Part shown: piece by piece, positions 1-64,000 of the stretch
How positions within the stretch are numbered: position 1 is the first letter of the stretch
How the letters are laid out: each line of letters starts with the position of its first letter
Assembly: GCA_015233115.1 (NCBI GenBank)
Contig: JADFYJ010000014.1
Span: forward strand, 11,028-75,027
Direction of reading: 5' to 3'
Length of the DNA: 64,000 bases
DNA from: Candidatus Omnitrophota bacterium
GTDB lineage: Bacteria > Omnitrophota > Gorgyraeia > Zapsychrales > Zapsychraceae
Translations under genes and position numbers: made by a program
The notes under the pieces: generated by a model
Told to the model about the DNA's origin: nothing
Databases searched by the model: none
What the model saw: only the letters and a program-made list of their open reading frames with translations

Positions 1-89
1 TATGGACTTTATTATGAGAGATTATAAATGATAAATGAAGGATGATGGACGATGGACGAAATAACGAATGATGGGAAAAACGATTGATG

Positions 90-114
90 CGGGCGATCGG
101 GAGATCGCCCCTAC
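90..114. repeat. REP-like palindrome GGGCGATC-GGGA-GATCGCCC-CTAC
   Basis: Perfect 8-bp arms; copies at 5252-5275, 5355-5378, 21839-21862, variant 21950-21973. Confidence 0.75.
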
Positions 115-145
115 AAAAAAAAAATAATTAAAAATTGTTGGTAAT

Positions 146-805
146 ATGTCAAATAAACATTTTTCTAAACGAATAAGTCCTTTCATCGGCACCAAACGTA
201 TTATTGTGCTGGCCGTTGCAATTATCAGCGGGTTTTGGGCGAAGAATAATATTATTGTGCATCATTCGGGCGGGCAAGTATCTAATAACCAATCGTACTA
301 CGATGTGAAACGGGTGGTCGACGGCGATACGATCTGGCTGGAAAATGGGGAAAAAATTCGGCTGGTCGGGATGGATGCTCCGGAAAGCCGGGAAAATGAT
401 AAGGCGCTTCGCGATAGTCACAGGACTGGGGCAGATTTGGATTCAATTGTCAAAATGGGGAAAAAGGCGACAGCTTTTGTGCGTGAACTGGTTGACCGCG
501 CTGGCAATAAAGTGAAGTTAGAATATGAAGTGGAACCAAAAGATAAGTATGGCAGGAGTTTAGCGTATTTATTCATAAAAATTCCGGGCGCGACTCCGGC
601 AACTGATCCGAATTTGTATTTTATGCCAAACTCGGATGAAATTTTTCTAAATGCCTCTATTGTTAAAAGCGGTTATGCCTCACCCATGACCATCCCACCG
701 AATGTGAAGTACAGCCATCTCATCGTAGACTTATTTAGAGACGCGCGTAAAAATAATCGCGGGTTGTGGGGGGAGCAGGACAATCTTTTATTTGGAAAAA
801 GATAG
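146..805 (+). CDS. Staphylococcal-nuclease (SNase/thermonuclease) family nuclease, N-terminal membrane anchor
   Basis: N-terminal hydrophobic segment; SNase catalytic-core-like motif VKRVVDGDTIWL...IRLVGMDAPES (cf. V.DGDT...RL.GIDAPE). Confidence 0.65.
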   Translation: MSNKHFSKRISPFIGTKRIIVLAVAIISGFWAKNNIIVHHSGGQVSNNQSYYDVKRVVDGDTIWLENGEKIRLVGMDAPESRENDKALRDSHRTGADLDSIVKMGKKATAFVRELVDRAGNKVKLEYEVEPKDKYGRSLAYLFIKIPGATPATDPNLYFMPNSDEIFLNASIVKSGYASPMTIPPNVKYSHLIVDLFRDARKNNRGLWGEQDNLLFGKR

Positions 806-822
806 GTGATAAAGGAGACTGA

Positions 823-1935
823 ATGGTAATGACTTTTAATAAGAAACGAATGACTTTTAAGGATTTGGTTTCCTCAATTAAGTATGCACATCAGCAATTT
901 TTTGTGCAGGCGACGATGGCTGTTAATGTTTCTCTGACTTTGAGAAATTGGGTTATTGGCTGTTATATAGAAAAATACGAAAGAGTTGGGGTTGATAGAG
1001 CTCGCTATGGTGAACGGCTTATGGATGTTTTGGCAGATGATCTTACTAAACAAGGGCTCACTAGGTGTGATCGTAGGGAACTATATCGGTATCGGCAATT
1101 TTTTATTGCTTATCCTCAAATTGTGGAGTCACTGACTCCACAATTTTTGGTCGGAAAAAAATTACTCATAAAGGGGACTAAAAAGAAAGTGGAGTCGGTG
1201 AGTCCACAATTGATTAATTCAGGAAAGTTTTTAATAGAACGGCTTTCTTTTACACACTTGGCTGAATTGATCGAGATCAGTGATCCTCTCAAGAGAATAT
1301 TTTATGAACATGAATGTATTCGGGGTAATTGGTCTGTACGTGAGCTTAAACGTCAGATATCGACATTGTATTATGAGCGTTCTGGCCTTTCCAAAAATAA
1401 GAAAAAACTTGCCATATTCACTGCTAAAAAGGCGGAGATAGATAAGCCGGAGTTTGTGATCCGCGATCCGTATGTTTTTGAATTTCTTGGTATCAAGCCT
1501 AGGGAAGTTATGAGTGAGTCGCATTTGGAAGATGCTCTTTTAGATCGGTTGCAAGATTTTCTTCTTGAGCTCGGACATGGGTTTTGTTTTGAATCTCGAC
1601 AGAAGAGGATAATCATTGGCGGAGAACATTGTTTTGTCGACCTCGTTTTTTATCATCGAATATTAAAATGCCATGTATTGATTGAGTTAAAAACAGACGC
1701 ATTCAAACATGAACATGTGAGTCAGTTGAATACCTATGTCAGCTGGTATCAAAAATATTCAATGACACCGGGAGATAATCCTCCTGTTGGCATTTTGTTA
1801 TGCACAGGGAAGAATCATGCTATGGTCGAGTTTGCTCTGGCTGGTATGGATAATAAACTTTTTGTAAGAAAATATCAGTTGGAACTGCCTAAAAAAGAAG
1901 AAATTCAGAAGTTTCTGGAATCGCAAATTGAATAG
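823..1935 (+). CDS. DUF1016/YhcG-like PD-(D/E)xK nuclease-fold protein
   Basis: C-terminal FVDLVFYHRILKCHVLIELK...SQLNTYVSWY resembles the DLLFYH...ELK signature of the YhcG/DUF1016 family. Confidence 0.5.
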   Translation: MVMTFNKKRMTFKDLVSSIKYAHQQFFVQATMAVNVSLTLRNWVIGCYIEKYERVGVDRARYGERLMDVLADDLTKQGLTRCDRRELYRYRQFFIAYPQIVESLTPQFLVGKKLLIKGTKKKVESVSPQLINSGKFLIERLSFTHLAELIEISDPLKRIFYEHECIRGNWSVRELKRQISTLYYERSGLSKNKKKLAIFTAKKAEIDKPEFVIRDPYVFEFLGIKPREVMSESHLEDALLDRLQDFLLELGHGFCFESRQKRIIIGGEHCFVDLVFYHRILKCHVLIELKTDAFKHEHVSQLNTYVSWYQKYSMTPGDNPPVGILLCTGKNHAMVEFALAGMDNKLFVRKYQLELPKKEEIQKFLESQIE

Positions 1936-1958
1936 AAAAAGTTAAAAAGTTTCCAGAT

Positions 1959-4900
1959 ATGTCAAAACCTAACCTTAATTTCCAATTCCCCGAAGTCCGC
2001 GTGGTCGAAGCTTCCGCCGGCTCAGGAAAAACCTATGCTTTGGCTAAGCGCTATGTCCAATTGCTATTGCTGCCTAAGAATAGTTCTATTCGGGAAATCC
2101 TTGCCTTAACTTTTACTAATAAAGCGGCGTTTGAGATGAAGCGTCGTATTTTATATTTTTTGCGATCTATGGCGTTGGGTGTGATGCCAGCGGAGGAGTT
2201 GAATCTTATGATCGCTCCGGTGGGTATATCGCCGGAAGCGGCCCGTCTGCGCTGTGCGGACATTATGGATGACATTATTCGTAATTATGATTTTTTTCAG
2301 GTTGAGACGATTGATACGTTTATTAACAGCATGCTGTCCGGATGCGCGTTTAAATTGGGGGTCAGCGCGAATTTTAAAATTAAAACTCAGGCGCGGGATT
2401 ATTTGGAATTAAGCCTGGATCAATTGATTGACAGCGCGTTTGTGCATTCGCCGACCATGGATTTGCTCAAAGATTTTCTGCACAGTTATTTGTATATTGA
2501 AAACCGCAGCGGCTGGTTTCCTAAAAAGGATATGCTCGCGATCATTAATGATTTGTTCAAGGAGATCAATTCCCGTCAGGGACAGTTTGTGACTTCTCCG
2601 TTAAAAAGTGAAGCTTTGGGGGAATTGCGCGGAATTATTCTGGATGAAATGAAATTGCTTAAGCAGGCTTTGCCGTCTGGAATCGATAAACGTTTTGTGG
2701 TGAAACTGGATAAATTTCTGACTGATCACAAAAAAGGTTTTGATATCGACAGTGTCCCGGACTGGTTCACGCATGAAGATATTCCAGTTAAAAAAGGATC
2801 GGATGTCAGCGATGACGCGGATATGCTTTGGAATTTGATCCGTCAAAATTTACTACAAATGTGCGTGGATGAGGCGACCTCATTGTTCAATCCGTATGTG
2901 CATATTTTTAACGCGGCCTGGTCGAGAATCAATGATCTGGCCCGGCAGGAAGATTTATTATTTTTAAGCGAATTAAACCGCAGAGCCTCACAAATGATTA
3001 AGGACGGAAATATCACCATAGAAGAATTGGCGTTTCGTTTGACCAGCCGTTACCGTCATTATTTGTTGGATGAATTCCAGGATACCAGCCGCTTGCAATG
3101 GTCGAATGTGCATGGCTTAGTGCATGACACTTTGGCGCAAGGCGGGTCTTTGTTTTATGTGGGGGATAAAAAGCAGGCCATTTACCGTTTCCGCGGCGGG
3201 GATGTGACGTTATTTGATGATGTAAAGGAAGATTTTAAGCCGTTTAATGTGCAGGAAGAGCAGTTAAGCCGGAACTGGCGCAGCCGGCAGAATATTATTG
3301 AATTTAATAACCGTATTTTTTCCATGGCGAATTTAAACGCGTTCATTGACCGTAAACAAAAATTTGAAAAAGAACAGCCTAATAAAAAAAATCCAGTTAT
3401 TCTTTCAGACAAAGACCGGCATTTTTTAGAAAAAGTTTTCGGCGGGTCAGCGCAGGACATAAAAGCGGACCGGACCGGCGGTTATGTCCGTTTTGAGCAT
3501 ATTGAAGGCAAAGGCAAACTGGAACGGGAAGATGTTTTAAAAGAACAATTTTTTAAAGTTATTGAAGACGTGCGGCAGAGGTTCGAGCTGGAAGATATTG
3601 CGGTGCTGACACGGACTAACGGGCAAGCAAAGTTGATCACGGATTGGCTTCTGGAAGCGGAAATACCGGTTCAGTCTGACGTAACTCTGGATGTCACTCA
3701 GAATATTGTGATCCGCGATTTAGTTGCTTTTTTGAAATTTTTAAATTCTCCAGTCGATAATTTATCATTTTGCGCGTTTATTTTAAGCGGCGTATTTTTA
3801 AAAGCCTCAGGTTTGTCGTTTGATACTGTTCAGGAGTTTTTATCGTCCTTACGCGACAAGCTGGGCCGTAAAAGTGAAGTCGTTATTTATACGGAATTCC
3901 GTAAAGCGTTTCCTGAGGCGTGGGCAGGATTAATCGACGAATTTTTTAAAAATGTGGGATTGTATCCGGTTTATGAATTAGTCGTCACGATATACCGGAA
4001 ATATGATTTGTTGAATCGTTTTCCTGAAGTACAAGGATTTTTGATGCATTTTCTGGAACTGATTAAAAAACAGGAAGAAGAATACTGTGACTTGGGGATG
4101 TTCCTGGAATATTTTGAGGAAGTAGCTGGCGAGGACGTGTATGTCCATATCAGCAGTGGTAACGCGGTTAAAGTGTTGACTGTCCACAAATCCAAGGGGC
4201 TGGAATTTCCGGTTGTGATATTGCCGTTTTTAAGCATGGATGTGCAGGTGGGAGCGGGCAGCGCGGATAATAAGTTGTCGTATGTAGTGCAGGAGGCGGG
4301 CGATGCTTTGCAATTATTGCGTTTAAAAAGCAAATATTACGGCTATTCCGACGATCTTTACAATATTTACGCTCAGGAATATAAAAAAGAATTTTTGTCT
4401 GAACTCAACAGTATTTATGTGGCCTTGACCCGTGCTTCGGAAGAAATGTACGGGTTTATTCCTGCTAAAGTGGGCAACTCCCATAATTTGGCCAAGTTTC
4501 TTTTTGCTGATGATGGGCTGGAATTGGGAACAGTGACGGGACAAAAAATTATTACCAAGAAAAAAGCTGAAGAAGTTGTTATGCTGGAATCCCTGCCGGC
4601 ACAGGACTGGATCGCTTATCTGACGGATGAATTTGTGGCGATTGAAGAGATAAAGAACCGGAAAGAACGGGGGCGGGGTAAATTGATTCATGCGGTTTTG
4701 GCGCGGATTTCGGATTTGGGGCAGCAAAATTTTGATGAATTGGTTTCAGTTAAGGAAATAGATGCTGAGGAGCAGGATTGGAATGAGGCAGTCAATGTTG
4801 TGCGGGGATTGATAGAAGCTGGTAATTTTTCCAAATTTGTAAAGTTGGCTCCCGGCGAAACAGTCTTGAACGAACAGGAGATCGTTGATCATTATGGCCA

Positions 4901-5099
4901 TTCAAAACGGATTGACCGGATGGTGGTTAGAAAAGATTTTGTGGATGTCATTGACTATAAGTCTGGTGAAGAATACGCCGAGGAACAGCAGGAACAAGTG
5001 CGGCATTATATGACTTTGATTAAGACAATGTATCCGCAGAAAAAGGTGCGGGGATATTTGGTATATGTAGAAAAAAAGGAAATTGTTGATGTGCTGTAG
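1959..5099 (+). CDS. AddA/RecB-like superfamily-1 (UvrD-type) helicase with C-terminal PD-(D/E)xK nuclease domain
   Basis: Walker A EASAGSGKTYAL; motif II LLDEFQDTS; motif III VGDKKQAIYRFRGG; C-terminal nuclease motif IDRMVV...VDVIDYKSG. Confidence 0.7.
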   Translation: MSKPNLNFQFPEVRVVEASAGSGKTYALAKRYVQLLLLPKNSSIREILALTFTNKAAFEMKRRILYFLRSMALGVMPAEELNLMIAPVGISPEAARLRCADIMDDIIRNYDFFQVETIDTFINSMLSGCAFKLGVSANFKIKTQARDYLELSLDQLIDSAFVHSPTMDLLKDFLHSYLYIENRSGWFPKKDMLAIINDLFKEINSRQGQFVTSPLKSEALGELRGIILDEMKLLKQALPSGIDKRFVVKLDKFLTDHKKGFDIDSVPDWFTHEDIPVKKGSDVSDDADMLWNLIRQNLLQMCVDEATSLFNPYVHIFNAAWSRINDLARQEDLLFLSELNRRASQMIKDGNITIEELAFRLTSRYRHYLLDEFQDTSRLQWSNVHGLVHDTLAQGGSLFYVGDKKQAIYRFRGGDVTLFDDVKEDFKPFNVQEEQLSRNWRSRQNIIEFNNRIFSMANLNAFIDRKQKFEKEQPNKKNPVILSDKDRHFLEKVFGGSAQDIKADRTGGYVRFEHIEGKGKLEREDVLKEQFFKVIEDVRQRFELEDIAVLTRTNGQAKLITDWLLEAEIPVQSDVTLDVTQNIVIRDLVAFLKFLNSPVDNLSFCAFILSGVFLKASGLSFDTVQEFLSSLRDKLGRKSEVVIYTEFRKAFPEAWAGLIDEFFKNVGLYPVYELVVTIYRKYDLLNRFPEVQGFLMHFLELIKKQEEEYCDLGMFLEYFEEVAGEDVYVHISSGNAVKVLTVHKSKGLEFPVVILPFLSMDVQVGAGSADNKLSYVVQEAGDALQLLRLKSKYYGYSDDLYNIYAQEYKKEFLSELNSIYVALTRASEEMYGFIPAKVGNSHNLAKFLFADDGLELGTVTGQKIITKKKAEEVVMLESLPAQDWIAYLTDEFVAIEEIKNRKERGRGKLIHAVLARISDLGQQNFDELVSVKEIDAEEQDWNEAVNVVRGLIEAGNFSKFVKLAPGETVLNEQEIVDHYGHSKRIDRMVVRKDFVDVIDYKSGEEYAEEQQEQVRHYMTLIKTMYPQKKVRGYLVYVEKKEIVDVL

Positions 5100-5147
5100 G
5101 GCTGTGGAATGCCGTGGCTGGTTTATTACAAAATATTTTCGTTTTTT

Positions 5148-5378
5148 TGTAGCACTGCTCGCGGGAGCTTCCAGCACTACGCGGACATTGCGTCCTTGGT
5201 CGGCTGTTCGCGGGAGCTCACGGCACTACTGCGGACATTGCGTCCTTGGTCGTAGGGGCGATCTCCTGATCGCCCGTACAATAAAGATTTAAAAATCTAT
5301 TATTCCGGGGTTTTGTTTTTGGTTTTGTATTGAAAAAACGAATATTTTGTAAGCGGGCGATCAGGAGATCGCCCCTAC
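5148..5378. repeat. Composite intergenic element: tandem about 45-nt units (GCGGGAGCTC..GGCACTAC.GCGGACATTGCGTCCTTGGTCG) plus inverted pair of REP palindromes
   Basis: Units at 5161-5203 and 5208-5252; REP copies 5252-5275 and 5355-5378 are exact reverse complements; the GGACattgcGTCC hairpin recurs. Confidence 0.75.
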
Positions 5379-5418
5379 AAAAGCGAATAAAAAAAGGTCC
5401 GTCGTTTGGGTATAAAAT

Positions 5419-8220
5419 ATGACTGAAAAAAATAGAATTATTACTATTAGCTTCTGCGACCACTTTATAGAACGGTTGGCTGATCTAATCGTCGAACGGT
5501 ATAAACACTGCGGCTCTGATCTGCGCCGGGTGGCTGTCGTATTCGGAGGCAGGCGGCCGGCTTTGTTTTTGAAGGAGGCTTTGGCGAAGAGATTTAAGGG
5601 GAATTATTTCCCGCCTGCGGTGATTAAGATTGATGATTTGATGAAGGTTATCGTTGAGCAAAATAGTGTTTATGCTCCGGTTCAGGATATGGATGGCGCG
5701 TATTTGCTGTATCAGCTGGTTCAGCAGCATGCCCCGGAATTTTTAAGTCAGCGGCCGACTTTCGCGGAATTTTTACCGTGGGCGAAAGAAATTTCCGCGT
5801 TTATTGATCAACTGGATTTAGAAAATATTGATGATAAGAATTTAATGGATGTGAGCCTAAACGCGGAAATTGGGTTTGATGTACCGGAAGATATTAACGC
5901 GTTATTAAAATATTTAGGTGTGTTGCGCCAAAAATATCATGAAGCATTAAATGAGAAAAAATTATATTCGCGCGGAATGTTGTATCAAAAGGCGGCAGCC
6001 GACGCAGGCAGCGTAAAATTATCCCAATGGGATGAAATTATTTTTGCTAATTTCTTTTATTTGAATGCTTCGGAATTGAAGGTATCCCAAACTTTATGTG
6101 ATAACAAAAAAGCGTTAATGGTTTTTCAAGGTGACAGCCGCAAATGGCCGGTCTTGGAAAAATTGTCCGGGCAATTAAACGCTTCAATTGTCGAAGGCAA
6201 AGCAGTCGATGAGCCAAAATTTGAGCTTAAAATTTATGAAGCTTTTGATGCGCATTCGCAGGTTGGGTTTGTACGGAAGATTTTGAGCCAGACCAAAAAT
6301 TTAGAACGCACAGTCGTGGTTTTGCCTCAGCCGGACCACTTTATTCCTTTATTATCCGAAGTCGCTGGTTCAATCAAAGATTTTAATATTTCCCTCGGCT
6401 ATCCTTTAAAACGCAGTAGTTTATTTTCTTTGTTTGAAAATATATGTGAATGCCAGCTGTCCATGCAGGACGGCAGGTATCACGCGAAAGATTATTTAAA
6501 AGTCCTCATGCATCCGTTTGTGAAAAATTTGTCTTTGTCCCAGGGCCCGGCCGCAAACCGGATTATGGTGCATAAAATTGAAGAAGTGTTAACCGGCCAG
6601 ATTCCGACGGATATTTCCGGAAAATTATTTCTTACTCCTAAAGAAATTTTAGGCACGGAACAAATTTTTGACAGCGCCAGCCGCATGAACGCGAATCAAG
6701 GCGAGGTGAGCCTGGTTCAAGGATTGAAAAATGATTTGAGGCTGATTCATGAGCTGTTTATCGATGGTTGGAGTGATATAAAAACTTTTTATGATTTCGC
6801 GCTGAAAATCAGAACCGTGCTGGACGCGTTAACGGAAAAAAGTTTTCTTAAAAATTATCCGTTAAATATTAATATTGTTAACCGGTTGTATGAACTGACT
6901 GAGCAGTTTTTAAAGGCTGATTTTAACCGCGAAGAATTTTTGATCGAAGAAATTTTTAAAATATTTTATTCCAGCGTGGAACACGAAATCGTGGCATTTT
7001 TAGGGTCACCTTTAAAAGGCCTGCAGATTTTGGGTTTGTTTGAAACCCGTTCGCTGAATTTCGACCAAGTGATTGTCATGGATGCCAATGAAGGCACTTT
7101 ACCCCGTCTGGATTTGCGTTCCAATCTTATTCCCCGGGAAGTGATGTTAGGGTTGAAATTTGACCGGCTCAATATGGAAGAAGAGATACAGCGTTATCAG
7201 TTTATGCGTTTAATATCGTCCGCGAAACAGGTGCATGTGATTTATCAGCACAATAACGGCCATGAGCGCAGCCGTTTTGTGGAAGAGCTGATCTGGGAAG
7301 ATCAGAAAAAACATAAAAAGCTTGAAGCTTTGCCTGTGGTTAAAGGCGCGTTTACGGTTTGTGCGACGCGGGAAATTAAGCGCGTGAAAAAGACCAAGGA
7401 CGTTATCGCTTATTTAAAGGATTTCAAGTTTTCTTCATCCAGCATTAACACGTATTTGAGAAACCCCCTGGATTTTTATTATCAGTATGTTTTGGGCTTG
7501 CGTGAAAAAGAAGACCTGTTGGATGAAGTGGAAGCCAAAGAAATTGGAATTTATTTTCATTCTCTGCTGGAAGAAACCTTTAAGCCTTTTATCGGAAAAA
7601 CTCCGGTGATTGACCGCGCGTTTATGGAAACGTTTCAAAGGATCGCTGAGGAAAAATTCGAGGACCATTTCGGTAAAGCTGGCAGGTCAGCAAATTTTCT
7701 TTTAAAAACAGTCGTGGATGAGCGGATCAAACGGTTTTTAGAGAATGAGCGGTTGTCAGAGGACCGGCAGATTAAACAAATATTATTTTTAGAACAGCGT
7801 TTTACGCATGAAGTTCAACTTCCAGGGGGGAAAGTTCATCTGAATTATGTTTTTGACCGTATTGACGAAATGGCGGACGGCTCAATTATGATTTTGGATT
7901 ATAAATCCGGCGGGACAGATAAAATGCCTAAATCGATTGAGAATATGCGGGATTTGAGTTTTTCTCGTAAAGCCTTGAAAGATAACGTGCGTTCATTCCA
8001 GCTGCCATTGTATTTTTATTATCTGACCCAAAAATATCCGGGGCGCAAATTGAATGCGGCACTATACAGTTTACGCACCATGAAAAATTTTTACTTTATT
8101 ACAGACAAAATGGCGGATTTTTCTTATGATGACATTAATAAATTTTACCTGCAAGCATTAGATTTTGTGATCACCGAGATTCGTAACCCTCATGTGGAGT
8201 TTGAAGAAGATGTGGAATAA
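5419..8220 (+). CDS. AddB-like partner protein with C-terminal PD-(D/E)xK nuclease motif, no intact Walker A
   Basis: 933 aa, directly downstream of helicase-nuclease; C-terminal FDRIDEMADGSIMILDYKSGG (RecB-family nuclease motif); N-terminus lacks GxGKT. Confidence 0.5.
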   Translation: MTEKNRIITISFCDHFIERLADLIVERYKHCGSDLRRVAVVFGGRRPALFLKEALAKRFKGNYFPPAVIKIDDLMKVIVEQNSVYAPVQDMDGAYLLYQLVQQHAPEFLSQRPTFAEFLPWAKEISAFIDQLDLENIDDKNLMDVSLNAEIGFDVPEDINALLKYLGVLRQKYHEALNEKKLYSRGMLYQKAAADAGSVKLSQWDEIIFANFFYLNASELKVSQTLCDNKKALMVFQGDSRKWPVLEKLSGQLNASIVEGKAVDEPKFELKIYEAFDAHSQVGFVRKILSQTKNLERTVVVLPQPDHFIPLLSEVAGSIKDFNISLGYPLKRSSLFSLFENICECQLSMQDGRYHAKDYLKVLMHPFVKNLSLSQGPAANRIMVHKIEEVLTGQIPTDISGKLFLTPKEILGTEQIFDSASRMNANQGEVSLVQGLKNDLRLIHELFIDGWSDIKTFYDFALKIRTVLDALTEKSFLKNYPLNINIVNRLYELTEQFLKADFNREEFLIEEIFKIFYSSVEHEIVAFLGSPLKGLQILGLFETRSLNFDQVIVMDANEGTLPRLDLRSNLIPREVMLGLKFDRLNMEEEIQRYQFMRLISSAKQVHVIYQHNNGHERSRFVEELIWEDQKKHKKLEALPVVKGAFTVCATREIKRVKKTKDVIAYLKDFKFSSSSINTYLRNPLDFYYQYVLGLREKEDLLDEVEAKEIGIYFHSLLEETFKPFIGKTPVIDRAFMETFQRIAEEKFEDHFGKAGRSANFLLKTVVDERIKRFLENERLSEDRQIKQILFLEQRFTHEVQLPGGKVHLNYVFDRIDEMADGSIMILDYKSGGTDKMPKSIENMRDLSFSRKALKDNVRSFQLPLYFYYLTQKYPGRKLNAALYSLRTMKNFYFITDKMADFSYDDINKFYLQALDFVITEIRNPHVEFEEDVE

Positions 8221-10219
8221 TCCTAAATTGCGGTTCGTCTGTCAGATATTATTATTAGTTATTGTCGGTGTTTTAATCTATTCCAACAGTTTGCATTCAG
8301 ATTTTGTTTTTGACGATAAAATTTTTGTGGCGGGCAATCCTAATCTTCACAAGTTAACTGATTTTAAAGCGCTATGGCATTCTCAGCCAGGGTCATCACG
8401 CATTGTCGCTGTCATCAGTTTCGCGTTAAACTATCATTTCACAAAATTGAATGTGGTTGGATTTCATGCGACGAATTTGGTGTTCCATTTGATCAATGGT
8501 TTTCTCGTCTGGTGGCTCATTTGTCTGCTGTTTGAAACACCGGTATTAAAACGCCACCGGTTTTATGAATCTCGAAATGTTATCGCCTGGATCTGCGCGT
8601 TATTATTTGTTGTACATCCGTTACAAACTCAGGCCGTCGCTTATATTACACAAAGATTCGCGTCATTGGCTACTTTATTTTATGTGTTAGGTATGTGCTG
8701 GTATTTAGTGGGCCGCTTGAGCGGTCGAAAACGGTTTTATGTATTGGCGTGTGGCAGTACTGCTTTGAGCATGCTGACTAAAGAAATGGCCATGACTTTT
8801 CCTTTAATGGTCATCATGACGGAATGGGTGCTTTTTGAACATCAGCGGGTAGAATGGCGTAAAATGCTTTTTGGGGGCGCTGCATTATTAGGATTAGGGA
8901 TGATTGTTCCTGCGGTGATGAGGTTTAATATTTTTGCGGCTTTGTTTGACCCCAAGCCAGGGAATTCACATCTTTGGGATACGGTGATGTTTGAACCCTT
9001 TGTGATGACGCAGCTAAAAGTATGGGTAGTATTATTGGCAAAATTATTTGTTCCGATACACCAGAATTTGGATTATGATTTTCCATTAGTTAATAATTTT
9101 TGGCAAATGGATATTTGGGGCAGCGCCGTTATATTGATAGCGCTGCTCGTTTTCGCGGTGAAATACCGGCAGAAAAGCCCTTTAGTCAGTTATGGAATTT
9201 TTTGGTTTTTTGTGGCGATGAGTGTTGAGATGATCCCGCGTATGTATGTGATTTTCGAACATAAAATGTATCTGCCCATGGCAGGCTTAAGTATGGCCCT
9301 TGTCGGATTAAGCTGGGAATGGATTAAAAATAATAAAGCGCGTGGGATAGTTCTGGCTGGGGTTATTATTTTGTTTGGCGTTTTAAGCTATCATCGGAAT
9401 TTTGTCTGGAAAGATGAAGTGTCCTTATGGGGTGATGTGGTCAAACATTCTCCTAACAAGCCAACAGCGAATTACAATTTAGGGTGCGCGTATCAGGAAA
9501 AGGGCATGTTGGATAAGGCCTTATATTATTTTAATAGAACCGCAGCTCTTTCACGGTATGAATACAGCGCGCTGGTTAACCGGTCTATGGTGAGAGAACA
9601 ATTGGGCGATTCAGACGGCGCATTGGATGATTTGAACCGGGTACTCTTGATGAAAAATGATCAATTTGAGGCCTACAATAACCGGGGCACACTTTACGGG
9701 AAGCGTCAGGAATATGGCAAGGCGGTCATGGATTTGAGCAAGGCGTTATACCTTCGTCCTGAGTCCGCGGAAACGTATTATAACCGGGGGTCAGCTTTTC
9801 AAGTTTTGAATAAACTTCCTGAAGCGTTAAATGATTTTACGAAATCCATTCAGTTGAAACCGGATTATTCCCGGGCGTATATAAGCCGGGGGATTGTTAA
9901 TATGATGTTAGGCCGCGATGCTGAAGCTGGCCAAGATTTTACCACAGCCATAGAATTAGAGCCTTATTTTCCGAATTCGTACATGAACCGGGGGATTTTA
10001 GAAATGAAGCTGGGATATGCCAAACAGGCAGGCATGGATTTGAGCCGGGCGGTGGCCCTTAATCCCAATCTGGGAATGGCTCGGTATGATTTATTTCTTA
10101 TTTTTAAGTCTGTCGGTTTAAATGACAAAGCTGCTGAGCAGGCCAAGTATATTATCGAGCATAATCTTGACGTTGATGCGCGGTCAAAAGCAGAGATACA
10201 AAAATTTTTTATGAAGTAA
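8192..10219 (+). CDS. TMTC/PMT-like polytopic membrane protein (DUF1736-type) with C-terminal TPR repeats, paralog 1
   Basis: N-terminal multi-TM region with FHATNLVFHLINGFLVWWL motif typical of TMTC-like GT-C proteins; C-terminal repeated A..Y.NRG.. TPR-like units. Confidence 0.55.
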   Translation: MWSLKKMWNNPKLRFVCQILLLVIVGVLIYSNSLHSDFVFDDKIFVAGNPNLHKLTDFKALWHSQPGSSRIVAVISFALNYHFTKLNVVGFHATNLVFHLINGFLVWWLICLLFETPVLKRHRFYESRNVIAWICALLFVVHPLQTQAVAYITQRFASLATLFYVLGMCWYLVGRLSGRKRFYVLACGSTALSMLTKEMAMTFPLMVIMTEWVLFEHQRVEWRKMLFGGAALLGLGMIVPAVMRFNIFAALFDPKPGNSHLWDTVMFEPFVMTQLKVWVVLLAKLFVPIHQNLDYDFPLVNNFWQMDIWGSAVILIALLVFAVKYRQKSPLVSYGIFWFFVAMSVEMIPRMYVIFEHKMYLPMAGLSMALVGLSWEWIKNNKARGIVLAGVIILFGVLSYHRNFVWKDEVSLWGDVVKHSPNKPTANYNLGCAYQEKGMLDKALYYFNRTAALSRYEYSALVNRSMVREQLGDSDGALDDLNRVLLMKNDQFEAYNNRGTLYGKRQEYGKAVMDLSKALYLRPESAETYYNRGSAFQVLNKLPEALNDFTKSIQLKPDYSRAYISRGIVNMMLGRDAEAGQDFTTAIELEPYFPNSYMNRGILEMKLGYAKQAGMDLSRAVALNPNLGMARYDLFLIFKSVGLNDKAAEQAKYIIEHNLDVDARSKAEIQKFFMK

Positions 10220-10220
10220 C

Positions 10221-10262
10221 ACCGCGCCGGAGGACCTACGATCCACCGACGCGGTGTTCCAT
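10221..10262. terminator. GC-rich hairpin downstream of TMTC-like paralog 1
   Basis: caccgcgccgg...ccaccgacgcggtgttcc imperfect inverted repeat sharing a core with 14069-14100 and 58616-58675. Confidence 0.45.
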
Positions 10263-10281
10263 GGGTTTATAGGGATTGATC

Positions 10282-12282
10282 ATGAAAAATAAATTACTTA
10301 AAATTATATTACTGGCCGGAGCCGTGATCCTTTTTTATGGGAACACTTTTACTTCGATATTTCATTTTGATGATCGTTTGTTTGTCGTTGAGAACAAAAA
10401 TATCCGAAACCTTATGGATATTAATGCCATATGGCATTCAGCGCCGCAGAATTCCCGGTTTGTCGCCAATTTTACCTTCGCGGTTAATTATGCTTTGGGT
10501 CAATTGAATGTGGTGGGTTATCACATCGTTAATATCCTGATCCACATGATCAACGGATTTTTAGTGTGGTGGTTGATTACGCTGCTGTTTAATACACCGG
10601 GGCTCAATAAACACAAATTGTTCAAATATAAAGATGGCATTGGATGGGTTGCGGGGATGTTGTTTATCGCCCACCCCTTGCAGACACAGGCTGTCACCTA
10701 TATTTGCCAAAGATACGCTTCCTTGGCTACGTTGTTTTACCTGTTAACAATGTGCTGGTATTTAAAAGCGCGGCTGAGCGGGCAGAAGAAATTTTTTGTG
10801 CTTTGTGTGGTCAGCGCACTCTTGGGGATGTTTACCAAGGAAATGACTATGACTTTGCCGCTTATGGTGATAATGACAGAATGGATGATGTTTGAGCATA
10901 AAAAGTGGGAATGGAAAAATACGGTTCTTTACGGATTGGTTTTATTTGGATTTTTCATGATTATTCCAGCCTTGATGAAGTTTAACTTTTTCTGGGCGAT
11001 TTTTGAGCCTAAACCATCATCGTCGCATAATTGGGATATGATTTTGCTGGAACCTTTTGTCATGACCCAGTTAAAAGTATGGGCGATTTTGTTGGGCAAG
11101 GTTTTTGTGCCCATTCACCAAAATGTGGATTATGATTTTCCGCTGGTCCATAATTTTTGGCAGATTGAGGTGTGGGGCAGTGCGGTGATATTGTCCGCTC
11201 TTTTAATATTCGCCGTTTTATATCGTCGTAAAAATCCTTTGGTCAGTTATGGAATTATGTGGTTTTTTGTGGCCATGAGCATAGAGATGGTGCCGCGGAT
11301 CTATGTCATTTTTGAACATAAAATGTATTTGCCATTTGCGGGTTTATGTATGGCTTTTACGGGATTGTGGCAGGATAAGGTGGAAGATGAAAAAATCCGT
11401 ATGATCATCATGACCGCGGTGATTGTCATTTTGGGTATGTTGACATTTCAACGTAACGCGGTTTGGAAAGATGATATTTCTTTGTGGTCTGATTCGGTTA
11501 AAAATTCCCCTCGTAAACCGACTCCCAATTATAATTTAGGCTGTGCTTATCAGCAAAAAGGCATGGCGAATGAGGCTCTTTATTATTTTAATCAGACGTT
11601 TCAATCGTATCGATATCATTATAAAAATTTAGTGAACCGGGCTTTGATTTTAGAAGACCGGGGAGATTTTAATGGAGCGCTGAATGATCTTAATCGGGCG
11701 ATTTTTTTACGGAGCGATTTGGCGGAAGCCTATAATAACCGCGGCGGGTTGATGGGGAAAATGAATAATTACGATCAGGCGTTGGCCAACCTTGATCGGG
11801 CGTTGAATCTTATGCCTAATTTTCCGGAAGCATATTATAACCGGGCTATGGTTTTTCAAAAGACCAATCGTTTGCCTGAGGCGGTCGTTGAACTCACCAA
11901 AGCAATAAATATAAACCCCAAATATGTCGGGGCTTATTTAAATCGGGGGAGTGTTTATTTGATGTTGCAAAAAACCGATGAGGCCTATCGGGATTTAAGC
12001 CGTGCTATTGAGCTATATCCTCAATACGCAGAAGCTTATTTAAACCGGGGAGCCGTTGAAGTTCAGATGGGTATGGCGGAACAAGCAGTACGCGATTTTA
12101 CCAAGGCACTTGAATATAAACCAGATTGGGGTATGGCGTACTATGACCGGTTTTTTATTTACCGTTCTATGAATCAGCTTGATAAAGCCCGGCAAGACGC
12201 GCGGTATATCATCGACGCGAATTTAGAATTGTCAGACAGCTCCAAACAAGAAATAAAAAAATTTTTAAATTATGCAAAATAA
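10282..12282 (+). CDS. TMTC/PMT-like membrane protein with C-terminal TPR repeats, paralog 2
   Basis: Colinear similarity to 8192-10219 (YHIVNILIHMINGFLVWWL; MTEWMMFEHKKWEWKNTVL); ATG at 10282 preceded by AGGGA; ORF track start 10276 is TTG. Confidence 0.55.
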   Translation: MKNKLLKIILLAGAVILFYGNTFTSIFHFDDRLFVVENKNIRNLMDINAIWHSAPQNSRFVANFTFAVNYALGQLNVVGYHIVNILIHMINGFLVWWLITLLFNTPGLNKHKLFKYKDGIGWVAGMLFIAHPLQTQAVTYICQRYASLATLFYLLTMCWYLKARLSGQKKFFVLCVVSALLGMFTKEMTMTLPLMVIMTEWMMFEHKKWEWKNTVLYGLVLFGFFMIIPALMKFNFFWAIFEPKPSSSHNWDMILLEPFVMTQLKVWAILLGKVFVPIHQNVDYDFPLVHNFWQIEVWGSAVILSALLIFAVLYRRKNPLVSYGIMWFFVAMSIEMVPRIYVIFEHKMYLPFAGLCMAFTGLWQDKVEDEKIRMIIMTAVIVILGMLTFQRNAVWKDDISLWSDSVKNSPRKPTPNYNLGCAYQQKGMANEALYYFNQTFQSYRYHYKNLVNRALILEDRGDFNGALNDLNRAIFLRSDLAEAYNNRGGLMGKMNNYDQALANLDRALNLMPNFPEAYYNRAMVFQKTNRLPEAVVELTKAININPKYVGAYLNRGSVYLMLQKTDEAYRDLSRAIELYPQYAEAYLNRGAVEVQMGMAEQAVRDFTKALEYKPDWGMAYYDRFFIYRSMNQLDKARQDARYIIDANLELSDSSKQEIKKFLNYAK

Positions 12283-14080
12283 ATGGTTAAAAATTTTATT
12301 ATTGGCTGGTGTTGTTCTTCTTTGTTATTCCAATACTTTTCATGCTCCTTTCCAATATGACGATTATATTTTTGTCTCTGGTAATCCGAATATCCGCGAT
12401 TTAACAGATATTAAAGCGTTATGGCATTCTCAACCGCAATATTCCCGTTTTGTCGCCACTGTTAGCTTTGCTTTGAATTATCATTTTGGCAAGTTGAATG
12501 TGTTTGGTTATCATGTTGTCAATTTATTGATCCATCTGATGAATGGGCTGTTAGTGTGGTGGCTGATCAAACTATTGATGGCCACTCCCGGACTTAATAA
12601 TCATAAACTATCAAAATATAAAGACAATATAGGATGGGTGAGCGCACTTTTGTTCATTGCTCATCCCTTACAGACAGAGGCCGTGACTTATATTTGTCAA
12701 AGATATGCGTCCCTGGCAACCTTGTTTTATCTGCTGGCCATGGGTTGGTATTTAAAAGCACGGCTGAGCGGGCAGAAAAAATTTTTTGTTATGTGCGCGG
12801 TGAGTGCGCTGTTGGGTATGTTCACCAAAGAATTCACCATGACTTTGCCGGTCATGATCATAATGACGGAATGGATGATGTTTGAACATAAAAAATGGGA
12901 TTGGAAAAATACGGTTTTGTTCGGATTGGTGCTGTTAGGATTTTTAATGATTGTTCCTGCTTTGATGAGGTTTAATTTTTTCTGGGCCATTTTTGAGCCT
13001 AAGCCGTCATCGTCTCATATTTGGGATGTGATTACCTTGGTTCCTTATGTGATGACGCAATTGAAAGTGTGGGTGGTGCTGTTAGGAAAAGTCTTGATAC
13101 CGATCCATCAGAATTTGGATTATGATTTTCCGCTGGTCCATAATTTTGGCCAGATTGATGTCTGGGGCAGCGCGGTGATTTTATTGGGTCTTTTGATATT
13201 CGCCATTATATATTATCGGAAAAATCTTTTGGTCAGTTATGGGATTATGTGGTTTTTTGTGGCCATGAGCATTGAAATGGTGCCGCGGATTTATGTCATT
13301 TTTGAACACAAGATGTATTTGCCGTTGGCGGGTTTATGCATGGCGTTTACGAGTTTGTGGCAGGATAAGGTGGAAGATGACAAAGTGCGTATCATTATCA
13401 TGACTACGCTGATTGTGGCTTTTGGCTTTCTTACGTTTCAGCGCAACGCGGTTTGGAAAAGCACGTTATCTTTATGGGCGGATACTGTCAGCCATTCACC
13501 GGATAAACCTTCGGCTAATCATATGTTGGCTTATTCTTATATTGAGAGCGGTGATCTGGACACGGGCATGTTGTATCTGGAAAAAACCTTAAGTATTGAT
13601 CGGTTTTATTTTAAAGCGATTTATAACCGCGCGTTTGTGTATTTAGAACGGGGACAATTGGATAAAGCTTTAAAAGAATTGAATGAATGTCTTCGCTTGA
13701 GTCCGACATATTCCCGGGCCTATGTTAAGCGGGGATTGGCATATACGCAAATGGGAAATATTCCTAAAGCGTTGGAAGACTATGCCAAAGGGATGGAATT
13801 GGAACCTAGATTTTCCGGCGCGTATCTTAATCGGGGTGTGGCTTATTACAAAATCGGCGAATTTGATTTAGCGATTAAGGATTTTTCAAAAGCTATTGCT
13901 TTGGACCCGGATTTGGCCGGCGCGTATTTTAACCGGTTTTCTGCGTACAAATCTAAAGGGGAGACGCAGAAAGCGTTGAATGAGGTTTTATACATTACTA
14001 AAAATAATATGAAGCTAAACCCGGAACAAATTGCGGAAATGGAAAAATATTTAAAGGAAAACCTCCGCGTCGGTGGTTAG
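12272..14080 (+). CDS. TMTC/PMT-like membrane protein with C-terminal TPR repeats, paralog 3
   Basis: Near-identical blocks to paralog 2 (MTEWMMFEHKKWDWKNTVLFGLVL); start overlaps paralog 2 stop. Confidence 0.55.
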   Translation: MQNKWLKILLLAGVVLLCYSNTFHAPFQYDDYIFVSGNPNIRDLTDIKALWHSQPQYSRFVATVSFALNYHFGKLNVFGYHVVNLLIHLMNGLLVWWLIKLLMATPGLNNHKLSKYKDNIGWVSALLFIAHPLQTEAVTYICQRYASLATLFYLLAMGWYLKARLSGQKKFFVMCAVSALLGMFTKEFTMTLPVMIIMTEWMMFEHKKWDWKNTVLFGLVLLGFLMIVPALMRFNFFWAIFEPKPSSSHIWDVITLVPYVMTQLKVWVVLLGKVLIPIHQNLDYDFPLVHNFGQIDVWGSAVILLGLLIFAIIYYRKNLLVSYGIMWFFVAMSIEMVPRIYVIFEHKMYLPLAGLCMAFTSLWQDKVEDDKVRIIIMTTLIVAFGFLTFQRNAVWKSTLSLWADTVSHSPDKPSANHMLAYSYIESGDLDTGMLYLEKTLSIDRFYFKAIYNRAFVYLERGQLDKALKELNECLRLSPTYSRAYVKRGLAYTQMGNIPKALEDYAKGMELEPRFSGAYLNRGVAYYKIGEFDLAIKDFSKAIALDPDLAGAYFNRFSAYKSKGETQKALNEVLYITKNNMKLNPEQIAEMEKYLKENLRVGG

Positions 14081-14100
14081 GCCTCCGACGCGGTGTTCCT
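14069..14100. terminator. GC-rich hairpin downstream of TMTC-like paralog 3
   Basis: ctccgcgtcggtgg ttagg cctccgacgcggtgttcc. Confidence 0.5.
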
Positions 14101-14163
14101 GGGTTGTTGTTGACTGCCCATACGTTTTGTGCTAGTTTATACGACAATGATTTTGGGTTTTAC

Positions 14164-14266
14164 GGTTGATAGTTGATGGTTTTTGGTTTTTGGAAAAAGC
14201 GAATAATTTCGATAACCAACAACCAGCAACCAGCAACCAACAACCAACAACCCATAACCATCAACA
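14164..14266. repeat. Inverted TGGTTTT/GTTGATG and CAACCA arrays flanking an AAAAAGCGAATAAT box upstream of yggS
   Basis: ggttgatagttgatggtttttggtttttgg ... aaaaagcgaataatttcg ... ataaccaacaaccagcaaccagcaaccaacaaccaacaacccataaccatcaac. Confidence 0.7.
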
Positions 14267-14276
14267 TTTTGGTCAC

Positions 14277-14972
14277 ATGATTTCAGAAAATTTACAGAAA
14301 ATTCGGGGAGAAATTGCTGATATTTGCCGGCGGGCAGGCCGCAGGGCGGATGATATCATTTTGATCGGCGCATCGAAGTACGCTAACGCCGAGCAGATTA
14401 AAGAAGCCATTGCCGCAGGATTGGAATATATCGGTGAAAACCGGGTGCAGGACGCTTTAGAAAAATTCGCGGCATTTGACCGGCTGGGGATTAAAGTGCA
14501 GCGGCATATGATCGGCCATTTGCAAACCAATAAGGCGAAGCAGGCGGTTGAAAATTTTGATCTGATTCAATCAGTTGACAGCTTGAAGCTGGCGCAAGAA
14601 ATTGAAAAACACGCCTCCCGGATGAACAAGGTGATGGATATCCTTTTACAGATTAATACGTCGGGTGAGGAGCAAAAATTCGGCGCGGATACTCAAGATG
14701 TGTTTGATTTGGTTAAAGGAGCGGCGGATTTGCCTCATGTACGGATATTAGGGCTTATGACCATGGGGCCATTAGTGGAGACTGCGGACCGTGAATTGGC
14801 TCGTCGGTGTTTTAGGCAATTAAAGGAATTTTCAGATATGATTCGCCGGGAATTTTCAGATCATCCTAAAATAGAAATGAAATATCTTTCTATGGGGATG
14901 TCCGGCGATTACGATATGGCGCTGGAAGAAGGTGCTAATATGATTAGAATCGGGAGGGCTATATTCTTATGA
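14277..14972 (+). CDS. yggS: YggS/PLPBP family pyridoxal-phosphate homeostasis protein
   Basis: IGHLQTNKAK...MGMSGDYDMALEEGANMIRIGRAIF; start moved to ATG at 14277 because upstream ORF extension is made of CA-rich repeats. Confidence 0.8.
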   Translation: MISENLQKIRGEIADICRRAGRRADDIILIGASKYANAEQIKEAIAAGLEYIGENRVQDALEKFAAFDRLGIKVQRHMIGHLQTNKAKQAVENFDLIQSVDSLKLAQEIEKHASRMNKVMDILLQINTSGEEQKFGADTQDVFDLVKGAADLPHVRILGLMTMGPLVETADRELARRCFRQLKEFSDMIRREFSDHPKIEMKYLSMGMSGDYDMALEEGANMIRIGRAIFL

Positions 14973-15766
14973 GTAAAAAAATGACGGTAGGAATTATCGG
15001 CGGAGGAAATATGGGCACGGCTATCGCGGCAGGAATTTGGAACGCGTATGACGTCTATGTGTGTGAGAAAGATAAAAAGCGGGAGGCTTTATTACGGCGG
15101 AAATATTCGGTTAAGACCGTCGATATTGCCAGTTTGGTTAAGAATTGTAAAGTACTCGTCCTGGCCGTTAAACCGCAAAATATTGATGAGGTTTTGGATT
15201 TGATGAACGGAAGGGTTGGACAAGATAAAATTTTGATATCAGTCGTGGCTGGGATTACTTCGGCTTTTCTGGAAAAACGTTTGGGAGGAAAAGTGCGGGT
15301 CATCCGTGCTATGCCGAATTTGCCGGCGCAAATCCGAGAAGGAATTACGGGCATTTCCAAAGGACAACACGCAAAGCCGCATGATTTGAAAGTCGGCGCA
15401 TTGATTTTAGGGAATATCGGACAGACGGTGGTGGTTGATGAAAAATTAATTAACGCGATTACGGCTGTTTCGGGCAGTGGACCGGCTTATGTGTTTTTAT
15501 TTTTAGAAAACTTGGTGAATTCGGCTGTAGCGCTAGGGTTAAGTAAAGATATGAGTATGAAATTGTCCATGCAAACAATTAAAGGCAGTATCAGTTTAAT
15601 TGAAAAAACCAAACAATGCCCGTCGCTCTTGAGGGAGCAGGTGACCTCAAAAGGCGGAACCACTCAAGCTGCCCTGGATGTTTTTGCGGAACATCGTTTT
15701 GATAAAATATTTTGTTCAGCCGTAAAAGCCGCGGAAAAACGTGCGAAAGAATTGGCGAGAAATTAA
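14969..15766 (+). CDS. proC: Pyrroline-5-carboxylate reductase
   Basis: N-terminal GIIGGGNMGTAIAAG Rossmann motif; C-terminal VTSKGGTTQAALDV P5CR signature. Confidence 0.85.
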   Translation: MSKKMTVGIIGGGNMGTAIAAGIWNAYDVYVCEKDKKREALLRRKYSVKTVDIASLVKNCKVLVLAVKPQNIDEVLDLMNGRVGQDKILISVVAGITSAFLEKRLGGKVRVIRAMPNLPAQIREGITGISKGQHAKPHDLKVGALILGNIGQTVVVDEKLINAITAVSGSGPAYVFLFLENLVNSAVALGLSKDMSMKLSMQTIKGSISLIEKTKQCPSLLREQVTSKGGTTQAALDVFAEHRFDKIFCSAVKAAEKRAKELARN

Positions 15767-15772
15767 CAAAAC

Positions 15773-15817
15773 AGTATGTGGTATGTAGCATGTAGGATGT
15801 CGTGAAAAAACGATTAG
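15773..15817. repeat. GTATGTN tandem array plus GAAAAAACGATTAGC box downstream of proC (no inverted partner)
   Basis: agtatgtggtatgtagcatgtaggatgtcgtg then aaaaaacgattagc. Confidence 0.7.
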
Positions 15818-15894
15818 CAATAAAAGCGCAAGGGGCGATTCCTGCCTACCGGCAGGCAGGCACGAATTGTCCGATAAGATACGGGAGAATTAAT

Positions 15895-16755
15895 ATGGCA
15901 AAAATCGGCATTATCGGCGGCAGTGGGTTATATCAGATTGAAGGCATTTCACAAGTCAAAGAAATTTCCGATGTTAACACCCCCTTTGGTAAAGCGTCGG
16001 ATTCTTTGTTCGCGGGAAAATTGGATGGGACGGATGTGGTTTTTTTGTCACGCCACGGCCGCGGGCATCGTATTTCTCCGTCGGAAATAAATTATCGTGC
16101 GAATATTTTTATGATGAAAAAGCTGGGAGTGGACGCGATTATTTCCGTATCCGCTTGCGGTAGTTTACGCGAAGAAATGAAGCCGTTGGATTTTGTGGTG
16201 CCAGACCAATTTGTGGATCGCACGCATCAGGCGCGGAAAATGACTTTTTTTGAGAATGGAATTGTCGCGCATGTTTCTTTGGCAGATCCGGTCAGTCCTG
16301 AATTAACTAAAATACTCATTGAAAGCTGCCGTTCTTTAGGACTAAATGTTCATCCCAAGGGAACGTATCTGAACATGGAAGGCCCGCAATTTTCGACCAA
16401 AGCGGAATCAAATTTATATCGTACCTGGGGCATGGATATTATCGGCATGACCACCATGTCAGAAGCCCGTTTAGCGAGAGAAGCAGAAATTTCTTACGCG
16501 ACTTTAGCCGCGGTGACGGATTATGACTGCTGGCATCCAGGCCATGATGCGGTGACTGTGGATATGATTATTGGTTATTTGATGAAAAACGCGGAAAACG
16601 CGAAGAGAATTTTGAAAACGGCGATTCCAAAGATTGGGCAGTTAAATAGTTTCAGCGCCCAAGACGCGCTAAAATTCGCCCTGATCACAGACAAAAAAGT
16701 CATACCGGAACAAATTAAAAAAGATTTGAATATATTGATTGAAAAATATATTTAG
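15895..16755 (+). CDS. mtnP: 5'-methylthioadenosine/purine nucleoside phosphorylase
   Basis: MAKIGIIGGSGLY...VVFLSRHGRGHRISPSEINYRANI...DAIISVSACGSL; ATG at 15895 with GGGAG RBS. Confidence 0.75.
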   Translation: MAKIGIIGGSGLYQIEGISQVKEISDVNTPFGKASDSLFAGKLDGTDVVFLSRHGRGHRISPSEINYRANIFMMKKLGVDAIISVSACGSLREEMKPLDFVVPDQFVDRTHQARKMTFFENGIVAHVSLADPVSPELTKILIESCRSLGLNVHPKGTYLNMEGPQFSTKAESNLYRTWGMDIIGMTTMSEARLAREAEISYATLAAVTDYDCWHPGHDAVTVDMIIGYLMKNAENAKRILKTAIPKIGQLNSFSAQDALKFALITDKKVIPEQIKKDLNILIEKYI

Positions 16756-16950
16756 TATGTAGTATGTGGTATGTGGTGAAAAAAAGCGATTGATGAACAG
16801 ACGTAATGGATTACAAAATAGATGCATGCCCGCGAAAGCGGGAATTTAAAAGAAAAAAATCTTTTGTTTTTTAACATTTCATTTTTCATATTTAACTTTT
16901 AACTTAATTTTTGTTTTTACTACATACGACATACTACGTACTACATACTA
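16755..16950. repeat. Intergenic island: (GTATGTN)x3 array, GAAAAAAAGCGATTGATGA box, AT-rich spacer, reverse-complement (NACATAC)x4 array
   Basis: Left arm gtatgtagtatgtggtatgtggtg 16755-16778; right arm ctacatacgacatactacgtactacatact 16920-16950. Confidence 0.8.
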
Positions 16951-16967
16951 TTAAAATTGGATAACAA

Positions 16968-19772
16968 ATGGATTACCAAAAAACATTAAATTTACCGAAC
17001 ACAAATTTTTCCATGAAAGCCGGGTTGGCTGAAAAAGAACCGGCTATGCTGGAAAAATGGAATAATGAACAGCTTTATCAGGAAATCAGAAAAAAATGCC
17101 AGGGCAAAAAGCCGTTTATTCTGCACGACGGGCCTCCGTATGCCAACGGCAATATTCATATCGGCCACGCTTTAAATAAAGTGCTGAAAGATATTATTGT
17201 TAAATACCGCACCATGCGGGATTTCGACGCGTTATATATTCCGGGATGGGATTGTCATGGTCTGCCGATTGAACATCAATTATTAAAAGAGATGAATAAA
17301 CATAAAGGCGAAGTGGATTGTGTGGATTTTCGGCATAAGGCCAATGAATACGCCATGAAATACGTTGGGATCCAGCGTGATCAATTTAAGCGTTTGGGTA
17401 TTTTCGGGCAATGGGATAATCCGTATTTGACCTTAAAACCTGATTATGAATATTGGATTTTAAATTCTTTGGCAAGGTTGAATAAAGACGGTTATATTTA
17501 CCGCGGGCTTAAACCAGTCAATTGGTGTTCGTCTTGTGAAACGGCTTTAGCGGAAGCGGAAGTGGAATATGAAAATCACACTTCTCCGTCAGTGTATGTT
17601 AAATTTTCCGTGAAAAATCCTGAGGCGATCGGGTTAAAGAACCAGAAGGTCAGTTTGCTTATTTGGACAACGACTCCGTGGACCTTGTTGGCGAATGTGG
17701 CTGTGGCCGTTCACGCGAAGTTTGATTATGTGGGGGCTAAAGTTGGTGATGAGATTTTAATTTTGGAAAAGAATTTATCCGCGTCAATTTTTGCCAAAGC
17801 GAAAATCGAAAATTTCCAGATTGAAAAAGAATTTAAAGGCCAGGATCTGACGGCTTTGAAATATGAACATCCATTCGGTGTTAAGACGAATTGCTGTGTG
17901 GTGACTGTTGATTATGTGACAAATGAAGACGGCACAGGTTTGGTGCATACGGCGCCGGGCCATGGGCAGGACGATTTTCAAACCGGGCTAAAATATAATT
18001 TAGATGTATTAATGCCGGTCGATGGACGAGGAATTTATACAAAAGAAGCCGGCGCTTTCGCGGGCCAACATGTATTCAAGGCGAATGAGCTGGTCATTAA
18101 AGATTTACAGGATCGGGGGCTTTTATTGTTAAAAGAAAATATTCCCCATTCATATCCGCATTGTTGGCGCTGTAAAAAGCCGATTATTTTCAGGGCGACC
18201 AAACAATGGTTTATGAATATTGAGCATAAAAATTTACGTCAACGTTTAAAAGATACGGTGATCAATCAGGTTCAATGGATTCCGGAAGCAGGCCGTGAAC
18301 GAATTTTAGGCATGGTCACTACGCGCCCGGACTGGTGTTTATCGAGGCAAAGAGTCTGGGGTGTTCCGATTCCTGATGTGGTATGTCAGTCATGCGGCGA
18401 GCATACTTTATTCACCGAAGTCATTGAAAAATTTAGAGATTTGGCTAAAGAAAAAGGTTCAGATGTGTGGTTTGAAAAAGATGTGCAAGAATTTCTGCCG
18501 CAAAATACTAAGTGCCCAAAGTGTTCTGGTATGGAATTTACTAAAGGGGTTGATATTTTGGATGTGTGGTTTGATTCAGGAGTTAGCCATCAGGCTGTGA
18601 TTAAAGGCATGATGGGCAAAGACATCCCGGCTGATCTTTATCTGGAAGGATCAGATCAGCATAGAGGCTGGTTTCAATCTTCCATCATTCCGGCTGTGGC
18701 TATGGAAGGCATTGCGCCATATAAGGCTGTTTTGACGCATGGTTTCGTAGTGGATGGAGAAGGTCGAAAAATGTCAAAATCTTTGGGAAATGTCATATCT
18801 CCGCTGGATATTATTAAGAATAGTGGAGCGGATGTTCTAAGGTTGTGGATCGCTTCAAGTTTATATAGTGATGATATACGCGCTTCAAAAGAGATTCTAG
18901 ACCGGTTAGTAGACGCGTACCGTAAGATCCGTAATACGCTTAGATATTTGTTAGGGAATCTGGATCAATTCAATCCGGATACTGATATCGTTCCGTATTC
19001 TCAGCTGTGTGATCTTGACCAATGGGCCTTAACCCGTCTTTATGCCATGATGAGCCGTATTCAGGCGCATTATGAATCGTATGAATTTTCAAAAGTGTAT
19101 CAGGAAATTTATCATTTTTGTAATGAGGATTTGTCATCTTTTTATCTTGACATTTTAAAGGACAGACTGTATATTTCATCCACTCGATCACTCGAGCGCA
19201 GGTCTGCTCAAACCGTTCTTTACCATATTTTAAATCATTTAATCCGCGCTATGGCTCCGATTTTGACTTTTACTTCTGAAGAAATTTTTAGTTCTATGCC
19301 TAAAAACGCGGAACTGAAAAATACCCAGAGTGTGCATTTGCTGAATTGGTTGAAACTGCCAGAAGAGTGGAAGAATGACGTGGCAAGCAAACGTTTTGAA
19401 ATATTAATCGCTTTACGCCCGTTTGTTCTTAAAGCGCTGGAAGATAAACGCCGGGAGAATATGATTGGCAGTCCGCTGGAAGCGAAAATTATTTTTAAAA
19501 CCGCCAGTGATCATGATTTTAATTATTTAACGAAGGAAGTTAAAGACCTTCCTCAAATGTTCATTGTGTCTCAAGTGTTGGTCGAGAAAACCGGTCAAGT
19601 TGAGAAAGCCTTGAGTGAACAATTTGCCCATACTGCTATTGAAATTCAAAAAGCTGACGGGAGTAAATGCAGTCGATGTTGGAATTACAGAACGGATGTT
19701 GGACAAAATCATGAGCATCCGGATTTGTGTAACCGGTGTAACACCATTGTAAAGGAGATAGTGAATGCCTAA
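16968..19772 (+). CDS. ileS: Isoleucyl-tRNA synthetase
   Basis: HIGHALNK (HIGH) and KMSKSLGN (KMSKS) motifs; 934 aa; C-terminal Cys-rich zinc-binding tail. Confidence 0.95.
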   Translation: MDYQKTLNLPNTNFSMKAGLAEKEPAMLEKWNNEQLYQEIRKKCQGKKPFILHDGPPYANGNIHIGHALNKVLKDIIVKYRTMRDFDALYIPGWDCHGLPIEHQLLKEMNKHKGEVDCVDFRHKANEYAMKYVGIQRDQFKRLGIFGQWDNPYLTLKPDYEYWILNSLARLNKDGYIYRGLKPVNWCSSCETALAEAEVEYENHTSPSVYVKFSVKNPEAIGLKNQKVSLLIWTTTPWTLLANVAVAVHAKFDYVGAKVGDEILILEKNLSASIFAKAKIENFQIEKEFKGQDLTALKYEHPFGVKTNCCVVTVDYVTNEDGTGLVHTAPGHGQDDFQTGLKYNLDVLMPVDGRGIYTKEAGAFAGQHVFKANELVIKDLQDRGLLLLKENIPHSYPHCWRCKKPIIFRATKQWFMNIEHKNLRQRLKDTVINQVQWIPEAGRERILGMVTTRPDWCLSRQRVWGVPIPDVVCQSCGEHTLFTEVIEKFRDLAKEKGSDVWFEKDVQEFLPQNTKCPKCSGMEFTKGVDILDVWFDSGVSHQAVIKGMMGKDIPADLYLEGSDQHRGWFQSSIIPAVAMEGIAPYKAVLTHGFVVDGEGRKMSKSLGNVISPLDIIKNSGADVLRLWIASSLYSDDIRASKEILDRLVDAYRKIRNTLRYLLGNLDQFNPDTDIVPYSQLCDLDQWALTRLYAMMSRIQAHYESYEFSKVYQEIYHFCNEDLSSFYLDILKDRLYISSTRSLERRSAQTVLYHILNHLIRAMAPILTFTSEEIFSSMPKNAELKNTQSVHLLNWLKLPEEWKNDVASKRFEILIALRPFVLKALEDKRRENMIGSPLEAKIIFKTASDHDFNYLTKEVKDLPQMFIVSQVLVEKTGQVEKALSEQFAHTAIEIQKADGSKCSRCWNYRTDVGQNHEHPDLCNRCNTIVKEIVNA

Positions 19773-20157
19773 TAAAAATGTTGAAAAGATGGATCCGAAG
19801 AAAATGGCAGCATATAAGGATCTTCTTATAAAGATGAAAAATGAAATCCTTCACAATATCGATACGATGAATAAGGAAACTGGCGGAAATATGGCGGATT
19901 CAAAAGACGTTTCTGGACACGTGATGCATATGGCAGATGTGGCGACGGATATGTACGACCGTGAATTTGCTTTAGGTTTAGCCTCCAATGAACGTGATAT
20001 TCTGGTGAAGATTGAAGGGGCTTTAAAGCGTATTGAGAGCGGAACATTTGGTATTTGTATGGGGACAGGTAAACCTATTTCTCAGGCTCGTCTCAAAGCG
20101 ATCCCATATGTAGAGTATTGTCTTGAACATCAGGAAAAATTAGAGCAGGAAAAATGA
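19765..20157 (+). CDS. TraR/DksA-family C4 zinc-finger protein (ileS-lspA linked)
   Basis: 130 aa; position between ileS and lspA where a DksA/TraR-like gene commonly sits; Cys/His near C-terminus (GICMGTG...YCLEH). Confidence 0.4.
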   Translation: MPNKNVEKMDPKKMAAYKDLLIKMKNEILHNIDTMNKETGGNMADSKDVSGHVMHMADVATDMYDREFALGLASNERDILVKIEGALKRIESGTFGICMGTGKPISQARLKAIPYVEYCLEHQEKLEQEK

Positions 20158-20633
20158 AACGTTTAACCAAGTCTCAGTTTGACACCATTCTTGCCCTGGT
20201 GGCGAGCTTATCCGTTATTCTGATCGACCGTTTTACAAAAATAGTATTTTCAAAGTTTTTGTCTTTAGGTGAATCATGGCCCGTCTGGCGTAATGTCCTT
20301 CACATGACCCTGGTTCATAATACGGGTATTGCTTTTGGTTTTTTTAAAGACCACGGAGTTGTCTTTATCATTATCCCGTTGATCGCAGTGGCCCTCCTGA
20401 TTTATAATATTTTTTATTACCGTCAAAATAATGAAGCTTTGAGCCGGGGATACATTGTTGGTTTTTCTTTGATCTTGGGCGGAGCGATCGGGAATTTGAT
20501 TGACCGGATTTTTTACGGTTATGTGATCGATTTTATCGATTTCAGGGTTTGGCCGGTTTTTAATATCGCCGACAGCGCTATCACTATCGGCGCAGTGATT
20601 ATAGTATTGAAATGTTTGAGAACGAGTGAATAA
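20154..20633 (+). CDS. lspA: Lipoprotein signal peptidase (signal peptidase II)
   Basis: NTGIAFGFF and FNIADSAITIG motifs; 4 TM segments. Confidence 0.9.
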   Translation: MKRLTKSQFDTILALVASLSVILIDRFTKIVFSKFLSLGESWPVWRNVLHMTLVHNTGIAFGFFKDHGVVFIIIPLIAVALLIYNIFYYRQNNEALSRGYIVGFSLILGGAIGNLIDRIFYGYVIDFIDFRVWPVFNIADSAITIGAVIIVLKCLRTSE

Positions 20634-20640
20634 AATGCGA

Positions 20641-20837
20641 GTATGTCGTATGTAGTATGTGGTATGTCGTGAAAAGCGATTGATGAGAAAATTAAAAAAA
20701 CGCTAAATTATAAAATCGAATAAGAAAATATTGTTATATCGTTTGAGAGGCGCGGTTACGATCTTTTCTAAATATTATTTATTTTTTCCGCGTTTTTTGT
20801 TTTTTTCTACATACTACATACCACATACGACATACCT
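20641..20837. repeat. Intergenic island of same family between lspA and rluD
   Basis: Left gtatgtcgtatgtagtatgtggtatgtcgtg 20641-20671 then gaaaagcgattgatga; right ctacatactacataccacatacgacatacc 20808-20837. Confidence 0.8.
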
Positions 20838-20856
20838 AAATTAGGATTAATTTAAC

Positions 20857-21759
20857 ATGTCCCCAATTTATAAAATTTCCGAAGACTCTGCCCAGAAACG
20901 TTTGGATGTTTTTCTGACCGAAATGTTGACGGAAATTCCTTCCCGGTCGCTTATCCAAAAATTAATAGATAACGGCCACGTCAAGGTTAATGAACATCTC
21001 ACTAAACCCGGGCACAAGCTTCGAGAGGGTGATGATGTCTGGGTCGAAATACCTGATGATTTTTTTTCTGCCCGTTATGCTGCGCCGGAAAATCTGCCTT
21101 TGGATGTTTTTTATGAAGATGAAAGTTTTTTATTGATCAATAAAGCGTCTGGGATGACTGTTCATCCGGGAGCTAACTGCTCTGCCGGTACTGTGGTGAA
21201 TGCTTTATTGTTTAAAGAAATAGAACTTTCTGCGAGTGATGATGAAATGCGGCCGGGGATTGTGCACCGTTTGGATAAAGACACGTCAGGATTGCTTTTG
21301 GTTGCGAAAGACAATATCGCGCACGCGAAATTGGCTAAACAATTTGAACGGCACTCGATCCGCAAAAATTATATCGCTTTGGTTGAAGGGGAAGTGTCGT
21401 TTGATGAAGGAAAAATTGATCAGCCTTTAGGACCGCATCCGCGGGATCATGAGAAACGAGCTGTCCGGCAGGATGACAAGGGAAAAGATTCTGTGACGTA
21501 TTACAAAGTCATTAAACGGCATCAAGGCGTGAGTTTAGTGGCGTTGTACCCTCATACCGGACGCACTCACCAATTGCGTGTGCATATGGCGTATTTAAAA
21601 CATCCCATTTTAGGAGACGAAAAATACGGCCGCCGTAATACTTTTCCCCGTTTGGCCTTACATGCTATGTCCATCGGATTCCAGCATCCCCGCACCAACC
21701 GTTACGTAGAATTTTCCTCAGTCCCGCCCGTGGAGTTTCTTGAAAAGGTAGGACTGTAA
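20857..21759 (+). CDS. rluD: RluA/RluD-family 23S rRNA pseudouridine synthase with S4 domain
   Basis: Catalytic HRLDKDTSGLLLVAKD motif; N-terminal S4-like domain. Confidence 0.85.
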   Translation: MSPIYKISEDSAQKRLDVFLTEMLTEIPSRSLIQKLIDNGHVKVNEHLTKPGHKLREGDDVWVEIPDDFFSARYAAPENLPLDVFYEDESFLLINKASGMTVHPGANCSAGTVVNALLFKEIELSASDDEMRPGIVHRLDKDTSGLLLVAKDNIAHAKLAKQFERHSIRKNYIALVEGEVSFDEGKIDQPLGPHPRDHEKRAVRQDDKGKDSVTYYKVIKRHQGVSLVALYPHTGRTHQLRVHMAYLKHPILGDEKYGRRNTFPRLALHAMSIGFQHPRTNRYVEFSSVPPVEFLEKVGL

Positions 21760-21797
21760 AGAGTGACAAAGTAACCGAGTAACAGAGTACGCCGCAT

Positions 21798-21866
21798 GCA
21801 GGAGCTCTCGGCATTACTCGGACATTGCGTCCTTGGTCGTAGGGGCGATCTCCCGATCGCCCGTAA
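21798..21866. repeat. Second copy of the about 45-nt unit + REP palindrome downstream of rluD
   Basis: gcaggagctctcggcattactcggacattgcgtccttggtcgtaggggcgatctcccgatcgcccgtaac. Confidence 0.75.
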
Positions 21867-22155
21867 CAAAAGTATCGTTTTTTGTTTTTTAAAATTGATA
21901 TTTTGAAACAATTTTTAAACGGATGACGGTAAAGCGACAATTTTGAAGCGGGAGATCTGGAGATCTCCCCTACGAAAAATGTGGATATTTTGTCAAAAAA
22001 TGCTCGTTTTTGCGGCGATTCACAAATCGTTTTTAAAACAAAGCGAAAATCCGGATAAATCTTCTTTATTAATTGCAAATTTCAAATATAATAAGTTTAG
22101 TTTAAATGCGTATATTATTTATTTTTGCTATGTTATTTTTTTTAGGGGAGATCGT

Positions 22156-23025
22156 ATGGGACAAAATGATACAAAAAATTCTTCGGGCCGGATACTCGTC
22201 ATATTTTTGGTGATCGCTGCTGTATTATTGACGTCGTTGGCCGCGATATCCACCTTTTTATTCCAGAAAGAAGTCGAAAAACGTAAAAGTACTGAAGCGT
22301 CTTTGAATCAATATTTGAAAGACCGGGCGACTGTTGAGAAAGATTTGGAACAGTTAAAAAAAGAAAAACAGGTTTTACAGGATAAAAATAAAGAAGCGGA
22401 TGACAAGATTAACGGATTATTGGATGAATTGGAGTTGCAGGAAGGGCTCCGTAAAGAAATAAAAAATGAAAGCGCCACGCTGAGAGAACAACTCGATACC
22501 GCGAAAAAAGAAACAGATAAATTGAACGCGAAGATTGCTGAATTACAGGACGTTAATCAGAAGTATGATGAACTGAAAAATAATTTTGATTCGCAGAAGA
22601 AACAAAAAGATGATTTAGAAAATCAGATGAAGATGACTAATGAACGTACCCGTAAAATGGAAAGTAATTTAGTTGAGTTGGAACGGAAAATTTTAGAGTA
22701 TGACCCGAATTATAAGCCGTCTTCACCTTCCGTCGCGAAAACTGTAAAGGGTGAGCAGGTGGTTTTGGATACGATCGTGGTTGGAACGCAAACTGTGCCT
22801 GAAGGACGTGTTTTAGCCGTGGACACAGACGCGGAATTTGTGATCCTGAATTTGGGTGAAAAAGACGGAGTTAAAGCCGGCACGATCATGTCTGTGTACC
22901 GCGGCAAGGATTACTTAGGCGATGTCAAGATCACCCGCGTTCAGCCGGAAATGTCCGCCGCTGATTTTCTCCCTCCATTCTCTAGTAAACTGGTTCGCAA
23001 GAATGATCAGGTAGTTTTAAAATAA
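22156..23025 (+). CDS. Membrane-anchored coiled-coil protein (hypothetical)
   Basis: ATG 22156 with AGGGGAG RBS; TM helix then long heptad-rich K/E/L segment; ORF-track upstream extension overlaps a REP palindrome. Confidence 0.4.
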   Translation: MGQNDTKNSSGRILVIFLVIAAVLLTSLAAISTFLFQKEVEKRKSTEASLNQYLKDRATVEKDLEQLKKEKQVLQDKNKEADDKINGLLDELELQEGLRKEIKNESATLREQLDTAKKETDKLNAKIAELQDVNQKYDELKNNFDSQKKQKDDLENQMKMTNERTRKMESNLVELERKILEYDPNYKPSSPSVAKTVKGEQVVLDTIVVGTQTVPEGRVLAVDTDAEFVILNLGEKDGVKAGTIMSVYRGKDYLGDVKITRVQPEMSAADFLPPFSSKLVRKNDQVVLK

Positions 23026-24293
23026 TGAACTTTGTAGTAAAACCTATCTCAGGTCTTAAGGGCGAGGCAAATTGCACGGCCTCCAAATCCTATTCCATCC
23101 GCGCGTTTATGATCGCCGCTTGCGGAGGCTCATCTGTAATTATTTCCCCTTCCAATTCTAATGACGCTAAAGTTGCTTTAAAAATTGCTTTGGCTCTTGG
23201 TTCAAAAGTTAAGCATGCGGGCGATGCTTTTGAAATTCAAGGAGGAATACTTCCTTTAAAGCAACATTCGATTTGTGTGGATGAATCCGGAACAGTACTA
23301 AGGTTTTTACTTCCGTTGTTGGCGCTGCATGATCAAAAGATAATTGTCGATGGCATTGGCACGTTGGTCGGGCGGCCTAATACTTTTTTAATTAAAACTC
23401 TTCAGGATATGGGTGTGGCCATTAAGGGCGCCGGCGCAAAACATAGTGTGCCAATTCATCTCAATGGCGGGGTTATGTCCGGAGGGAAGGTCACCATCGA
23501 TGCCAGTATCAGTTCACAATTTGTTTCCGCGCTGTTGATTGCCTGTCCCCAATTACCGAACACGACCCGGCTTAAATTAATCGGTCATTTGGTGTCCGGC
23601 GATTATATTACCATGACTTTGCAAATGCTTAAGCGCGCAGGGATTAAAATCGAGGTAAAAAGTCCGCGGGAATATGTGATTCCCGGAAATCAAAAATTTA
23701 AAGGTCTTAAAAAATTTCATGTTCCGTCAGATTATGGCTTGGCCGCGTTTTTGATGGGAGCTGCCGCGCTGCTTCCGTCGAATATAACTTTAAAAGGATA
23801 TTTTGACGATAGTTTGGTGCAGGCCGATGGGCATATTATTTCATTTTTAGAACATATGGGCGTGAAAATCGTTCGCTCACAAAAAGCCATTAAAATTAAA
23901 GGCCCGTTTGAATTAAAGGCGGATGATTTTTCACTGAAGGAATGTCCTGACTTGGTACCGATTATGGCAGTATTGGCGCTGTTCGCTAAAGGCCCAACGC
24001 GTCTTTTTAACATTGAACACGCGCGCGTCAAAGAATCAGACCGGATTTCGGATTTGCGGCAGGAATTATTAAAAATTGGCGCGGATGTGAGAGAAACCAA
24101 AAATGAATTGTTTATTTATCCTCGAGAAGAGTATAAAACCGGGGCAATCTTAGACCCGCATAATGACCATCGTTTAGCTATGGCCTTCTCCGTATTAGGC
24201 TTGAGAATAGGCTGTACAGTTCAAAATATTGAATGCTCTCATAAGTCATATCCGGGGTTTGTTAAGGATTTGAGGGTATTGATGAAACAATAG
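23025..24293 (+). CDS. aroA: 3-phosphoshikimate 1-carboxyvinyltransferase (EPSP synthase)
   Basis: N-terminal TASKSYSIRAF (KSxSxR) and C-terminal DHRLAMAFSVLGL motifs. Confidence 0.8.
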   Translation: MNFVVKPISGLKGEANCTASKSYSIRAFMIAACGGSSVIISPSNSNDAKVALKIALALGSKVKHAGDAFEIQGGILPLKQHSICVDESGTVLRFLLPLLALHDQKIIVDGIGTLVGRPNTFLIKTLQDMGVAIKGAGAKHSVPIHLNGGVMSGGKVTIDASISSQFVSALLIACPQLPNTTRLKLIGHLVSGDYITMTLQMLKRAGIKIEVKSPREYVIPGNQKFKGLKKFHVPSDYGLAAFLMGAAALLPSNITLKGYFDDSLVQADGHIISFLEHMGVKIVRSQKAIKIKGPFELKADDFSLKECPDLVPIMAVLALFAKGPTRLFNIEHARVKESDRISDLRQELLKIGADVRETKNELFIYPREEYKTGAILDPHNDHRLAMAFSVLGLRIGCTVQNIECSHKSYPGFVKDLRVLMKQ

Positions 24294-24364
24294 AAATCAG
24301 AATGGGGGTATTTGGACATTATTTATTCATTGGAAATCTCTCAAATATATGGTAAAGTTAAAGT

Positions 24365-24574
24365 ATGAATGAATTAATTTTTGAAATCACACAAGAAAAT
24401 GACGGCGGATTTGTGGCTGAATGTTTGACAGAATCAATTTTCACCCAAGCTGATACATGGGAGGAGTTGAGAAAACAGGTTATAGACGCCGTTCACGGAT
24501 ATTTTTTTGACCAACCTAAACCCGAAGTGATCCATTTGCATTTTGTCCGCGATGAGATTCTTGCTACAGCATGA
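24365..24574 (+). CDS. hicB: HicB-like antitoxin (UPF0150)
   Basis: 69 aa; overlaps start of a HicA-like gene; HicB N-domain-like sequence (GGFVAECLTESIFTQADTWEEL). Confidence 0.5.
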   Translation: MNELIFEITQENDGGFVAECLTESIFTQADTWEELRKQVIDAVHGYFFDQPKPEVIHLHFVRDEILATA

Positions 24575-24810
24575 AAATACCACGCAATTTAAATGGCCGC
24601 GCTTTAGCTCAATCACTTTGTCAGCATTGGAAATATCTTCAGGTGCATCAAACCGGCAGTCATATCATTTTGGATACAGAAGAACCGTTTCACCAGCGTA
24701 TAGCAATTCCTGCCCATGAAAGCCTACGGATAGGCACACTTAATCATATTTTAAAGTCTGTAGCGAATCATAAACGGATTAATCGTCAAGAAATCCTTGA
24801 CAAGTTGTAA
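24571..24810 (+). CDS. hicA: HicA/YcfA-like mRNA interferase toxin
   Basis: 79 aa; GSH...IPAHESLRIGTLNHILKSV matches the YcfA/HicA pattern (GSHh...P.H..l..GTL..ILK). Confidence 0.55.
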   Translation: MKIPRNLNGRALAQSLCQHWKYLQVHQTGSHIILDTEEPFHQRIAIPAHESLRIGTLNHILKSVANHKRINRQEILDKL

Positions 24811-24891
24811 TCTTACATATATTTTAAATCTTCCCAGTAAAGAAAGTCAGAGGCTATATTTAAAATAAATTTTACTTAAAATACACAATAG

Positions 24892-25899
<1,008 letters not shown>

Positions 25900-25932
25900 G
25901 TTTGAGGTTTAATAAAAAGGGGACGATAAAAA

Positions 25933-25990
25933 GGGGGACGGAGCCCTATTTCGAAATACGAAATAGGGCTCCGTCCCCCTTTTTTCTCCC
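25933..25990. terminator. Bidirectional rho-independent terminator between convergent gap and GT2 genes
   Basis: GGGGGACGGAGCCCTATTTCG / CGAAATAGGGCTCCGTCCCCC perfect hairpin flanked by A-run upstream and T-run downstream. Confidence 0.7.
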
Positions 25991-25998
25991 CCTTTTTT

Positions 25999-27633
25999 CT
26001 ATTTCCTACTCTTATCCGTCACCCAGAATTCCATATATTTGCCGAACATCAAGCGGGTCTGCGCGTCGAGGGCGGGGAGGGCGCTTAAGCCTACTAGGAC
26101 AAAAGGAATGGTTAGCCATTCCAGGATATGGCCTAGTTTTTTCTTCCAGGGTTTTTCCCCTTCCGGGTCCGGGAGCATCGCGATCGACAGGGCAGTCGAT
26201 ATAAATAAGGAAATGGTAGATAATTGAAATATGGTCTGCGCGATGTGCGGTTCGTTGTAATAAATGACTGAATGCGCAAAACGGTGCCCGGCAATGAGGG
26301 CAGGAAGCCAACTCATCGTTGTTAACAGAAATCCCCACGTGGCCCAGGACACATGATCTTCCAGCATTTTAAATCCATGACGGATTTTATTATAAAGAGA
26401 AATGTTGGGGCTTTGCATAAAACCTCGAATAAGAATGGGAAAATTTTCTGCTCCGTAAGCCCAGCGTCGTCTTTGTTTATAAATATTTTTCATGGTTTTA
26501 ACCCAGTCTTCCGCGACGGTCGCGTCCATGGACAGCGTGGCATAGATCGGCATGACCTGATATTTTCCTTCATAAAATAAATAAGCTTTCCAGAAAATAG
26601 CTGAGTCGTCGGATATCATATCTCTCGGCCAATATCCGATTTCAACTAAAGCTTTAAAACTCATACTATGACTTGAAAATGTGACCAGTTTTTCCGGGTT
26701 AGTGGATTCGATGAGCTGGAAAAACGAAGATCCGGTTTCCATAACGCGGGAAAAGGGCGGGACATTCCAAATATTATTGTGGTATACGGGAATAGGCTGA
26801 TAACTAGTATGGTCGCGATCCGGGCTGGTCATGAAAGAATAGGTCAGGGCGGAGAAATATTTTTTGTCGACGACCGTGTCCGCATCAAAACAAGAAACCA
26901 CGACCTGGCTAAAGTCGATTTTTTTCTTCTCTAAATATTGGGAACAATGTTCAGCCGCGTATGAAGCATTGGCGCCTTTAACCCGGGCTTCGCCCGGCAA
27001 TCCAGCCGGATGAAAAATAACCAGGAAATCCATGAAATGGGTTTTATATTCTTCTTGCAGTCTGAGCGCCGCTTCTTTTGTCGCTGAGGGGGCTCGTTCT
27101 TCAACGGCGAATACGATCAACATTTGATGAGTGGAAAATTCTTGCTCAGCTAAAGACACAATCCCTGGACGAATAATTTCTTCACCTTCTTTGGCGGCTG
27201 GGATGATGACCACATGGTAGATGTCAGATGATAAAGGCGGTAGGGATTTGCACTGCATTAATTTTTTTAAATTGTTTTTATGGATTCCGACAGAAATAAA
27301 ATCATTGAACGACGCGGATTCGAAAGCATTTTTAAAAGTCAGATGTTGATGCAGATCGTCAATTTCTTTAATGCGTTTAAGCCATTCGGTTTTACGTTCA
27401 ATATTAAAGCGCAAATAGGAGATCGTCAGTAGGATTGTTAAATAGATCAGCCGGATAAACCAAAAAAATATTAATGCGATCGCGATAATAGAAGCGCGTA
27501 AAGGATCGAAAATCGAGAGAAACAGGATTCCCAGGAGAATTGACCAACTGCATATTCCGGGTAGAATTTCCAAAAATCGTTGAAGCCGTTTTTCTTTTTC
27601 GCTTAAATTTGATTTAGAATAATTAAAAGACAT
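25999..27633 (-). CDS. Family-2 processive glycosyltransferase (cellulose/chitin/hyaluronan-synthase-like)
   Basis: QRRRWAYG (QxxRW) processivity motif; DADT (DxD); N- and C-terminal TM clusters. Confidence 0.65.
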   Translation of the reverse strand: MSFNYSKSNLSEKEKRLQRFLEILPGICSWSILLGILFLSIFDPLRASIIAIALIFFWFIRLIYLTILLTISYLRFNIERKTEWLKRIKEIDDLHQHLTFKNAFESASFNDFISVGIHKNNLKKLMQCKSLPPLSSDIYHVVIIPAAKEGEEIIRPGIVSLAEQEFSTHQMLIVFAVEERAPSATKEAALRLQEEYKTHFMDFLVIFHPAGLPGEARVKGANASYAAEHCSQYLEKKKIDFSQVVVSCFDADTVVDKKYFSALTYSFMTSPDRDHTSYQPIPVYHNNIWNVPPFSRVMETGSSFFQLIESTNPEKLVTFSSHSMSFKALVEIGYWPRDMISDDSAIFWKAYLFYEGKYQVMPIYATLSMDATVAEDWVKTMKNIYKQRRRWAYGAENFPILIRGFMQSPNISLYNKIRHGFKMLEDHVSWATWGFLLTTMSWLPALIAGHRFAHSVIYYNEPHIAQTIFQLSTISLFISTALSIAMLPDPEGEKPWKKKLGHILEWLTIPFVLVGLSALPALDAQTRLMFGKYMEFWVTDKSRK

Positions 27634-27698
27634 GTTGGTTGATGGTTTTTGGTTGTTGGTTTTTGGTTGTCATCCCCGAGTGCTTCAATCGGGGATCC
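27634..27698 (-). promoter_or_regulatory. Conserved leader element (hairpin + CA-rich CAACCA array) immediately upstream of GT2 gene start
   Basis: Transcribed-strand sequence GGATCCCCGATTGAAGCACTCGGGGATGACAACCAAAAACCAACAACCAAAAACCATCAACCAAC then ATG; about 90% identical copy at 29241-29290. Confidence 0.6.
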
Positions 27699-27772
27699 AG
27701 TAATAAAATTTTTCGTTTTTTTAACAGCCAATCGTTTTTTGTTTGACCGATCACCTTTCACCTATCACTTTT

Positions 27773-29218
27773 TTACGGCAATATATCAATCACGTTAAGT
27801 TGTTGGTTTTTGTCATCTAAATAAAATAATTTTTGGGCTCGGTCTGAATAAACAATCGGGCTTTCAGTCGTGGTAATTAAAGAGATATCCCGATTATACA
27901 TGAGTTCAGTATCTGTTAAATTGACTTTTGAGCCGTCTTTAAAAAGTATTTGGGATCCCCGATTCACGAGAAAGGCTTGCGTGATATCACTGCCATTTTC
28001 AATAATCCATTTTACCGACGGACCAGTTTCAAATATGCCTTCTTTGCGGTTCTCAGTAAAATCAATGATTCCGATTTTATTTTGTGTCCATACCATGATT
28101 TGCCGTCCCTGATGGACTGGAAGGTAGCCTCGGCACCCTTGTTCGATCAGCATATACGGAAGATTGTTCCAAAGCAGTTGACCGTTTAGCCCAAGGAAAA
28201 CGACCATATTATCGTTTAAAATATCAATGTTATAATTTTGTTCATCTTGAAATTCTTTAGGTAATTGGTCCAGGTCGCCGGTCAGGGTTTCTGGTTTGAG
28301 CTGACGGTAATCAAATTTGTTAAAATGATTGCTTTGGTCAATGACAAAGATTTGGCGGCCGCGCAAGCCTGCCCCTTTAATGTTTTTGATAATTTGTGGG
28401 TATAAATTTTGATTTTTGATGTCTAACCGGGAGACAGTGTTATTATTTAAAGTGAAGATGTTGTCTTCATCATCATTCGACCAGAAAATTTTATCTGGAG
28501 GATTGGTAAATAAAGCGGAAATATCCGTAGAGGAGGTAAAGGACGCGGGCGTTGAGAGCGGGTCGACCCACGTATAAATTATTTTTTCAGGGTCAGTCGT
28601 ATTTCTAAGTTTTAGCAGAAAATGGGTACTTTCCGGCATGGTGAAGATATCTTCAAGTTCATTGGGAAATGGAGAAACTGGTGCATTAAATAAAGGATAG
28701 ATCTTTTCATTGCTCGCTGGGTTATCATTTTTGAGGTTAATGGAAAGAGCAGGGTTAGACCAACGATAAACAAATATTCCTTGAACAGTATTGTCTCCAG
28801 GTAAAAGGAGAAGGGCTTTTTCATCTACCGGAATAATTTTTTTAAACACGCGGGTGGTCACTATGCGTTTAGGCCAGACTTTGGGGATAAGCAGAATGTC
28901 TTCCAAAACAGAGGCTTGTCCTTCCATGACTGGAACTGTTTTTTTCCAAGGCATGAATTTATCAGCGGTGAGGGTAATTTCATATTCTCCTGTTTTGAGA
29001 TCCCGGAGAATGGTCGGGGTATGGGATGCATATAATTTTCCGTTTATATAAATTTTCGCGCCTGAAGGCAGGGATGAAAGACTAATAATTCCGGTTTTTT
29101 CAATTGGTTTCTGTGGGTGCACGACAATCCCCAAAGCATGGAAAATTATGATAGGACAAAGGATAAGATAAATGAGTGTAAAAAAATAAAATAAAATTTT
29201 ACGGAATTTAGATAACAT
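27773..29218 (-). CDS. PEGA-domain membrane protein (hypothetical)
   Basis: N-terminal TM; SLPSGAKIYINGKLYASHTPTIL...GEYEITL matches the PEGA motif. Confidence 0.45.
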   Translation of the reverse strand: MLSKFRKILFYFFTLIYLILCPIIIFHALGIVVHPQKPIEKTGIISLSSLPSGAKIYINGKLYASHTPTILRDLKTGEYEITLTADKFMPWKKTVPVMEGQASVLEDILLIPKVWPKRIVTTRVFKKIIPVDEKALLLLPGDNTVQGIFVYRWSNPALSINLKNDNPASNEKIYPLFNAPVSPFPNELEDIFTMPESTHFLLKLRNTTDPEKIIYTWVDPLSTPASFTSSTDISALFTNPPDKIFWSNDDEDNIFTLNNNTVSRLDIKNQNLYPQIIKNIKGAGLRGRQIFVIDQSNHFNKFDYRQLKPETLTGDLDQLPKEFQDEQNYNIDILNDNMVVFLGLNGQLLWNNLPYMLIEQGCRGYLPVHQGRQIMVWTQNKIGIIDFTENRKEGIFETGPSVKWIIENGSDITQAFLVNRGSQILFKDGSKVNLTDTELMYNRDISLITTTESPIVYSDRAQKLFYLDDKNQQLNVIDILP

Positions 29219-29240
29219 GAAATAATAAAATTGTCAGTTT

Positions 29241-29290
29241 TTGGTTGATGGTTTTTGGTTGTCATCCCCGAGTGCTTAAATAGGGGATCC
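29241..29290 (-). promoter_or_regulatory. Second copy of the hairpin + CA-rich leader element upstream of the PEGA-protein gene
   Basis: ttggttgatggtttttggttgtcatccccgagtgcttaaataggggatcc on plus strand; no SD-like sequence before either ATG. Confidence 0.6.
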
Positions 29291-29430
29291 CAAAATAACA
29301 TAGTTAATTTATCTATCCTTACCTTTTTATTATAAATGAAATCTGAGGCTTGCGCAACTTTAGTATATATTTCTTAATGTTCTGTAGGACCCCGGCATAG
29401 CCTCGGCCGATTTTTGCGTCTAAAAATCGT

Positions 29431-29459
29431 TTGACAGTAATTTTCTTTTAATATATTAT
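29431..29459 (+). promoter_or_regulatory. Candidate sigma70-type promoter for the mreB operon
   Basis: TTGACA (29431-36), 17-nt spacer, TATTAT (29454-59), about 60 nt upstream of mreB ATG. Confidence 0.4.
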
Positions 29460-29520
29460 GGTAGCCACAATTTAAGTATTTAAATTCGTTTTAATGGTTC
29501 TCAAGTCAAAGGAAATACTG

Positions 29521-30594
29521 ATGTTACATAAATTATCCAAACTCTTAAAACGTTTATCCAATTGGGTGCTGGGCTTGTTCTCTAATGATATGGGTATTGA
29601 TTTGGGAACAGCTACGACCTTGGTTTATGTAAAAGGCGAAGGCGTAGTTTTGCGTGAGCCGTCAGTTGTTGCTATTGAAAAAGATACGAATCGGGTTATT
29701 GCGGTTGGAGAAGAAGCCAAAAAAATGTTGGGAAAAACTCCTGGTAATATCGTGGCAATCCGGCCGATGAAAGACGGCGTCATCTCGGATTTTGAGATTA
29801 CTGAAGCCATGTTACGTTATTTTATTAAGAAAGTTCATCCTCGCAGACATTTGGTTCGTCCGGCTATGGTTATCGCGATCCCCTCGGGTATTACAGAAGT
29901 AGAAAAACGGGCTGTCCGTGATTCAGCAGAGAGAGCCGGGGCTCGTTCTGTGGAATTGATTGAAGAACCTAAAGCTGCTGCCGCCGGAGTTGGTCTTCCA
30001 ATTGAAGAACCTGAAGGCAATATGATCATTGACATCGGTGGTGGTACCACAGAGTTTGCCGTAATTTCTTTAGGGGGTTTAGTGCATTCTAAATCGATCC
30101 GTATCGCTGGCGACGAATTAGACGGGGCAGTGATTGAATATTTGCGTAAAACATATAATTTAATGATTGGTGAACGTACCGCGGAAGAAATTAAAATTCG
30201 GATTGGATCAGCCTTTCCGCTGGAAGAAGAATTGACCATGGACGTTCGCGGCCGTGATTTAATATCCGGACTTCCTAAAACTATTTCTGTGACTTCGGTT
30301 GAAATTCGGGAAGCTTTGCATGATCCTGTTCAAGCTATTGTGGATGCCGCTAAATCGACTTTGGAACAAACGCCTCCAGAGTTAGCCGCGGATTTAATTG
30401 ACCGGGGTATTGTGTTAGCGGGCGGAGGGGCTTTATTGCGGGGTATTGATAAACGTATAGCTGAAGAAACAGGTTTGCCAGTTCACATTGCGGATGATCC
30501 ATTGATTGCCGTAGTTATGGGGACAGGCTACGTTTTAAACATGCCGGCACGTTTACGTCGCCGTATGGTTGTTCAGACGAAACTTGATTTTTAA
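29521..30594 (+). CDS. mreB: Rod shape-determining actin homolog MreB
   Basis: [23 protein letters not shown]-terminus; start set at ATG 29521 by analogy to E. coli MLKKFRGMFSNDLSIDLG. Confidence 0.9.
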
Positions 30595-30634
30595 TTACCT
30601 GTCACTAATTATTTAAGAAATAGGTTGTGTTGAT

Positions 30635-31417
30635 GTGTTTGGAAATAGACGAAACAACTCTACACTGATCATCATTGCTTGCCTTACTATTCTTTTCTTT
30701 TTATTTCGAAGTAATTTTTTTGATGCGTTAAAATTTAGTACGATCGACGGCATTAAGGGTCCGATCCGGGTTTTGGCTTGGCCGGTTTTGGAAGTCAGAA
30801 AGCTTATCTTATTTCATCAAAGTTACTCGGAAAATGGTCGTTTACGCAAGGCGAACGAAATATTGAAAGCTCAACTGGCCGGCATTGATGACGTGGTCGC
30901 TGAAAATCAGCGGTTAAGTCAAATGTTAGCGTTGAAACGGAAAAATGTTTTTTCATCTGTAGCCGCTTCTGTGATCGGCCGCGATCCCTCCTATTGGAAT
31001 TCCATTTTGGTCATTGATAAAGGAAGCGCTGATGGCGTGAAAATGGGACAAGCTGTGATCAGTCCTGCCGGGGTAGTTGGCAAAGTGACAGAAGTCGGAC
31101 GTAATTCTAGTAAAGTGGTTTTGATCACAGACCCGGATTTTAGCGTGGCGGCGGTCATTGAAGATTCTCGGGAAAGCGGATTAGTTTCCGGAACGCTGCA
31201 AGGGTTGTCCCGTATGAAATATTTACGGAAGGACGCTGTCATCTCTGTCGGCAGCCGGGTAGTTACGTCGAAGATTAGCTCATCGTTTCCGGAAAATTTA
31301 TTAATTGGAGAAGTGATTCAAGTGCTTCCTACGGCTGATGGGGATTCAATGGAGTGTACTGTAAAGCCGCAGATTGATTTGTCGCGGCTGGAAGAAGTGC
31401 TTGTCGTAGGAGAATAA
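30635..31417 (+). CDS. mreC: Rod shape-determining protein MreC
   Basis: N-terminal TM, coiled-coil, C-terminal beta-domain VVTSKISSSFPENLLIGEVIQV; position after mreB. Confidence 0.75.
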   Translation: MFGNRRNNSTLIIIACLTILFFLFRSNFFDALKFSTIDGIKGPIRVLAWPVLEVRKLILFHQSYSENGRLRKANEILKAQLAGIDDVVAENQRLSQMLALKRKNVFSSVAASVIGRDPSYWNSILVIDKGSADGVKMGQAVISPAGVVGKVTEVGRNSSKVVLITDPDFSVAAVIEDSRESGLVSGTLQGLSRMKYLRKDAVISVGSRVVTSKISSSFPENLLIGEVIQVLPTADGDSMECTVKPQIDLSRLEEVLVVGE

Positions 31418-31506
31418 CCAAGTGATAAAGGTGATAAAGGAAAAAGCGATGGGTGAAAAACGATAGGTTTGAAAAATTAAAAATTAAAAATTTTGGGATT
31501 TGTTAA

Positions 31507-31989
31507 GTGCGAAAAATATTATTTTTAATTCTGGCTTGTATGGTTTGCTTTATTTTTGAATTTCTTATATTCAATTATATCGGGCCATGGGTTAGGCCGA
31601 GTTTGGTGGTGATCCTTTTGGTATTCGCGACCGTATTTTGGAATGTGGAGAGCGGTATTCTGGTCGCTGTTCTTGGAGGAATACTGGAGGACAGTTTTGG
31701 AGCATCATTTGGGTTTAATATGGTGGCGTATGGATTTTGCGTGCTGGCGACTTCATTTTTTAATGATTATATTTATCAAAAAGGATCAAGAATTTCGCTC
31801 GTGATCCTTTTATTTTTTGTTCTTGTCGCTAATATTTTTGCCCGTTTCGTATTAATGACGATGGCAGATCAAGCGATTTCATTCAGTATGGTCTACAGGG
31901 GAATTTTTTCAGATATTGCCGTTACGATTTTGATCGCCAACTTGATGTTTAATGGTCTTATTCGATGCGCCTTAAAATTATCCGTATAA
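31507..31989 (+). CDS. mreD: Rod shape-determining protein MreD
   Basis: 160-aa polytopic membrane protein between mreC and PBP2; GTG start. Confidence 0.6.
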   Translation: MRKILFLILACMVCFIFEFLIFNYIGPWVRPSLVVILLVFATVFWNVESGILVAVLGGILEDSFGASFGFNMVAYGFCVLATSFFNDYIYQKGSRISLVILLFFVLVANIFARFVLMTMADQAISFSMVYRGIFSDIAVTILIANLMFNGLIRCALKLSV

Positions 31990-33677
31990 TTATTACTGTT
32001 TTATTTATCGGGGTGATCTTGCACCTTTTTAACGCGCAGGTAATCCGCGGAAAATATTATCACCAGTTAAGCACCCAGAATCGGATACGGGTGGTGCCGC
32101 TTGATGGATGGCGGGGCGCGATCCGTGACCGCAATGGCGTGGTTTTGGCTGATAATAAATTGGCATATAATCTGGCCGTCACGCCGCAGGATATTACGGA
32201 TGTTGAACCGCTATTTGAATTTTTGGAGCAGGTGTTGGATATTCCCAGCCGTGAATTGATGCGGCGGTATCAGCAAAATCGTGAGGCCCCTTTTGCGCCT
32301 GTGGTTTTGGCGGAAGATATTACCCGAGAAAAAGCAATTGTCATTGAGGAAAATGAGTACCGGTTCCCATCCATATGGGTGCAAAAAACTTTCCGGCGTT
32401 TTTATCCTTTAAAAAATAATTCTGCGCATGTACTGGGCTATGTTGACAAAGTTAATGAAGATAAATTTGAAAATCTTCAAGAATACGGCTATTCTCCGCA
32501 GAGTTTGGTTGGGTATTTGGGTGTGGAAGAGTATTATGACCGGTATTTACGCGGAGAGGAAGGCGGCTTGCAGGTTGAAGTTAACAATCGGGGCAAGCAG
32601 GTTCGGTTATTGAGTATTAAAGATGCCAAGCAAGGGCAGGATATTGAGTTAACCATAGATTCGAGTATACAAGGGATGGGAGCGGAATTATTGCAAGGCC
32701 GGGTTGGGTCGGTCGTGATGATGGATATGGAAAGCGGCGAGATATTAGCCATGGTGAGTTCTCCTGATTATGACCCCAATGTGTTCGTGAACCCGGCATT
32801 CAACAAAATCAAAGTGGATATTTTGACGGATACGCGCGGCCCTTTGATTAACCGTGTGGTCCGGGGCACGTATCCGCCGGGATCAGTTTTTAAAATTCCT
32901 ATGGCGTTTGCCTCTTTGGATTCTAAAAAAGTTTCTTTATTGACGAGGTTTAACTGCCCGGGGTATTTAGAGGTGGGGGGCAGAAAATTCGGATGCACGC
33001 ACGTGCATGGTGAACAGGATTTAATGGAAGCGATCGCTCATTCGTGCGATGTGTATTTTTATCATGTGGGTCAATTGTTGGGCGCGGATATGATCGCTTA
33101 TTATGGAAAAATGTTTGGGTTAGGACGTCTCACCGGAATTGATCTGCCTTATGAAAAACCCGGGTTTATCCCGGAACGGAAAATGTATCGTCTCTCTGGA
33201 AAAGAGTGGTATTTAGGAAATACTCTTAATTTTTCGATTGGACAAGGAGATACGCTGGCCACTTCGCTGCAGTTAGCGCGGATGTTGTCGACTGTGGCTC
33301 TCAATGGCGCGGAAGTGCAACCGCATGTGATCCGTTCTATTAATGGGTCGCCCGTGAGCAAATTTAATTTTACGAGAAAGATTAAACTCAATCCGGAGTT
33401 GTTTACTGAAATTAAAAAAGGACTGCGCGCGACTGTTGCTGATCCGACTGGGACAGCCTATGATTTAAATATGCCGGATCTTTATATCGCGGGAAAGACC
33501 GGTACCGCCCAGACTATGCGAGGACGTGAATCGCACGCGTGGTTCGCGGGTTACGCGTTAGGTAAATCACGGCATGTGTCGTTCTGCGTTTTTTTAGAAT
33601 ACGGCGGTTCGAGCCAAAACGCTTGTATTTTAGGGAGGCAGTTGTTTGAGAGAATGAGAGAAAAGGGACTTATTTAA
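31965..33677 (+). CDS. mrdA: Penicillin-binding protein 2 (elongasome transpeptidase)
   Basis: SxxK (GSVFKIP) and KTGTAQ motifs; N-terminal TM. Confidence 0.85.
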   Translation: MRLKIIRIIITVLFIGVILHLFNAQVIRGKYYHQLSTQNRIRVVPLDGWRGAIRDRNGVVLADNKLAYNLAVTPQDITDVEPLFEFLEQVLDIPSRELMRRYQQNREAPFAPVVLAEDITREKAIVIEENEYRFPSIWVQKTFRRFYPLKNNSAHVLGYVDKVNEDKFENLQEYGYSPQSLVGYLGVEEYYDRYLRGEEGGLQVEVNNRGKQVRLLSIKDAKQGQDIELTIDSSIQGMGAELLQGRVGSVVMMDMESGEILAMVSSPDYDPNVFVNPAFNKIKVDILTDTRGPLINRVVRGTYPPGSVFKIPMAFASLDSKKVSLLTRFNCPGYLEVGGRKFGCTHVHGEQDLMEAIAHSCDVYFYHVGQLLGADMIAYYGKMFGLGRLTGIDLPYEKPGFIPERKMYRLSGKEWYLGNTLNFSIGQGDTLATSLQLARMLSTVALNGAEVQPHVIRSINGSPVSKFNFTRKIKLNPELFTEIKKGLRATVADPTGTAYDLNMPDLYIAGKTGTAQTMRGRESHAWFAGYALGKSRHVSFCVFLEYGGSSQNACILGRQLFERMREKGLI

Positions 33678-33679
33678 AA

Positions 33680-33838
33680 GCGGTATGTCGTATGTGGTAT
33701 GTAGTATGGGGCGAAGAATTTAAAATAATAAAAAAATTGAAAAATGATTTTAAAAACATAATGGGCAAAAGCAAAAAATGTAACAGAAACGCGAAGCGTT
33801 CCAACAATGACATACGACATACTACGCACTACATACTC
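33680..33838. repeat. Intergenic island of same family between mrdA and rodA
   Basis: Left gcggtatgtcgtatgtggtatgtagtatgg 33680-33709; right gacatacgacatactacgcactacatactc 33809-33838. Confidence 0.8.
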
Positions 33839-33852
33839 AACAGGCATAATTT

Positions 33853-34962
33853 ATGAACAGAAGCTTAGTTTTTAAAATTTGGTTGTTTTCAATTTTGATC
33901 ATGATATTTGGGTTGATCGGACTTTATAGCGCGACTTTTAATAATGTCCGGGTGCCGCAGAAAATTTTTTATGATCAAATGATATTTTCATTAATCGCGA
34001 TCCTCATCATGTGGGGCTTGAGCAATACGGATTATCGTAAATTTTATGATTTTGCTTACATTGTTTACGGCGGCAATGTTTTGTTTTTAGTTTTGGTTTT
34101 ACTTTCCGGCCGCAATGCGTTAGGCGCGACCCGTTGGTTTGAAGTCGCGGGCTTTAGTTTTCAGCCGTCGGAATTTATGAAATTGAGTTTGATTTTGGCG
34201 TTAGGACGATATTATTCCAGCCGGTCTTCGAATTATATGTTTGGTTTTTATGGACGGATCATGTACGTGGTTCAGTTTATTATTGTGCCGTTTTTGTTAA
34301 CCGCTGTGCCCATGTATTTAATTTTTAAACAGCCGGATTTGGGGACCGCTATATTATTGTTTGGTATTTTTTTCGCTATGCTTTTTATTAACGGGATATC
34401 ATACCGTTTTATTTTTGGATTTATGGGTTTGTGTGTTTTGGTTACTCCGGTTTTATGGATGATGATGAAAGATTACCAGAAAGCCAGGTTGTTAGTTTTT
34501 CTTAATCCGAACATTGATCCTTTGGGATCAGGATATACGATTATTCAATCAAAGATTGCCGTGGGTTCTGGACAGATATTTGGAAAAGGCTGGTTTGCCG
34601 GGACACAAAACCAATTGAATTTTCTTCCAGAGAGGCATACGGATTTTATTTTTTCGGTGATTGGTGAAGAATGGGGATTCATAGGCTGTGTATTTATGAT
34701 TGGGTGTTTTTATATGTTAGTGCGTGCGGGTTTAAGCATCGCGGAAAAAGTGACAGACAAATTTGGGGTGAATGTAACAGTCGGGATTGCTTCGATTTTA
34801 GCGTTGCAAGTGGTGATCAATGTGGGCATGGTTATGGGTATGTTTCCTATAGTAGGCATTACTTTGCCTTTAGTCAGTTATGGACGCACGTCATTTTTAA
34901 CCACAGCTATCATGCTGGGATTTTTATTGAATTTAAGCCGTAAACGAACATTTGCTGGATGA
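33853..34962 (+). CDS. rodA: SEDS-family peptidoglycan polymerase RodA
   Basis: FtsW/RodA/SpoVE-like polytopic protein downstream of mrdA. Confidence 0.85.
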   Translation: MNRSLVFKIWLFSILIMIFGLIGLYSATFNNVRVPQKIFYDQMIFSLIAILIMWGLSNTDYRKFYDFAYIVYGGNVLFLVLVLLSGRNALGATRWFEVAGFSFQPSEFMKLSLILALGRYYSSRSSNYMFGFYGRIMYVVQFIIVPFLLTAVPMYLIFKQPDLGTAILLFGIFFAMLFINGISYRFIFGFMGLCVLVTPVLWMMMKDYQKARLLVFLNPNIDPLGSGYTIIQSKIAVGSGQIFGKGWFAGTQNQLNFLPERHTDFIFSVIGEEWGFIGCVFMIGCFYMLVRAGLSIAEKVTDKFGVNVTVGIASILALQVVINVGMVMGMFPIVGITLPLVSYGRTSFLTTAIMLGFLLNLSRKRTFAG

Positions 34963-36829
34963 TATCTCTTTGACCAACCAAGAACTGTCTTTTAAAAATA
35001 TCCTCCAACACGGAGGACTCCTGCTGGCATTGCTCGTCGCGGTAATTTTGCGGATTGCTTATGCCATCGACTTTTGGCACAGCCCATTCTTTCCTTTAAT
35101 GCCATACACGGACGGGTATTACTATTACACTTGGGCCAATGACATCGCGAGCGGCGAATTTATTAAAACTACTGCTTTCATGAAATGGCCGCTTTACGCT
35201 TATTTCTTTAGTTTGTTGATCAGGTTTTGTTCTGACCCTCTGACGTCTCTTTACATTTTTCAGTTCGCCGCTGGGGTCTTAACCTGCGGCCTTATTTATT
35301 TTATTTCCCTTAAAATTTTTAATAGGCCTACTGCGGTCATCGCAGGGCTACTTTGCGCTGTTTACACGCCTTTTATTTTTTATGAAGGACTGGCGACCTA
35401 TACCAGCTTATCTATTTTACTGGAAGCGGTTTTCTTACTTTTTGTTCTTAACTCGAGAGGTTCTGTTGCGCCAAACCGATTTTTTTCTCTAGGCCTGATA
35501 GCAGGGATTTGTTTCATTTTGCAGGGGAATATCATTATTTTCAGCTTGGCGGCTTTGGTCTGGCTGTTGAGCACAAATGCTAGCGCGCGGCCTAAATTTT
35601 TAAGCCTGGCGGTTTGTTTTTTTCTGGGTTTAGGTGCTGTGGTCAGTATAACGGCTATGATGAATTTTTGCGCGGAGAAAGATGCAGTCGCCGTCACTGG
35701 GAATTTCGGATTTAATTTTTATTCCGGTAACAATTCTCAGGCCAGGGGAATGGCTACCTATGATAATGATATCAGCCGGAATCAGGAAGATATGCTGCGC
35801 GATGCGCGTATTGTAGCGCAATCTTCTTTGCATAAAAAACTTAAGACTTCTGAAGTATCACATTTTTGGTTTAAAAAGAGCACGGCGTTTATTAAAGAAC
35901 ATCCGGGGCAATACTTGCACTTATTATTTCAGAAAGCTTTGTTAATATTTTGTCCTGAGAATACACAGCCTGAAAAAGAATATTCCGCCGCGTTTAAAAA
36001 TATCCGTCTTTTACCATTGTTTCAACCTGCGGCAGTTATTATTTTTCCTCTGGCTCTGTTCGGATTCATTTTTAGTCTGAAACATCGACGGAATGCCGCG
36101 CTTCTTTATTGCGCAATCCTTTCATGCGTGCAGGGTATGCTATTATTTTTTGTCATTGATAAACTTCGCATCCATATGATGCCATTTTTAATCATTCTTG
36201 CCGCTTATGGCATTTATTCTCTGTTTGATATCATTCGTAACAAAGAGTACTTAAAAATGGGGGGAATGGTGATTCTTCTCATTTTTTGTTTTATTCTGAT
36301 TAACCAGCGGTCAATCTTACCCGCGCAAAATAATTCTCGCCTCTTGGACCGCCAGAATCTTTACGATCAATATTTGGATCAGGCAGACAGCTTTGAGAGC
36401 GGTGGGGAAATTCTTAAAGCCATTCAGGCTTTAAAGACGGCATCTGTTATAGGCCCGGACAATCGCAGGGCTCCGTTTAGAATGGGGATCATTTTGGTTT
36501 CTTTAGGTGACTTGAAGGGGGCTGAAGAAAATTTTAAGCGTGCGATCACTTTAAGTCCCACTTGTGTTGATGCTTTGTATAATTTAGGTTTTATTTATAA
36601 TAAGCAGCAAAAATATTTGCAAGCTTTGGAGTCGTTGATCAGAGCTGCGGATCTCAATCCTGATGATGCACGGGTACATTTTGAATTGGGTATCGCATAC
36701 AAAGAAAGCCATGACTTAAAGAATGCTGCAACTGAACAGGAATTAGCCTTGAAAAAAATGGCGCGGTGGCGAGTTAGGGAACGTTCGTTGATTATCAGGG
36801 AACTTGGCGTCATCAAACAAATCCGTTAA
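34952..36829 (+). CDS. Polytopic membrane protein (GT-C/ArnT-PMT-like) with C-terminal TPR repeats
   Basis: More than 10 predicted TM segments then TPR-like repeats (NLGFIYNKQQKYLQALESLIRAADLNPDDARVHFELGIAY). Confidence 0.4.
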   Translation: MLDDISLTNQELSFKNILQHGGLLLALLVAVILRIAYAIDFWHSPFFPLMPYTDGYYYYTWANDIASGEFIKTTAFMKWPLYAYFFSLLIRFCSDPLTSLYIFQFAAGVLTCGLIYFISLKIFNRPTAVIAGLLCAVYTPFIFYEGLATYTSLSILLEAVFLLFVLNSRGSVAPNRFFSLGLIAGICFILQGNIIIFSLAALVWLLSTNASARPKFLSLAVCFFLGLGAVVSITAMMNFCAEKDAVAVTGNFGFNFYSGNNSQARGMATYDNDISRNQEDMLRDARIVAQSSLHKKLKTSEVSHFWFKKSTAFIKEHPGQYLHLLFQKALLIFCPENTQPEKEYSAAFKNIRLLPLFQPAAVIIFPLALFGFIFSLKHRRNAALLYCAILSCVQGMLLFFVIDKLRIHMMPFLIILAAYGIYSLFDIIRNKEYLKMGGMVILLIFCFILINQRSILPAQNNSRLLDRQNLYDQYLDQADSFESGGEILKAIQALKTASVIGPDNRRAPFRMGIILVSLGDLKGAEENFKRAITLSPTCVDALYNLGFIYNKQQKYLQALESLIRAADLNPDDARVHFELGIAYKESHDLKNAATEQELALKKMARWRVRERSLIIRELGVIKQIR

Positions 36830-37032
36830 TAATGATAATATTCTTTTAATGATTGTCATTTAATATGGTCTATAGTAAAATCACTTCAAGTTTATTTGTA
36901 AGTTGTTAATACAAAAATACTTGTGCTATGGATCATTGGGGATACTTTACAGGGAAATTCGTGCTGTCTTCCGGCAGGCAGGAATAGCCCCTACGTTTTT
37001 TACTAATCGCTTTCTTTGTTCCGTGATTAAAT

Positions 37033-37479
37033 ATGAAAGAACTTAAAAGAACTAATACAAAAAAATTGGGTGAGGTACTCGTCGAGAGGGGAGTCATTAA
37101 TCACCAACAGCTTAACAAGGCACTGGAAATTTGGGAGACTAAAGGCGGTCTCATGGGTGAAACGTTAGTTGATCTGAAATTTGCCACTGAAGAAGATATC
37201 GCGCAAGCCTTAACCTGCCAATATGGGTTTCCTTTCTTGCCTTTGACGAATTATGAAGTTGATCCTGCTGTTATTCATTCCGTACCTAAAAAAATATGCC
37301 AGGAATATGTTTTGGCTCCGATTGATAAAATTGGTAAAAGTATAACCTTAGCCATGGCCAATCCTTTAAATACGTTCGCGATCGAAGAGATTGAAAAAGT
37401 AACAGAATGTTCAATCCAGGTTTTTGTCAGTACCGGGACAGAAATTAAGAAGTTTTTAGAAAAAAACTACGTGGAGTGA
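37033..37479 (+). CDS. Stand-alone MshEN/GspE-N-like domain protein (putative c-di-GMP receptor)
   Basis: Two tandem 24-residue motifs KLGEVLVERGVINHQQLNKALEIW and LMGETLVDLKFATEEDIAQALTCQ fit the MshEN consensus RLGxxLVxxGxIxxxQLxxALxxQ. Confidence 0.6.
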   Translation: MKELKRTNTKKLGEVLVERGVINHQQLNKALEIWETKGGLMGETLVDLKFATEEDIAQALTCQYGFPFLPLTNYEVDPAVIHSVPKKICQEYVLAPIDKIGKSITLAMANPLNTFAIEEIEKVTECSIQVFVSTGTEIKKFLEKNYVE

Positions 37480-37480
37480 T

Positions 37481-39259
37481 ATGGCCTTCCTAAAGGACCG
37501 GATCAAAGAAATTTTGTTGAGGGATAAACATCTCTCTGCCTCTGATCTTGAAAAAGCGCTGGGTGAACAACAGCGTAAAGGCGGGGAATTAAGCCGGATT
37601 CTTATTGATATGAAATTGATTGATGAAGATACGTTGACGAGCGTATTGAGTCAAAGCCTAGGTATTCCTGTCATTAGTATTACCCGCATTAAAATAGACC
37701 CTCAAGTGATTAAATTTATAGCTCGCGATGTTGCCTTGAAATATCAAATTATGCCCGTTTCTTTAATTGGCCAGACTTTAACTTTGGCTATGGCTGATCC
37801 GTTGAACATTTTTGTTATTGATAATGTCAAGGCGGTAACCGGGTATACGATTAATCCCATTATCGGGCGCAAAGCGGAAATCGCGGGCGCGATTGAACAA
37901 TATTACAAAAAAACGGAAGCGCCTAAAGAAGAAGCTTCAGAAGAATCTCGTGAAGAGTCTTTGGATAAAATTAGTGATTTAATGGGAGATATGGCGAATG
38001 CGGAAGAGCTTGATGAGATTAAGTCGGATGAATTTATCGGGTCTTCGTCGGGTGTGGAAGAGATTAAAGATGAGGCGCCGATTATCCGTCTGACGGATTC
38101 GATCGTCCGGCAATCGGTTCTTATGAAATCCAGCGACGTTTTTATTGAACCTTTAGAAAAAGAAATGCGGGTGAGGCTGAGAGTTGACGGGGTTATCCGG
38201 GAGATTGACCGTCTACCCAAAGCGATTTTGGCGCCATTGGTATCGCGCATTAAAGTTATTTCAAATCTGGATATTTCCGAACACCGGCTCCCTCAAGATG
38301 GACGCTTTAAGATGATCGTGTCCGCGGATAAAGAAGTTGATTTCCGGGTGAATGTTTTACCGACCGCGTTAGGGGAAAAGGTGTGTTTACGCGTGCTGGA
38401 CCAGACGGGTACGGTTTTGGATGTGGAAAAACTAGGGTTTGAGGCCAGTTCTTTACGGCGGTTAAAAGAATGCGCGCTTAAACCGCATGGCATGATTTTG
38501 ACTTGCGGCCCTACGGGTAGTGGAAAAACCACCACGTTGTATTCGATTCTCAAACACGTCGACTCTCCGGAAAAAAATATTGTGACGGTGGAAGATCCGG
38601 TCGAATACCAGTTTAAGGGAGCGTGCCAGGTCAATGTCAAGCCCGCCATGGGACTGACGTTCGCGACGAGCTTGCGCTCAATTCTTCGGCAGGATCCGGA
38701 CATAATTATGATCGGAGAGATCCGTGACGCGGAAACTTTGGATATTGCCGTGAAAGCCGCTTTGACGGGACATTTGGTATTGAGTTCGCTGCATACCACT
38801 ACCGCTTCGGGTTCTGTGGTGCGGATGGTGAATATGGGGGTAGAACCGTTTTTAATTTGTTCTTCGGTTTTAGCGATTATTGCTCAGCGGCTTTTAAGAA
38901 AAGTCTGCCAGAATTGTAAAGAGCCCTATACTCCTCCGGAGGCGGTGATTGAAAAAGTGGGACTGCGGCAGGTGACCCAAGACAAAGAAATTATTTTATA
39001 CCGTGGAAAAGGCTGTGAGCAATGTTTTAAGAGCGGATATAAGGGCCGGGTGGGGATTACGGAGATTTTGGTTATGACGCCGGCGCTTAAAGAAGTGATT
39101 ATGGCCATGGCTGGTGAACCCAAAGTCAAAGAGGTTTCCCGCCGTGAAGGGATGATCACCATGCGGGAGGACGCGTTATTGAAAGCTTTGAAAGGGTTAA
39201 CGACGTTAGAAGAAGTTCTACGGATCACTGCGCCGGATGAGATATTGGAGAAAAAGTAA
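37481..39259 (+). CDS. pilB: Type IV pilus assembly ATPase PilB/GspE family
   Basis: Walker A GPTGSGKTTT; N-terminal MshEN/GspE-N-like repeats (RIKEILLRDKHLSASDLEKALGEQ); C-terminal CxxC...CxxC tetracysteine. Confidence 0.85.
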   Translation: MAFLKDRIKEILLRDKHLSASDLEKALGEQQRKGGELSRILIDMKLIDEDTLTSVLSQSLGIPVISITRIKIDPQVIKFIARDVALKYQIMPVSLIGQTLTLAMADPLNIFVIDNVKAVTGYTINPIIGRKAEIAGAIEQYYKKTEAPKEEASEESREESLDKISDLMGDMANAEELDEIKSDEFIGSSSGVEEIKDEAPIIRLTDSIVRQSVLMKSSDVFIEPLEKEMRVRLRVDGVIREIDRLPKAILAPLVSRIKVISNLDISEHRLPQDGRFKMIVSADKEVDFRVNVLPTALGEKVCLRVLDQTGTVLDVEKLGFEASSLRRLKECALKPHGMILTCGPTGSGKTTTLYSILKHVDSPEKNIVTVEDPVEYQFKGACQVNVKPAMGLTFATSLRSILRQDPDIIMIGEIRDAETLDIAVKAALTGHLVLSSLHTTTASGSVVRMVNMGVEPFLICSSVLAIIAQRLLRKVCQNCKEPYTPPEAVIEKVGLRQVTQDKEIILYRGKGCEQCFKSGYKGRVGITEILVMTPALKEVIMAMAGEPKVKEVSRREGMITMREDALLKALKGLTTLEEVLRITAPDEILEKK

Positions 39260-39465
39260 CCGAGTAACCGAGTAACAGAGTAACAAAGAGATAGCACAAA
39301 AGGCTAAACGCGATTGCTGAGAAAAGTTTTGTATTTTAAAAGCATCTATTTATTAAACATTTTTTATCAATTTTTGAGTATTAGTTTTTGTTTTTTATGC
39401 TTTTCGTTGTTTTACTCGGTTACTTTGTTACTCGGTTACTTTGTTACTCGGTTACTTTGTTACTA
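39256..39465. repeat. Intergenic island between the two pilB genes: (GTAACNRA) 8-mer array, AT-rich spacer, inverted (KGTTACTY)x7 array
   Basis: Left gtaaccgagtaaccgagtaacagagtaacaaagag 39256-39290; right gttgttttactcggttactttgttactcggttactttgttactcggttactttgttact 39405-39465. Confidence 0.8.
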
Positions 39466-39481
39466 TTAAGAATATAATCCT

Positions 39482-41200
39482 ATGGCTAAGACGGTAAAAG
39501 ATACAATTTTGGATGAATTGGTGGGTTCGGGAAAGTTTCCGCCTAAAGTGTTGGAAGAGGCTAAACAGCTTCACCTGCGCGAAAAGATTCCTTTTGAGAA
39601 AGCTTTGATTAAAAAAGGCTTGATTACAGAGGAAGATTGGCTGTTAATGCTGGTTTCTGAACTGGGGATACCATTCGTAAATTTGGCCCGGTATAAATTA
39701 ACGCCCTACTTGCAGGAAATCATTCCAGAAAATATTGCCCGTCAGTATAAAATTGTTCCTTTGGTGGATACGCAATTTTCTGTGACCATCGCGACAGCTG
39801 ACCCCTTAAATGTTTACGCGTTGGATGATCTTAAAAACATTACAGGGAAACGGATTGATGTGGTGTTGAATACAGAGAGTGAAATTATCAAGAAAATTGA
39901 TAATTTTTACGGTGATCCAACGAAACGGGATGTCCCGGAATTTAAGGCTCAGGATGCGGCTTTTGAAGAATTCGAGCTGGTATCTCAAAAAGAAGAAGAT
40001 GACGCGAATTCAGGAGGCGAGGCTGTTGATGAAAGCGAAAAAGCACCAATCATCCGTATGGTTAATCTGATATTGAAAGAAGCCTTGCGTCAACGGGCGT
40101 CGGATATTCATATTGAACCTATGGAAGAGTGCGTCCGGGTGAGGTATCGGATTGATGGGGTTTTGCGGGATGTGCTGACCATTCCTAAAAAAAATCAAAA
40201 CGCGATGGCAACGCGTATCAAGATTATGTCGCGGTTGGATATTACCGTCAATCAAGCGCCGCAGGATGGACGTTTTAAGCTAACGTTAAAAGAAAAGAGC
40301 GTGGATTTTCGCGTTTCCATTCTGCCTGCCACATTTGGCCCCAAAGTGGTTATGCGGATTTTGGATCGTTCCAAATTAGCGGTTGGGGTGGACGGTCTGG
40401 GATTAACTCCTAAAGCTTTGCAGTTGATCAAGGACGGAATTAAAAAACCATTTGGGATGATGTTAGTCACTGGCCCGACAGGAAGCGGAAAATCTACGAC
40501 TTTGTATTCTATTGTGAATGAATTAAATACAGTGGAAAGAAATATCATTACTGTAGAAGATCCGGTTGAATATTTGTTAGAAGGTTTAACTCAGATTCAG
40601 GCCATGCCGGAAATCGGGCTCACCTTCGCGGAAGGCTTGCGTTCCATTTTACGTCAGAGTCCAGACGTGGTCATGGTGGGAGAAATCCGCGATGGGGAGA
40701 CTGCGGATATCGCGATCAAAGCGTCTCTGACTGGGCAATTGGTATTGTCAACGCTGCATACCAACGACGCGGCTGGGGCATTGACGCGTCTGGTGGATAT
40801 GGGAGTGGAGCCGTTTTTAGTGGCTTCCAGTTTGGTGCTGGTCACAGCTCAGCGCTTGTGCCGCAGGATTTGCCCTCACTGCAAAGCAGAAATAAAAATT
40901 GATCCGGATGTGTTAAAACGTTTGGGGGATATTGTTCCGAAGGACTCCATTTTTTATCAAGGCAAAGGTTGTGAGCAATGCAAAAACACCGGCTATACCG
41001 GCCGTTTATGTATTACAGAAGTTTTAGACATTGATGATGAGATACGAATGATGCTGTTGCAAGGAAAGACGTCTGACGAGATTAAAAAATATTCCCGCGA
41101 AAAAAAAGGTATGGCTACGTTGTATCAAGATGCTATGGCTAAATGTTTGCAAGGAATTACCTCTCTAGAAGAGGTCTTTAGGATTACGTCTAGTGACTAA
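39482..41200 (+). CDS. Second PilB/GspE-family secretion ATPase paralog
   Basis: Walker A GPTGSGKSTT; colinear with preceding gene; C-terminal CPHC...CEQC. Confidence 0.85.
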   Translation: MAKTVKDTILDELVGSGKFPPKVLEEAKQLHLREKIPFEKALIKKGLITEEDWLLMLVSELGIPFVNLARYKLTPYLQEIIPENIARQYKIVPLVDTQFSVTIATADPLNVYALDDLKNITGKRIDVVLNTESEIIKKIDNFYGDPTKRDVPEFKAQDAAFEEFELVSQKEEDDANSGGEAVDESEKAPIIRMVNLILKEALRQRASDIHIEPMEECVRVRYRIDGVLRDVLTIPKKNQNAMATRIKIMSRLDITVNQAPQDGRFKLTLKEKSVDFRVSILPATFGPKVVMRILDRSKLAVGVDGLGLTPKALQLIKDGIKKPFGMMLVTGPTGSGKSTTLYSIVNELNTVERNIITVEDPVEYLLEGLTQIQAMPEIGLTFAEGLRSILRQSPDVVMVGEIRDGETADIAIKASLTGQLVLSTLHTNDAAGALTRLVDMGVEPFLVASSLVLVTAQRLCRRICPHCKAEIKIDPDVLKRLGDIVPKDSIFYQGKGCEQCKNTGYTGRLCITEVLDIDDEIRMMLLQGKTSDEIKKYSREKKGMATLYQDAMAKCLQGITSLEEVFRITSSD

Positions 41201-41203
41201 AAA

Positions 41204-41520
41204 AGAGTAACAAAGTAACCGAGTAACAGAGTAACCGAGTAAAAAAGTAACAACGGAAAGAATATAAAAAAATAAAAAACGAATGTGAAAAGAAAAGCAT
41301 TGGAAAAAAATATAAATTGTAAATTGCAAAGATTCGCTTTTTCTATTCAATATTGATGCTAAAATATCAAAGAATAGGATTTTGTTAAAATATAGAAGAA
41401 CATAAGGTTCGTGGCACAAGTAAGAAATTTTTATTATAAATAATATAATGCTTGCTTTGTGTTTTTAATTTTTTATTGTTTTATCATTGTTACTTTGTTA
41501 CTCGGTTACTCTGTTACTCT
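41204..41520. repeat. Intergenic island between pilB paralog and pilC, same GAGTAAC family
   Basis: Left agagtaacaaagtaaccgagtaacagagtaaccgagtaaaaaagtaacaacgg 41204-41252; right cattgttactttgttactcggttactctgttactct 41485-41520. Confidence 0.8.
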
Positions 41521-41536
41521 AAAGTGAGGTTAAATT

Positions 41537-42739
41537 ATGCCGACTTTTAAATATGTAGCCAAAGATGCTGAATCCAAAAGTTTGACCGGTAAAATTGCGG
41601 CAGATGATAAGAATGCGGTGGTTGAAGAGTTACGCAAACGGAAACTGACTATTATTTCTGTAACGGAAATGAAGGGCGAAAAAGTCAAAACCGGCTCCCG
41701 TAGAAAAGTTAAAGCGGAAGAAATTGTGCTTTTTGCCCGTCAGTTAGCCACGATGGTGGAGGCAGGTATGCCAATCTTGCAGGGCTTAAACGCTTTGGCG
41801 GACCAGACCACCAATGAAGGGTTTAAAAAAGTTTTGACTGAAGTTGAAACAGATATCAAGCATGGTTCGAGTTTATCCTCTGCATTTGCCAAACATCCGC
41901 ATGTGTTTAATAATTTATTTATTAATCTCGTAAAAGTCGGGGAAACCGGCGGTATTTTGAGTACAGTTTTAGATCGGGTTTCCACGTATATGGAAAAAAC
42001 TTTGAGTTTACAGCGTAAGGTGAAATCCGCTTTAGTTTATCCGAGCGTAGTCGTATCTATGGCGATCATTATCACTGTGGTGCTTTTGATTAAAGTCGTT
42101 CCCACTTTTACGGGAATTTATTCTTCTTTCGGGAAAGAATTGCCGGCGATGACGCAAGTACTGGTTAACGCGAGTAATTTTCTGCAGTCTTATATAATTT
42201 TTATTATTATTGCCATTGTTGGTTTAGGGTTTGGGCTTGCGCGCTGGCATAAAACTGAAAAAGGCGCTTTGGTGATTGATGGTGCTGTGTTACGTTTGCC
42301 GGTTTTTGGAGAGCTTTTACGTAAAGTCGCGGTGAGTCGGTTTACCCGTACGCTGGCTACGTTGGTTCAGAGCGGGGTGCCTATTCTCGAATCATTGAAT
42401 ATTGTTGAAAAAACTATTGGAAATAAAGTTTTGGAAAATGTTATCAAAGATGTTCAAGTGAGTGTCAGGCAAGGGGAAAGCTTATCTGTGCCGTTGGAAA
42501 AGAGCACAGTATTTCCTCCCATGGTCACCCGCATGATTTCCATTGGAGAAAAATCCGGGCAGATGGAAAAAATGCTTTTAAAAGTTTCTGAATTTTATGA
42601 TGATCAAGTGGACACGGCTGTTGATGGCTTGACGAGTATGATTGAACCTCTTATCATTGGGGTCATGGGAGTGGTGATCGGTTTTATCGTTATCGCGCTT
42701 TTTATGCCGATCTTGTCAATGTCGCAGTTGGTGAGCTAG
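41537..42739 (+). CDS. pilC: Type IV pilus inner-membrane platform protein PilC/GspF family
   Basis: 400 aa, two GspF-type repeats with 3 TM helices; follows PilB genes. Confidence 0.85.
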   Translation: MPTFKYVAKDAESKSLTGKIAADDKNAVVEELRKRKLTIISVTEMKGEKVKTGSRRKVKAEEIVLFARQLATMVEAGMPILQGLNALADQTTNEGFKKVLTEVETDIKHGSSLSSAFAKHPHVFNNLFINLVKVGETGGILSTVLDRVSTYMEKTLSLQRKVKSALVYPSVVVSMAIIITVVLLIKVVPTFTGIYSSFGKELPAMTQVLVNASNFLQSYIIFIIIAIVGLGFGLARWHKTEKGALVIDGAVLRLPVFGELLRKVAVSRFTRTLATLVQSGVPILESLNIVEKTIGNKVLENVIKDVQVSVRQGESLSVPLEKSTVFPPMVTRMISIGEKSGQMEKMLLKVSEFYDDQVDTAVDGLTSMIEPLIIGVMGVVIGFIVIALFMPILSMSQLVS

Positions 42740-42845
42740 TCAATAGGTTATAGGTTATAGGAAAAATTTTTGTCATTCCCGCGCAAGCGGGAATCCAGAT
42801 TTTCGTTTTTCCTGTCGCCTATCGTATTATCAAAGGAGAATAGGC

Positions 42846-43781
42846 ATGTATAAATTTTGCTGCATGGTAATAGCGTTAATAATGTTGGCCGCCACACCAG
42901 TGTTGGCTCAGGAAGGTCGGGTGACTACCCGGGATTGGAACGATTCTTTGCGCGCGTTGAATGAGAGTTTGCAGCAGGTTGACGCGAGAAATCAATGGCT
43001 GGCTTTCCAGATTGAGTTCATGAAGGGGGATATGTCGCGTCTTAAAGCTCAGGCAGATGAAATGAATCAGCAGGCCGTGGACAATCCAGGGCAGTTTGCG
43101 TTTAACAATAAACAAGAAGTGGAAGTTTTCCAAAAAGAAGCGGACGGAGTATATCAAAGTTTAAAAGCTATTGCTAAAGAGCGGCAAAATTTGGAAATCC
43201 GGTTGGTTGAAAAATCAAAAGAGGGAGTTCAACTCAAATCAGATATTGAGCAACTCACCAAAACGGTTGCAGAGTTAAAAGATCAATTGAGGTACTCCAT
43301 TTCGGGAACAGACCCGGATATAGAGCGCGAAAAAAAAGATTTAAGTGCTTGGATTAAAGACGCGGAAAAAAATTATAATAAGGCTCAGACGGAATTGGCA
43401 AGAGTGAAAAGGAAAAATGAGCCCGATGTCCGGATCAAAGATTTAGCAAAACACCGGGATGATTTACAGGCTAAGGTTGATAAATTAAAGACAGAGATGT
43501 CTCAGCTGGGACAAAATAAAGAAGAGTCAATTTCTGAATACGAAAAGAGGGCAAAATTCTCGCAAGACAATCTCAATGCCCTAGACGAAGAAATCGTTAA
43601 GTTGGAAAAACGTAAAGAAGAGTTAAATGTTATTCTAGATAATATTGCTAATAAGCTTGATAAGAATAATCTGCACTTAGATACACCGAAAGATAATCAG
43701 CAAGAATTAGAGAATAATTTGCAAATGTTAAAAAATGAAAATGCTCAACTTAAAGATAAGTTGAGCGCTTTTAAAAAATAA
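42846..43781 (+). CDS. Secreted coiled-coil protein (hypothetical)
   Basis: Signal-peptide-like N-terminus then continuous heptad-rich E/K/L/Q sequence. Confidence 0.35.
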   Translation: MYKFCCMVIALIMLAATPVLAQEGRVTTRDWNDSLRALNESLQQVDARNQWLAFQIEFMKGDMSRLKAQADEMNQQAVDNPGQFAFNNKQEVEVFQKEADGVYQSLKAIAKERQNLEIRLVEKSKEGVQLKSDIEQLTKTVAELKDQLRYSISGTDPDIEREKKDLSAWIKDAEKNYNKAQTELARVKRKNEPDVRIKDLAKHRDDLQAKVDKLKTEMSQLGQNKEESISEYEKRAKFSQDNLNALDEEIVKLEKRKEELNVILDNIANKLDKNNLHLDTPKDNQQELENNLQMLKNENAQLKDKLSAFKK

Positions 43782-43799
43782 GAGTGTCAACCAGGAAGC

Positions 43800-44366
43800 G
43801 TGCCAGTGGCTGAAAAATTTGATGCGCAAGTTATTGCGGCAAAACTTATGGGAAGTGTTCAAGACTTAATGGAAAAGACCTGCAAGTCTAAACTTTCGGA
43901 AAAACCAGTTATGGAGACGAAAGAAATCATTGAGTATGGCAGTAGGATGCGCGTGTTAGGACTTTCAAAATTCGACGGACCGTGTTATGTGGCTGCGGTT
44001 AATTTATATTTAAATCAGAAAAAATCCGAAGATAAAGATGCCTGCGGGGTCATTGTGAGTTATTGGGAACAGGAGACAGCGGAGGGTTTTGTCCGCGCTT
44101 TACAAAAGGGTTTAGACCTTGAAGACCCGGATGTGATATTGGATAGTTGCGGAGAATTTTGTAATAGTATTGCCGGCCAATTTAAAAACGAGTTAGCGGC
44201 GTTTGGTTATCCGGAGCTAAATCTTTCTACGATTATCAAAGCCCGGAACGAAATTGATGAGGGAGTTGATTTTCCTTTTAGCGAAGGAGAATATTGCGAG
44301 CTGTCATTTAAAGTAAAAAATAAAAAAGTGGTGGTTGTTTCTTTGGTTATGGCGCCCCCCGCATAA
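43800..44366 (+). CDS. CheX/CheC-family phosphatase-like protein
   Basis: DSCGEFCNSIAGQF fits the CheC/CheX/FliY D-x3-E-x2-N-x3-G active-site motif; located in the che cluster. Confidence 0.4.
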   Translation: MPVAEKFDAQVIAAKLMGSVQDLMEKTCKSKLSEKPVMETKEIIEYGSRMRVLGLSKFDGPCYVAAVNLYLNQKKSEDKDACGVIVSYWEQETAEGFVRALQKGLDLEDPDVILDSCGEFCNSIAGQFKNELAAFGYPELNLSTIIKARNEIDEGVDFPFSEGEYCELSFKVKNKKVVVVSLVMAPPA

Positions 44367-44393
44367 AGACTGGATTTTAAAGGAGCTCATTTT

Positions 44394-44810
44394 ATGACAC
44401 TGATGAATGTCCCTCAAGAAAGAAGAAAATATATCCGGCTTCCGCTGAAATGCATATTAAGGTGTTCTCCTTTTGCTGGACATGGTTCAGAATTGTGGTC
44501 AGGCGAAGTGACCACGGCTACTAAAAATATCAGCGCTGGCGGTATTTTATTTGAAAGCCGGCACCCTTATGAATTAGGAGCTTTATTGCAAGTCGAGGCG
44601 GACGTTCCGGGTTGGGAAAAATTTAAAACCGAATTTTATAAAGAAGAGCAGATTTCTCGGTCTTTGCCAGTGGTTATTTTGGTGTCGGTCGTGCGTGTTG
44701 AGGCGATTGAGATTGGGAGGAAATACGATATTGGAGCCGCTTTTGTGGGGATTGACCGGGGACATCAAGGAGCGCTGGTTAAATATATCAAAAGCCGGGT
44801 GAAGGAGTAG
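44394..44810 (+). CDS. PilZ-domain c-di-GMP-binding protein
   Basis: RRKYIRL (RxxxR) and NISAGGILFES (D/NxSxGG) PilZ motifs. Confidence 0.75.
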   Translation: MTLMNVPQERRKYIRLPLKCILRCSPFAGHGSELWSGEVTTATKNISAGGILFESRHPYELGALLQVEADVPGWEKFKTEFYKEEQISRSLPVVILVSVVRVEAIEIGRKYDIGAAFVGIDRGHQGALVKYIKSRVKE

Positions 44811-44817
44811 AAACCCA

Positions 44818-45333
44818 ATGCCAGAAATTAATTTTGAAGAGAGTACGAGCCGGGTGGCTAGGACTATAAAACAATTTGTGTGTTTTAAATTGGCGGCAGA
44901 AGAATACGCGATTGATATTAGTTATATTCAGGAAGTGATCCGGGTGGTGACGATTACTCAGGTGCCGCAGATGCCGGAGTTCTGCTGGGGTGTAATTAAT
45001 GTCAGGGGAAATGTTCTTCCGGTTTTTGATTTGCGGCGGTTGTTTCATTTGCCAGAAAAAAAATTTGATGCACAATCCAAATTTTTAATCGCTTCAATCG
45101 GAAATTTTATTGCCAGTTTTATTGTGGATGAGATTGTGGATAATATTAAATTAGAATCATCCGCTATTGATCCAACTCCCGCGGTTAAAATGAAAATCGA
45201 TGCAGATTGTATTAAAGGATTAGGCGAGTTGGATGACCGGATGATCGTGATCATCAATTTAGAAAAAGTCCATGATCATATTTTGAAAATAATTAATACT
45301 TTTTCAAAAATTAAGGGACCTGTCCATGAATAA
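44818..45333 (+). CDS. cheW: Chemotaxis coupling protein CheW
   Basis: FVCFKLAAEEYAIDISYIQEVIR...INVRGNVLPVFDLRRLF. Confidence 0.85.
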   Translation: MPEINFEESTSRVARTIKQFVCFKLAAEEYAIDISYIQEVIRVVTITQVPQMPEFCWGVINVRGNVLPVFDLRRLFHLPEKKFDAQSKFLIASIGNFIASFIVDEIVDNIKLESSAIDPTPAVKMKIDADCIKGLGELDDRMIVIINLEKVHDHILKIINTFSKIKGPVHE

Positions 45334-45748
45334 AAACCATCGGATTCAAGCGGATAACCGCCGAGTGTATACCCGCATTGACCGCCCGCATTTGCTTAAA
45401 GTCAAAATGTTTGATCTCAAGGATCAGAGTTCGGTGCGGAAAATAGAAGCCATTACTCGGAACGTATCTGCCGGGGGGTTAGCATTTGAATCGGAACAAT
45501 TTTTTGAATCCGGAACAGTTTTGGAGATTGAGCTAGATACGCCGGGATGGGAAAAACTCAGAGGCGTCTTTGACGGAGAAAAGGGCGATGCCTTGCCCTC
45601 AGCGGTGATGCTCTTGGCCAAAGTTATCCGGACAAGAGTTATTGAAGAGGATTTGTATGATATTGCTGTTTCTTTTGTTGGGATCGATGACCGGCATCGC
45701 CATGCTCTGACGAAATATGTCCAAGAACGAGAAAACAGCGCGGGTTAA
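45326..45748 (+). CDS. PilZ-domain c-di-GMP-binding protein (second)
   Basis: RRVYTRIDR and NVSAGGLAFES motifs. Confidence 0.75.
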   Translation: MNKNHRIQADNRRVYTRIDRPHLLKVKMFDLKDQSSVRKIEAITRNVSAGGLAFESEQFFESGTVLEIELDTPGWEKLRGVFDGEKGDALPSAVMLLAKVIRTRVIEEDLYDIAVSFVGIDDRHRHALTKYVQERENSAG

Positions 45749-45761
45749 AAGGAGGGGATGA

Positions 45762-46706
45762 GTGTCTTCGGAAAAAATTCGACTTTCAAATGTGCTATTA
45801 GACGTTGGAACGAATGAATTGGAAATTGTGGAATTTTGCCTGGCGGATAGTTTTTATGGGATTAATGTCATGAAGGTCAGGGAGATTATCCGCTGTCCAG
45901 AAAATATTGTAGCTGTGCCTCATGCTCATCCGGCTGTCGATGGTGTGATTAATGTCCGGGGCACGATTATTCCGGTTGTGAATTTGGCGCGTCAATTTGG
46001 CATCGATGATACCAAAGCCACTAAAGCGGTTCAGCGCATTATTATTTCCCAGTTTAATAAATTAACAATAGGTTTTCTGGTCAGTTCTGTCTCACGGATC
46101 CACAGGTTTTCGTGGCAACAGGTCGTCGCTCCGTCTGGCATGATTTCTAATGGTGATACTTATGTTGTTTCTATGGTCAAGATGGATGAAAAAATAATTT
46201 TATTATTAGATTTTGAAAAAATAGCTTTTGACGTTAGTCCTGAAGCACGCCCCCCGCAAGTGGAAGCTTCGCCGGTTAAAGAATTGCCAGCGGCATTTGA
46301 CCGCTCGGCTAAAACCATTCTGGTGGCAGAAGATTCGAAGTTTTTAAGGGCTGTTATGGTCGAGGCCTTGTCGAAATTAGGTTACAAAGTGATCGCGACG
46401 AGTGATGGAGAAGAAGCGTGGCAAGAGTTTGAAACTCATAATGCTAACAATGCGGCTGGCGGGGTTCCCATCGATTTATTAGTCAGCGATATTGAGATGC
46501 CGCGGATGGATGGGTTACATTTGGTGCGGAAGATAAAGGTTTCTAACGGATTTCGTAAGGTTCCTTGCATTGTTTTTTCATCTATGATAAATACCGATTT
46601 GTCCCAGCGTTGTGCCGCTATTGGGGTGGATGTCACGATCACTAAGCCGGAAATTAGTAAGCTTGTTGAAGCGGTAGAGGGCCATTTCAATCAAGGCAGG
46701 GCATGA
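45762..46706 (+). CDS. cheV: CheV (CheW-like domain fused to receiver domain)
   Basis: N-terminal CheW-like domain (LEIVEFCLADSFYGINVMKVREII...INVRGTIIPVVNLARQFG) and C-terminal REC (ILVAEDSKF...DLLVSDIEMPRMDG). Confidence 0.8.
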   Translation: MSSEKIRLSNVLLDVGTNELEIVEFCLADSFYGINVMKVREIIRCPENIVAVPHAHPAVDGVINVRGTIIPVVNLARQFGIDDTKATKAVQRIIISQFNKLTIGFLVSSVSRIHRFSWQQVVAPSGMISNGDTYVVSMVKMDEKIILLLDFEKIAFDVSPEARPPQVEASPVKELPAAFDRSAKTILVAEDSKFLRAVMVEALSKLGYKVIATSDGEEAWQEFETHNANNAAGGVPIDLLVSDIEMPRMDGLHLVRKIKVSNGFRKVPCIVFSSMINTDLSQRCAAIGVDVTITKPEISKLVEAVEGHFNQGRA

Positions 46707-47533
46707 ATATCGACATAAAAGATTCTGAATATAAAGCGGTCCATGACTTGATGTACCGTTACGCGGGCGTCCATCTGACAGAAAAGAAAAAGCCGTTGAT
46801 TGTGGCGCGGTTAAGGAAACGGCTGGTGGAGTTTTCTTTAAACACGTTGGGCGATTACATCAAATATTTGCAAACTCATTTAAAAGAAGAATTGCCCAAT
46901 TTTATTAGTGCTTTAACGACGAATGAAACATATTTTTTCCGGCATACGAAACAATTTAATTTATTTTTTGAAGAAATACTACCTGAATTGTGCAGCCGCA
47001 AAAAAAGGGCGGGTCAGAAACTGATTAAAATTTGGTCTGCGGCATCATCGACAGGGGAAGAAGCCTATTCCATCGCCATAGTTTGCCAGGAGTTTATGGC
47101 TAAGCATCCGGGTTGGCAATTCCAAATTTATGCGTCAGACATTGATTATCAAGTACTGCAGAAGGCCCGGGAAGGGATTTACGGTGAAAAAAGTGTGGCA
47201 AAAGTTACAGAATCTTTGATGCGTAAATATTTTACGGCGAGGCATGCGGGAATTATAAAGCGGTTCGAGTTAAACCATCAGATAAAACAATGTGTGACGT
47301 TTGAGAATCACAATTTAATGAATCCGCCGAAACGCGCGGATTATGACGTAATTTTTTTACGGAATGTTTTGTACTATTTTGATAAATCGACTCAACAAAC
47401 CGTAGCCAGCTTATTAGAATCCGCATTATTGCCGGGCGGATATTTTTTTGTCAGTCTATCAGAAAATTTACATGATCGTCCCAATCAATTAGAATATTTG
47501 AGAAATGGAATTTACCGCAAGGCTGATAGATAG
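46703..47533 (+). CDS. cheR: Chemotaxis protein methyltransferase CheR
   Basis: CheR all-alpha N-domain plus SAM methyltransferase (KIWSAASSTGEEAYSIAI). Confidence 0.85.
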   Translation: MNIDIKDSEYKAVHDLMYRYAGVHLTEKKKPLIVARLRKRLVEFSLNTLGDYIKYLQTHLKEELPNFISALTTNETYFFRHTKQFNLFFEEILPELCSRKKRAGQKLIKIWSAASSTGEEAYSIAIVCQEFMAKHPGWQFQIYASDIDYQVLQKAREGIYGEKSVAKVTESLMRKYFTARHAGIIKRFELNHQIKQCVTFENHNLMNPPKRADYDVIFLRNVLYYFDKSTQQTVASLLESALLPGGYFFVSLSENLHDRPNQLEYLRNGIYRKADR

Positions 47534-47569
47534 GTCACAAAGGCACAAGGTCACACCTTAAAGTTAGGA

Positions 47570-48655
47570 ATGTTTATGTTGAAAAAAATTAAAGTGGTGA
47601 TCGCGGATGATTCGGCGTTTTTTCGACAGGTTCTGAAAACTGTTTTGGAAGAATCCAGGAAGATCGTGGTCGTTGCCGCGGCGAAGAATGGGAAAGAAGC
47701 GGTTGAATTTGTCAAAACTCTTAACCCGGATATTTTGATTTTGGATTGTGATATGCCGGTGATGAATGGTTTGGATGCTTTAAAGCGGGTCATGGATGAG
47801 AACCCCTTACCGGTTTTGATGTTTAGCGCGTTAACACAGGAAGGGGCGAAAGAGACGTTGACCGCTTTATCATTGGGGGCTGTGGATTTTTTGCTCAAAC
47901 CCGCGGGGCATGCCCATGCGCTAGATGAAGTCGCGGAAGAATTGATCAAAAAAATTGAAACAATTGTCCGCCAGGCCAAATGGCGGGTTTCTCTTCCTTC
48001 GGTCAACCGGCCGAAGCTGTCCAATGGGGTTGAAACAGAAAATGTTCAGGTTCAAGACCGCCGGCCGGCTGTGGAGTTGAGGCGAAGAACAGTCGATTTG
48101 ATTGCTATGGGATCATCAACCGGCGGAGTGCAGGCGTCAACGAGAGTATTGATGGCTTTGCCAGAAAATACGGCCCCGATTGTATGGGTTCAGCATATGC
48201 CTCCGGAATTTACCAAAAATTTTGCTGAACGGTTAAATGGGTTGTGTCAAATGGAAGTGAAAGAGGCCAAAGATGGAGACCTGGTGAAGCGGGGAATTTG
48301 TTATCTGGCGCCAGGCGGATTTCAGATGCGCTTGTTAAAAAAAGGTAATGATTATTGTGTGAGTGTTAAATTAGGTGAAAAAGTTTCCGGTCAATGCCCG
48401 TCTTGTAATGTCTTGTTTGATTCGGCGGCAGAATATTTTGGTGACAATGCGCTGGGGATTATATTAACGGGCATGGGAGACGACGGAGCCTCTGGCTTAG
48501 CCAAAATGCACCAAAAAGGCGCATATGTGATCGGCCAGAATGAAAAATCCTGTGTGGTTTACGGGATGCCTAAAGCCGCGTATAATTTAGGCGCGGTGGA
48601 TATTGAACTGGATATTCAAGAAATTTCGGATGCCATTATTAAAGCCGGAGGTTGA
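47570..48655 (+). CDS. cheB: Chemotaxis methylesterase/deamidase CheB
   Basis: N-terminal REC (VVIADDSAFFRQ...ILDCDMPVMNG) plus methylesterase domain (IAMGSSTGG; GMGDDGASG). Confidence 0.9.
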   Translation: MFMLKKIKVVIADDSAFFRQVLKTVLEESRKIVVVAAAKNGKEAVEFVKTLNPDILILDCDMPVMNGLDALKRVMDENPLPVLMFSALTQEGAKETLTALSLGAVDFLLKPAGHAHALDEVAEELIKKIETIVRQAKWRVSLPSVNRPKLSNGVETENVQVQDRRPAVELRRRTVDLIAMGSSTGGVQASTRVLMALPENTAPIVWVQHMPPEFTKNFAERLNGLCQMEVKEAKDGDLVKRGICYLAPGGFQMRLLKKGNDYCVSVKLGEKVSGQCPSCNVLFDSAAEYFGDNALGIILTGMGDDGASGLAKMHQKGAYVIGQNEKSCVVYGMPKAAYNLGAVDIELDIQEISDAIIKAGG

Positions 48656-48656
48656 G

Positions 48657-49082
48657 ATGATAAGAAATATTATCTTAGTCGTGGATGATGAAGAGCATAT
48701 GGTGAGCTTGTTGAAACAAGCTTTGGCGGATGATCATACGGAAGTGATTGGTGCTTCTGATGGACAAGAAGCTTTGGATTTGGTATCGAACCGGCATGTG
48801 GATTTGATCATTGCGGATAACAATATGCCTAAAATTCTGGGAGAAAATCTTTTTTTAGAAATTAAAAAAATGGATCCATTTGTTCAGCTGATCATGATTA
48901 CGGGATATCCGTCAGTCACAGTGATTGTTAAGATGCTGGAAGCGGGAGTATCAGATTTTTTAATCAAGCCTTTTGATCTAAATCAGATTCAATTGGTGGT
49001 TAAAGAAACATTAGGGAGGATCGAACGCTGGCGCAATTTGCGCAAAGAGTGGATGGCGTATAAGAAAAGAGGAATCGAGTAA
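48657..49082 (+). CDS. Single-domain response regulator (CheY-like receiver)
   Basis: ILVVDDEEHMVSLL...DLIIADNNMP...FLIKPF; ATG at 48657 two nt after the cheB stop. Confidence 0.8.
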   Translation: MIRNIILVVDDEEHMVSLLKQALADDHTEVIGASDGQEALDLVSNRHVDLIIADNNMPKILGENLFLEIKKMDPFVQLIMITGYPSVTVIVKMLEAGVSDFLIKPFDLNQIQLVVKETLGRIERWRNLRKEWMAYKKRGIE

Positions 49083-49140
49083 CCGAGTGACAGAGCAAAA
49101 ATGTTGATGGATAAAAGAAAAATTATATTAAGGGAGAATT

Positions 49141-50097
49141 ATGGGCAGCGAAAATAATGAATTGATAGGAGAGTTTATCGCGGAGAGTGAGGAATACTTG
49201 GCCGTTTTAAACCAGAAATTGCTCAAGGCTGAAGATGCCATTAAATCCGGCGTGGATATGTCTGCGGAAGAATTAAACGCTATGTTCCGTTCTGTGCATA
49301 CGATTAAAGGGACAGCCTCCTTTTTTGATTTGCAAAAGATCGTTCATTTAACGCATGATATGGAAGCCGTTTTATCCCGGATAAAAAAATTTGAAATGAA
49401 ATTGACGGCGCCTATCATAGATGTATTATTCGGTGCTTTTGATACATTACAAAAATTGGTCACGAATTTAAAAGAACAGGGCTCATTGGATTCAGTGGAT
49501 ATTAAAAAAAATATTCAGGAAATCGCGTTGATCTTAGATGAAAAGCCTGTTGAACCAAGTATTAAAGGGACTCAGCCGAGTTTGGGTTCGAATCAACCGG
49601 TTCTCCCTGTTGTTGCGGCAGGGACAGTTATCCCGGCGGCCGTTTCTATTCCGCCCGCCGCGGTTCAGGTCCCCAAAGGAGAACAGGATTTTGGGGTCAT
49701 GGAGATCAATGATAGATTTATGGAAGCTTTTGTTTCGGATATCGAAGATAATGTTGAGAATTTTAATAATGATCTGATCAAGCTGGAACAAACTGGGAAT
49801 CTCGATTTGGTCGGGAATTTGTTTCGTTATGCTCATACTGTAAAAGGTTCGTCCGGCGTCGTTAATTGTCAGCCTATGACAGAGGTGTCCCATAAGATGG
49901 AAAGCATTTTGTCAGTTTTTCGCGAGCAGAAAAAAACTATTGATACAGATACGGTCACTTTGCTTTTAGATGGAATTGATACGGTTAAATTTATTTTAAA
50001 TGCAATTAAAAAACAGACTCATCTGGTTTTAGATTTGCAGGCCATTACCGATAAATTAGATCAGCAATACAAGAAATTGATCAACCCTGGAATTTGA
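49141..50097 (+). CDS. cheA: CheA N-terminal fragment: two tandem HPt (P1) domains
   Basis: Two HPt signatures, FRSVHTIKGTASFF and FRYAHTVKGSSGVV, separated by a Pro/Val-rich linker; no kinase domain. Confidence 0.75.
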   Translation: MGSENNELIGEFIAESEEYLAVLNQKLLKAEDAIKSGVDMSAEELNAMFRSVHTIKGTASFFDLQKIVHLTHDMEAVLSRIKKFEMKLTAPIIDVLFGAFDTLQKLVTNLKEQGSLDSVDIKKNIQEIALILDEKPVEPSIKGTQPSLGSNQPVLPVVAAGTVIPAAVSIPPAAVQVPKGEQDFGVMEINDRFMEAFVSDIEDNVENFNNDLIKLEQTGNLDLVGNLFRYAHTVKGSSGVVNCQPMTEVSHKMESILSVFREQKKTIDTDTVTLLLDGIDTVKFILNAIKKQTHLVLDLQAITDKLDQQYKKLINPGI

Positions 50098-50121
50098 GTG
50101 TGCTGGAAGGAGTCACTGAAT

Positions 50122-51519
50122 ATGAATGAATCTGCCCCAATATCTGCGGCGCACAATACGGGAAAATCCGCTCCAGTGGAAGTTTCAACATTACGGATTG
50201 ATTCCCGAAAATTGGATTTATTGATGAATATGTCTGGAGAGTTGGTCACCTTACGCGCACAATTTTCTCGTTTAGTGGCATTATTCAGAAATGAGCTGAT
50301 GACCTACAAGGAAATGACTAAGGCTTTGGAAGAATTGAAAGATTCATCGCTGCAAATGGTGTCCAGCAAATTGGATGTCGAACGACGAAAAAAGAGCGAA
50401 GAACAGTTTGTACGGTTGATAGGAAATGTCGAGCAATATAAAAATGAGCTTAATTTTACGGCTCAAGTGCATTCGTTTGATGAGCTGACCGGGATGCTGG
50501 GCAAATTAGCTTCTGATATTCAGTCGGGTATTATGCAAACGCGTATGATTCCAGTGGAATGGGTTTTTACCCGCTTCAAACGGGTCATCCGGGACATGGC
50601 TAAAGAGTTAAATAAAAATGTTGATTTGAAAGTAGAAGGCGAAGATACGGAATTGGATAAAAAAATTGTGGATTGTTTAGCTGATCCACTTACGCATATG
50701 ATCCGAAATGCCATGGACCATGGAATTGATGATAAAGAAACCCGGCTTAAGTTGGGCAAACCGGAAATAGGAACTGTTTTTTTAAAAGCCGCTAACCGGG
50801 GTAACACCATTTTTATAGAAGTCGGAGATGATGGACGGGGTATTGATCCGGAACGGTTGGTTAAAAAAGCAATTGAAAAAGGAATTATCAATCAAGAACA
50901 GGCCCAGCGGATGAGTGAAAAAGAGAAATTACATTTGATGTTTTTACCGGGTTTTAGCACTGCAGAAGCGGTGACGGCTATTTCTGGACGCGGTGTGGGG
51001 CTGGATGTCGTGACGAATATGCTTAATGCCGTTAATGGGACTATTGATATTGAAACAAAAATTGATATGGGGTCTAAGTTTATTTTAAAAATACCTTTAA
51101 CGTTAGCTATTATTCAAGCGTTATTGATTAAGATCAATGAACAGGTATTTGCGGTTCCTATTGAGGCAGTCATTGAGATTATTAAAGTGAGTACGGGGGA
51201 TATATATTCCATTGAAGGAAATGATACTGTGAAATTGCGCGGGCACGCTTTAAGTTTAGTCAGTTTAGAGCAGGTCATCAAGATACAGGGATGTTCAGAA
51301 AAAAATGGAGATGGTTTAAAAACAGTCGTAGTCATTGGTGATAAAGAAAATCGCATCGGGGTGTTAGTGGACAGTCTGATTGGCGAAGATGAAATTGTCA
51401 TTAAACCTTTATCAGAACACTTCAGTCATGTTAAAGGCGTGAGCGGGGCATCCATTTTAGGGGATGGAAATGTGGTGTTGATCTTAGACCCAAATGCCAT
51501 AATCAGCGAAGCGCAATAG
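50122..51519 (+). CDS. cheA: CheA C-terminal fragment: dimerization (P3), HATPase (P4) and CheW-like (P5) domains
   Basis: STLRIDSRKLDLLMNMSGELV (P3); HMIRNAMDHGID N-box; GRGVGLDVV G2 box; C-terminal CheW-like domain; AAGGAG RBS then ATG 50122 directly after the upstream stop. Confidence 0.8.
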   Translation: MNESAPISAAHNTGKSAPVEVSTLRIDSRKLDLLMNMSGELVTLRAQFSRLVALFRNELMTYKEMTKALEELKDSSLQMVSSKLDVERRKKSEEQFVRLIGNVEQYKNELNFTAQVHSFDELTGMLGKLASDIQSGIMQTRMIPVEWVFTRFKRVIRDMAKELNKNVDLKVEGEDTELDKKIVDCLADPLTHMIRNAMDHGIDDKETRLKLGKPEIGTVFLKAANRGNTIFIEVGDDGRGIDPERLVKKAIEKGIINQEQAQRMSEKEKLHLMFLPGFSTAEAVTAISGRGVGLDVVTNMLNAVNGTIDIETKIDMGSKFILKIPLTLAIIQALLIKINEQVFAVPIEAVIEIIKVSTGDIYSIEGNDTVKLRGHALSLVSLEQVIKIQGCSEKNGDGLKTVVVIGDKENRIGVLVDSLIGEDEIVIKPLSEHFSHVKGVSGASILGDGNVVLILDPNAIISEAQ

Positions 51520-51536
51520 CAGCGGAAAAGGCAGCA

Positions 51537-52025
51537 ATGAATGAAATGATTTTGATCCAGGTTGGAGTAGCTGATATCAAAGTCAGCAAAGCTCCGGCTA
51601 TGCTGATGACGAACTTAGGCTCATGCATTGCGGTATGTTTATATTATGAGCAAGGGCAGATCGGAGGCATGCTGCATTTGATGATGCCCCGCGCGGACGA
51701 AAAAGCTTTGGAATACCGGGGCTTTAAAAAAGAAAAATATGCGAATACTGGCATCCGTGAATTGGTGTATCAAATCAAACAGCAGTTTAGAGTTGACCAT
51801 TCGATGCTGACCGCCAAAATTTTTGGCGGCGGCCGTATTCTTCAAAATGTTTCCTTGGATATTGGGGCGGATAATGCCAAGGCGGCGCAGGACATTCTCC
51901 GGGAATTAGGAATCCGCATCATAGCATCTAAAGTTGGCGGGACCAAAGGGTATAATATTAGGTTTGATCTGTCGACGGGAAAAGTGCGTTGTCAGATTTT
52001 TGGCGAACAAGAACAGGAGTTTTAA
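51537..52025 (+). CDS. cheD: Chemoreceptor glutamine deamidase CheD
   Basis: IKVSKAPAMLMTNLGSCIAVCLY...GGMLHLMMP matches the CheD core with catalytic Cys. Confidence 0.8.
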   Translation: MNEMILIQVGVADIKVSKAPAMLMTNLGSCIAVCLYYEQGQIGGMLHLMMPRADEKALEYRGFKKEKYANTGIRELVYQIKQQFRVDHSMLTAKIFGGGRILQNVSLDIGADNAKAAQDILRELGIRIIASKVGGTKGYNIRFDLSTGKVRCQIFGEQEQEF

Positions 52026-52026
52026 C

Positions 52027-52635
52027 ATGGTTCATTCTAATAAAACCATCAACGCAATACAAATGATTGCTCGTTTAATTATTGATGAAGCATCCCGGGC
52101 TTTCTCAAAAATGATCAGGCAAGGCGTGAGCATTGAAATGCAAAACGCGTATTTTGATGATATTTCCAATGTGACAGCCAAGATTTGCAATGAATACAAT
52201 GAATACAAGGGAAGCGTAGGGGCCATCGTCGATTTGACAGGAGATGTTAAATTAAAATTTTTGTTTATGACGGATTTGAGTACAGCTCAGATTTTAACTG
52301 ACCTGTTACTGCGCCGCCAGACTGGTACAACCAAAGAATATGACATAAATGTTGAGAGTACGGTGCAGGAAATTGGGAATGTTCTTTCCTGTATTGTGGC
52401 GAATATGTTGGTCAATGATTTTCAAATTTCAATGACGCCGAGTGTACCGGTGGTTTTGCGGGATTTTGCCGGGACAATTTTTGCGGAATTTATCAGAGAT
52501 GTCGCTGACGAACGGCAGGAAGCGTTAGTCGTGGAGAGTAGATTTCTTCTTTCCAATCAGAAAATGAAGTGTCACATGTTTATTATGCCGGTTGGTGAAA
52601 GTGAGCAGATACTGCAGTATTTAACTTTTTCTTAA
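52027..52635 (+). CDS. CheC-like phosphatase (CheC/CheX/FliY family)
   Basis: Follows cheD (the classical cheC-cheD pairing is inverted here); EIGNVLSCIVANML resembles the CheC E-x2-N-x3-G...A motif. Confidence 0.4.
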   Translation: MVHSNKTINAIQMIARLIIDEASRAFSKMIRQGVSIEMQNAYFDDISNVTAKICNEYNEYKGSVGAIVDLTGDVKLKFLFMTDLSTAQILTDLLLRRQTGTTKEYDINVESTVQEIGNVLSCIVANMLVNDFQISMTPSVPVVLRDFAGTIFAEFIRDVADERQEALVVESRFLLSNQKMKCHMFIMPVGESEQILQYLTFS

Positions 52636-52650
52636 ACGTAAAGGACATTT

Positions 52651-53019
52651 ATGGGTAAAAAAATTATGGTGGTGGATGACGCCGCTGTTATTCGGCTTAT
52701 GTTGAAAGATATTTTGGAATCCCATCAATTTGAAGTGGTAGGAGAATGTAGTAACGGGCAAGATGCCATTGAAAAATTTAAGGCGTTGAAGCCGGATATT
52801 GTTACCATGGATATAATTATGCCGAATATGGACGGCGTTCAGGCGCTTGAGGAAATTTTGAAATTTGATAAGAATGCCAAAGTTATAATGGTCACAGCTC
52901 TTGATCAGCGGGAATTTCTTATGAAAGCTATCCGTTTGGGAGCCGCGGATTTTATTGTTAAGCCATTTGAAGATGCCCGGGTCATCGCGGCGATTCAAAG
53001 AGTTGCGAGACAAATATAA
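52651..53019 (+). CDS. cheY: Chemotaxis response regulator CheY
   Basis: KIMVVDDAAVIRLML...DIVTMDIIMPNMDG...KVIMVTA...IVKPF. Confidence 0.9.
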   Translation: MGKKIMVVDDAAVIRLMLKDILESHQFEVVGECSNGQDAIEKFKALKPDIVTMDIIMPNMDGVQALEEILKFDKNAKVIMVTALDQREFLMKAIRLGAADFIVKPFEDARVIAAIQRVARQI

Positions 53020-53024
53020 TTTTG

Positions 53025-53075
53025 AAAAGACACAAGTCACATGTCACATGTCACATGTTACAAGTTACCTGTGAC
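53025..53075. repeat. GTCACAT heptamer tandem array between cheY and hybrid kinase
   Basis: gtcacatgtcacatgtcacatgttacaagttacctgtgacac. Confidence 0.7.
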
Positions 53076-54231
53076 ACAACAAAGGTTACATATTTTGCCT
53101 GCCATATTGATCGTTGATGATTCAGAAGTGGAATGCGCCCTTTTAAAAGGGATATTGCATAAATCGTTTTCTGCATACGAAGTGTTAATTGCCCATCATG
53201 GCCGGGAAGGCCTGGAGCTGTTGGCGCAGAGAGACGTTGATATTGTCTTGTCTGATATGATGATGCCGGTTATGAATGGCTGGGAGTTTTGTGAAATTAT
53301 AAAAAAAGATCCCCGAACCAAAGATGTTCCAGTCCTTTTATTTTCTTCTTTAGAGCAGGTCCAGGAAAAAGCCAAAGGTTTTGAAGCGGGCGCGGCCGAT
53401 TATATTGTCAAACCAATCGAATCCGGTGAAGTCATCGCACGCATTAAAGTCCATTTAGGGCTTAAACATTATCAGGATCAATTGAAAGACCTTAACCGAG
53501 AGTTAAAAGAAGCTCAAGACGCTCTGGTGCAAAGTGAAAAAATGTCAGCGGTCGGAACTTTGGCGGCAGGGATTTCTCATGAATTTAATAATGTTTTGGC
53601 GATGATGAAAGGTTATATCCAGTTATCCCAGCAAAAGAATAAACTAGACGACGTGAAACCTGCCCTTGCGGTCATGCTGGACTTGGTCGAACGGGGGCAA
53701 TTTTTAGTAAGATCTATGCTGGATTTTTCCAAAGGCGGGATGTCGGAAAACAAGCAAAAAATAGTTTTAGCACAGATAATCGATAAAGTCAGGGTGCTTA
53801 TGGAACCCATGTTTAAGGCGCAGGGTGTTCAGGTTGAGCTTCAGGGTAAATCCTCGTGTGAGTTGCAAGGTTATCCTAATCAATTGTCTCAAGCGATTAT
53901 TAATTTTGCCAAGAATGGGATTGAAGCCTGTGAAGGCCGTACGGAGAAAAAAATTACCATTGAATTCGGTAAATCTTTGTTCGATAGGGTGGAGTGCGCG
54001 TATATCCGGGTCATTGATACCGGCGCCGGAATCCCTGAATCAATTCGGAAATGTATTTTTGATCCTTTTGTGACCACCAAAGGTGTTATCGCCGGAGGCA
54101 ATCGTTCCACGGCTGGCACGGGGTTGGGTTTAACTGTTTCGTATAATATTATCAAAAAACACCACGGTGAAGTCAAAATCGAAAAGACCGGCTCTGCAGG
54201 AACGACGATGCTAGTTACTATACCTCTATAA
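53041..54231 (+). CDS. Hybrid receiver-histidine kinase (REC-HisKA-HATPase)
   Basis: N-terminal REC (ILIVDDSEVE...VLSDMMMPVMNG), H-box ISHEFNNVLAMM, G-boxes (IDTGAGI; GTGLGLTVS). Confidence 0.8.
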   Translation: MSHVTCYKLPVTQQRLHILPAILIVDDSEVECALLKGILHKSFSAYEVLIAHHGREGLELLAQRDVDIVLSDMMMPVMNGWEFCEIIKKDPRTKDVPVLLFSSLEQVQEKAKGFEAGAADYIVKPIESGEVIARIKVHLGLKHYQDQLKDLNRELKEAQDALVQSEKMSAVGTLAAGISHEFNNVLAMMKGYIQLSQQKNKLDDVKPALAVMLDLVERGQFLVRSMLDFSKGGMSENKQKIVLAQIIDKVRVLMEPMFKAQGVQVELQGKSSCELQGYPNQLSQAIINFAKNGIEACEGRTEKKITIEFGKSLFDRVECAYIRVIDTGAGIPESIRKCIFDPFVTTKGVIAGGNRSTAGTGLGLTVSYNIIKKHHGEVKIEKTGSAGTTMLVTIPL

Positions 54232-54321
54232 TTTTCCTTCCCAAATATTCTAAATTATGTTAATGTACAAAATAAGAAAAATGTGAAATAACGGTAGGGC
54301 GGAATCATTACAAAGGCAGAT

Positions 54322-54531
54322 ATGGAAAAGAAAAGATTAAGCGACCTTTTACACGATCTTAGTCAGCCGCTTTGCGCCTCAGTCATCAATCTTAAAGTTT
54401 TAGCTTCCTTTTTGGAAAAAGACAAGTTAGATCTTCCGGAAATAAAAAATATAGTTGCCGACGTAGAACGCGAACAAAATCGCGCTGTCGAGATATTAAA
54501 CACCCTACGGACCACCATTAAGGAGATTTGA
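54322..54531 (+). CDS. Stand-alone HisKA_3-like dimerization/phosphoacceptor mini-protein
   Basis: 69 aa; RLSDLLHDLSQPL resembles the HisKA_3 H-box (R.IARELHDslGQ.L) of NarX/DesK-type kinases; length equals one HisKA_3 domain; no ATPase domain. Confidence 0.4.
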   Translation: MEKKRLSDLLHDLSQPLCASVINLKVLASFLEKDKLDLPEIKNIVADVEREQNRAVEILNTLRTTIKEI

Positions 54532-55148
54532 ATATGGACAATAAATTTTTCGTCATTTATGTCGTGGATGATGATACCGCGATGTTGAAATCACTGGAAC
54601 GGGTGTTTGTGGGGAAAGGATATCGAGTAGAGGTTTTCGTGTCTGCTAAAGATTTTTTGTCTAAAGGAAAATACCATCAGCCTGCCTGCATTTTATTGGA
54701 TCTGCGTATGCCGGAGTTAAGCGGGCTGGAGCTTCAACAGCATCTTTTAACCCGAGGAGTTTTATTGCCGATTATTTTTATTTCCGGCCAGGGCGATGTT
54801 CCCAGCAGTGTGAAAGCCATGAAAGGCGGGGCTATTGATTTTATTGTAAAACCTTTTGACATGGATGAATTATTATCTACCGTTGAGCGGGCGCTGGCGT
54901 TATCAGTGAAAACTCAAAAAGAACAGGCAGAAAAAAATAAACTGCGGGTTTTGTTGGATAAAATGACTCAACGGGAAAAACAAGTTTTTCATCTAGTGGT
55001 TAAAGGGATGCTGAATAAACAAATTGCTGCGGCTTTAGGGATCAGTGAAAAAACTGTCAAAGTACACCGGGGAAGATTTATGGAAAAATTGGATGTTAAT
55101 TCTGTAGCCGAATTAGTAAAACTCGCAGGCAAAGCGGCTAATCTCTAA
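54528..55148 (+). CDS. NarL/FixJ-family response regulator (REC + LuxR-type HTH)
   Basis: REC (FVIYVVDDDTAML...ILLDLRMPELSG) and C-terminal LTQREKQVFHLVVKGMLNKQIAAALGISEKTVKVHR. Confidence 0.9.
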   Translation: MNMDNKFFVIYVVDDDTAMLKSLERVFVGKGYRVEVFVSAKDFLSKGKYHQPACILLDLRMPELSGLELQQHLLTRGVLLPIIFISGQGDVPSSVKAMKGGAIDFIVKPFDMDELLSTVERALALSVKTQKEQAEKNKLRVLLDKMTQREKQVFHLVVKGMLNKQIAAALGISEKTVKVHRGRFMEKLDVNSVAELVKLAGKAANL

Positions 55149-55225
55149 TGTAAAGGTTAGGTCGCAGGTCACAAAGAGTAGCAAAGATTATAAAAAAACA
55201 TGAAATATATCACGATAGGATAAAT

Positions 55226-55798
55226 ATGAAAGCAAGACCTTTAACCACGGGTGAAATGGCGCATTATTGTCATGTGACATACCGGACTGTTTTAAAATGG
55301 ATCGAAGATGGTAAATTGAAAGCTTATCGGACGCCAGGGAAACACAGCCGGGTAGCGGCTGAAGAATTTGTCCGTTTTTTGCGTGATTATCAAATGCCGA
55401 TTCCTGAAGAATTCCGGTCGTTGGCAGAATCAAAAAAAATTTTAGTGGTTGATGATGACAAAAATATGATCAAATCATTACAACGTTTATTGAAAAATGC
55501 CGGATACAATGAAATTGAAGCGGCATTTGATGGTTTTGAAGCTGGTCGGAAATTTTTTGAATTCGAACCGCATTTGGTGCTATTGGATATCCGGATGCCT
55601 GGGATTGATGGTTATCATGTTGTAGAACATATTAAAAAATCGCCACATGGGCATTTGGCCAAGATTATCGCGATTTCTGCGTTTTTTGAAGAAGATAAAA
55701 AAGCCGCGTTGTTCAAACAAGGAGTCAATTTTTGTTTTGACAAACCATTTGATCCCAAGGATCTTGTGGAAAAGGTCAAAAGTCTCCTTGGAGACTAG
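55226..55798 (+). CDS. Response regulator with N-terminal excisionase/MerR-type HTH and C-terminal receiver domain
   Basis: LTTGEMAHYCHVTYRTVLKWIEDGKLKAYRTPGKHSRV (HTH_17-like) then ILVVDDDKNMIKSL...VLLDIRMPGIDG. Confidence 0.7.
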   Translation: MKARPLTTGEMAHYCHVTYRTVLKWIEDGKLKAYRTPGKHSRVAAEEFVRFLRDYQMPIPEEFRSLAESKKILVVDDDKNMIKSLQRLLKNAGYNEIEAAFDGFEAGRKFFEFEPHLVLLDIRMPGIDGYHVVEHIKKSPHGHLAKIIAISAFFEEDKKAALFKQGVNFCFDKPFDPKDLVEKVKSLLGD

Positions 55799-55812
55799 GA
55801 GAAAAAGATCTT

Positions 55813-58611
55813 ATGCTTTTTATCATAAGGCGAGGGGTTCGCCGGTACTTTCTAACCTGGTTTTTCATTATGGTTTGGCAAATTTTCTCCGGGGGGGACG
55901 CCCAAGCTGAGACGGCTTCTTCGGCGAGTTGCAGTCGTATCGGAGTTGTTACAGAGCAGGATGCCCTGGATGCCAAACAGCATTGGATTCCTACGGTTGA
56001 TTATTTGAACCAAAATATTAAAGATTATTGTTTTGAATTAAAAATATTTGACCCGCAATATGCTTTAACCGCAGTGAAGGAAAAAGAAGCGGATTTTTTT
56101 GTTATGAGTCCCGTCGTATTTTCCGAGATTGGACATCTTGTTCCCCTTGAAAGTTATTTAACCATGGAACGCACGCAGGGCGGCTTTATATATCCCCTGA
56201 ATGGTGCTGTAGTGTTTACCCGTTCCGATCATCAATATTTAAATTATTTCCGGGATTTGCGTGATAACCGGGCGATTGTACTGAAAACAGAGGGGATGCA
56301 AGGAGAATTAGCTTTTCTGCGTGAACTCACTGATCTGCATATGAATCCTGCTGGGAAATTTAAACAATACACGTCAACGGCCAATTATAAAGAAATATGT
56401 TCTGCTGTCTTGCGGGGTGAATATGATATTGGTGTTTCAGCGACGGGTGATTTGGAGCAGTGTGTCGTAGAGAAATTATTGAAATGGAAGGATGTCAAAG
56501 TTTTGGAGCCGTATCAGGGGTTCCGGATGGGGAACAATTATAATGTACCTTTCCGATATAGCACAAGGTTATATGCGGATTGGGTTTTTGTTTCAGTCGA
56601 GCATCTCCCTTCACTTTTAATCCGCGATACGGTTGGCGCTTTATTGAATGTTCCGGAAAATGCTCCAGCGGCCCTATCAGCCGGTTATGCTGGATGGCTG
56701 CCTGATTTAAGTTATCAAGATGTTCATGATGCGTTGCAGAATTTAAAGCGGGGGCCGCGTAATTGGGTGGATATTCAAAATGCTTTTATGCTGATTTGGA
56801 AGTTTTATAGATGGGGAATTATCAGTGTGTTGTGTTTTTTAATTTTTTTAATCGGGGCGTTATTATATTTGATGGTCAAGAATATTGGCTTATACCGCGT
56901 TAAACAGGACCTGGCGCGAAAGCTAGTTTCACAAAAAAACATTGAGGACGGAGCCCAGGAAACAGAAGCCAAAATCGATGCAATATTAAACGCCATCCCG
57001 TATGCGGTCATTGGTTTTGAAAATGATGTTATTATTTTTGCCAATGGCGCGGTTAAAAAAATGTTTGGCAGGGATCCGGAAAGTTTGATAGGTAAAACAG
57101 CGGAAATATTATATTCAGGGGCGAATTATATCAATGTTTTGGAGGAAATTTATGGAACGTTAAAAAATGAGCAAACGTTATCTAAAGAGCTTAGGGCGAT
57201 CCGTAAAAATGGAGAAAAATTTGATTGTTTAGTCAGTGTGGCTCAGCTGAAAAATGATAAATCACAACACCGGTTCGTGGGAGTTTTCGTGGATGTCACG
57301 GAACGGTACAACCGAGAAGAGTTGTTAAGGAAATTGTCAAAGGCGATCCAACAAAATCCTGCTGGAGTTATTATCGCTTCACCTGCAGGGAGGATTGAAT
57401 ATGTCAATGACCGATTTCTGCAGATTTCCGGTTGGGATCGGAATTCCGTATTGAACGTTAATATTCAGAAATTAATTGTTGATTTATTGATGGATGGGAA
57501 AAGTACAGATTTCTGGAAAATGGTTGTAAATGGCCAGCTCACCCAGAAAGAATTTTTTAGCCGGCGAAAAAATGCTGAACTGTATTGGGGCATGTTTACG
57601 GTTTCTCCATTAAAAGATAATGAGGGAGGGATAACTCATTTTGTTTTCAATTGGGAAGATATTTCAGAACGTAAAAAAACTGAAGAAAAATTTAAGGTGA
57701 GTCAACAAGAATTAGAACGCGCGAATAAAAATTTAGTCGAAAATGAAAAAACTTTAAAAAATATGATTCAGGATTTGGAGGCGACCCATCGGCAATTAAA
57801 GACGATGCAGGCGCAGTTAATCCAAACCGAAAAATTATCATCTATTGGTCAATTGGCGGCTGGCATTGCTCACGAAATTAATAACCCGGTGGCATTTATT
57901 ACCAGCAATATTAATGCGTTGGAACGATATTTGGTTAGTTTTAAAAAAATATTTTATATTTTAAAAGAATTGGAAAATAGCGCGGGTGGAGAAGACAGCA
58001 GAATGGCGCGGGATATTTTCAAAAAATTGGAAAGGGTGACCGAAGAAGAAGATATTAATTTTATTCTTAAGGATATTGACGCAGTGATCGCGGAATCGAA
58101 AGAAGGTTTGGAGCGCATCAAAAATATTGTTCTGGATATGAAGACCTTTTCCCGCCGGGATGATTTGTCCCGGATGCCGGCGGATATCAACCATATTTTG
58201 GACGGAGTGATCAATATTGTTTGGAATGAAATTAAATATAAAGCTAAATTAGTAAAAAATTTTCAGCCTCTGCCTTTAATTAATTGCAATCCCCAGCAGA
58301 TAGGGCAGGTTTTTATGAATCTTTTGATCAACGCCGTTCAAGCCATTGATGAACAAGGACAGATTACGGTTTCGACATACCTAAAAAATAATTTTGCGGT
58401 GGTTGAGATCGCGGATACCGGAAGGGGTATTCCGGCGGATGTGCGGGGTAATATTTTTGAGCCATTTTACACGACAAAAAAAACCGGAGAAAGTACCGGA
58501 TTAGGATTAAGTATCAGTTTGGAAATTATTAACCGGCATCAAGGAAAAATTGATCTGGAAAGTGAGATAGGAAAAGGGACAACTTTTATAGTTCGTTTGC
58601 CGGTTGTGTGA
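55813..58611 (+). CDS. Sensor histidine kinase with periplasmic solute-binding-like domain, PAS domains, HisKA and HATPase
   Basis: Signal/TM, periplasmic PhnD-like domain, TM (ISVLCFLIFLIGALLYLMV), PAS regions, H-box IAHEINNPVAFI, G-boxes (IADTGRGI; GLGLSIS). Confidence 0.8.
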   Translation: MLFIIRRGVRRYFLTWFFIMVWQIFSGGDAQAETASSASCSRIGVVTEQDALDAKQHWIPTVDYLNQNIKDYCFELKIFDPQYALTAVKEKEADFFVMSPVVFSEIGHLVPLESYLTMERTQGGFIYPLNGAVVFTRSDHQYLNYFRDLRDNRAIVLKTEGMQGELAFLRELTDLHMNPAGKFKQYTSTANYKEICSAVLRGEYDIGVSATGDLEQCVVEKLLKWKDVKVLEPYQGFRMGNNYNVPFRYSTRLYADWVFVSVEHLPSLLIRDTVGALLNVPENAPAALSAGYAGWLPDLSYQDVHDALQNLKRGPRNWVDIQNAFMLIWKFYRWGIISVLCFLIFLIGALLYLMVKNIGLYRVKQDLARKLVSQKNIEDGAQETEAKIDAILNAIPYAVIGFENDVIIFANGAVKKMFGRDPESLIGKTAEILYSGANYINVLEEIYGTLKNEQTLSKELRAIRKNGEKFDCLVSVAQLKNDKSQHRFVGVFVDVTERYNREELLRKLSKAIQQNPAGVIIASPAGRIEYVNDRFLQISGWDRNSVLNVNIQKLIVDLLMDGKSTDFWKMVVNGQLTQKEFFSRRKNAELYWGMFTVSPLKDNEGGITHFVFNWEDISERKKTEEKFKVSQQELERANKNLVENEKTLKNMIQDLEATHRQLKTMQAQLIQTEKLSSIGQLAAGIAHEINNPVAFITSNINALERYLVSFKKIFYILKELENSAGGEDSRMARDIFKKLERVTEEEDINFILKDIDAVIAESKEGLERIKNIVLDMKTFSRRDDLSRMPADINHILDGVINIVWNEIKYKAKLVKNFQPLPLINCNPQQIGQVFMNLLINAVQAIDEQGQITVSTYLKNNFAVVEIADTGRGIPADVRGNIFEPFYTTKKTGESTGLGLSISLEIINRHQGKIDLESEIGKGTTFIVRLPVV

Positions 58612-58615
58612 ACCG

Positions 58616-58675
58616 TTGGACCACCGCGTCGGTGGACCACTGGTCCACCGACGCGGTGGCCCAACGGTCTAAAGG
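58616..58675. terminator. GC-rich palindromic terminator between convergent kinase and prenyl-synthase genes
   Basis: CCGTTGGACCACCGCGTCGGTGGACCA / TGGTCCACCGACGCGGTGGCCCAACGG near-perfect 27-bp inverted repeat. Confidence 0.6.
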
Positions 58676-59712
58676 CCTTGGATCAGGGCTTTAAATTCAA
58701 GGTTGATACACGAGCGGTTAAGAATGGAAGCTGCTTTTTTCTCAAGCCGTAAAATATCAGCTTCAGCTTGAAGCAGGCTTCCCGTATCGATAATTATTTT
58801 TCGGATAATTTTAAGGTCTTTTTGGTTGACCCGGTTTTTCGCAAAAATGCTTTTGATGGTTTTCCGGTTTTTGCTATCCGCGTTTTGAAAAGCGTAAAAA
58901 ATAAGAATAGTGCGTTTGGATTCCTGCAGGTCCGTTAAGCAAGATTTTCCTGAGTTATTATGGTTTGAAAACATGCCTATGATGTCATCGCGAATTTGAA
59001 ACGCCTGCCCAATAGCGCGTCCGTATTTTTCCAGGACGCTGACTTCTTGAGACGAGGCCCCGGCTAATATCGCCCCTAAACACAGCGGCGCCGCGAATGT
59101 GTACCAGGCGGTTTTGAGATCATAGATTTTATGAATATCTTCCAGAGCAATTTTTTCAAAGGGTTGAGTCGTCAGAAGCAGTTCTTCAAATTGTCCGCAA
59201 CCCGTCAAAGCGGCGATACGTAGCAGATAATGCAGGGCGGTTTCTTTTGATTGAGGATTGGCTTTAATTGAAAAAAATAAATCGAGGGCGATCGAGAAGA
59301 GGACGTCACCGGCAATAATCCCCATGTCTTCACCCGTGAATTTGTTTTTCTGGTTTTTTCCGATCTTTTGGTTGAACAAGACATGCAAGGAAGACTGCCA
59401 CCGCCGTTTGTTTGAGTGGTCAATAATATCGTCGTGGATCAGCATAAAATTGTGGATGAGTTCTAATCCGGCAGCACTGGTATAGATGGATTGGGGTAAA
59501 ATGCCCAGCTGAGGAGTTATTCTTTTGTTGGCATGCGCGGCGTAGCTTAGGATAAAAAGGAGCGGCCGCAAACGTTTGCCTTTTCTTAAAGAATAATCAG
59601 TTATCGTCGAAAAAAGAAAAGGAGAAAAACTTTTAAAAGGATAAGATTTTTGAAAGATCTGCGGCAGTGACGCAATCGTTTTGTCTAATTTAAGTTTTAT
59701 TTGGTTAATCAT
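58669..59712 (-). CDS. trans-Polyprenyl diphosphate synthase (GGPP/longer-chain, CrtE/IspB-like)
   Basis: Two DDxxD motifs: LIHDDIIDHSNKRR and FQIRDDIIG. Confidence 0.85.
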   Translation of the reverse strand: MINQIKLKLDKTIASLPQIFQKSYPFKSFSPFLFSTITDYSLRKGKRLRPLLFILSYAAHANKRITPQLGILPQSIYTSAAGLELIHNFMLIHDDIIDHSNKRRWQSSLHVLFNQKIGKNQKNKFTGEDMGIIAGDVLFSIALDLFFSIKANPQSKETALHYLLRIAALTGCGQFEELLLTTQPFEKIALEDIHKIYDLKTAWYTFAAPLCLGAILAGASSQEVSVLEKYGRAIGQAFQIRDDIIGMFSNHNNSGKSCLTDLQESKRTILIFYAFQNADSKNRKTIKSIFAKNRVNQKDLKIIRKIIIDTGSLLQAEADILRLEKKAASILNRSCINLEFKALIQGL

Positions 59713-59735
59713 AGGGCATATGTTAGCATAAAATT

Positions 59736-60917
59736 ATGAACACCGTAAATGATAAATTCCCTTTCAATGACCCGGTGATAGTTGTTATCATTGGAGGAGG
59801 ATTCGCCGGATTGTCTGTGGTAAAAGGGCTGTGTAAAAAATCAGCAGATTTAAAAATTATCTTGATTGACATTAAATTGACATTTGATTTTCTTCCTGCC
59901 TTGCCTGACGTGGTCAGCCAGAATATTAGTTCTCAATTCCTACAAGCCGATCTTACGGAATTATCGCGGCGATGGAACTTTGAATTTATCTGTGAAGAAG
60001 TAAAAGCTGTTTCTTTGGTTGATAAGTGTGTTTCGATATCAAACCGGACCATCGTTTTTGATTTTTTAGTGGTAGCAAGCGGCAGTCAAACTAATTTTTA
60101 TGGCCATGATAATTTAAAGCAAAATTGTCTGGTTTTTGATACCATTCATGATGCGTTGGTTTTATCGGAAAAATGCGCTGACCCACAATGGAAAAATATT
60201 ATTATTGCCGGAGGCGGATATACTGGAGTCGAACTTTCTTCTCAGGTATGTGCTTTTATCCAGCGGAAGCGTTTGAATAAAAAAGTTTTATTATTGATCC
60301 GTTCGGATAATCCTTTTCAATTTTTAAAACAAAATCAAAATAAATATACATATAATGTTTTATCAAAATCAGGGGTGGATATTCGCTTGAAAACTGAGGT
60401 TAAAAATATCCATGACGGACGCGTTGAATTAAATACCGGTGAAGTGATTGAAAATGCTTTGACAGTATGGACTGCGGGGGTAAAAACGCCTGAATTTATC
60501 TGGAATATGGGCGTGCCCATAACTGAGCAGGGTAGAATTATGGTCAACAAACAGTTATTGTTTGCAGATTATTGTTTCGCGGCAGGAGATTCCTCTGCCT
60601 TTGAACATCAGGGGAATTTCTTGAGAATGGCGGTGCATTTTTCATGTATGGAAGGTCTTTTGATTGCCCAAAATATTCTTCGCATTATAAAAGGGTTACC
60701 TTTGAAGGAATATAAGCCGTTTGATTTAGGATATGTTTTGCCATTGGCTAACTCCCAAGCTTGCGGTATAATCCTTGGTATTTCCGTTTGGGGCAGGATT
60801 CCATTATTTTTACATTATTTTATGTGTATTGTTAAGACGTTAGGTTGGAGAAAAAAATGGGGAATTTTTAAAGAGCTGATAATTCATCTCCGAACATATG
60901 AGAAAACCTTTTCTTGA
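59736..60917 (+). CDS. FAD/NAD(P)-binding oxidoreductase (NDH-2/SQR-like pyridine nucleotide-disulfide oxidoreductase family)
   Basis: Two Rossmann dinucleotide motifs VVIIGGGFAGLS and IIAGGGYTGVELS. Confidence 0.5.
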   Translation: MNTVNDKFPFNDPVIVVIIGGGFAGLSVVKGLCKKSADLKIILIDIKLTFDFLPALPDVVSQNISSQFLQADLTELSRRWNFEFICEEVKAVSLVDKCVSISNRTIVFDFLVVASGSQTNFYGHDNLKQNCLVFDTIHDALVLSEKCADPQWKNIIIAGGGYTGVELSSQVCAFIQRKRLNKKVLLLIRSDNPFQFLKQNQNKYTYNVLSKSGVDIRLKTEVKNIHDGRVELNTGEVIENALTVWTAGVKTPEFIWNMGVPITEQGRIMVNKQLLFADYCFAAGDSSAFEHQGNFLRMAVHFSCMEGLLIAQNILRIIKGLPLKEYKPFDLGYVLPLANSQACGIILGISVWGRIPLFLHYFMCIVKTLGWRKKWGIFKELIIHLRTYEKTFS

Positions 60918-61002
60918 TTTTGTAAAAGTCCATTGCGGGACGGTGTTTTGTTTGGCATACTTATAATAGGAAAAAAGAATTAAATCATGTCAGGAGTACA
61001 AA

Positions 61003-62592
61003 ATGGTAAAAAAATTTTTGATCATAGGGGTGACCCTCATGAGTTTGGCAGGGATGGCATGGGCGCAGAAAATGACGCTGAATGCCTATTATCCTGCGCC
61101 AAAGGGGACTTATAAAGCTATGCGTCTCGTTCCTACACTTTTGGGTGATCTTATCCCAAATTCTCCGGAGGGTACTTTACAAGTATTGGATAATGGCGCT
61201 AGTACGATTCCTCAATATACTCTTGATGTATCTCAGGGGGATGATAATAAGCGGATAAATTTGACACCCTGGTTTGAGAGAAATCATATCGCGCAATTAA
61301 TGAATAGCGCTTCCAATGTGGGTATTGGTACCTCTGGGCCTGGAGCGAAATTGGAGGTTAAAGGTACAGGGACAGGTTCAGTTCTTATAGGGCAAGTGGC
61401 CGGGGCAGGGTTTGAAATGTTTGGAGGCATAGGTTTAGCTGGATCTCTCAGTAGTACTGCCTATAACTTTGCGAGTAGTAGCAGTACAACAGCAGGGTTT
61501 AGAAATTTATTTATTAATGTTCCAACTGGACAAATGATTAGATTTCGTGAGAACAATTCGACGGATAATATGACTATCGCGGCAGGAGGTAATGTTGGAA
61601 TAGGAACGACTAGTCCTGCTCAGAAATTACAAGTGGGGGATAGCAAAAACACTTCCAGTAATATTATTAGAATAACAAATGCTGGAACGTCAAATGTTCC
61701 TGAGTTAATCTCTTATTTCGCCTCTGGCAGTCGGGAATGGGTGAGTGGAGCGGGAGGAGGGGCTGGAAAATATATTATTGGCGTGGGGCCAGCGAACTAC
61801 ACTCAAGCGGGTGTTATGGCATCTGCTAAATTGACTATAGATGAAAAAGGCAATGTCGGAATAGGTACGACCGTTCCTAGCGCAACTTTGGATATTAACG
61901 GCGGTATTAATACTCCCATAGGAACATCAAATGATGGTAAAGCTGGATATTTTTTTGGAGGAGATTCAAGCTCTGGATTATTTGCTGTTAAAGGTCCAGT
62001 GGGTGATTACCAAGATTTTGTCTTGAAAACCCAAGGGACCACATTTTTGTATGCTGATATTAGACCAGGCTATGATTATAAAGGAGTTTTTAACGGGAAC
62101 GCTGCTAGAGTTGGAATAGGTACAACAGATCCACAATCTACATTAGATGTGGCTGGCAACATTCGGGTAGGAACTTCTTCTGCCGAGCATCCGGTGTGTG
62201 GTTCTGCTAATGAAGGAGCCATACGGTATTATAAACCTAATACGAATCCTGGAGTGATGCAATATTGCAATGGTGTAGAGTATGTTCCTATGGGGAGCAC
62301 TCAAGTCATTGCTAAGAACGTTTATAAGGATATTGGTAATGAGGACATTACTTTGCCCAATTATCCTGATGGGTCAACAGCCGAATATAGTGAGTGTGTG
62401 GTGGGCGTTAATCTTAAAGGTATTAATTTTGATGATTATAGTGATGGAGACTGGAAGTACTTGTATGCTTATGCGAAATCCGCAGCGAATAATAATAAGG
62501 CCAACATTACCTGTACATTTAAATGGGATAGTGGTCAAGGTCGAAGTAGTAGTGTAAAAAAATGTGATGTTAATGTAATTTGTGTAAAATAA
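61003..62592 (+). CDS. Secreted Gly-rich repeat protein with tail-fibre-like NVGIGTTxPxxxLxV repeats and Cys-containing C-terminal domain
   Basis: Signal peptide (MVKKFLIIGVTLMSLAGMAWAQ); repeats NVGIGTSGPGAKLEVKG / NVGIGTTSPAQKLQVGD / NVGIGTTVPSATLDING / RVGIGTTDPQSTLDVAGNIRVG; C-terminal CGSANEGAIRYYKP...QYCNGVEYVP. Confidence 0.5.
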   Translation: MVKKFLIIGVTLMSLAGMAWAQKMTLNAYYPAPKGTYKAMRLVPTLLGDLIPNSPEGTLQVLDNGASTIPQYTLDVSQGDDNKRINLTPWFERNHIAQLMNSASNVGIGTSGPGAKLEVKGTGTGSVLIGQVAGAGFEMFGGIGLAGSLSSTAYNFASSSSTTAGFRNLFINVPTGQMIRFRENNSTDNMTIAAGGNVGIGTTSPAQKLQVGDSKNTSSNIIRITNAGTSNVPELISYFASGSREWVSGAGGGAGKYIIGVGPANYTQAGVMASAKLTIDEKGNVGIGTTVPSATLDINGGINTPIGTSNDGKAGYFFGGDSSSGLFAVKGPVGDYQDFVLKTQGTTFLYADIRPGYDYKGVFNGNAARVGIGTTDPQSTLDVAGNIRVGTSSAEHPVCGSANEGAIRYYKPNTNPGVMQYCNGVEYVPMGSTQVIAKNVYKDIGNEDITLPNYPDGSTAEYSECVVGVNLKGINFDDYSDGDWKYLYAYAKSAANNNKANITCTFKWDSGQGRSSSVKKCDVNVICVK

Positions 62593-62624
62593 AATGTGTG
62601 CCTATTATTGTTTGTTAAAAATAT

Positions 62625-64000
62625 ATGTCAAAAAAATATCATATCGCTATCATCGGCGCAGGCGTGGGCGGGTTAGCAACGGCTTGCCGGCTGGCTCATT
62701 GCGGGTATCACGTCGAAGTTTTTGAAAAATTGCCAGAATGCGGCGGCCGGGCACACCTGATTGAAGATCGCGGGTTTAAGTTTGATACCGGGCCTTCGTT
62801 TGTCTTGATGCCGGATTTTTTTCGGGAAGTCTATGAATTTTGCGGCGAGCGCTTAGACGATCACTTGAAATTAAAGGTACTGGATGTTAATTATAAAATA
62901 TTTTATCCCGATGGTGAGGCTTTAACGGTTTACCGTGATTTGGAAAAGTCCGCGCAGGAATTGGAAAGAATTGAAAAAGGAAGTATCCCGCAGTATTACG
63001 CTTTTCTGAAATATACCGGTAACATTTATAAAACTGTTGAGCCGTTGTTATATCAATGTTTTTCTCTCCGTTCTTTATTGGACATAAAAAATTGGGCCTT
63101 GCTTGGGAAATTAAAGCCATGGTTGTCGTACTGGGAATTGGCCTCCCGATATTTTAAGTCGGAAAAACTCCGCTATGCTTTTACGTTTGAGGCGATGTTC
63201 ATGGGTGTCTCGCCGTTTAAAGCTCCTTCGTTTTACAGTATTATTACGTATACTGATCACGTGCAAAAAATTGCTCATCCAATGGGCGGAATGGCGGAGA
63301 TTCCTAAATCATTGGAACGCCTGGCAGTCAAGAAGGGCGCGCGATTTTATTACAACGCGGAAGTGACTCATGTCGAGCCTAAAAATGACCAGGTCAGCGT
63401 GACAGTGAATAATGAAGAAAAAATATTTGATAAAGTGGTCTTTAACGCGGACTATTGCCATTCCCGGGCTGATGTTTTAAAGCGCAATTTGCCGGATTAT
63501 ACATATTCGTGTTCCGTGTATCTGATTTATCTGGGTTTGAAGAAAAAAGTGAAAGGCTTAGAACATCACAATCTTTTTTTTGCCAAAGATTTGCGCCGGA
63601 ATTTAAGAGAAATATTCGCGGATAATGTCACGCCGGATGACCCTTCGTTTTATATTCATGTGCCCACCGTAACGGATCCATCATTAGCGCCGGAAGGAAA
63701 AGATATTCTTTATATACTAATTCCGGTCGCGAATTTGAAGAATGGCCCCAGTGATGTGCCGGCTAAGGAAAATGCCATCCGGCAATTGGTCTTTGGCAAG
63801 ATCAGGGAAATTATTGGCGAAGATGTGGACCCGTTGATTGAGGCGGAACATAAATTTTATCCGGAAGATTTTATCACGCGGTATAATATTAAATGCGGCG
63901 CCACGTTTGGTTTGGCGCATAATCTGATGCAGAGCGCGTTTTTCCGCCCAGTAAACTTTGATCAAAAAAGCAAAAATATTTTTTACGTCGGAGCCAGCAC
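62625..64000 (+). CDS. crtI: CrtI-family phytoene desaturase-like FAD-dependent oxidoreductase (3' end beyond window)
   Basis: Not in ORF track because no stop before window end; own translation from ATG 62625: MSKKYHIAIIGAGVGGLATACRLAHCGYHVEVFEKLPECGGRAH...FDTGPSF matches the CrtI/amine-oxidase N-terminus. Confidence 0.7.
   Translation, partial: MSKKYHIAIIGAGVGGLATACRLAHCGYHVEVFEKLPECGGRAHLIEDRGFKFDTGPSFVLMPDFFREVYEFCGERLDDHLKLKVLDVNYKIFYPDGEALTVYRDLEKSAQELERIEKGSIPQYYAFLKYTGNIYKTVEPLLYQCFSLRSLLDIKNWALLGKLKPWLSYWELASRYFKSEKLRYAFTFEAMFMGVSPFKAPSFYSIITYTDHVQKIAHPMGGMAEIPKSLERLAVKKGARFYYNAEVTHVEPKNDQVSVTVNNEEKIFDKVVFNADYCHSRADVLKRNLPDYTYSCSVYLIYLGLKKKVKGLEHHNLFFAKDLRRNLREIFADNVTPDDPSFYIHVPTVTDPSLAPEGKDILYILIPVANLKNGPSDVPAKENAIRQLVFGKIREIIGEDVDPLIEAEHKFYPEDFITRYNIKCGATFGLAHNLMQSAFFRPVNFDQKSKNIFYVGAS

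Follow-up and report, generated by a model that had tools for sequence, protein, structure and literature searches.

Animal TMTC1-4 (CAZy GT105) are ER protein O-mannosyltransferases of cadherins and protocadherins. TMEM260, also a protein O-mannosyltransferase, comes from another GT-C family and carries Rossmann-like and TPR domains on its luminal side; its GT-C core has 11 TM helices, and its TPR is necessary and sufficient for recruiting the acceptor peptide (10.64898/2026.03.17.711096). Prokaryotic full-length homologues of TMTC have been known since 2021, when Eisenhaber et al. gave one BLAST example, AMJ42_05695 of Deltaproteobacteria bacterium DG_8, with no analysis. A literature search found no biochemical evidence for any bacterial TMTC-like member, in agreement with a sequence-only reading of the DNA described here, which had called bacterial members uncharacterised.

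The window analysed, a stretch of 64,000 nucleotides from the genome of an uncultured Omnitrophota bacterium, contains three successive ORFs on the + strand, P1, P2 and P3 (675, 668 and 602 aa), whose products resemble TMTC in architecture. We regard it as reasonably likely that they are GT-C enzymes of the TMTC branch whose TPR tails serve as acceptor modules, with the N-domains of P2 and P3 homogenised by gene conversion.

Three adjacent genes and their shared N-domain

P1 lies at 8192..10219 (family HMM 538 bits), P2 at 10276..12282 when read from TTG 10276 (563 bits) and P3 at 12272..14080 (561 bits). The P3 ORF is exactly NCBI model P0002, and its first 11 nt overlap the end of P2; the P1 start overlaps the 3' end of an upstream AddB-like gene (stop at 8218-8220). 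The true starts are likely ATG 8210 for P1 and ATG 10282 for P2, since the corresponding NCBI models (P0005 and P0001) have 669 and 666 aa; a GGGA motif precedes ATG 10282. Between P1 and P2, on the + strand, a hairpin with a 15-bp interrupted stem (10219..10257; -25.4 kcal/mol, z -2.17) has no U-tract after the stem and is therefore not a canonical terminator. In the window, P1-P3 are surrounded by housekeeping genes, and genes for glycans or donors are absent from their vicinity. The three proteins are colinear (mean column identity of 72%), as the sequence-only reading had stated, and the motifs it named, YHxxNxxIHxxNGxLVWWL and MTEWxxFEH, were found in P1, P2 and P3 alike.

Each protein consists of an N-domain of ~400 aa with 11 TM helices, followed by a TPR tail. 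Pfam, NCBIfam and PDB sequence searches of P1-P3 gave matches confined to the TPRs and none for the N-domain. The N-domain family HMM matched all 12 animal TMTC1-4 N-domains (97-134 bits), related only marginally to ArnT (10.5 bits) and gave negative scores with Pmt1, STT3 and PglB. With hhalign, P2 residues 8-395 aligned to TMTC3 residues 4-423 over 370 columns (probability 100%, E 6e-42), the N-domain identity being 21%. An AlphaFold2 model of the P2 N-domain (pLDDT 95.1, pTM 0.94) was compared with the PDB by Foldseek. Top matches were all GT-C proteins (STT3, Pmt4, ArnT, DPY19, Pmt1/2 and EmbC; probability about 0.8-1.0, query-normalised TM-score mostly 0.4-0.55), while transporters and receptors appeared only at chance probability. 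Profile comparisons and the modelled structure show that the P1-P3 N-domain is homologous to animal TMTC1-4 over its full length, with a predicted GT-C fold. The TMTC/GT-C assignment made from sequence alone was thus borne out by the profile and structure comparisons it had called for; it had named a non-GT family or lost acidic residues as outcomes against it, and we found GT-C neighbours and a DD pair conserved in 107/107 family members. The accompanying DUF1736 label was not supported: the Pfam loop model of that name had no significant match to the family (best, 1/25 members at E 0.056).

The motifs were located on the + strand of all three genes. In the P1 N-domain (8192..9412) the motif alignment places FDD at 8309-8317, SRIV at 8396-8407, HPLQT at 8615-8629, QRFAS at 8651-8665, TKEMAMT at 8777-8797, DYDFP at 9071-9085, FEHKMY at 9254-9271 and RNFVWK at 9395-9412. 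The modelled P2 domain (10276..11469) has FDD at 10366-10374 (D32, D33), SRFV at 10453-10464 (R61), HPLQT at 10672-10686, QRYAS at 10708-10722, TKEMTMT at 10834-10854 (K188, E189, T193), DYDFP at 11128-11142, FEHKMY at 11311-11328 and RNAVWK at 11452-11469. The corresponding P3 sites (domain 12272..13459) are YDD 12356-12364, SRFV 12443-12454, HPLQT 12662-12676, QRYAS 12698-12712, TKEFTMT 12824-12844, DYDFP 13118-13132, FEHKMY 13301-13318 and RNAVWK 13442-13459. In P2 numbering, D32, D33, N86, H90, H133, P134, Q145, R146, T193, P195, E347 and Y351 are invariant (107/107), and K188, R61 and H348 are each present in 106/107.

Family members have 11 hydrophobic helices, and their short loops contain on average 6.8 K+R inside vs 1.7 outside. 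This shows that the N-terminus is cytoplasmic and that DD, R61, HP/QR, K188-E189...T193, D285-Y-D287 and E347-H348-[R/K]...Y351 lie on the periplasmic side, in loops or at the ends of helices. The TPR solenoid therefore projects into the periplasm. The tails (P1, 9413..10216, 268 aa; P2, 11470..12279, 270 aa; P3, 13460..14077, 206 aa; all on the + strand) gave strong Pfam TPR matches (E 1e-26 to 1e-34) and contain 5-7 repeats; that of P3 is shorter than those of P1 and P2 by 68 aa, exactly two TPR units.

P1-P3 and TMTC1-4 share the 11 TM helices, the cytoplasmic N-terminus and a non-cytoplasmic C-terminal TPR tail (PMC7801869). The active face is periplasmic in the bacterial proteins, vs the ER lumen in TMTC. 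Retained TMTC features are the M1 DD, M4 KE(T/Q)xxT at nearly equal residue numbers, HPxxTxAV, the M3 Arg, the M5 D-aromatic, the M7 Glu and Tyr, and the terminal RN. Of M2 (SHKSYRP, mannose contact), the P1-P3 family keeps the Arg only and lacks the disease-linked His. M3 (RxD) has Ala/Ser in place of its acid, one Pro is left of M6 (PxxP), the Arg of M7 (ERxxY) has become His, followed by Arg/Lys, and the 11-aa NDFWG insert is absent. Since several TMTC ligand motifs are altered, donor and chemistry may differ from those of TMTC. The sequence-only reading had proposed protein O-glycosyl/mannosyl-transferases; the TMTC-type GT-C part stands, while 'mannosyl' is doubtful because P1-P3 do not keep the residues that models of TMTC place in contact with mannose.

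Mosaic history of P2 and P3

The sequence-only reading had also held that paralogues 2 and 3 are closest and recently duplicated. Closeness was found in the N-domain, where P2 and P3 are 78% identical and either is 59-60% identical to P1, but not in the TPR tail, where P2 resembles P1 (50%) more than P3 (34%). A recent origin was contradicted by N-domain dS, which is 1.2 for P2/P3 and >2 in comparisons with P1 (described as saturated), and by a sister-species MAG that carries orthologues of both genes, O2 and O3. Similar alternate-frame ORFs on the + strand within P2 (10644-10895) and P3 (12634-12885) had been taken as confirmation. They exist, in frame +2 over the most conserved stretch (aa 121-207), where P2 and P3 are 87% identical in the host frame and 49% in the shadow frame; codon shuffles of the host genes also left an alternate frame open for 84 aa or more in 7-15% of trials. 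They are shadows of a conserved coding stretch and not genes, and are uninformative on duplication age.

Tree topologies for the window genome and the sister MAG, the single pair of genomes covered, differed between the two parts of the genes. The N-domain favoured the paralogue topology in 500/500 bootstraps (amino acids, nucleotides and third positions each) and the tail the orthologue topology in 492-500/500, the switch coinciding with the domain boundary (alignment columns 400-420); dN reverses in the same way. Because tails group by orthologue while N-domains group by genome, these alignments indicate gene conversion within each genome, probably confined to the catalytic domain. We consider it rather unlikely that the P2/P3 similarity arose otherwise, either by parallel lineage-specific selection with composition drift or by independent replacement of the whole N-domain (domain swap or fresh partial duplication) in each lineage. 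Having only one genome pair leaves room for this, and so does the modest parsimony-informative synonymous signal (22 vs 10 vs 7 patterns). The purely synonymous signal (1990/2000) is confounded by GC3 (about 0.44 vs 0.33 in the two genomes), which draws same-genome copies together at synonymous sites. As a control, however, P1 was nearer to P2 and P3 of its own genome than to the sister-genome copies by just 1-3% in amino acid identity and by about 0.04 in pS, against an excess of 8-10% and 0.09-0.14 for P2/P3 and O2/O3, which suggests that GC3 bias accounts for no more than about a third of the effect. The topology also switches sharply, and the two genomes have their most similar tracts in different places (columns 160-400 in P2/P3; 80-140 and 340-380 in O2/O3), as independent conversion events predict. 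A partial re-duplication replacing one domain would, moreover, be mechanistically equivalent to non-allelic gene conversion.

In this reading, the P2/P3 duplication is older than the split from the sister species, each tail has kept its own orthologue, and conversion would end where TM11 gives way to the TPR tail. Between-species tail identities (68% for P2/O2, 57% for P3/O3) are at or just under those of flanking housekeeping proteins (67-82%). With tails stable and catalytic domains homogenised, the array would thus combine one catalytic chemistry with several stable acceptor-recognition modules.

A putative mechanism and its alternatives

In the mechanism that we propose, the N-domain would bind a polyprenyl-phosphate-linked monosaccharide from the membrane, as other GT-C enzymes do. 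The lipid carrier must be polyprenyl phosphate in bacteria, vs dolichyl phosphate in animals, and the donor could be an undecaprenyl-phosphate sugar, with an AglJ/PpgS/ArnC-like GT2 from another part of the genome as its synthase. Across the family, a small GT2 gene lies within 10 kb of a family gene in 16/78 loci (within about 750 bp in 8), and the top NCBIfam match of the adjoining GT2s was a polyprenyl-phosphate monosaccharide synthase model in 8/8 examined. The first-loop aspartates would position the hydroxyl of the acceptor or activate it, and K188 and E189 would deal with phosphate and metal. The TPR tail would hold the acceptor that receives the sugar, most likely Ser/Thr of periplasmic or surface proteins. 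The mannose-binding motif of TMTC, which P1-P3 lack, probably does not determine which sugar is used. By analogy, the best experimental precedent for this tail role is TMEM260, which resembles P1-P3 in joining 11 TM helices to an acceptor-recruiting TPR; P1-P3 have no Pfam DUF2723/TMEM260-type match and, unlike TMEM260, pass from TM11 to the TPRs without a Rossmann-like domain. Each tail may have its own acceptor specificity, a suggestion strengthened by tail conservation between species and by the TMEM260 precedent.

Some export systems (BcsC-, PgaA- and AlgK-type exporters) use TPR domains to bind polysaccharides, so the protein acceptor of P1-P3 stays putative. Active TMTC-like enzymes could instead modify lipid A/LPS, peptidoglycan, lipoglycan or exopolysaccharide, like ArnT, EmbA-C or Rv3779-type proteins, with the TPR docking on envelope machinery or binding polysaccharide. 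This is somewhat unlikely, though a serious possibility: ArnT and EmbC are among the Foldseek neighbours, the modelled mannose contacts are lost, several adjoining GT2s are nearest PpgS and ArnC, enzymes that supply substrates for modifying glycans or lipids, and the TPRs weakly match BcsC/PgaA/AlgK-type exporter proteins in NCBIfam. A protein acceptor agrees better with the far higher HMM scores for TMTC1-4 than for ArnT, with peptide binding by the TMEM260 TPR, and with one catalytic domain joined to many individually conserved tails, which fits a protein-acceptor repertoire better than a single glycan. That P1-P3 are catalytically dead TPR scaffolds on a degenerate GT-C anchor is highly improbable. 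Although TMTC ligand motifs are altered and neither Pfam nor NCBIfam has an enzyme model that matches, the DD pair does not vary over 107 diverse members, nor do about 20 further positions of polar or structural character; the N-domain is under strong purifying selection (dN/dS = 0.11-0.14) and better conserved than the tail among P1-P3, and the family recurs beside donor-synthase-like GT2s. An O-antigen ligase or polymerase (Wzy_C/WaaL/PglL-type), named as an alternative in the sequence-only reading, is extremely improbable: O-antigen-ligase-like proteins fused to TPRs occur in bacteria, and the domain is polytopic and unannotated, but there was no Wzy_C or other Pfam match to it even at E 10 and no ligase among the Foldseek neighbours, and family HMM and hhalign results (full-length TMTC homology) contradict it.

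Tandem copies across the family and a separate PMT_2 protein

The bacterial TMTC-like family comprises >100,000 clusters at 50% identity and includes Deltaproteobacteria/Desulfobacterota, a taxonomic neighbourhood that also fits AMJ42_05695, whose description (transferase domain followed by TPRs, uncharacterised) matches P1-P3. Because such relatives are very common and unstudied, P1-P3 are ordinary members of a family that is known yet uncharacterised; what is unusual is their mosaic history. Tandem amplification is frequent (at least two copies in 23/80 loci and at least 11 copies in one genome), and the trio is a small instance of this family-wide habit; unlike TMTC1-4, the family forms tandem arrays evolving in concert. 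Association with GT2 genes, which are common anyway, is limited to 10-20% of family loci.

A protein encoded at 34952-36829 (P4) had been put forward as a fourth member. We rejected it as a paralogue: it is 23-27% identical to P1-P3, gave no family HMM match and an hhalign probability of <1%, and is thus unrelated to the family at the profile level. ArnT/PMT_2-type proteins (PF13231), P4 included, have in common with P1-P3 the GT-C fold, an acidic first periplasmic loop and polyprenyl-phosphate monosaccharide donors, putative for P1-P3 (PMC7801869). Pfam PMT_2 matches P4 (E 1.3e-9) and not P1-P3, placing P4 in a different GT-C family.

The catalytic domain of P1, P2 and P3

Three consecutive ORFs on the forward strand, P1 (8192-10219, 675 aa), P2 (10276-12282, 668 aa) and P3 (12272-14080, 602 aa), encode TMTC-like GT-C enzymes with TPR tails, an assignment supported by direct evidence from both sequence and fold. 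The sequence-only reading had proposed this architecture, and its three ORFs lie where it placed them and align colinearly with a mean column identity of 72%. NCBI calls each product "tetratricopeptide repeat protein" and models them at 669, 666 and 602 aa, so that ATG 8210 (P1) and ATG 10282 (P2) are the likely starts. N-domains (about 400 aa) are 59% identical between P1 and P2, 60% between P1 and P3, and 78% between P2 and P3, while the corresponding values for the TPR tails are 50%, 38% and 34%. The earlier description of P2 and P3 as the closest pair therefore holds for the N-domain but not for the tail, where P1 and P2 are closest. The 68-aa block missing from P3 corresponds to exactly two TPR units. 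A stable hairpin is predicted at 10219-10257, within the 56-nt gap between P1 and P2 (-25.4 kcal/mol, z -2.2); as no U-tract follows, it may act in processing or attenuation and not as a terminator. A promoter and terminator scan was uninformative, with terminator-like sites at the frequency expected from shuffled sequence.

Standard annotation recognizes only the tails, which match Pfam TPR models with E-values of 1e-26 to 1e-34. When full proteins and isolated N-domains were scanned, the N-domains matched no Pfam or NCBIfam family up to E 10, and TPR models were the only hits. The PMT_2/ArnT-like model (PF13231) did not match P1-P3, nor did TMTC_DUF1736 (PF08409) at E up to 10, and the latter was touched by only one of 25 diverse family members, that is, bacterial relatives of the N-domain (E 0.056). 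Pfam is blind to the family because its sole TMTC model spans the divergent TM7-TM8 loop. A single-sequence search of the PDB returned no match, and a search with a 25-member profile gave only chance matches to FlhD (E 0.1-0.6). O-antigen ligase was considered as an alternative identity for the N-domain; Wzy_C had no Pfam match at E up to 10, and no WaaL/PglL-like fold occurred among the structural neighbours.

To compare the family with the animal enzymes we used the supplementary alignment of TMTC1-4 N-domains published by Eisenhaber et al. 2021 (PMC7801869), from which 12 N-domains (human, zebrafish and fly TMTC1-4) were rebuilt, together with the ArnT, STT3A, PglB and Pmt1 rows of the same supplement. 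An HMM of the bacterial N-domain scored 97-134 bits on all 12 TMTC N-domains, 10.5 bits on ArnT and below zero on STT3A, PglB and Pmt1. Profile-profile alignment of the family with TMTC by hhalign gave a probability of 100% (E 6e-42, 370 columns), with P2 residues 8-395 aligned to TMTC3 residues 4-423 at 21% identity. These two results identify the family as a genuine TMTC homologue and not just a GT-C lookalike. The predicted fold is polytopic and resembles that of solved lipid-linked-sugar transferases, as expected of a GT-C enzyme; no solved TMTC structure was among the PDB matches. The AF2 model of the P2 N-domain contains 11 hydrophobic helices, and across the family the short loops average 6.8 Lys+Arg on the side taken as cytoplasmic and 1.7 on the opposite one. 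The positive-inside rule then puts the N-terminus in the cytoplasm and the TPR tail on the outer side. TMTCs share this layout of 11 TM helices, a cytoplasmic N-terminus and a non-cytoplasmic C-terminal TPR block. The conserved motifs all fall at periplasmic loops or at the periplasmic ends of helices.

We mapped the seven TMTC motifs (M1-M7, as defined in Table 4 of PMC7801869) onto the family through the profile alignment and counted residues across 107 family sequences, with P2 numbering. The acidic pair of M1 (DD, first external loop) is invariant: D32 and D33, aligned to TMTC3 D31 and D32, occur in 107/107 sequences, and the loss of catalytic acids that would have spoken against a glycosyltransferase is not seen. 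M4 (KE[T/Q]xxT, third external loop), assigned to phosphate and metal (PMC7801869), is also kept, with K188 in 106/107, Glu (71) or Gln (33) at position 189 (104 together) and T193 in 107/107, and its residue numbers equal TMTC3 188-193. In M7 (ERxxY, before TM10) the match is mixed, E347 and Y351 being present in 107/107 and the Arg position being His in 106/107, followed by Arg or Lys in 106/107. The family also has an HPxxTxAV stretch in which H133 and P134 are invariant (107/107). R146 of M3 (RxD, second external loop) is found in 107/107, but the acidic position holds Ala (84) or Thr (15), with Ser (100) in the next position. For M5 (DW, the fourth external or DUF1736 loop), where alignment confidence is lower, D285 (85/107) and Y286 (102/107) align and are followed by a second acid, D287 (100/107). 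M6 (PxxP, TM9) is absent as such, as there is a single conserved proline (P340, 96/107) and the spacing differs. M2 (SHKSYRP, first external loop) is the site of modelled mannose contacts (PMC7801869). Of this motif the family retains only the Arg (R61 in 106/107), while the positions of Ser, His, Lys, Ser and Tyr vary or are missing; the His that is mutated in human lissencephaly is absent from the family, as is the 11-residue NDFWG insert that precedes M2 in TMTCs. Catalytic and phosphate/metal positions are thus kept, whereas the residues modelled as mannose contacts are lost. We read this pattern as suggesting that TMTC chemistry is retained and that the sugar is not fixed by the motifs, which would leave "mannosyl" unproven.

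Age of the duplication and probable conversion of the N-domain

The duplication had been called recent, which the synonymous divergence contradicts: dS is 1.2 between the P2 and P3 N-domains and above 2 in comparisons with P1. The similarity of overlapping alternate-frame ORFs, cited earlier in support of recency, also drops out, as each of these ORFs is a shadow of the best conserved stretch and serves neither as a gene nor for dating. The dN/dS comparison by domain, a check that had been suggested, gave values of 0.11-0.14 for the N-domain, which indicate purifying selection; because synonymous sites are saturated for most pairs, information comes from dN and topology only.

The gene neighbourhood recurs in a sister MAG (GCA_015233195.1), with AddA-like and AddB-like genes, orthologues of P2 and P3 (O2 and O3), and then YggS, ProC, MTAP and IleRS. 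Tails pair by orthologue (P2/O2 68% and P3/O3 57%, against 34-39% for all other pairs), whereas N-domains pair by genome (P2/P3 78% and O2/O3 76%, against 67-70% between genomes). Four-point bootstraps gave the paralogue topology for the N-domain in 500/500 replicates, with amino acids, nucleotides and third positions alike, and the orthologue topology for the tail in 492-500/500. When 40-codon windows are compared along the alignment, support passes from one topology to the other at columns 400-420, where TM11 meets the TPR tail. The same contrast appears in dN, which for the N-domain is 0.12 between paralogues and 0.17-0.22 between orthologues, and for the tail 0.22-0.36 between orthologues and 0.67-0.69 between paralogues. 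Codons for residues identical in all four genes also grouped the N-domain by genome (1990/2000 bootstraps), although this synonymous-only test, while supportive of conversion, is confounded by the difference in GC3 between the genomes (~0.44 vs 0.33). P1 served as a control: it is 1-3% (amino acids) and ~0.04 (pS) closer to the same-genome than to the sister-genome copies, compared with 8-10% and 0.09-0.14 for the converted pairs. Flanking orthologues of the window and the sister MAG are 67-82% identical with saturated dS. From this one genome pair, it is probable that the P2/P3 duplication predates the species split and that gene conversion, sparing the tail, has since homogenized the catalytic domain separately in the two lineages.

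The arrays also differ in content. The window has no counterpart of the gene directly after O2/O3 in the sister MAG (locus L001, 14141-15796), a very divergent 551-aa family member (58 bits, no Pfam match), and the sister MAG has no counterpart of P1. We noticed that the motifs of the 551-aa protein (LDD, YRP, HPINH and SHEMS) look closer to those of animal TMTCs.

Spread of the family, donor and acceptor

Of 1.84 billion cluster representatives, the N-domain profile matched 101,307 at E ≤ 1e-3, which amounts to more than 100,000 clusters at 50% identity, and 26,424 at E ≤ 1e-30; at least 591 matching stretches were found in GTDB species representatives. The best 78 loci from these at least 591 stretches are mostly from Omnitrophota, with others from Nitrospirota, Desulfobacterota/Thermodesulfobacteriota, Planctomycetales-labelled MAGs, Latescibacterota, Hydrogenedentota and Bacteroidota, and include the cultured Geomonas paludis Red736, in which the gene lies at around 106.2-107.4 kb of NZ_BLXY01000005.1. 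The family is very large, and TMTC homologues in prokaryotes have been noted before; a few JGI records already bear the automatic name "protein O-mannosyl-transferase". Our literature search found no functional study of any bacterial member, in agreement with the sequence-only reading, so the window locus is a further member of a known but uncharacterized kind. The family is prone to amplify in tandem: at least two of its genes occur in 23 of 80 loci of ~20 kb each. In another Omnitrophota genome (GCA_029261055.1, JAJDCA010000018.1; locus L002, 1-21986, on the same contig as locus L005), at least 11 consecutive same-strand genes encode TMTC-like proteins of 602-869 aa. All 10 genes scored in this array (nine complete and one partial at the left edge) have the N-domain, the complete ones at 470-540 bits. 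Some proteins of this array have far longer tails than the proteins of the window.

No homologue of a polyprenyl-phosphate-sugar synthase lies within the 64-kb window. Among the best 78 loci, the commonest recurrent neighbour is a small GT2, found in 16/78 and within ~750 bp of a family gene in 8/78 (Nitrospirota, Bacteroidota, Latescibacterota and Omnitrophota). The best NCBIfam match of all eight GT2s tested is a polyprenyl-phosphate monosaccharide synthase model (AglJ, PpgS or ArnC), with every score under the equivalog cut-off, so the sugar cannot be named. Since GT2 genes are common, the association is supportive rather than decisive. It provides indirect, genomic grounds for a putative protein O-mannosyltransferase activity with a polyprenyl-phosphate-mannose donor.

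The acceptor is the weakest link of this scheme. We favour a protein for three reasons. In sequence, protein O-mannosyltransferases are much nearer to the family than ArnT is (97-134 vs 10.5 bits). Between species, each tail is as conserved as housekeeping proteins or slightly less so, and the tails of one genome differ strongly from each other. Finally, the TPR of TMEM260 is necessary and sufficient to recruit the acceptor peptide (10.64898/2026.03.17.711096). A glycan or lipid acceptor is less likely but still a serious rival. With a protein as the favoured acceptor, the arrays (three copies here and at least 11 in the other Omnitrophota) might form a modular system of periplasmic protein O-glycosylation, in which conversion ending at the TM11/TPR junction would keep the catalytic module uniform while the tails steer the same sugar to different clients. 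We offer this as a tentative proposal, more doubtful than not. If true, the animal pathway of cadherin O-mannosylation would have a widespread and so far unrecognized bacterial counterpart, which might even be its ancestor.

Animal TMTCs are disease genes (cobblestone lissencephaly, hearing loss) whose enzymology is still largely inferred, and small intron-free bacterial homologues, including that of Geomonas paludis, could be tractable models for TMTC structure and mechanism. As these proteins carry the NCBI label of tetratricopeptide repeat proteins and their catalytic domain has no Pfam model, standard annotation hides a large class of proteins that are probably periplasmic glycosyltransferases. 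The window locus itself is one ordinary instance of the family; the parts worth following up are the probable single-domain gene conversion and the large arrays elsewhere. Such arrays represent a natural experiment on TPR tails setting acceptor specificity.

Other genes recur near the family in the best 78 loci. A B12-binding radical SAM protein lies within 10 kb of TMTC-like genes in 7/78 (e.g. locus L044, 8600-10054), and a GT4 glycosyltransferase is found in six. In four loci (L043, 8021-9868, and three others) TMTC-like genes adjoin a gene for a 616-aa polytopic protein that ends in a short TPR-like stretch and lacks a family assignment; this protein may be another unannotated GT-C-type enzyme.

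P4 and the surroundings of the array

Housekeeping genes flank P1-P3 (AddA/AddB-like nuclease-helicase, YggS, ProC, MTAP, IleRS, LspA and RluD), and the rest of the window holds further housekeeping genes, an MreBCD-PBP2-RodA operon, type IV pilus ATPases and a chemotaxis cluster. The region upstream of P1 (146-8220) encodes an SNase-like nuclease and a YhcG/DUF1016 PD-(D/E)XK nuclease, as well as a UvrD-type helicase (1046 aa) and a PD-(D/E)XK protein (933 aa) that together resemble an AddA/AddB pair. The gene for the 933-aa protein overlaps the start of P1, and the order is kept in the sister MAG. On the minus strand, genes for a 544-aa GT2 (Glyco_trans_2_3) and a 481-aa PEGA-domain protein (25999-29218) may form a small exopolysaccharide module. 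They are among only five minus-strand ORFs of the 47 with at least 150 aa, the other 42 being on the plus strand, an extreme coding-strand bias. All 2-kb bins over 1-64000 have positive GC skew and the cumulative skew climbs monotonically, as expected for a long single-replichore stretch. Two tandem PilB/GspE-type ATPases (592 and 572 aa) and a PilC-like gene are followed by a chemotaxis-type cluster (CheX-like, CheW, CheW-receiver, CheR, CheB and an Hpt protein), and this region (37481-50097) resembles a pilus motor under a Che-like control of its own. In other bacteria, O-glycosylation often targets type IV pilins.

A further TPR/polytopic protein, P4 (34952-36829, after rodA), had been listed with the three as a fourth. 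P4 is a PMT_2-type GT-C protein (PMT_2 match at E 1.3e-9) with its own TPR tail, and profile comparison shows it to be unrelated to P1-P3 (hhalign probability below 1%). It is a separate case of the same domain architecture and stands outside the amplification. Its gene overlaps the end of rodA and lies downstream of mreB, mreC, a 160-aa ORF and a PBP2 homologue; a glycosyltransferase inside such an elongasome operon is unusual.

Follow-up and report, generated by a model that had tools for sequence, protein, structure and literature searches.

Paired tandem arrays at seven gene junctions

The window, i.e., the whole 64,000-nt stretch of Omnitrophota DNA analysed here, contains seven gene junctions with one layout: a G-rich tandem array of 7-8-mers, an AT-rich spacer, a complementary C-rich array, and the next ATG. 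The original prediction had described this layout at mtnP–ileS, lspA–rluD, mrdA–rodA, pilB–pilB2, and pilB2–pilC, and had mentioned a further case at 14164-14266; all six show it, and the analysis added a seventh, a small island at 42743-42830 (Table 1). The flanking gene families were checked by Pfam. The arrays had been said to directly follow the upstream stop codon, which applies to islands whose left arm begins 0–8 nt past the stop (at 16753 and 39255, the stop codon is overlapped or supplied by the left array itself) but not to the 14164 island, where the distance is 84 nt. In the five islands first listed, the right arm ends 14–20 nt before the next ATG and the spacer measures 100–234 nt, with an A+T content of 72–78%; the spacers of the two small islands measure 17 and 43 nt.

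Table 1. Arms, spacers, and unpaired arrays in the window (positions are those of the window)
Feature	Position	Strand	Description
Left arm	14164..14196	+	GGTTGAT/GGTTTTT heptamers; G 11, C 0; loop of just 17 nt
Right arm	14214..14266	+	AACCAAC heptamers x7.4; 10 nt before likely true ATG 14277 of yggS-like gene
Left arm	16753..16777	+	GTATGTN x3.3; overlaps mtnP-like stop TAG; followed by GTGAAAAAAAGCGATTGATGA
Spacer	16778..16917	+	74% A+T; small inner hairpin CCCGCGAAAGCGGG at 16829-16842
Right arm	16918..16950	+	NACATAC x4.7; preceded by TTTTTGTTTTT; 17 nt before ileS ATG 16968
Left arm	20641..20670	+	GTATGTN x4.3; 7 nt past lspA stop; followed by GTGAAAAGCGATTGATGA
Right arm	20807..20836	+	NACATAC x4.1; 20 nt before rluD ATG 20857
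Left arm	33683..33709	+	GTATGTN x3.7; 5 nt past mrdA stop
Right arm	33810..33838	+	NACATAC; 14 nt before rodA ATG 33853
Left arm	39255..39288	+	(G)AGTAACN octamers x3.8; first unit holds TAA stop of first pilB-like gene
Right arm	39412..39465	+	NGTTACTC octamers x6.6, i.e., 16-mer x3.3, 100% identity; 16 nt before ATG 39482
Left arm	41204..41253	+	GAGTAACN x6; 3 nt past second pilB-like stop; complementarity continues to 41278
Right arm	41488..41520	+	NGTTACTC x4.1; 16 nt before pilC ATG 41537
Mini island, pilC–next gene	42743..42830	+	ATAGGTT x2.7, inner hairpin ATTCCCGCGCAAGCGGGAAT (42775-42794), CCTGTCG CCTATCG
Unpaired left-arm-type array	21756..21789	+	GAGTGAC/GAGTAAC past rluD stop; TTTTTTGTTTTTT farther on; no right arm
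Counter-example junction, two minus-strand genes	27633..27772	-	GTGATAG-type after stop, CAACCAA-type before start; non-pairing, z -1.4

Four unit families were distinguished: GTATGTN (three islands), GAGTAACN (two islands), GGTTGNT/ANCAACC, and ATAGGNN (one island each). Neighbouring islands had a common family in two cases (16755 and 20641; 39256 and 41204). Tandem Repeats Finder gave periods of 7 and 8 with 3.3–7.4 copies, and copy number differed between the arms of an island (e.g., 3.8 versus 6.6 units at 39255/39412). The perfect repetition of the 16-mer in the 39412 right arm points to recent slippage. Intergenic DNA makes up approximately 7% of the window, and all of the clear arrays listed lie within it. 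Alignment between islands is limited to the arms and short motifs next to them; the interiors and the 14–20-nt tails preceding the ATG share no homology.

As originally claimed, the arms are complementary within each island, at 84–94% across 25–37 nt; in two islands, unique sequence beyond the arrays pairs as well, so that the complementary stretch measures 58 nt in each (86% and 72%). The predicted stems, of 22–36 bp, bracket the spacer in a plus-strand transcript. Folding, which had been suggested as a check, gave minimum free energies of -36 to -90 kcal/mol for the island RNAs, with z-scores of -3.6 to -9.6 against dinucleotide shuffles, compared with +0.3 to -3.0 for five other intergenic regions. 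The plus-strand fold was more stable than the minus-strand fold in six of the seven islands; this asymmetry is modest, and the G-U wobble bias is only suggestive as a sign of RNA-level selection.

Arms did not always pair. A survey of the window revealed, besides the seven islands with matching arms, about eight further arrays that were unpaired or mismatched (at 21756, 29237, 31422, 47532, 53031, and 5309, and the 27633/27751 pair). Pairing across a gene, between a right arm and the left arm of the following island, is possible only for ileS-dksA-lspA and pilB2 and fails in the other four blocks, making pairing within an island the better model. Left arms were also considered as suppliers of stop codons in three frames, which is true of some units but not of GTATGTG or GTATGTC. 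Scans of the islands for sigma-70 promoters gave nothing above shuffle expectation, and no terminator-like site, including U-tract terminators, was found on their plus strand. With 4227 Rfam models at gathering score, there were zero matches in the window, and six hairpin-bearing loci matched no family except tRNAs. The window contains no rRNA; the islands sit between protein-coding genes.

Absence from relatives and turnover of repeat units

In the nearest relatives (IleS 82%, PilC 88%), gene order is kept, yet the corresponding junctions are 2–4 nt wide or occupied by other sequence. The gap measures 4 nt at lspA–rluD, 2–3 nt at pilB–pilB2, 2–4 nt between pilC and the next gene, and -1 to 3 nt at mrdA–rodA (81 nt in the P0004 contig); at mtnP–ileS it ranges from 1 to 87 nt, except in the closest relative, where an unrelated sequence of 293 nt fills it. 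The protein termini flanking the islands are unchanged. Islands were absent from these junctions in every relative examined, which shows that they are lineage-specific insertions and not conserved inter-cistronic signals.

The Omnitrophota relatives being without islands, the comparison for compensatory changes was made at an orthologous junction in Gammaproteobacteria. This junction carries GTATGTN units in one genome (L038) versus GTAGATG in another (L136), with complementary arms in both and no difference in fold stability between the strands; L138 is a further case of unit turnover with arms still matched. Of the five distinct versions of the site, two form no good hairpin, namely that of L135 and the one common to L137 and L139; the near-identical strains L137 and L138 display extreme turnover. 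The statement that the repeat family varies while complementarity is kept is thus borne out by the four families of the window, by L038 versus L136, and by 14 of 19 plasmid-borne cassettes considered below. It had, however, been presented as covariation, which does not follow: matching arms in paralogous copies are not phylogenetic evidence, and a common origin or homogenisation by a mutational process gives the same picture.

Inverted arms around four-helix-bundle genes and in a 23S rRNA gene

Genes of the PF05635/TIGR02436 family are often found in 23S rRNA intervening sequences, such as those of Coxiella and, as cited there, of Leptospira, Salmonella, and Alphaproteobacteria, and RNase III has been reported to excise inserts of this kind (PMC4990558). 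We observed inverted heptamer arms on either side of a gene annotated as "four helix bundle / 23S rRNA intervening-sequence protein" in 14 of its 19 plasmid-borne copies. Ten of the 19 have strong arms, with 17–21 of 21 positions complementary and scores above all shuffles; the 14 also include a borderline case (L146, 16 of 21) and three copies counted by eye (L156-L158), which score at background because their right arm and the last part of the coding sequence overlap. The unit family differs from one plasmid cassette to the next, and wherever the arms are clear, the G-rich one lies 5'. Related four-helix-bundle genes have related arm units (L145/L150, L156-L158, and L143/L146/L153). Cassettes were found inside operons, at nrdB–nrdA, cas6–cas4, and cmr2–cmr3.

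Five metagenome contigs also have a PF05635/TIGR02436 gene between such arms, and units of the GTATGTN type occur in four or more of them. In L025, L053, L096, and L099, the gene is flanked by arrays of GTATGTN or its close variants (GTGTGTA); L106 has complementary AGTAAGAAG-type arms with a GTATGTA array just inside. Besides a cassette with the gene, the L096 contig harbours gene-less hairpins whose units belong to other families. Across metagenomes, only about 12% of GTATGTN arrays have an inverted partner; the G-rich arm precedes the C-rich one in 10 cases, with 1 case of the reverse order. Moreover, an Azospirillum locus (L142) falls within a 23S rRNA gene, as identified by Rfam (LSU, 712 bits), and contains an intervening sequence with tandem-heptamer arms, whose pairing is predicted at -67.7 kcal/mol. 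The RNase III-type processing suggested in the original prediction thereby gains a precedent with arms of this type.

Neither tblastn nor a profile search of six-frame translations detected a four-helix-bundle gene or remnant in the window or across some 140 kb from relatives, so the link of the islands to intervening sequences is one of architecture alone. The best match (E = 0.65) was outside the islands. A decayed four-helix-bundle gene within the islands was rejected, as no remnant was detected there.

Relation to known systems and interpretation

In bacteria, intergenic heptamer repeats in tandem have been on record since 1990 without, to our knowledge, gaining an accepted function, and the four-helix-bundle / 23S rRNA intervening-sequence protein family is both common and, like them, unexplained. 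The islands have 7-8-nt units in at least three copies and a complementary array nearby, and are intergenic and lineage-specific, as paired arrays are. The original prediction knew of no described family with this architecture, but paired inverted hepta- or octanucleotide arrays had already been reported, without a mechanism, in Geobacter metallireducens (Aklujkar et al. 2009, PMC2700814) and Xanthomonas (Rehm et al. 2015, PMC4692102). What is new here is the presence of such arms around four-helix-bundle genes and an rRNA intervening sequence, and the change of family with complementarity at an orthologous junction.

The G. metallireducens arrays, classes 1–3 of "global regulator binding sites", resemble the islands in having several unit families per genome (GTTGCTYN x4, TCTCCGTS[Y] x3, MTYCTGA x5), mostly as opposite-strand pairs at variable distance, in an intergenic location that includes the within-operon junction proB–proA, and in being absent from a sister species; they belong to another phylum, have other units, and were read as IHF/HU sites without a test, in a report that gives no stop or start distances and makes no link to RNA stems or intervening sequences (PMC2700814). 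In Xanthomonas, inverted GGGAATC heptamers form 70–75 convergent pairs per genome, about 90% of them intergenic, near the end of the upstream gene (mean 28 nt), and with the G-rich arm first; they differ in length and sequence among closely related species, and most are transcribed. Unlike the islands, they represent one G-quadruplex-prone family, in a study focused on quadruplex DNA that found no function (PMC4692102). The cyanobacterial STRR heptamers and the TAACTGA repeats of Beggiatoaceae, cyanobacteria, and Bacteroidetes are tandem, intergenic-only, often a few nt from a start codon, and scattered in phylogenetic distribution like the islands, but they are mainly direct arrays (169 direct and 1 inverted set in the "Maribeggiatoa" genome), with one dominant unit per genome (MacGregor 2015, PMC4679880). 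Finally, 23S rRNA intervening sequences are sporadic, horizontally spread inserts in a transcribed unit, with terminal inverted repeats forming a stem of about 28–32 bp around an A+T-richer interior (PMC4990558). Unlike them, the islands have no PF05635/TIGR02436 gene and lie between protein cistrons, not in helix 25 or 45; of the two, only the rRNA intervening sequences have been shown to be cut by RNase III.

The islands share with intervening sequences the trait of a stem around an insert, and their arms are of the same type as those of the Azospirillum locus and the plasmid cassettes. Since the same arms bound 23S rRNA intervening sequences that RNase III excises, the islands are probably gene-less relatives of these. 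With moderate confidence, we interpret them as gene-less, intervening-sequence-like cassettes with inverted 7-8-nt arrays as ends, which are probably looped out or cut by RNase III. They would belong to a widespread cassette class having a G-rich arm 5' and a complementary C-rich arm 3', and would have inserted precisely into the gap between stop and start codon at tight operon junctions, once the lineage had separated from its nearest sequenced relative. If transcription continues across the islands, the arms would pair into a long, imperfect stem, with the AT-rich spacer looped out. By analogy with 23S rRNA intervening sequences, this stem would probably be cut by RNase III, or at least the insert would be folded away, and either outcome would make the insertion tolerable. 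Cutting by RNase III is known for Correia hairpins. Replication slippage may homogenise the units within an arm, allowing quick changes of family, and template switching in the hairpin, or origin as one unit, may keep both arms matched. The window would then represent a recent and extreme proliferation of gene-less copies in essential, normally overlapping junctions such as mrdA–rodA and pilB–pilB2. What had been a descriptive curiosity would become a testable model, in which RNase III would excise the inserts at their stems and so allow them to persist within transcription units.

Some observations sit uneasily with the cassette interpretation. Non-homologous interiors and tails fit poorly with simple copy-and-paste of one element, and the unpaired arrays, the non-complementary 27633/27751 junction, and the modest strand asymmetry also count against it, as do the two versions of the gammaproteobacterial site with no good hairpin, the low share of GTATGTN arrays with an inverted partner, and the failure to detect a four-helix-bundle gene.

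The main alternative is that slippage grows the repeats and quasi-palindrome template switching makes the inverted pairs, the RNA hairpin being incidental. We regard such a neutral by-product as possible, if doubtful. It would account for the perfect 16-mer, the unequal arms, the many unpaired arrays, the turnover between L137 and L138, and the lack of islands in relatives, and heptamers are over-represented in many bacteria with no function found (PMC4692102, PMC4679880). Slippage alone, however, could hardly produce 180–340 nt from a 2–4-nt spacer, and neither complementarity reaching into non-repeat sequence, nor the G-rich-first orientation of metagenome arrays and of every clear plasmid cassette, nor the specific association of arms with one gene family and an rRNA intervening sequence is expected. 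Selection of the islands as attenuators, terminators, or insulators that set the relative expression of neighbouring cistrons appears very unlikely. Intercistronic REP hairpins do so in E. coli, and the islands do offer stable stems flush with the stop codon and near the ribosome-binding site; this site is nevertheless outside the stem, no orthologous junction conserves the structure, and the signal scans were negative for U-tract terminators and above-chance promoters.

Mobile elements of the MITE/REP type, which we consider improbable, share the terminal inverted repeats, the intergenic site, and the presence/absence between relatives, and a family common to neighbouring islands would fit them. 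REP/BIME/REPIN and Correia/ERIC-type MITEs are often intercistronic, form mRNA hairpins, have lineage-specific abundance, and are thought to be selfish and tolerated since they fold, but they consist of fixed 20-40-bp palindromes or inverted ends in near-identical copies with a dedicated transposase (PMC3733652, PMC3116915). The islands instead have termini made of repeat arrays of variable length and unrelated interiors, with no transposase in the window; GTAG, the characteristic tag of REPs, is formed only in GTATGTN units with N = A and in none of the other families. No target-site duplication was recognisable by eye at the ends, where A+T-rich flanks could hide short ones; the interiors not being homologous, a classic MITE was rejected. 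No RAYT gene was seen within the window. Integron attC sites were also rejected, the flanking genes being core genes that are syntenic across the family. Equally unlikely, in our view, are DNA-level sites through which a nucleoid or regulatory protein (IHF/HU or the pentameric four-helix-bundle protein) would loop or mark DNA. This reading was given for the Geobacter arrays (PMC2700814), and it could explain why arrays adjoin four-helix-bundle genes and why related genes have related arm units; common descent of the whole cassette would yield the latter as well. At least 11 unrelated unit families with complementarity as the constant are hard to reconcile with a single sequence-specific binder, and the window has four families but no four-helix-bundle gene.

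A broader extension of the cassette interpretation, which we put forward tentatively and think unlikely, is that inverted 7-8-nt arrays might be the common ends of one large, so far unrecognised class of mobile cassettes, with or without an Avd-like four-helix-bundle gene, that invades transcribed DNA (23S rRNA, cas, nrd, and housekeeping operons) and is neutralised in the RNA through RNase III excision. If so, one class would explain the STRR, Xanthomonas, and Geobacter heptamers, the scattered four-helix-bundle genes including their CRISPR "association", and rRNA intervening sequences. It is pure speculation that templated addition of repeats at a break might produce the arms, which would explain both the G-rich-first rule and the shared unit. 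Four-helix-bundle genes located among cas genes should be viewed with caution, as they may be selfish inserts and not CRISPR accessories.

Layout and folding of the islands

Seven gene junctions in the window shared one common layout, as determined by examining the six named places and reading all intergenic DNA, which confirmed the array, spacer and inverse-array arrangement of the original prediction. From 5' to 3', the islands were composed of a left array of 7- or 8-nt tandem units, beginning 0-8 nt past the upstream stop codon (with one exception); an A+T-rich spacer (100-234 nt in the five islands listed there; the two small islands have 17 and 43 nt); and a right array, the reverse complement of the left, ending 14-20 nt ahead of the next ATG. 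Four unit families were found, with matching arms in each island, as had been claimed (Table). Arm complementarity, as measured by repeat finders, was 84-94% over 25-37 nt, and extended past the arrays into non-repeat DNA in two islands (over 58 nt in each, at 86% and 72%). Left arms were G-rich and C-poor, right arms C-rich and G-poor. Moreover, two GTATGTN islands had an inner motif pair in common, with GTGAAAAGCGATTGATGA located 3' of the left arm and TTTTTTGTTTTT 5' of the right arm. Based on Pfam, the flanking genes encode a PNP_UDP_1 phosphorylase (mtnP-like), IleS, LspA, an RluD-type protein, PBP2, RodA, two T2SSE ATPases and one T2SSF protein.

Main features of the window (plain coordinates; islands are given by their start)
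Feature	Position	Unit or motif	Remark
Island, mtnP/ileS	16753	GTATGTN	
Island, lspA/rluD	20641	GTATGTN	
Island, mrdA/rodA	33683	GTATGTN	
Island, pilB/pilB2	39255	GAGTAACN	
Island, pilB2/pilC	41204	GAGTAACN	
Island	14164	GGTTGNT	left array begins 84 nt past stop
Island	42743	ATAGGNN	
Right arm	39412-39464		perfect 16-mer x 3.3
Neighbouring arrays, same family	16918-16950 with 20641-20670; 39412-39465 with 41204-41253		
Partnerless arrays	5309, 21756, 29237, 31422, 47532, 53031		
Non-pairing junction	27633-27772	GTGATAG-type after stop, CAACCAA-type before start	two minus-strand genes
Array	53031-53076	CACATGT/CACAAGT	partly self-complementary (ACATGT palindrome)
Module of ~79 nt	27645-27723, 29237-29315	GGTTGNT array + GGGGATCC hairpin	84% identical; upstream of both minus-strand genes
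Small hairpins	42775-42794, 16829-16842, 27669-27698, 29261-29290	ATTCCCGCGCAAGCGGGAAT, CCCGCGAAAGCGGG, GTCATCCCCGAG...GGGGATCC	within island loops or beside arrays
G+C-rich palindromes	10220-10275, 14081-14105, 58612-58668	CCACCGCGTCGGTGGACC	third copy: 28-nt inverted repeat, 96% complementary, 1-nt loop, between convergent genes
Dispersed module	83-114, 5155-5290, 5341-5378, 21798-21865	CTGCTCGCGGGAGCTCACAGCACTACGCGGACATTGCGTCCTTGGTCG + hairpin GGGGCGATCTCCYGATCGCCC	85-93% identity; intergenic; tandemly duplicated at 5155-5252
Inverted repeat	25914-25998		40 nt, 85% complementary, 5-nt loop, A-run/T-run flanks, between convergent genes
Intergenic gap	24294-24900		607 nt, two short reading frames

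As RNA, the islands' minimum free energies ranged from -36 to -90 kcal/mol, with z-scores of -3.6 to -9.6 versus +0.3 to -3.0 in five other intergenic regions, in line with the stems originally proposed. The ribosome-binding region sits outside the stem. The sense strand folded better than the antisense strand in six of the seven islands, and the stems contained 26 G-U pairs versus one A-C mismatch; this strand asymmetry and G-U excess, which are inflated by the register freedom of tandem repeats, are suggestive of an RNA structure. A search of Rfam gave no match for the islands.

The paired pattern was not universal in the window: the arms of all seven islands paired as expected, but six arrays had no partner and one junction carried two arrays that did not pair. 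In addition, arm copy numbers were unequal, the variable seventh or eighth unit base was frequently mismatched between arms, and the 16-mer repeat of one right arm points to recent slippage rather than to a maintained stem.

Neighbouring islands sometimes shared a unit family, so that complementary arrays lie on either side of the ileS-dksA-lspA block and of pilB2; these arrays could pair as RNA across the gene or act as substrates for DNA inversion or deletion. This sharing suggests that new islands arise near old ones. Island loops also seem to collect other small repeats; the hairpin ATTCCCGCGCAAGCGGGAAT fits the ATTCCC-N8-GGGAAT form of Neisseria dRS3 repeats.

Comparison with related genomes and with GTATGTN arrays elsewhere

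IleS and PilC assign the window to a Candidatus Omnitrophica/Omnitrophota MAG. Five relatives were compared, the nearest being GCA_015233195.1 (IleS 82%, PilC 88%) and the other four more distant. Gene order was kept (yggS-proC-mtnP-ileS-dksA-lspA-(lgt)-rluD ... mreBCD-mrdA-rodA ... pilB-pilB2-pilC) and the islands were absent from all five. The corresponding gaps measured 4 nt at lspA/rluD, 2-3 nt at pilB/pilB2, 2-4 nt between pilC and the next gene, -1 to 3 nt at mrdA/rodA (81 nt in the P0004 contig, known from gap size alone) and 1-87 nt at mtnP/ileS (where the closest relative has 293 nt of unrelated repeats). Since these junctions are normally a few bases wide and the C- and N-termini of the flanking proteins are unchanged, the comparison indicates that the islands are recent, lineage-specific insertions of 100-340 nt and not conserved regulatory elements. 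Relatives hold miniature versions only, with other units: L131 has an AGACCAT hairpin (18972-19053), and in L133 stops are followed by two to four TATAGAG or TGATAAG units. In the closest relative, L008, a different element of ~120-190 nt was observed in inverted orientation at two junctions (3687-3790 and 9790-9910), as well as CCCTCTCC...GGAGAGGG hairpins; the same junctions are filled by different small repeats in related genomes.

Metagenome contigs were scanned for three GTATGTN units, and arrays were found in contigs of 22-67% G+C. An inverted partner was present downstream (GTATGT... then ...ACATAC) in 10 out of the 82 arrays with enough flank, and the opposite order occurred once; most metagenome arrays are therefore unpaired. 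The orientation rule, with the G-rich arm first on either strand, was strong, and could, we infer, result from selection against leaving a C-rich, G-poor stretch exposed for Rho to load on.

One hairpin locus, L038, belonged to a Gammaproteobacteria MAG, and its junction between an MFS transporter and a convergent 2OG-Fe(II) oxygenase gene was compared with orthologous ones (protein identities relative to L038, 100%). Hairpins were formed by GTATGTN/NACATAC in L038 (z -5.2), GTAGATG/CATCTAC in L136 (89%; z -3.9) and GTGATTA/AATCACC around a 200-nt insert in L138 (80%; z -3.0). There was no hairpin in L135 (89%; GTAACGC/GTGATGG, left arm only; z +0.9) or in L137, identical to L139 (80%; GTAACGC/GTGATGC versus AATCACC; z +0.5). 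In this comparison of orthologous junctions, which had been asked for originally, the unit family does turn over while complementarity is often retained. This junction was hypervariable even where flanking proteins were identical: L137 and L138 (3282-3600), with identical MFS transporters, differed by three extra GTGATTA units and the ~200-nt insert between the arms, which is strain-level turnover.

Gene-bearing cassettes and origin of the islands

Contrary to the original prediction, such paired arrays had already been described. Geobacter metallireducens has 24, 21 and 8 opposite-strand pairs of tandem octa- or heptanucleotide arrays at variable distance, in three unit classes (one between proB and proA); all are missing from G. 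sulfurreducens, and the authors read them as binding sites of unknown global regulators (PMC2700814). Xanthomonas genomes each contain 70-75 convergent inverted GGGAATC heptamer pairs, ~90% intergenic, near the upstream gene end and mostly transcribed, for which no function was found (PMC4692102), and TAACTGA repeats adjoin start codons in Beggiatoaceae, cyanobacteria and Bacteroidetes (PMC4679880). Hence this architecture has precedents, although it is on record without a name, Rfam model or mechanism, and the window is an unusually dense new instance of a known but unexplained repeat kind. What is added here is the connection with intervening-sequence cassettes, through which the proposed RNase III processing becomes open to direct testing.

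In five metagenome loci, inverted arrays enclosed a small gene. Arm units were GTATGTN in L025, L096 and L099 and GTATGTA/GTGTGTA in L053, while L106 had complementary AGTAAGAAG-type arms with a GTATGTA array just inside. The two enclosed proteins tested (L025 and L096) matched PF05635 (23S rRNA intervening-sequence protein) and TIGR02436 (four helix bundle protein); the L025 protein also matched, weakly, the Avd protein of diversity-generating retroelements. Contig L096 carried, besides its gene-bearing cassette, gene-less hairpins of other unit families, a mix like that of the window.

As a repeat-independent sample, the flanks of 19 plasmid-borne four-helix-bundle genes were read. Strong inverted heptamer arrays surrounded ten of them (complementarity 17-21 out of 21, exceeding all shuffles), each with its own unit (GTAGGGA, GGGAAAA, GGACAGA, GGTTYAA, GGGTGTA, GGTGACA, GGAGATA, GGGAACA or GGGAARA). 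Three more (L156-L158, GTCAGGA), whose right arm overlaps the coding-sequence end and which therefore scored no higher than background in the flank test, were counted by sequence reading, and one (L146, GGCAGAA) was borderline (16/21). The right arm alone, beside an insertion sequence, was found in two, direct arrays in two and no array in one. The G-rich arm was 5' wherever the arms were clear. The Azospirillum lipoferum member of the sample (L142) is a genuine intervening sequence: it is embedded in a 23S rRNA gene (Rfam LSU, 712 bits), and tandem heptamers make up its terminal repeats, which pair over ~32 bp at -67.7 kcal/mol. Elements of this type are considered selfish and horizontally spread, and RNase III excises them in mid-stem (PMC4990558). 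No published link between this gene family and heptamer arrays was found in the literature searched.

Several plasmid cassettes were located within operons (nrdB/nrdA, cas6/cas4, cmr2/cmr3). On plasmids of Anabaena sp. 90 (L148), Pseudanabaena galeata (L149) and Picosynechococcus (L151), the genes lay between cas6/cas4 and cmr2/cmr3, with inverted arrays in L148 and L151 and direct ones in L149. Presence in cas loci was previously read as functional association (PMC3936711, PMC10910872); selfish insertion into cas operons may account for part of the reported 'CRISPR association'.

The islands have the same architecture as the gene-bearing cassettes and the rRNA intervening sequence, and the simplest account is that they are gene-less members of this class; no four-helix-bundle gene or remnant was found in the window or in ~140 kb of relatives. 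They would be co-transcribed with their operons, the stem being cut by RNase III or merely sequestering the insert, and slippage and template switching within the hairpin may keep the arms matched.

Among the rival explanations, which are less probable, a purely mutational by-product would suit the signs of slippage. Protein-binding arrays acting at the DNA level would agree with the Geobacter reading. Conventional MITEs would explain lineage-specific insertion. Selected attenuators would fit the folding, but relatives' junctions lack the islands and scans for consensus promoters and terminators detected none within them. Overall, the earlier interpretation is partly supported, and membership of the cassette class remains our preferred reading.

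Other repeats in the window

Besides the islands, a second repeat family of G+C-rich palindromes was observed, of which the copy between convergent genes looks REP-like, together with a dispersed intergenic module. The ~79-nt module upstream of two minus-strand genes may provide both with a common 5' leader or promoter. The array at 53031-53076 runs across the annotated start (53041) of a gene whose true start is probably further downstream. The 607-nt gap, with no counterpart at the same position in the relatives examined, contains frames that by eye resemble an antitoxin (HicB-like) and a toxin (HicA-like). Finally, the inverted repeat at 25914-25998 looks like a bidirectional terminator.

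Follow-up and report, generated by a model that had tools for sequence, protein, structure and literature searches.

Intergenic elements in the window

The DNA analysed here, a 64-kb stretch of a Candidatus Omnitrophota contig (hereafter the window), comes from the only genome that is well sampled and contains about 16 intergenic elements, which lie on the plus strand except where noted. The feature under study belongs to the element designated E5, between mtnP and ileS. Its first array, of AGTATGT/GGTATGT heptamers (16754-16775), overlaps the mtnP stop codon TAG (16753-16755) and is followed immediately by the box, GTGAAAAAAAGCGATTGATGA (16776-16796). Beyond this are a small GC hairpin within the loop, CCCGCGAAAGCGGG (16829-16842), a module found again at 42775-42794; a T-run, AATTTTTGTTTTTA (16906-16919), which pairs with the A-run of the box in the predicted fold; and a second array of NACATAC heptamers (16920-16949), the reverse complement of the first, ending 18 nt before the ileS ATG at 16968. 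The same arrangement is seen in E6, between lspA and rluD, where four GTATGTN units (20641-20668) begin 7 nt past the lspA stop codon and lead into the box GTGAAAAGCGATTGATGAG (20669-20687), and where the T-run CGCGTTTTTTGTTTTTTTC and four NACATAC units (20789-20836) end 20 nt before the rluD ATG at 20857. E11 (pbp2/rodA, 33682-33838) has the same two arrays, GTATGTN at 33682-33709 and NACATAC at 33809-33838, and carries no box at all.

Among the other paired elements, E3, E12 and E14 are built from different repeat units. The minimal element E3 (14164-14265) opens with a GGTTGAT/GGTTTTT array (14164-14193), and its box, AAAAAGCGAATAAT (14194-14207), forms the 20-nt apical loop of the predicted hairpin; array 2, comprising 7.4 units of AACCAAC (14214-14265), ends 11 nt before the yggS ATG at 14277. 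In E12 (pilB/pilB, 39255-39464) the first unit of an 8-mer array of AGTAACNG contains the stop codon, and a degenerate box, AAACGCGATTGCTGAG (39306-39321), a T-run (39384-39411) and 6.6 units of TTACTNNG (39412-39464) follow. E13 (pilB/pilC, 41204-41519) has arrays at 41204-41253 and 41488-41519 and a box, AAAAAACGAATGTG (41274-41287); its inverted repeat extends over 58 nt (41221-41278 versus 41462-41519). E14 (42743-42827) is composed of 2.7 units of ATAGGTT, an A-run, the hairpin module (42775-42794), a reverse-oriented box, TTTTCGTTTTTCC (42800-42812), and array 2 (42813-42827).

A further set is partial or mosaic in structure. E4 (15774-15818) consists of one array (GTATGTG GTATGTA GCATGTA GGATGTC) and the box GTGAAAAAACGATTAGC, followed by a REP-like palindrome (15832-15863), with no array 2 in that intergenic region; an inverted copy of this module, with AAAGAAAGCGATTAG and a REP-like palindrome, lies on the minus strand at 36961-37017, just upstream of the gene at 37033. 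E8 (27634-27770, minus strand) is situated between two minus-strand genes and comprises, in 5' to 3' order along that strand, an AGGTGAW array (27770-27750), two boxes, AAAAAACGATTGGCTG (27740-27725) and AAAAAAACGAAAAATT (27722-27707), a hairpin (27696-27672) and an AACCAAM array (27668-27634) that abuts the ATG; its two arrays are not mutually complementary. E10 (mreC/mreD, 31422-31467) has two units of the 9-mer GTGATAAAG followed by tandem boxes, AAAAAGCGATGGGTG and AAAAACGATAGG, and E16 (response regulator/Hpt, 49076-49111) an 8-mer array, CGAGTAAC CGAGTGAC AGAGC, with a degenerate box, AAAAATGTTGATGGA (49097-49111).

GTAG-type, REP-like palindromes occur at 91-114, 5252-5276, 5355-5378 and 21839-21867, and the box lies at distances of 0-16 nt from them. 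The first belongs to E1, in which heptamer arrays (24-73) and a box, GGGAAAAACGATTGATGC (73-90), precede it; the third lies in E2 (5332-5390) between a box-like GAAAAAACGAATATT (5332-5346) and a second box, AAAAGCGAATAA (5379-5390), with a mirror copy, TTTTCGTTTTTTT, at 5136-5148; and the last in E7 (21760-21890), after an AGTRACNR 8-mer array (21760-21790) and a copy of a 49-bp module, and before a reverse-oriented box/T-run, TATCGTTTTTTGTTTTTT (21873-21890).

Common anatomy and predicted folding

In its full form the element has a constant order: stop codon, array 1, box, loop, T-run (TTTTGTTTTT), C/A-rich reverse-complement array 2, some 11-20 nt carrying the ribosome-binding region, and start codon. 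The box module is an A-run plus RCGAWT, to which GATGA is added in the best copies, and the loop varies, some copies having AT-rich DNA, others a small GC hairpin and others again a REP-like palindrome. The elements are multi-copy, about 100-350 bp long and devoid of ORFs, and alignment among copies is confined to arrays, box, T-run and the occasional small module, the loops being unrelated. Four array families are present in the window, with neighbouring intergenic regions sharing the same family, and cognate complementary pairs are found in seven intergenic regions, where the terminal arrays span 17-58 nt. The first-pass annotation, made from the sequence of the window, had not recognised that the box belongs to a larger element, whose second, reverse-complement array stands before the next start codon, nor that it is also found beside REP-like palindromes and, mirrored, on the opposite arm.

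Cognate array pairs are predicted to fold into stems of 28-43 bp (fold z-scores of -6.5, -6.1, -3.4, -5.1 and -4.2), with duplex energies of -32 to -50 kcal/mol as against -6 to -25 for off-family combinations. Element polarity tracks the direction of the genes, two minus-strand genes included: arrays after stop codons are G-rich and C-poor, those before start codons are C-rich and G-poor, and in nine cases array 2 ends 0-20 nt upstream of an ATG, as a sense-oriented, start-proximal tandem repeat. The sense RNA folds better than the antisense in six of seven elements. Differences between the arms are mostly of the G.U type, by 25:1 in thermodynamic duplexes; we dropped this excess as proof of selection at the RNA level, as it shrinks to a borderline 11:3 (p=0.057) in an identity-based alignment, which does not carry the thermodynamic bias.

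The A-run of the box is predicted to pair with the T-run in E5, E6, E13 and E14 and to be unpaired in most other copies, so that extension of the stem, which fits only three or four copies, was rejected as its role. In E4, E8 and E10 the box trails orphan arrays that have no complementary partner, and its presence is therefore independent of the hairpin. The box is one module of a lineage-specific mosaic intergenic element; we read it, at about even confidence, as the array-proximal linker and not as an independent regulatory site.

Sequence, copy number and placement of the box

The core of the box can be written A(4-7)-R-CGA-W-T, and its fullest form GTGAAAA(AAA)GCGATTGATGA. The full GCGATTGATG(A/C) tail is limited to three copies, and the remainder share just the A-run and the RCGAWT core. 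Positions given in the first-pass annotation are exact for gtgaaaaaaagcgattgatga (16776-16796) and gtgaaaagcgattgatgag (20669-20687) and stand also for aaaaacgattgatgcggg (76-93); gtgaaaaaacgattagc and aaaaagcgaataat had been placed one nucleotide off their true positions (15802-15818 and 14194-14207), aaaaagcgatgggtgaaaaacgatagg is at 31441-31467, and the minus-strand copy aaaaaacgattggctg is present but lies at 27725-27740, not 27716-27730. Forward copies additional to these are located at 5332-5346, 5379-5390 and 41274-41287 and, on the minus strand, at 27707-27722, with degenerate ones at 39306-39321 and 49097-49111. Reverse-oriented copies occur at 5136-5148, 21873-21890 and 42800-42812 and within 36961-37017; the one at 42800-42812 is a mirror-oriented box next to array 2, and boxes are also neighbours of REP-like palindromes. 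The box is not in itself palindromic, and most boxes have no adjoining REP. Full copies are always in sense orientation with respect to the downstream gene.

The 8-mer found in the largest number of co-directional intergenic regions is AAAAACGA, and the box is the most over-represented intergenic word in the window. AAAARCGA occurs 22 times, 16 of these within the 7% of the DNA that is non-coding, where dinucleotide-preserving shuffles predict 1.23 +/- 1.05 copies and none of 500 reached 16. A search with the 18-mer box, allowing up to three mismatches, returned three matches versus 0.27 expected. The arrays preceding the box are G/T-rich tandem 7-9-mers, and in eight intergenic regions the A-run begins 1-10 nt beyond the last nucleotide of the stop-proximal array, the distance being 21 nt in one other, a spacing that departs from uniform placement with a Fisher-combined p of ~9e-8. 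The original description of a near-fixed box beside variable arrays is thus borne out: the box is strongly concentrated between genes and tied in position to the arrays, being neither as frequent in coding regions as between genes nor without positional bias. Array and box are, moreover, homologous as a single block of 36-41 nt at 89-90% identity: 16756-16796 matches 20649-20686 at 90% over 41 nt, and 15773-15808 matches 20640-20675 at 89%.

Distribution among relatives and in databases

The elements lie inside operons of housekeeping genes. In syntenic operons on four related contigs (L008, L009, L017 and L018) most of these junctions have gaps of only 1-90 bp, and intergenic arrays are absent, and a fifth contig (P0004), for which a gene map only was used, likewise has short gaps at most of them. 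Because these related Omnitrophota have compact, array-free junctions, the elements are, judged by sequence comparison, insertions or expansions within operons. The IleS of L008 is 82% identical to that encoded here; a scan of the genome collection with IleS gave a nearest species representative at only 51% identity, and the 90% cluster of this protein has a single member, MBF0479416.1. The box core displays no intergenic enrichment in the loci of the relatives.

Scanning of metagenomes for an array followed by GTGAAAA yielded six matches, five attributable to chance and one a true related hairpin. The latter, on the independent contig L015, is again a GTATRTN hairpin in which GTGAAAAAGG follows array 1 without a gap; it sits in a 3' UTR, with a terminator-like hairpin and a promoter-like site further downstream. 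In a distant member of the Omnitrophota (L001), AATGGTGAATGGTGAAAGCGTAATTT occurs after lspA, and a T-run with a heptamer array before mtnP. The array-plus-box pattern had no match in a viral scan; six viral matches to the box alone look like chance, several being in open reading frames (for example ...REKAIDER...). Rfam gave no match across the whole window at the gathering score, and at relaxed thresholds only sub-threshold matches to plant miRNA precursors, which reflect generic long hairpins.

Proposed interpretation as a co-transcribed RNA hairpin

Since the elements reside inside housekeeping operons, they are presumably co-transcribed with their neighbours. What we consider the best reading, and hold with a confidence that is evenly balanced, is that each is a co-transcribed RNA hairpin element of the Correia, ERIC or BOX kind, with the box as its array-proximal linker. 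In a read-through polycistronic mRNA, the two arrays would zip into a stem of 28-43 bp whose base falls after the stop codon of the first gene and before the ribosome-binding site of the second. Such a stem is of the kind that RNase III may cut or that may block exonucleases, and it could uncouple or tune the stability and translation of the neighbouring cistrons in the manner of Correia and ERIC elements. The box's A-run would either extend the stem by way of the T-run (E5, E6, E13 and E14) or stay single-stranded at the stem-loop junction; where it is unpaired, the CGATTG portion would be exposed at that junction, which might suit it as a landing or cleavage site for an RNA-binding protein, candidates being an RNase E-type enzyme, Hfq or a cold-shock-domain protein, the footprint of which is one heptamer.

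The most probable alternative, though a somewhat improbable one in our estimation, is that these are selfish MITE-like non-autonomous transposons or REP/BIME-like mosaic relics, the arrays being terminal inverted repeats and the box a subterminal recognition sequence for a transposase or recombinase, with no function for the host. Their presence here and absence from relatives at otherwise conserved gene junctions amounts to insertion polymorphism, and their inverted-repeat termini, length (100-340 bp), many copies and lack of ORFs would all be expected of such elements; the recurrence of one array family in neighbouring intergenic regions suggests local spread, and the box lies at a near-fixed distance from GTAG-type REP palindromes. 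No junction, however, shows a visible target-site duplication: comparison of E4, E5, E6 and E11 with the compact junctions of L008 revealed no flanking direct repeat, a weak test given ancestral spacers of only 4-9 bp. Copies have no internal homology beyond array, box and T-run, contrary to whole-length descent from a master copy, and it would be odd if independent MITE families had four unrelated ends, every one of them made of tandem 7-8-mers. Random insertion would not be expected to follow gene direction so strictly or to set elements against stop and start codons, and the window contains no transposase or RAYT gene. Against the RNA hairpin reading, a functionless origin, whether selfish or mutational (slippage with quasi-palindrome correction), would yield identical anatomy.

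A more ambitious form of the RNA hairpin reading, which we consider speculative and somewhat improbable, is that the elements constitute a genome-wide RNA "operon punctuation" in this lineage, with complementary heptamer or octamer arrays, one at a gene's stop codon and the other at the ribosome-binding site of its successor, acting as register-tolerant zipper stems. Different operons would carry different array "codes", and the shared A-run/CGATTG box at the stem-loop junction would provide the handle for one trans-acting protein. Hfq, an endonuclease, or a protein of the cold-shock-domain or Y-box type, with its 7-nt footprint, could play this part; by opening or cutting the stems it might set the relative expression of neighbouring cistrons.

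The first-pass annotation had offered a binding site for a transcription factor or RNA-binding protein, a role that the box may have, or a conserved promoter element. The promoter suggestion has not stood up: no sigma-70 -35/-10 pair is found at any box in the scanned stretches, and the boxes sit inside operons. Explicitly, the A-tract would be an UP-element-like proximal subsite (AAAAAARNR) and TTGATG a -35 hexamer, and the downstream gene would have a transcript of its own that starts in the loop, with array 2 alone as leader. Read by eye, AAAAAAGCG-A-TTGATG does resemble the UP-proximal consensus plus a -35 hexamer matched at 4/6 positions; two copies have a weak -10-like hexamer 18 nt further on (CAAAAT at 16815, TAAATT at 20705), and the constant sense orientation of full copies would fit. 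Against this, a sigma-70 scan (14000-22000 and 27000-43000) gave nothing at any box or on the sense strand of any loop, and on hand inspection TTG is present in only 5 of ~14 copies, with a TAnnnT hexamer 16-19 nt downstream in one of the five. The -10 position would fall within the GC-rich REP in E1, the box is itself the 20-nt apical hairpin loop in E3 with array 2 directly after it, and reverse-oriented copies exist, while a near-consensus promoter elsewhere in the genome (TTGACA-17-TATTAT, 29431-29459) stands at an operon end. We consider a promoter unlikely. Nor did a scan for intrinsic terminators find any at boxes or arrays, the T-runs preceding array 2 and not trailing a stem; a classical bidirectional terminator lies at 25914-25997, at an operon end.

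IHF sites are known in Correia elements and in the RIB/RIP class of E. coli BIMEs, and the box could correspondingly be a DNA site at which an IHF/HU-type nucleoid-associated protein bends the intergenic DNA. In the three TTGATG copies its complement, CATCAATCGCTTT, agrees by eye with 11 of the 13 positions of the IHF consensus WATCAANNNNTTR, A-tracts are intrinsically bent, and the box adjoins REP-like palindromes as in RIB/RIP elements. We nonetheless find this very unlikely: the ATCAA core is absent from most copies (CGAATA, CGATTA, CGATGG, CGATAG), the conserved part of the box, A-run plus CG, is the least specific portion of an IHF site, and transcription-linked strand polarity is unexpected for a site of DNA bending. 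Finally, chance low-complexity similarity among AT-rich spacers, conceivable in intergenic DNA of 35% GC with plentiful A-runs, is refuted by the 16 copies versus 1.2 expected, the fixed array spacing (p ~9e-8) and the 36-41-nt blocks at 89-90% identity.

Comparison with known repeat systems

The RNA hairpin reading finds its closest parallels in the Correia elements (CREE/NEMIS) of Neisseria and the ERIC/IRU of enterobacteria, which are MITE-like palindromes between genes that are transcribed together with their neighbours. RNase III cuts Correia stems, and ERIC insertions expose an RNase E site (PMC10969869); processing of this kind is what we propose here. Those described here are similarly short (~100-350 bp), multi-copy and non-coding, are intergenic or in 3' UTRs, often inside operons, and combine long inverted-repeat arms and an mRNA hairpin, here a predicted one, with variable presence among relatives. 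They differ in that the arms are tandem arrays of 7-9-nt units belonging to at least four unrelated sequence families, internal homology is limited to box and T-run, no target-site duplication is visible, orientation is strictly bound to gene direction, and Rfam has no match. With the pneumococcal BOX element (boxA-(boxB)n-boxC) and the BIMEs of E. coli they share a modular mosaic structure with pairing terminal modules, a tandem module that varies in copy number, palindromes joined by short conserved linker motifs, and clustering with other repeat types (PMC3049150, PMC10969869). The box behaves as such a linker motif and is found also beside GTAG-type REP palindromes; here, however, the repeated unit measures 7-9 nt as against 45 nt, the stem is made by the tandem module itself, the host belongs to the Omnitrophota, and no RAYT gene lies in the window.

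A second parallel is provided by the TAACTGA heptamer direct repeats of Beggiatoaceae, cyanobacteria and Bacteroidetes, arrays reported to have no structure on their own and of unknown function, for which S1, Csp and CsrA have been proposed as binders (MacGregor 2015, PMC4679880). Like these, the cyanobacterial STRR heptamers and the "long simple sequence repeats", the present arrays are tandem heptamers concentrated in intergenic DNA; like TAACTGA, they occur in sense orientation within a few nucleotides of starts, often without a Shine-Dalgarno sequence, before housekeeping genes and with a sporadic phylogenetic distribution. Unlike TAACTGA repeats, the start-proximal arrays are usually matched by a complementary array behind the stop codon of the gene before, with which they form a predicted hairpin, several unit sequences coexist in one genome, and a conserved box and T-run flank the arrays. 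The units of array 2 differ from TAACTGA, the nearest being those of the AGTAACNG arrays, which are on the stop-proximal side.

Early mRNA of phage T7 contains intercistronic RNase III processing hairpins. They, too, are long stems between cistrons, rooted after one gene's stop codon and before the ribosome-binding site that follows; each T7 site has its own unique sequence and contains internal loops, whereas the stems predicted here are built of repeats.

Other readings of the box were tried and rejected. As a mini-ORF (GTG AAA AAA AGC GAT TGA) it differs in frame and length among copies; attC/integron, T-box, parS and DnaA-box assignments fail for lack of the core motifs, and the genes on either side have housekeeping roles.

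Implications

Should the elements act in mRNA, they would offer a compact and recognisable case of an uncultured phylum tuning expression within operons, and of tuning by hairpins built of repeats, not by unique structures. They would also link start-proximal heptamer repeats of the TAACTGA type with MITE-like hairpin repeats such as Correia, ERIC and BOX. For annotation, the GTG of the box at 15802 gives mtnP a spurious in-frame extension at the N-terminus. Short-read assemblies of such MAGs will probably be broken or mis-joined by the repeats, and the array families could serve as strain-typing markers.

A box adjoining intergenic tandem arrays

The box, a short intergenic motif with main copies at 16776-16796 and 20669-20687, is defined as a family by an A-run plus RCGAWT, the full ...GCGATTGATG(A/C) tail being found in only three copies. 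Every string quoted for it in the first-pass annotation was found in the window sequence, and three related copies exist but with shifted coordinates, two by 1 base (15802-15818 and 14194-14207) and the minus-strand copy (27725-27740) by about 9. Its 18-mer consensus, at up to 3 mismatches, has 3 matches in the window versus 0.27 expected. The core AAAARCGA occurs 22 times, 16 of them within 4.2 kb of intergenic DNA, where dinucleotide-preserving shuffles, 500 in all, gave 1.23 +/- 1.05 copies and never reached 16; in an unbiased k-mer count AAAAACGA was the top 8-mer common to co-directional intergenic regions and TTTTGTTT the second. Forward boxes in nine intergenic regions have an A-run that starts 1-21 nt past the end of a tandem array, at a distance of 10 nt or less in eight (combined p ~9e-8). 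Since the box is not equally frequent in coding DNA and is positionally biased with respect to the arrays, the original observation stands. The box GTG at 15802 is also the first codon of an ORF in the reading frame of mtnP (listed as 15802-16755; added region 15802-15894); the true start is the ATG at 15895, giving 286 aa and matching relatives, and the extension is likely a gene-calling trap.

Tandem Repeats Finder and direct sequence reading revealed a layout common to many intergenic regions of the window. At the upstream stop codon, or no more than 7 nt from it, lies an array, rich in G/T and poor in C, with units of 7-9 nt (GTATGTN, AGTAACNG, GGTTKWT, AGGTGAW, ATAGGTT or GTGATAAAG). It is followed by the box and then by a variable loop, which may consist of AT-rich DNA, of a small GC hairpin or of a REP-like palindrome. 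Often a T-run (TTTTGTTTTT) comes next, and then a second array, C/A-rich, G-poor and reverse-complementary to the first (NACATAC, CNNAGTAA read as TTACTNNG, or AACCAAC); the start codon stands 11-20 nt beyond it (0 nt in one case). Element polarity tracks gene direction: two minus-strand genes have AACCAAM arrays directly upstream of their starts on that strand and, after the stop, an AGGTGAW array with box. Short 8-mer arrays (AGGTCACA and related) without a box fill two more short post-stop spacers (47532-47555 and 55160-55190). An array of a different kind, palindromic inside each self-complementary heptamer (CACATGT/CACAAGT, 53031-53076), fills the spacer before a gene probably starting near 53098.

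Array families and the place of the box in predicted folds

Four array families were resolved by a duplex-energy matrix, cognate pairs in 7 intergenic regions reaching -32 to -50 kcal/mol versus -6 to -25 for non-cognate combinations, and whole spacers are predicted to form long hairpins (z = -6.5 for 16740-16975, -6.1 for 20625-20865, and -3.4, -5.1 and -4.2 for others). Neighbouring spacers of one operon share a family, GTATGTN in proC/mtnP, mtnP/ileS and lspA/rluD and AGTAACNG in pilB/pilB and pilB/pilC. Array and box form a single homologous block, with 90% identity over 41 nt between 16756-16796 and 20649-20686 and 89% between 15773-15808 and 20640-20675. The A-run is predicted to be unpaired in most box copies, and in the minimal element before yggS the box would form an apical loop of about 20 nt; in the mtnP/ileS, lspA/rluD and pilB/pilC spacers and the element at 42743-42827, the inverted repeat extends into the A-run, which is predicted to pair with the opposite arm's T-run. 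Arrays lacking a complementary partner (proC/mtnP, mreC/mreD and the minus-strand gene pair) are followed by the box as well; its presence is thus tied to the stop-proximal array and not to the hairpin itself. Reverse-oriented boxes adjoin the start-proximal array (42800-42812) or REP-like palindromes, and the box lies at a near-fixed distance in each of two REP-like families; placed in this way, it behaves as a linker module in an intergenic repeat mosaic. Our conclusion is that the box constitutes the array-proximal linker of an intergenic repeat that is modular and hairpin-forming.

Lineage-specific distribution and possible mobility

The window (41% GC, about 93% coding, nearly all on the plus strand) encodes an IleS that matches MBF0479416.1, of a Candidatus Omnitrophica MAG, at 100% identity, and the main box copies lie within a conserved operon, yggS-proC-mtnP-ileS-dksA-lspA-rluD (labels from Pfam). 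The closest genome found, GCA_015233195.1 (IleS 82% identical), keeps the gene order, with spacers of 4 bp at lspA/rluD and 9 bp at proC/mtnP, a 293-bp mtnP/ileS spacer unrelated in content to the window element, and no 7-8-mer intergenic arrays across its 22.8-kb locus. In three further relatives (66-67% identical) the spacers measure 1-90 bp and such arrays are absent; short spacers are also seen in a fifth contig, known by its gene map alone, and the mreC/mreD and pbp2/rodA junctions give the same picture. These compact, array-free junctions argue that the elements are lineage-specific additions within compact operons. Elsewhere there are related pieces. One metagenome contig (Ga0114920_10272254, 160-310, minus strand) has a complete GTATRTN hairpin in the 3' UTR adjoining an HU gene, running from the stop codon through GTATRTN x4, GTGAAAAAGG, a loop, CGTTTTC and the complementary array to a separate terminator-like hairpin and a promoter-like TTGACA-18-TATTGT site. 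In a distant member of the Omnitrophota (IleS 51% identical), lspA is followed by AATGGTGAATGGTGAAAGCGTAATTT; at 2040-2093 and 7455-7490, a T-run with a C/A-rich heptamer array immediately precedes mtnP and an AATGGTG array with AAAGCGTAATTT immediately follows lspA. Across the phylum, array and box modules may be spread widely but sporadically.

A selfish MITE- or BIME-like relic with no host role is the strongest of the rival readings, possible though improbable. A second REP-like palindrome family (GGGGCKATTCCTGCCTRCCGG...) occurs at 15832-15863 and, inverted, at 36956-36992; AAARCGATTAG precedes both copies, which argues that box and palindrome travel as one module. REP palindromes of the GTAG type (GTAGGGGCGATCNCCNGATCGCCC) lie at 91-114, 5252-5276, 5355-5378 and 21839-21867, both orientations being represented. 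Such REPs are usually mobilised by a RAYT transposase; no RAYT gene was found within the window.

Possible function

Since they lie inside operons, the elements most probably form part of polycistronic transcripts. The box had also been proposed as a promoter element, as an UP-like A-tract with a -35-like TTGATG would suggest; this we regard as unlikely. In the scanned regions neither a sigma-70-type promoter nor an intrinsic terminator was found at any box or any sense-strand loop, and counts of both equalled those in shuffles. Ordinary signals do exist and are used at operon ends, namely a near-consensus sigma-70 promoter (TTGACA-17-TATTAT) before mreB at 29431-29459 and a classical bidirectional intrinsic terminator between convergent genes at 25914-25997. 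A DNA site of the IHF type is somewhat less probable still, and chance similarity, the least credible reading, is excluded by the statistics.

For the linker of a hairpin repeat, the indications of an RNA-level role on the sense strand are suggestive only. Sense RNA folds better than antisense in 6/7 elements. Most differences between the arms are of the G.U type: thermodynamic duplexes, in which the choice of register introduces a bias, give 25:1, and an identity-based alignment gives 11:3 (p=0.057). By analogy, the most economical mechanism would be that documented for Correia elements, whose inverted-repeat stem is cleaved by RNase III, and for ERIC elements, which expose an RNase E site (PMC10969869). 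A long stem placed between a stop codon and the ribosome-binding site that follows would change how adjacent cistrons are processed, how stable they are or how they are coupled; at the junction the box, A-rich and in part single-stranded, would offer a putative contact for a protein or nuclease. A cold-shock-domain protein would be an attractive candidate. ATTGG, the core of the Y-box, occurs in one box. The stop-proximal units (GTNTNTN) resemble the heptamer GTCTTTG/T bound by CspB of B. subtilis (PMC1904285), and for TAACTGA heptamer repeats before start codons in Beggiatoaceae, MacGregor proposed S1, Csp or CsrA (PMC4679880). The literature searched yielded no account of intergenic hairpins built from repeats that combine several array "codes" with a shared box and a strict polarity relative to genes; every ingredient has precedent, in MITE-like hairpin repeats, BOX/BIME mosaics and start-proximal heptamer repeats. 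The element analysis drew on sequence only, sampled from one genome.

Neighbouring modules

Small hairpin modules, ATTCCCGCG..CGCGGGAAT and ATCCCCGA..TCGGGGAT, recur in element loops (16829-16842, 42775-42794, 27672-27696 and 29262-29290) and resemble the Neisseria dRS3 form ATTCCC-N8-GGGAAT. An Rfam search of the window gave no family match. A palindrome family of the CCACCGCGTCGGTGG type stands directly 3' of genes, without T-runs, at 10220-10261, 14085-14105 and 58612-58668, and may represent unconventional terminators or another REP class. A 607-bp gap contains two small ORFs that overlap (69 and 79 aa, 24365-24810), with a toxin-antitoxin-like layout and no Pfam match at 1e-5. A 49-bp unit (CTGCTCGCGGGAGCTCACAGCACTACGCGGACATTGCGTCCTTGGTCGG), each copy of which is followed by a REP, is tandemly duplicated in the addA/addB spacer (5155-5252), with a third copy after rluD (21801-21839). 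That repeat-filled spacer between addA-like and addB-like genes (319 bp, 5100-5418) is the site of a 96-aa GIY-YIG gene in a relative (contig P0004).
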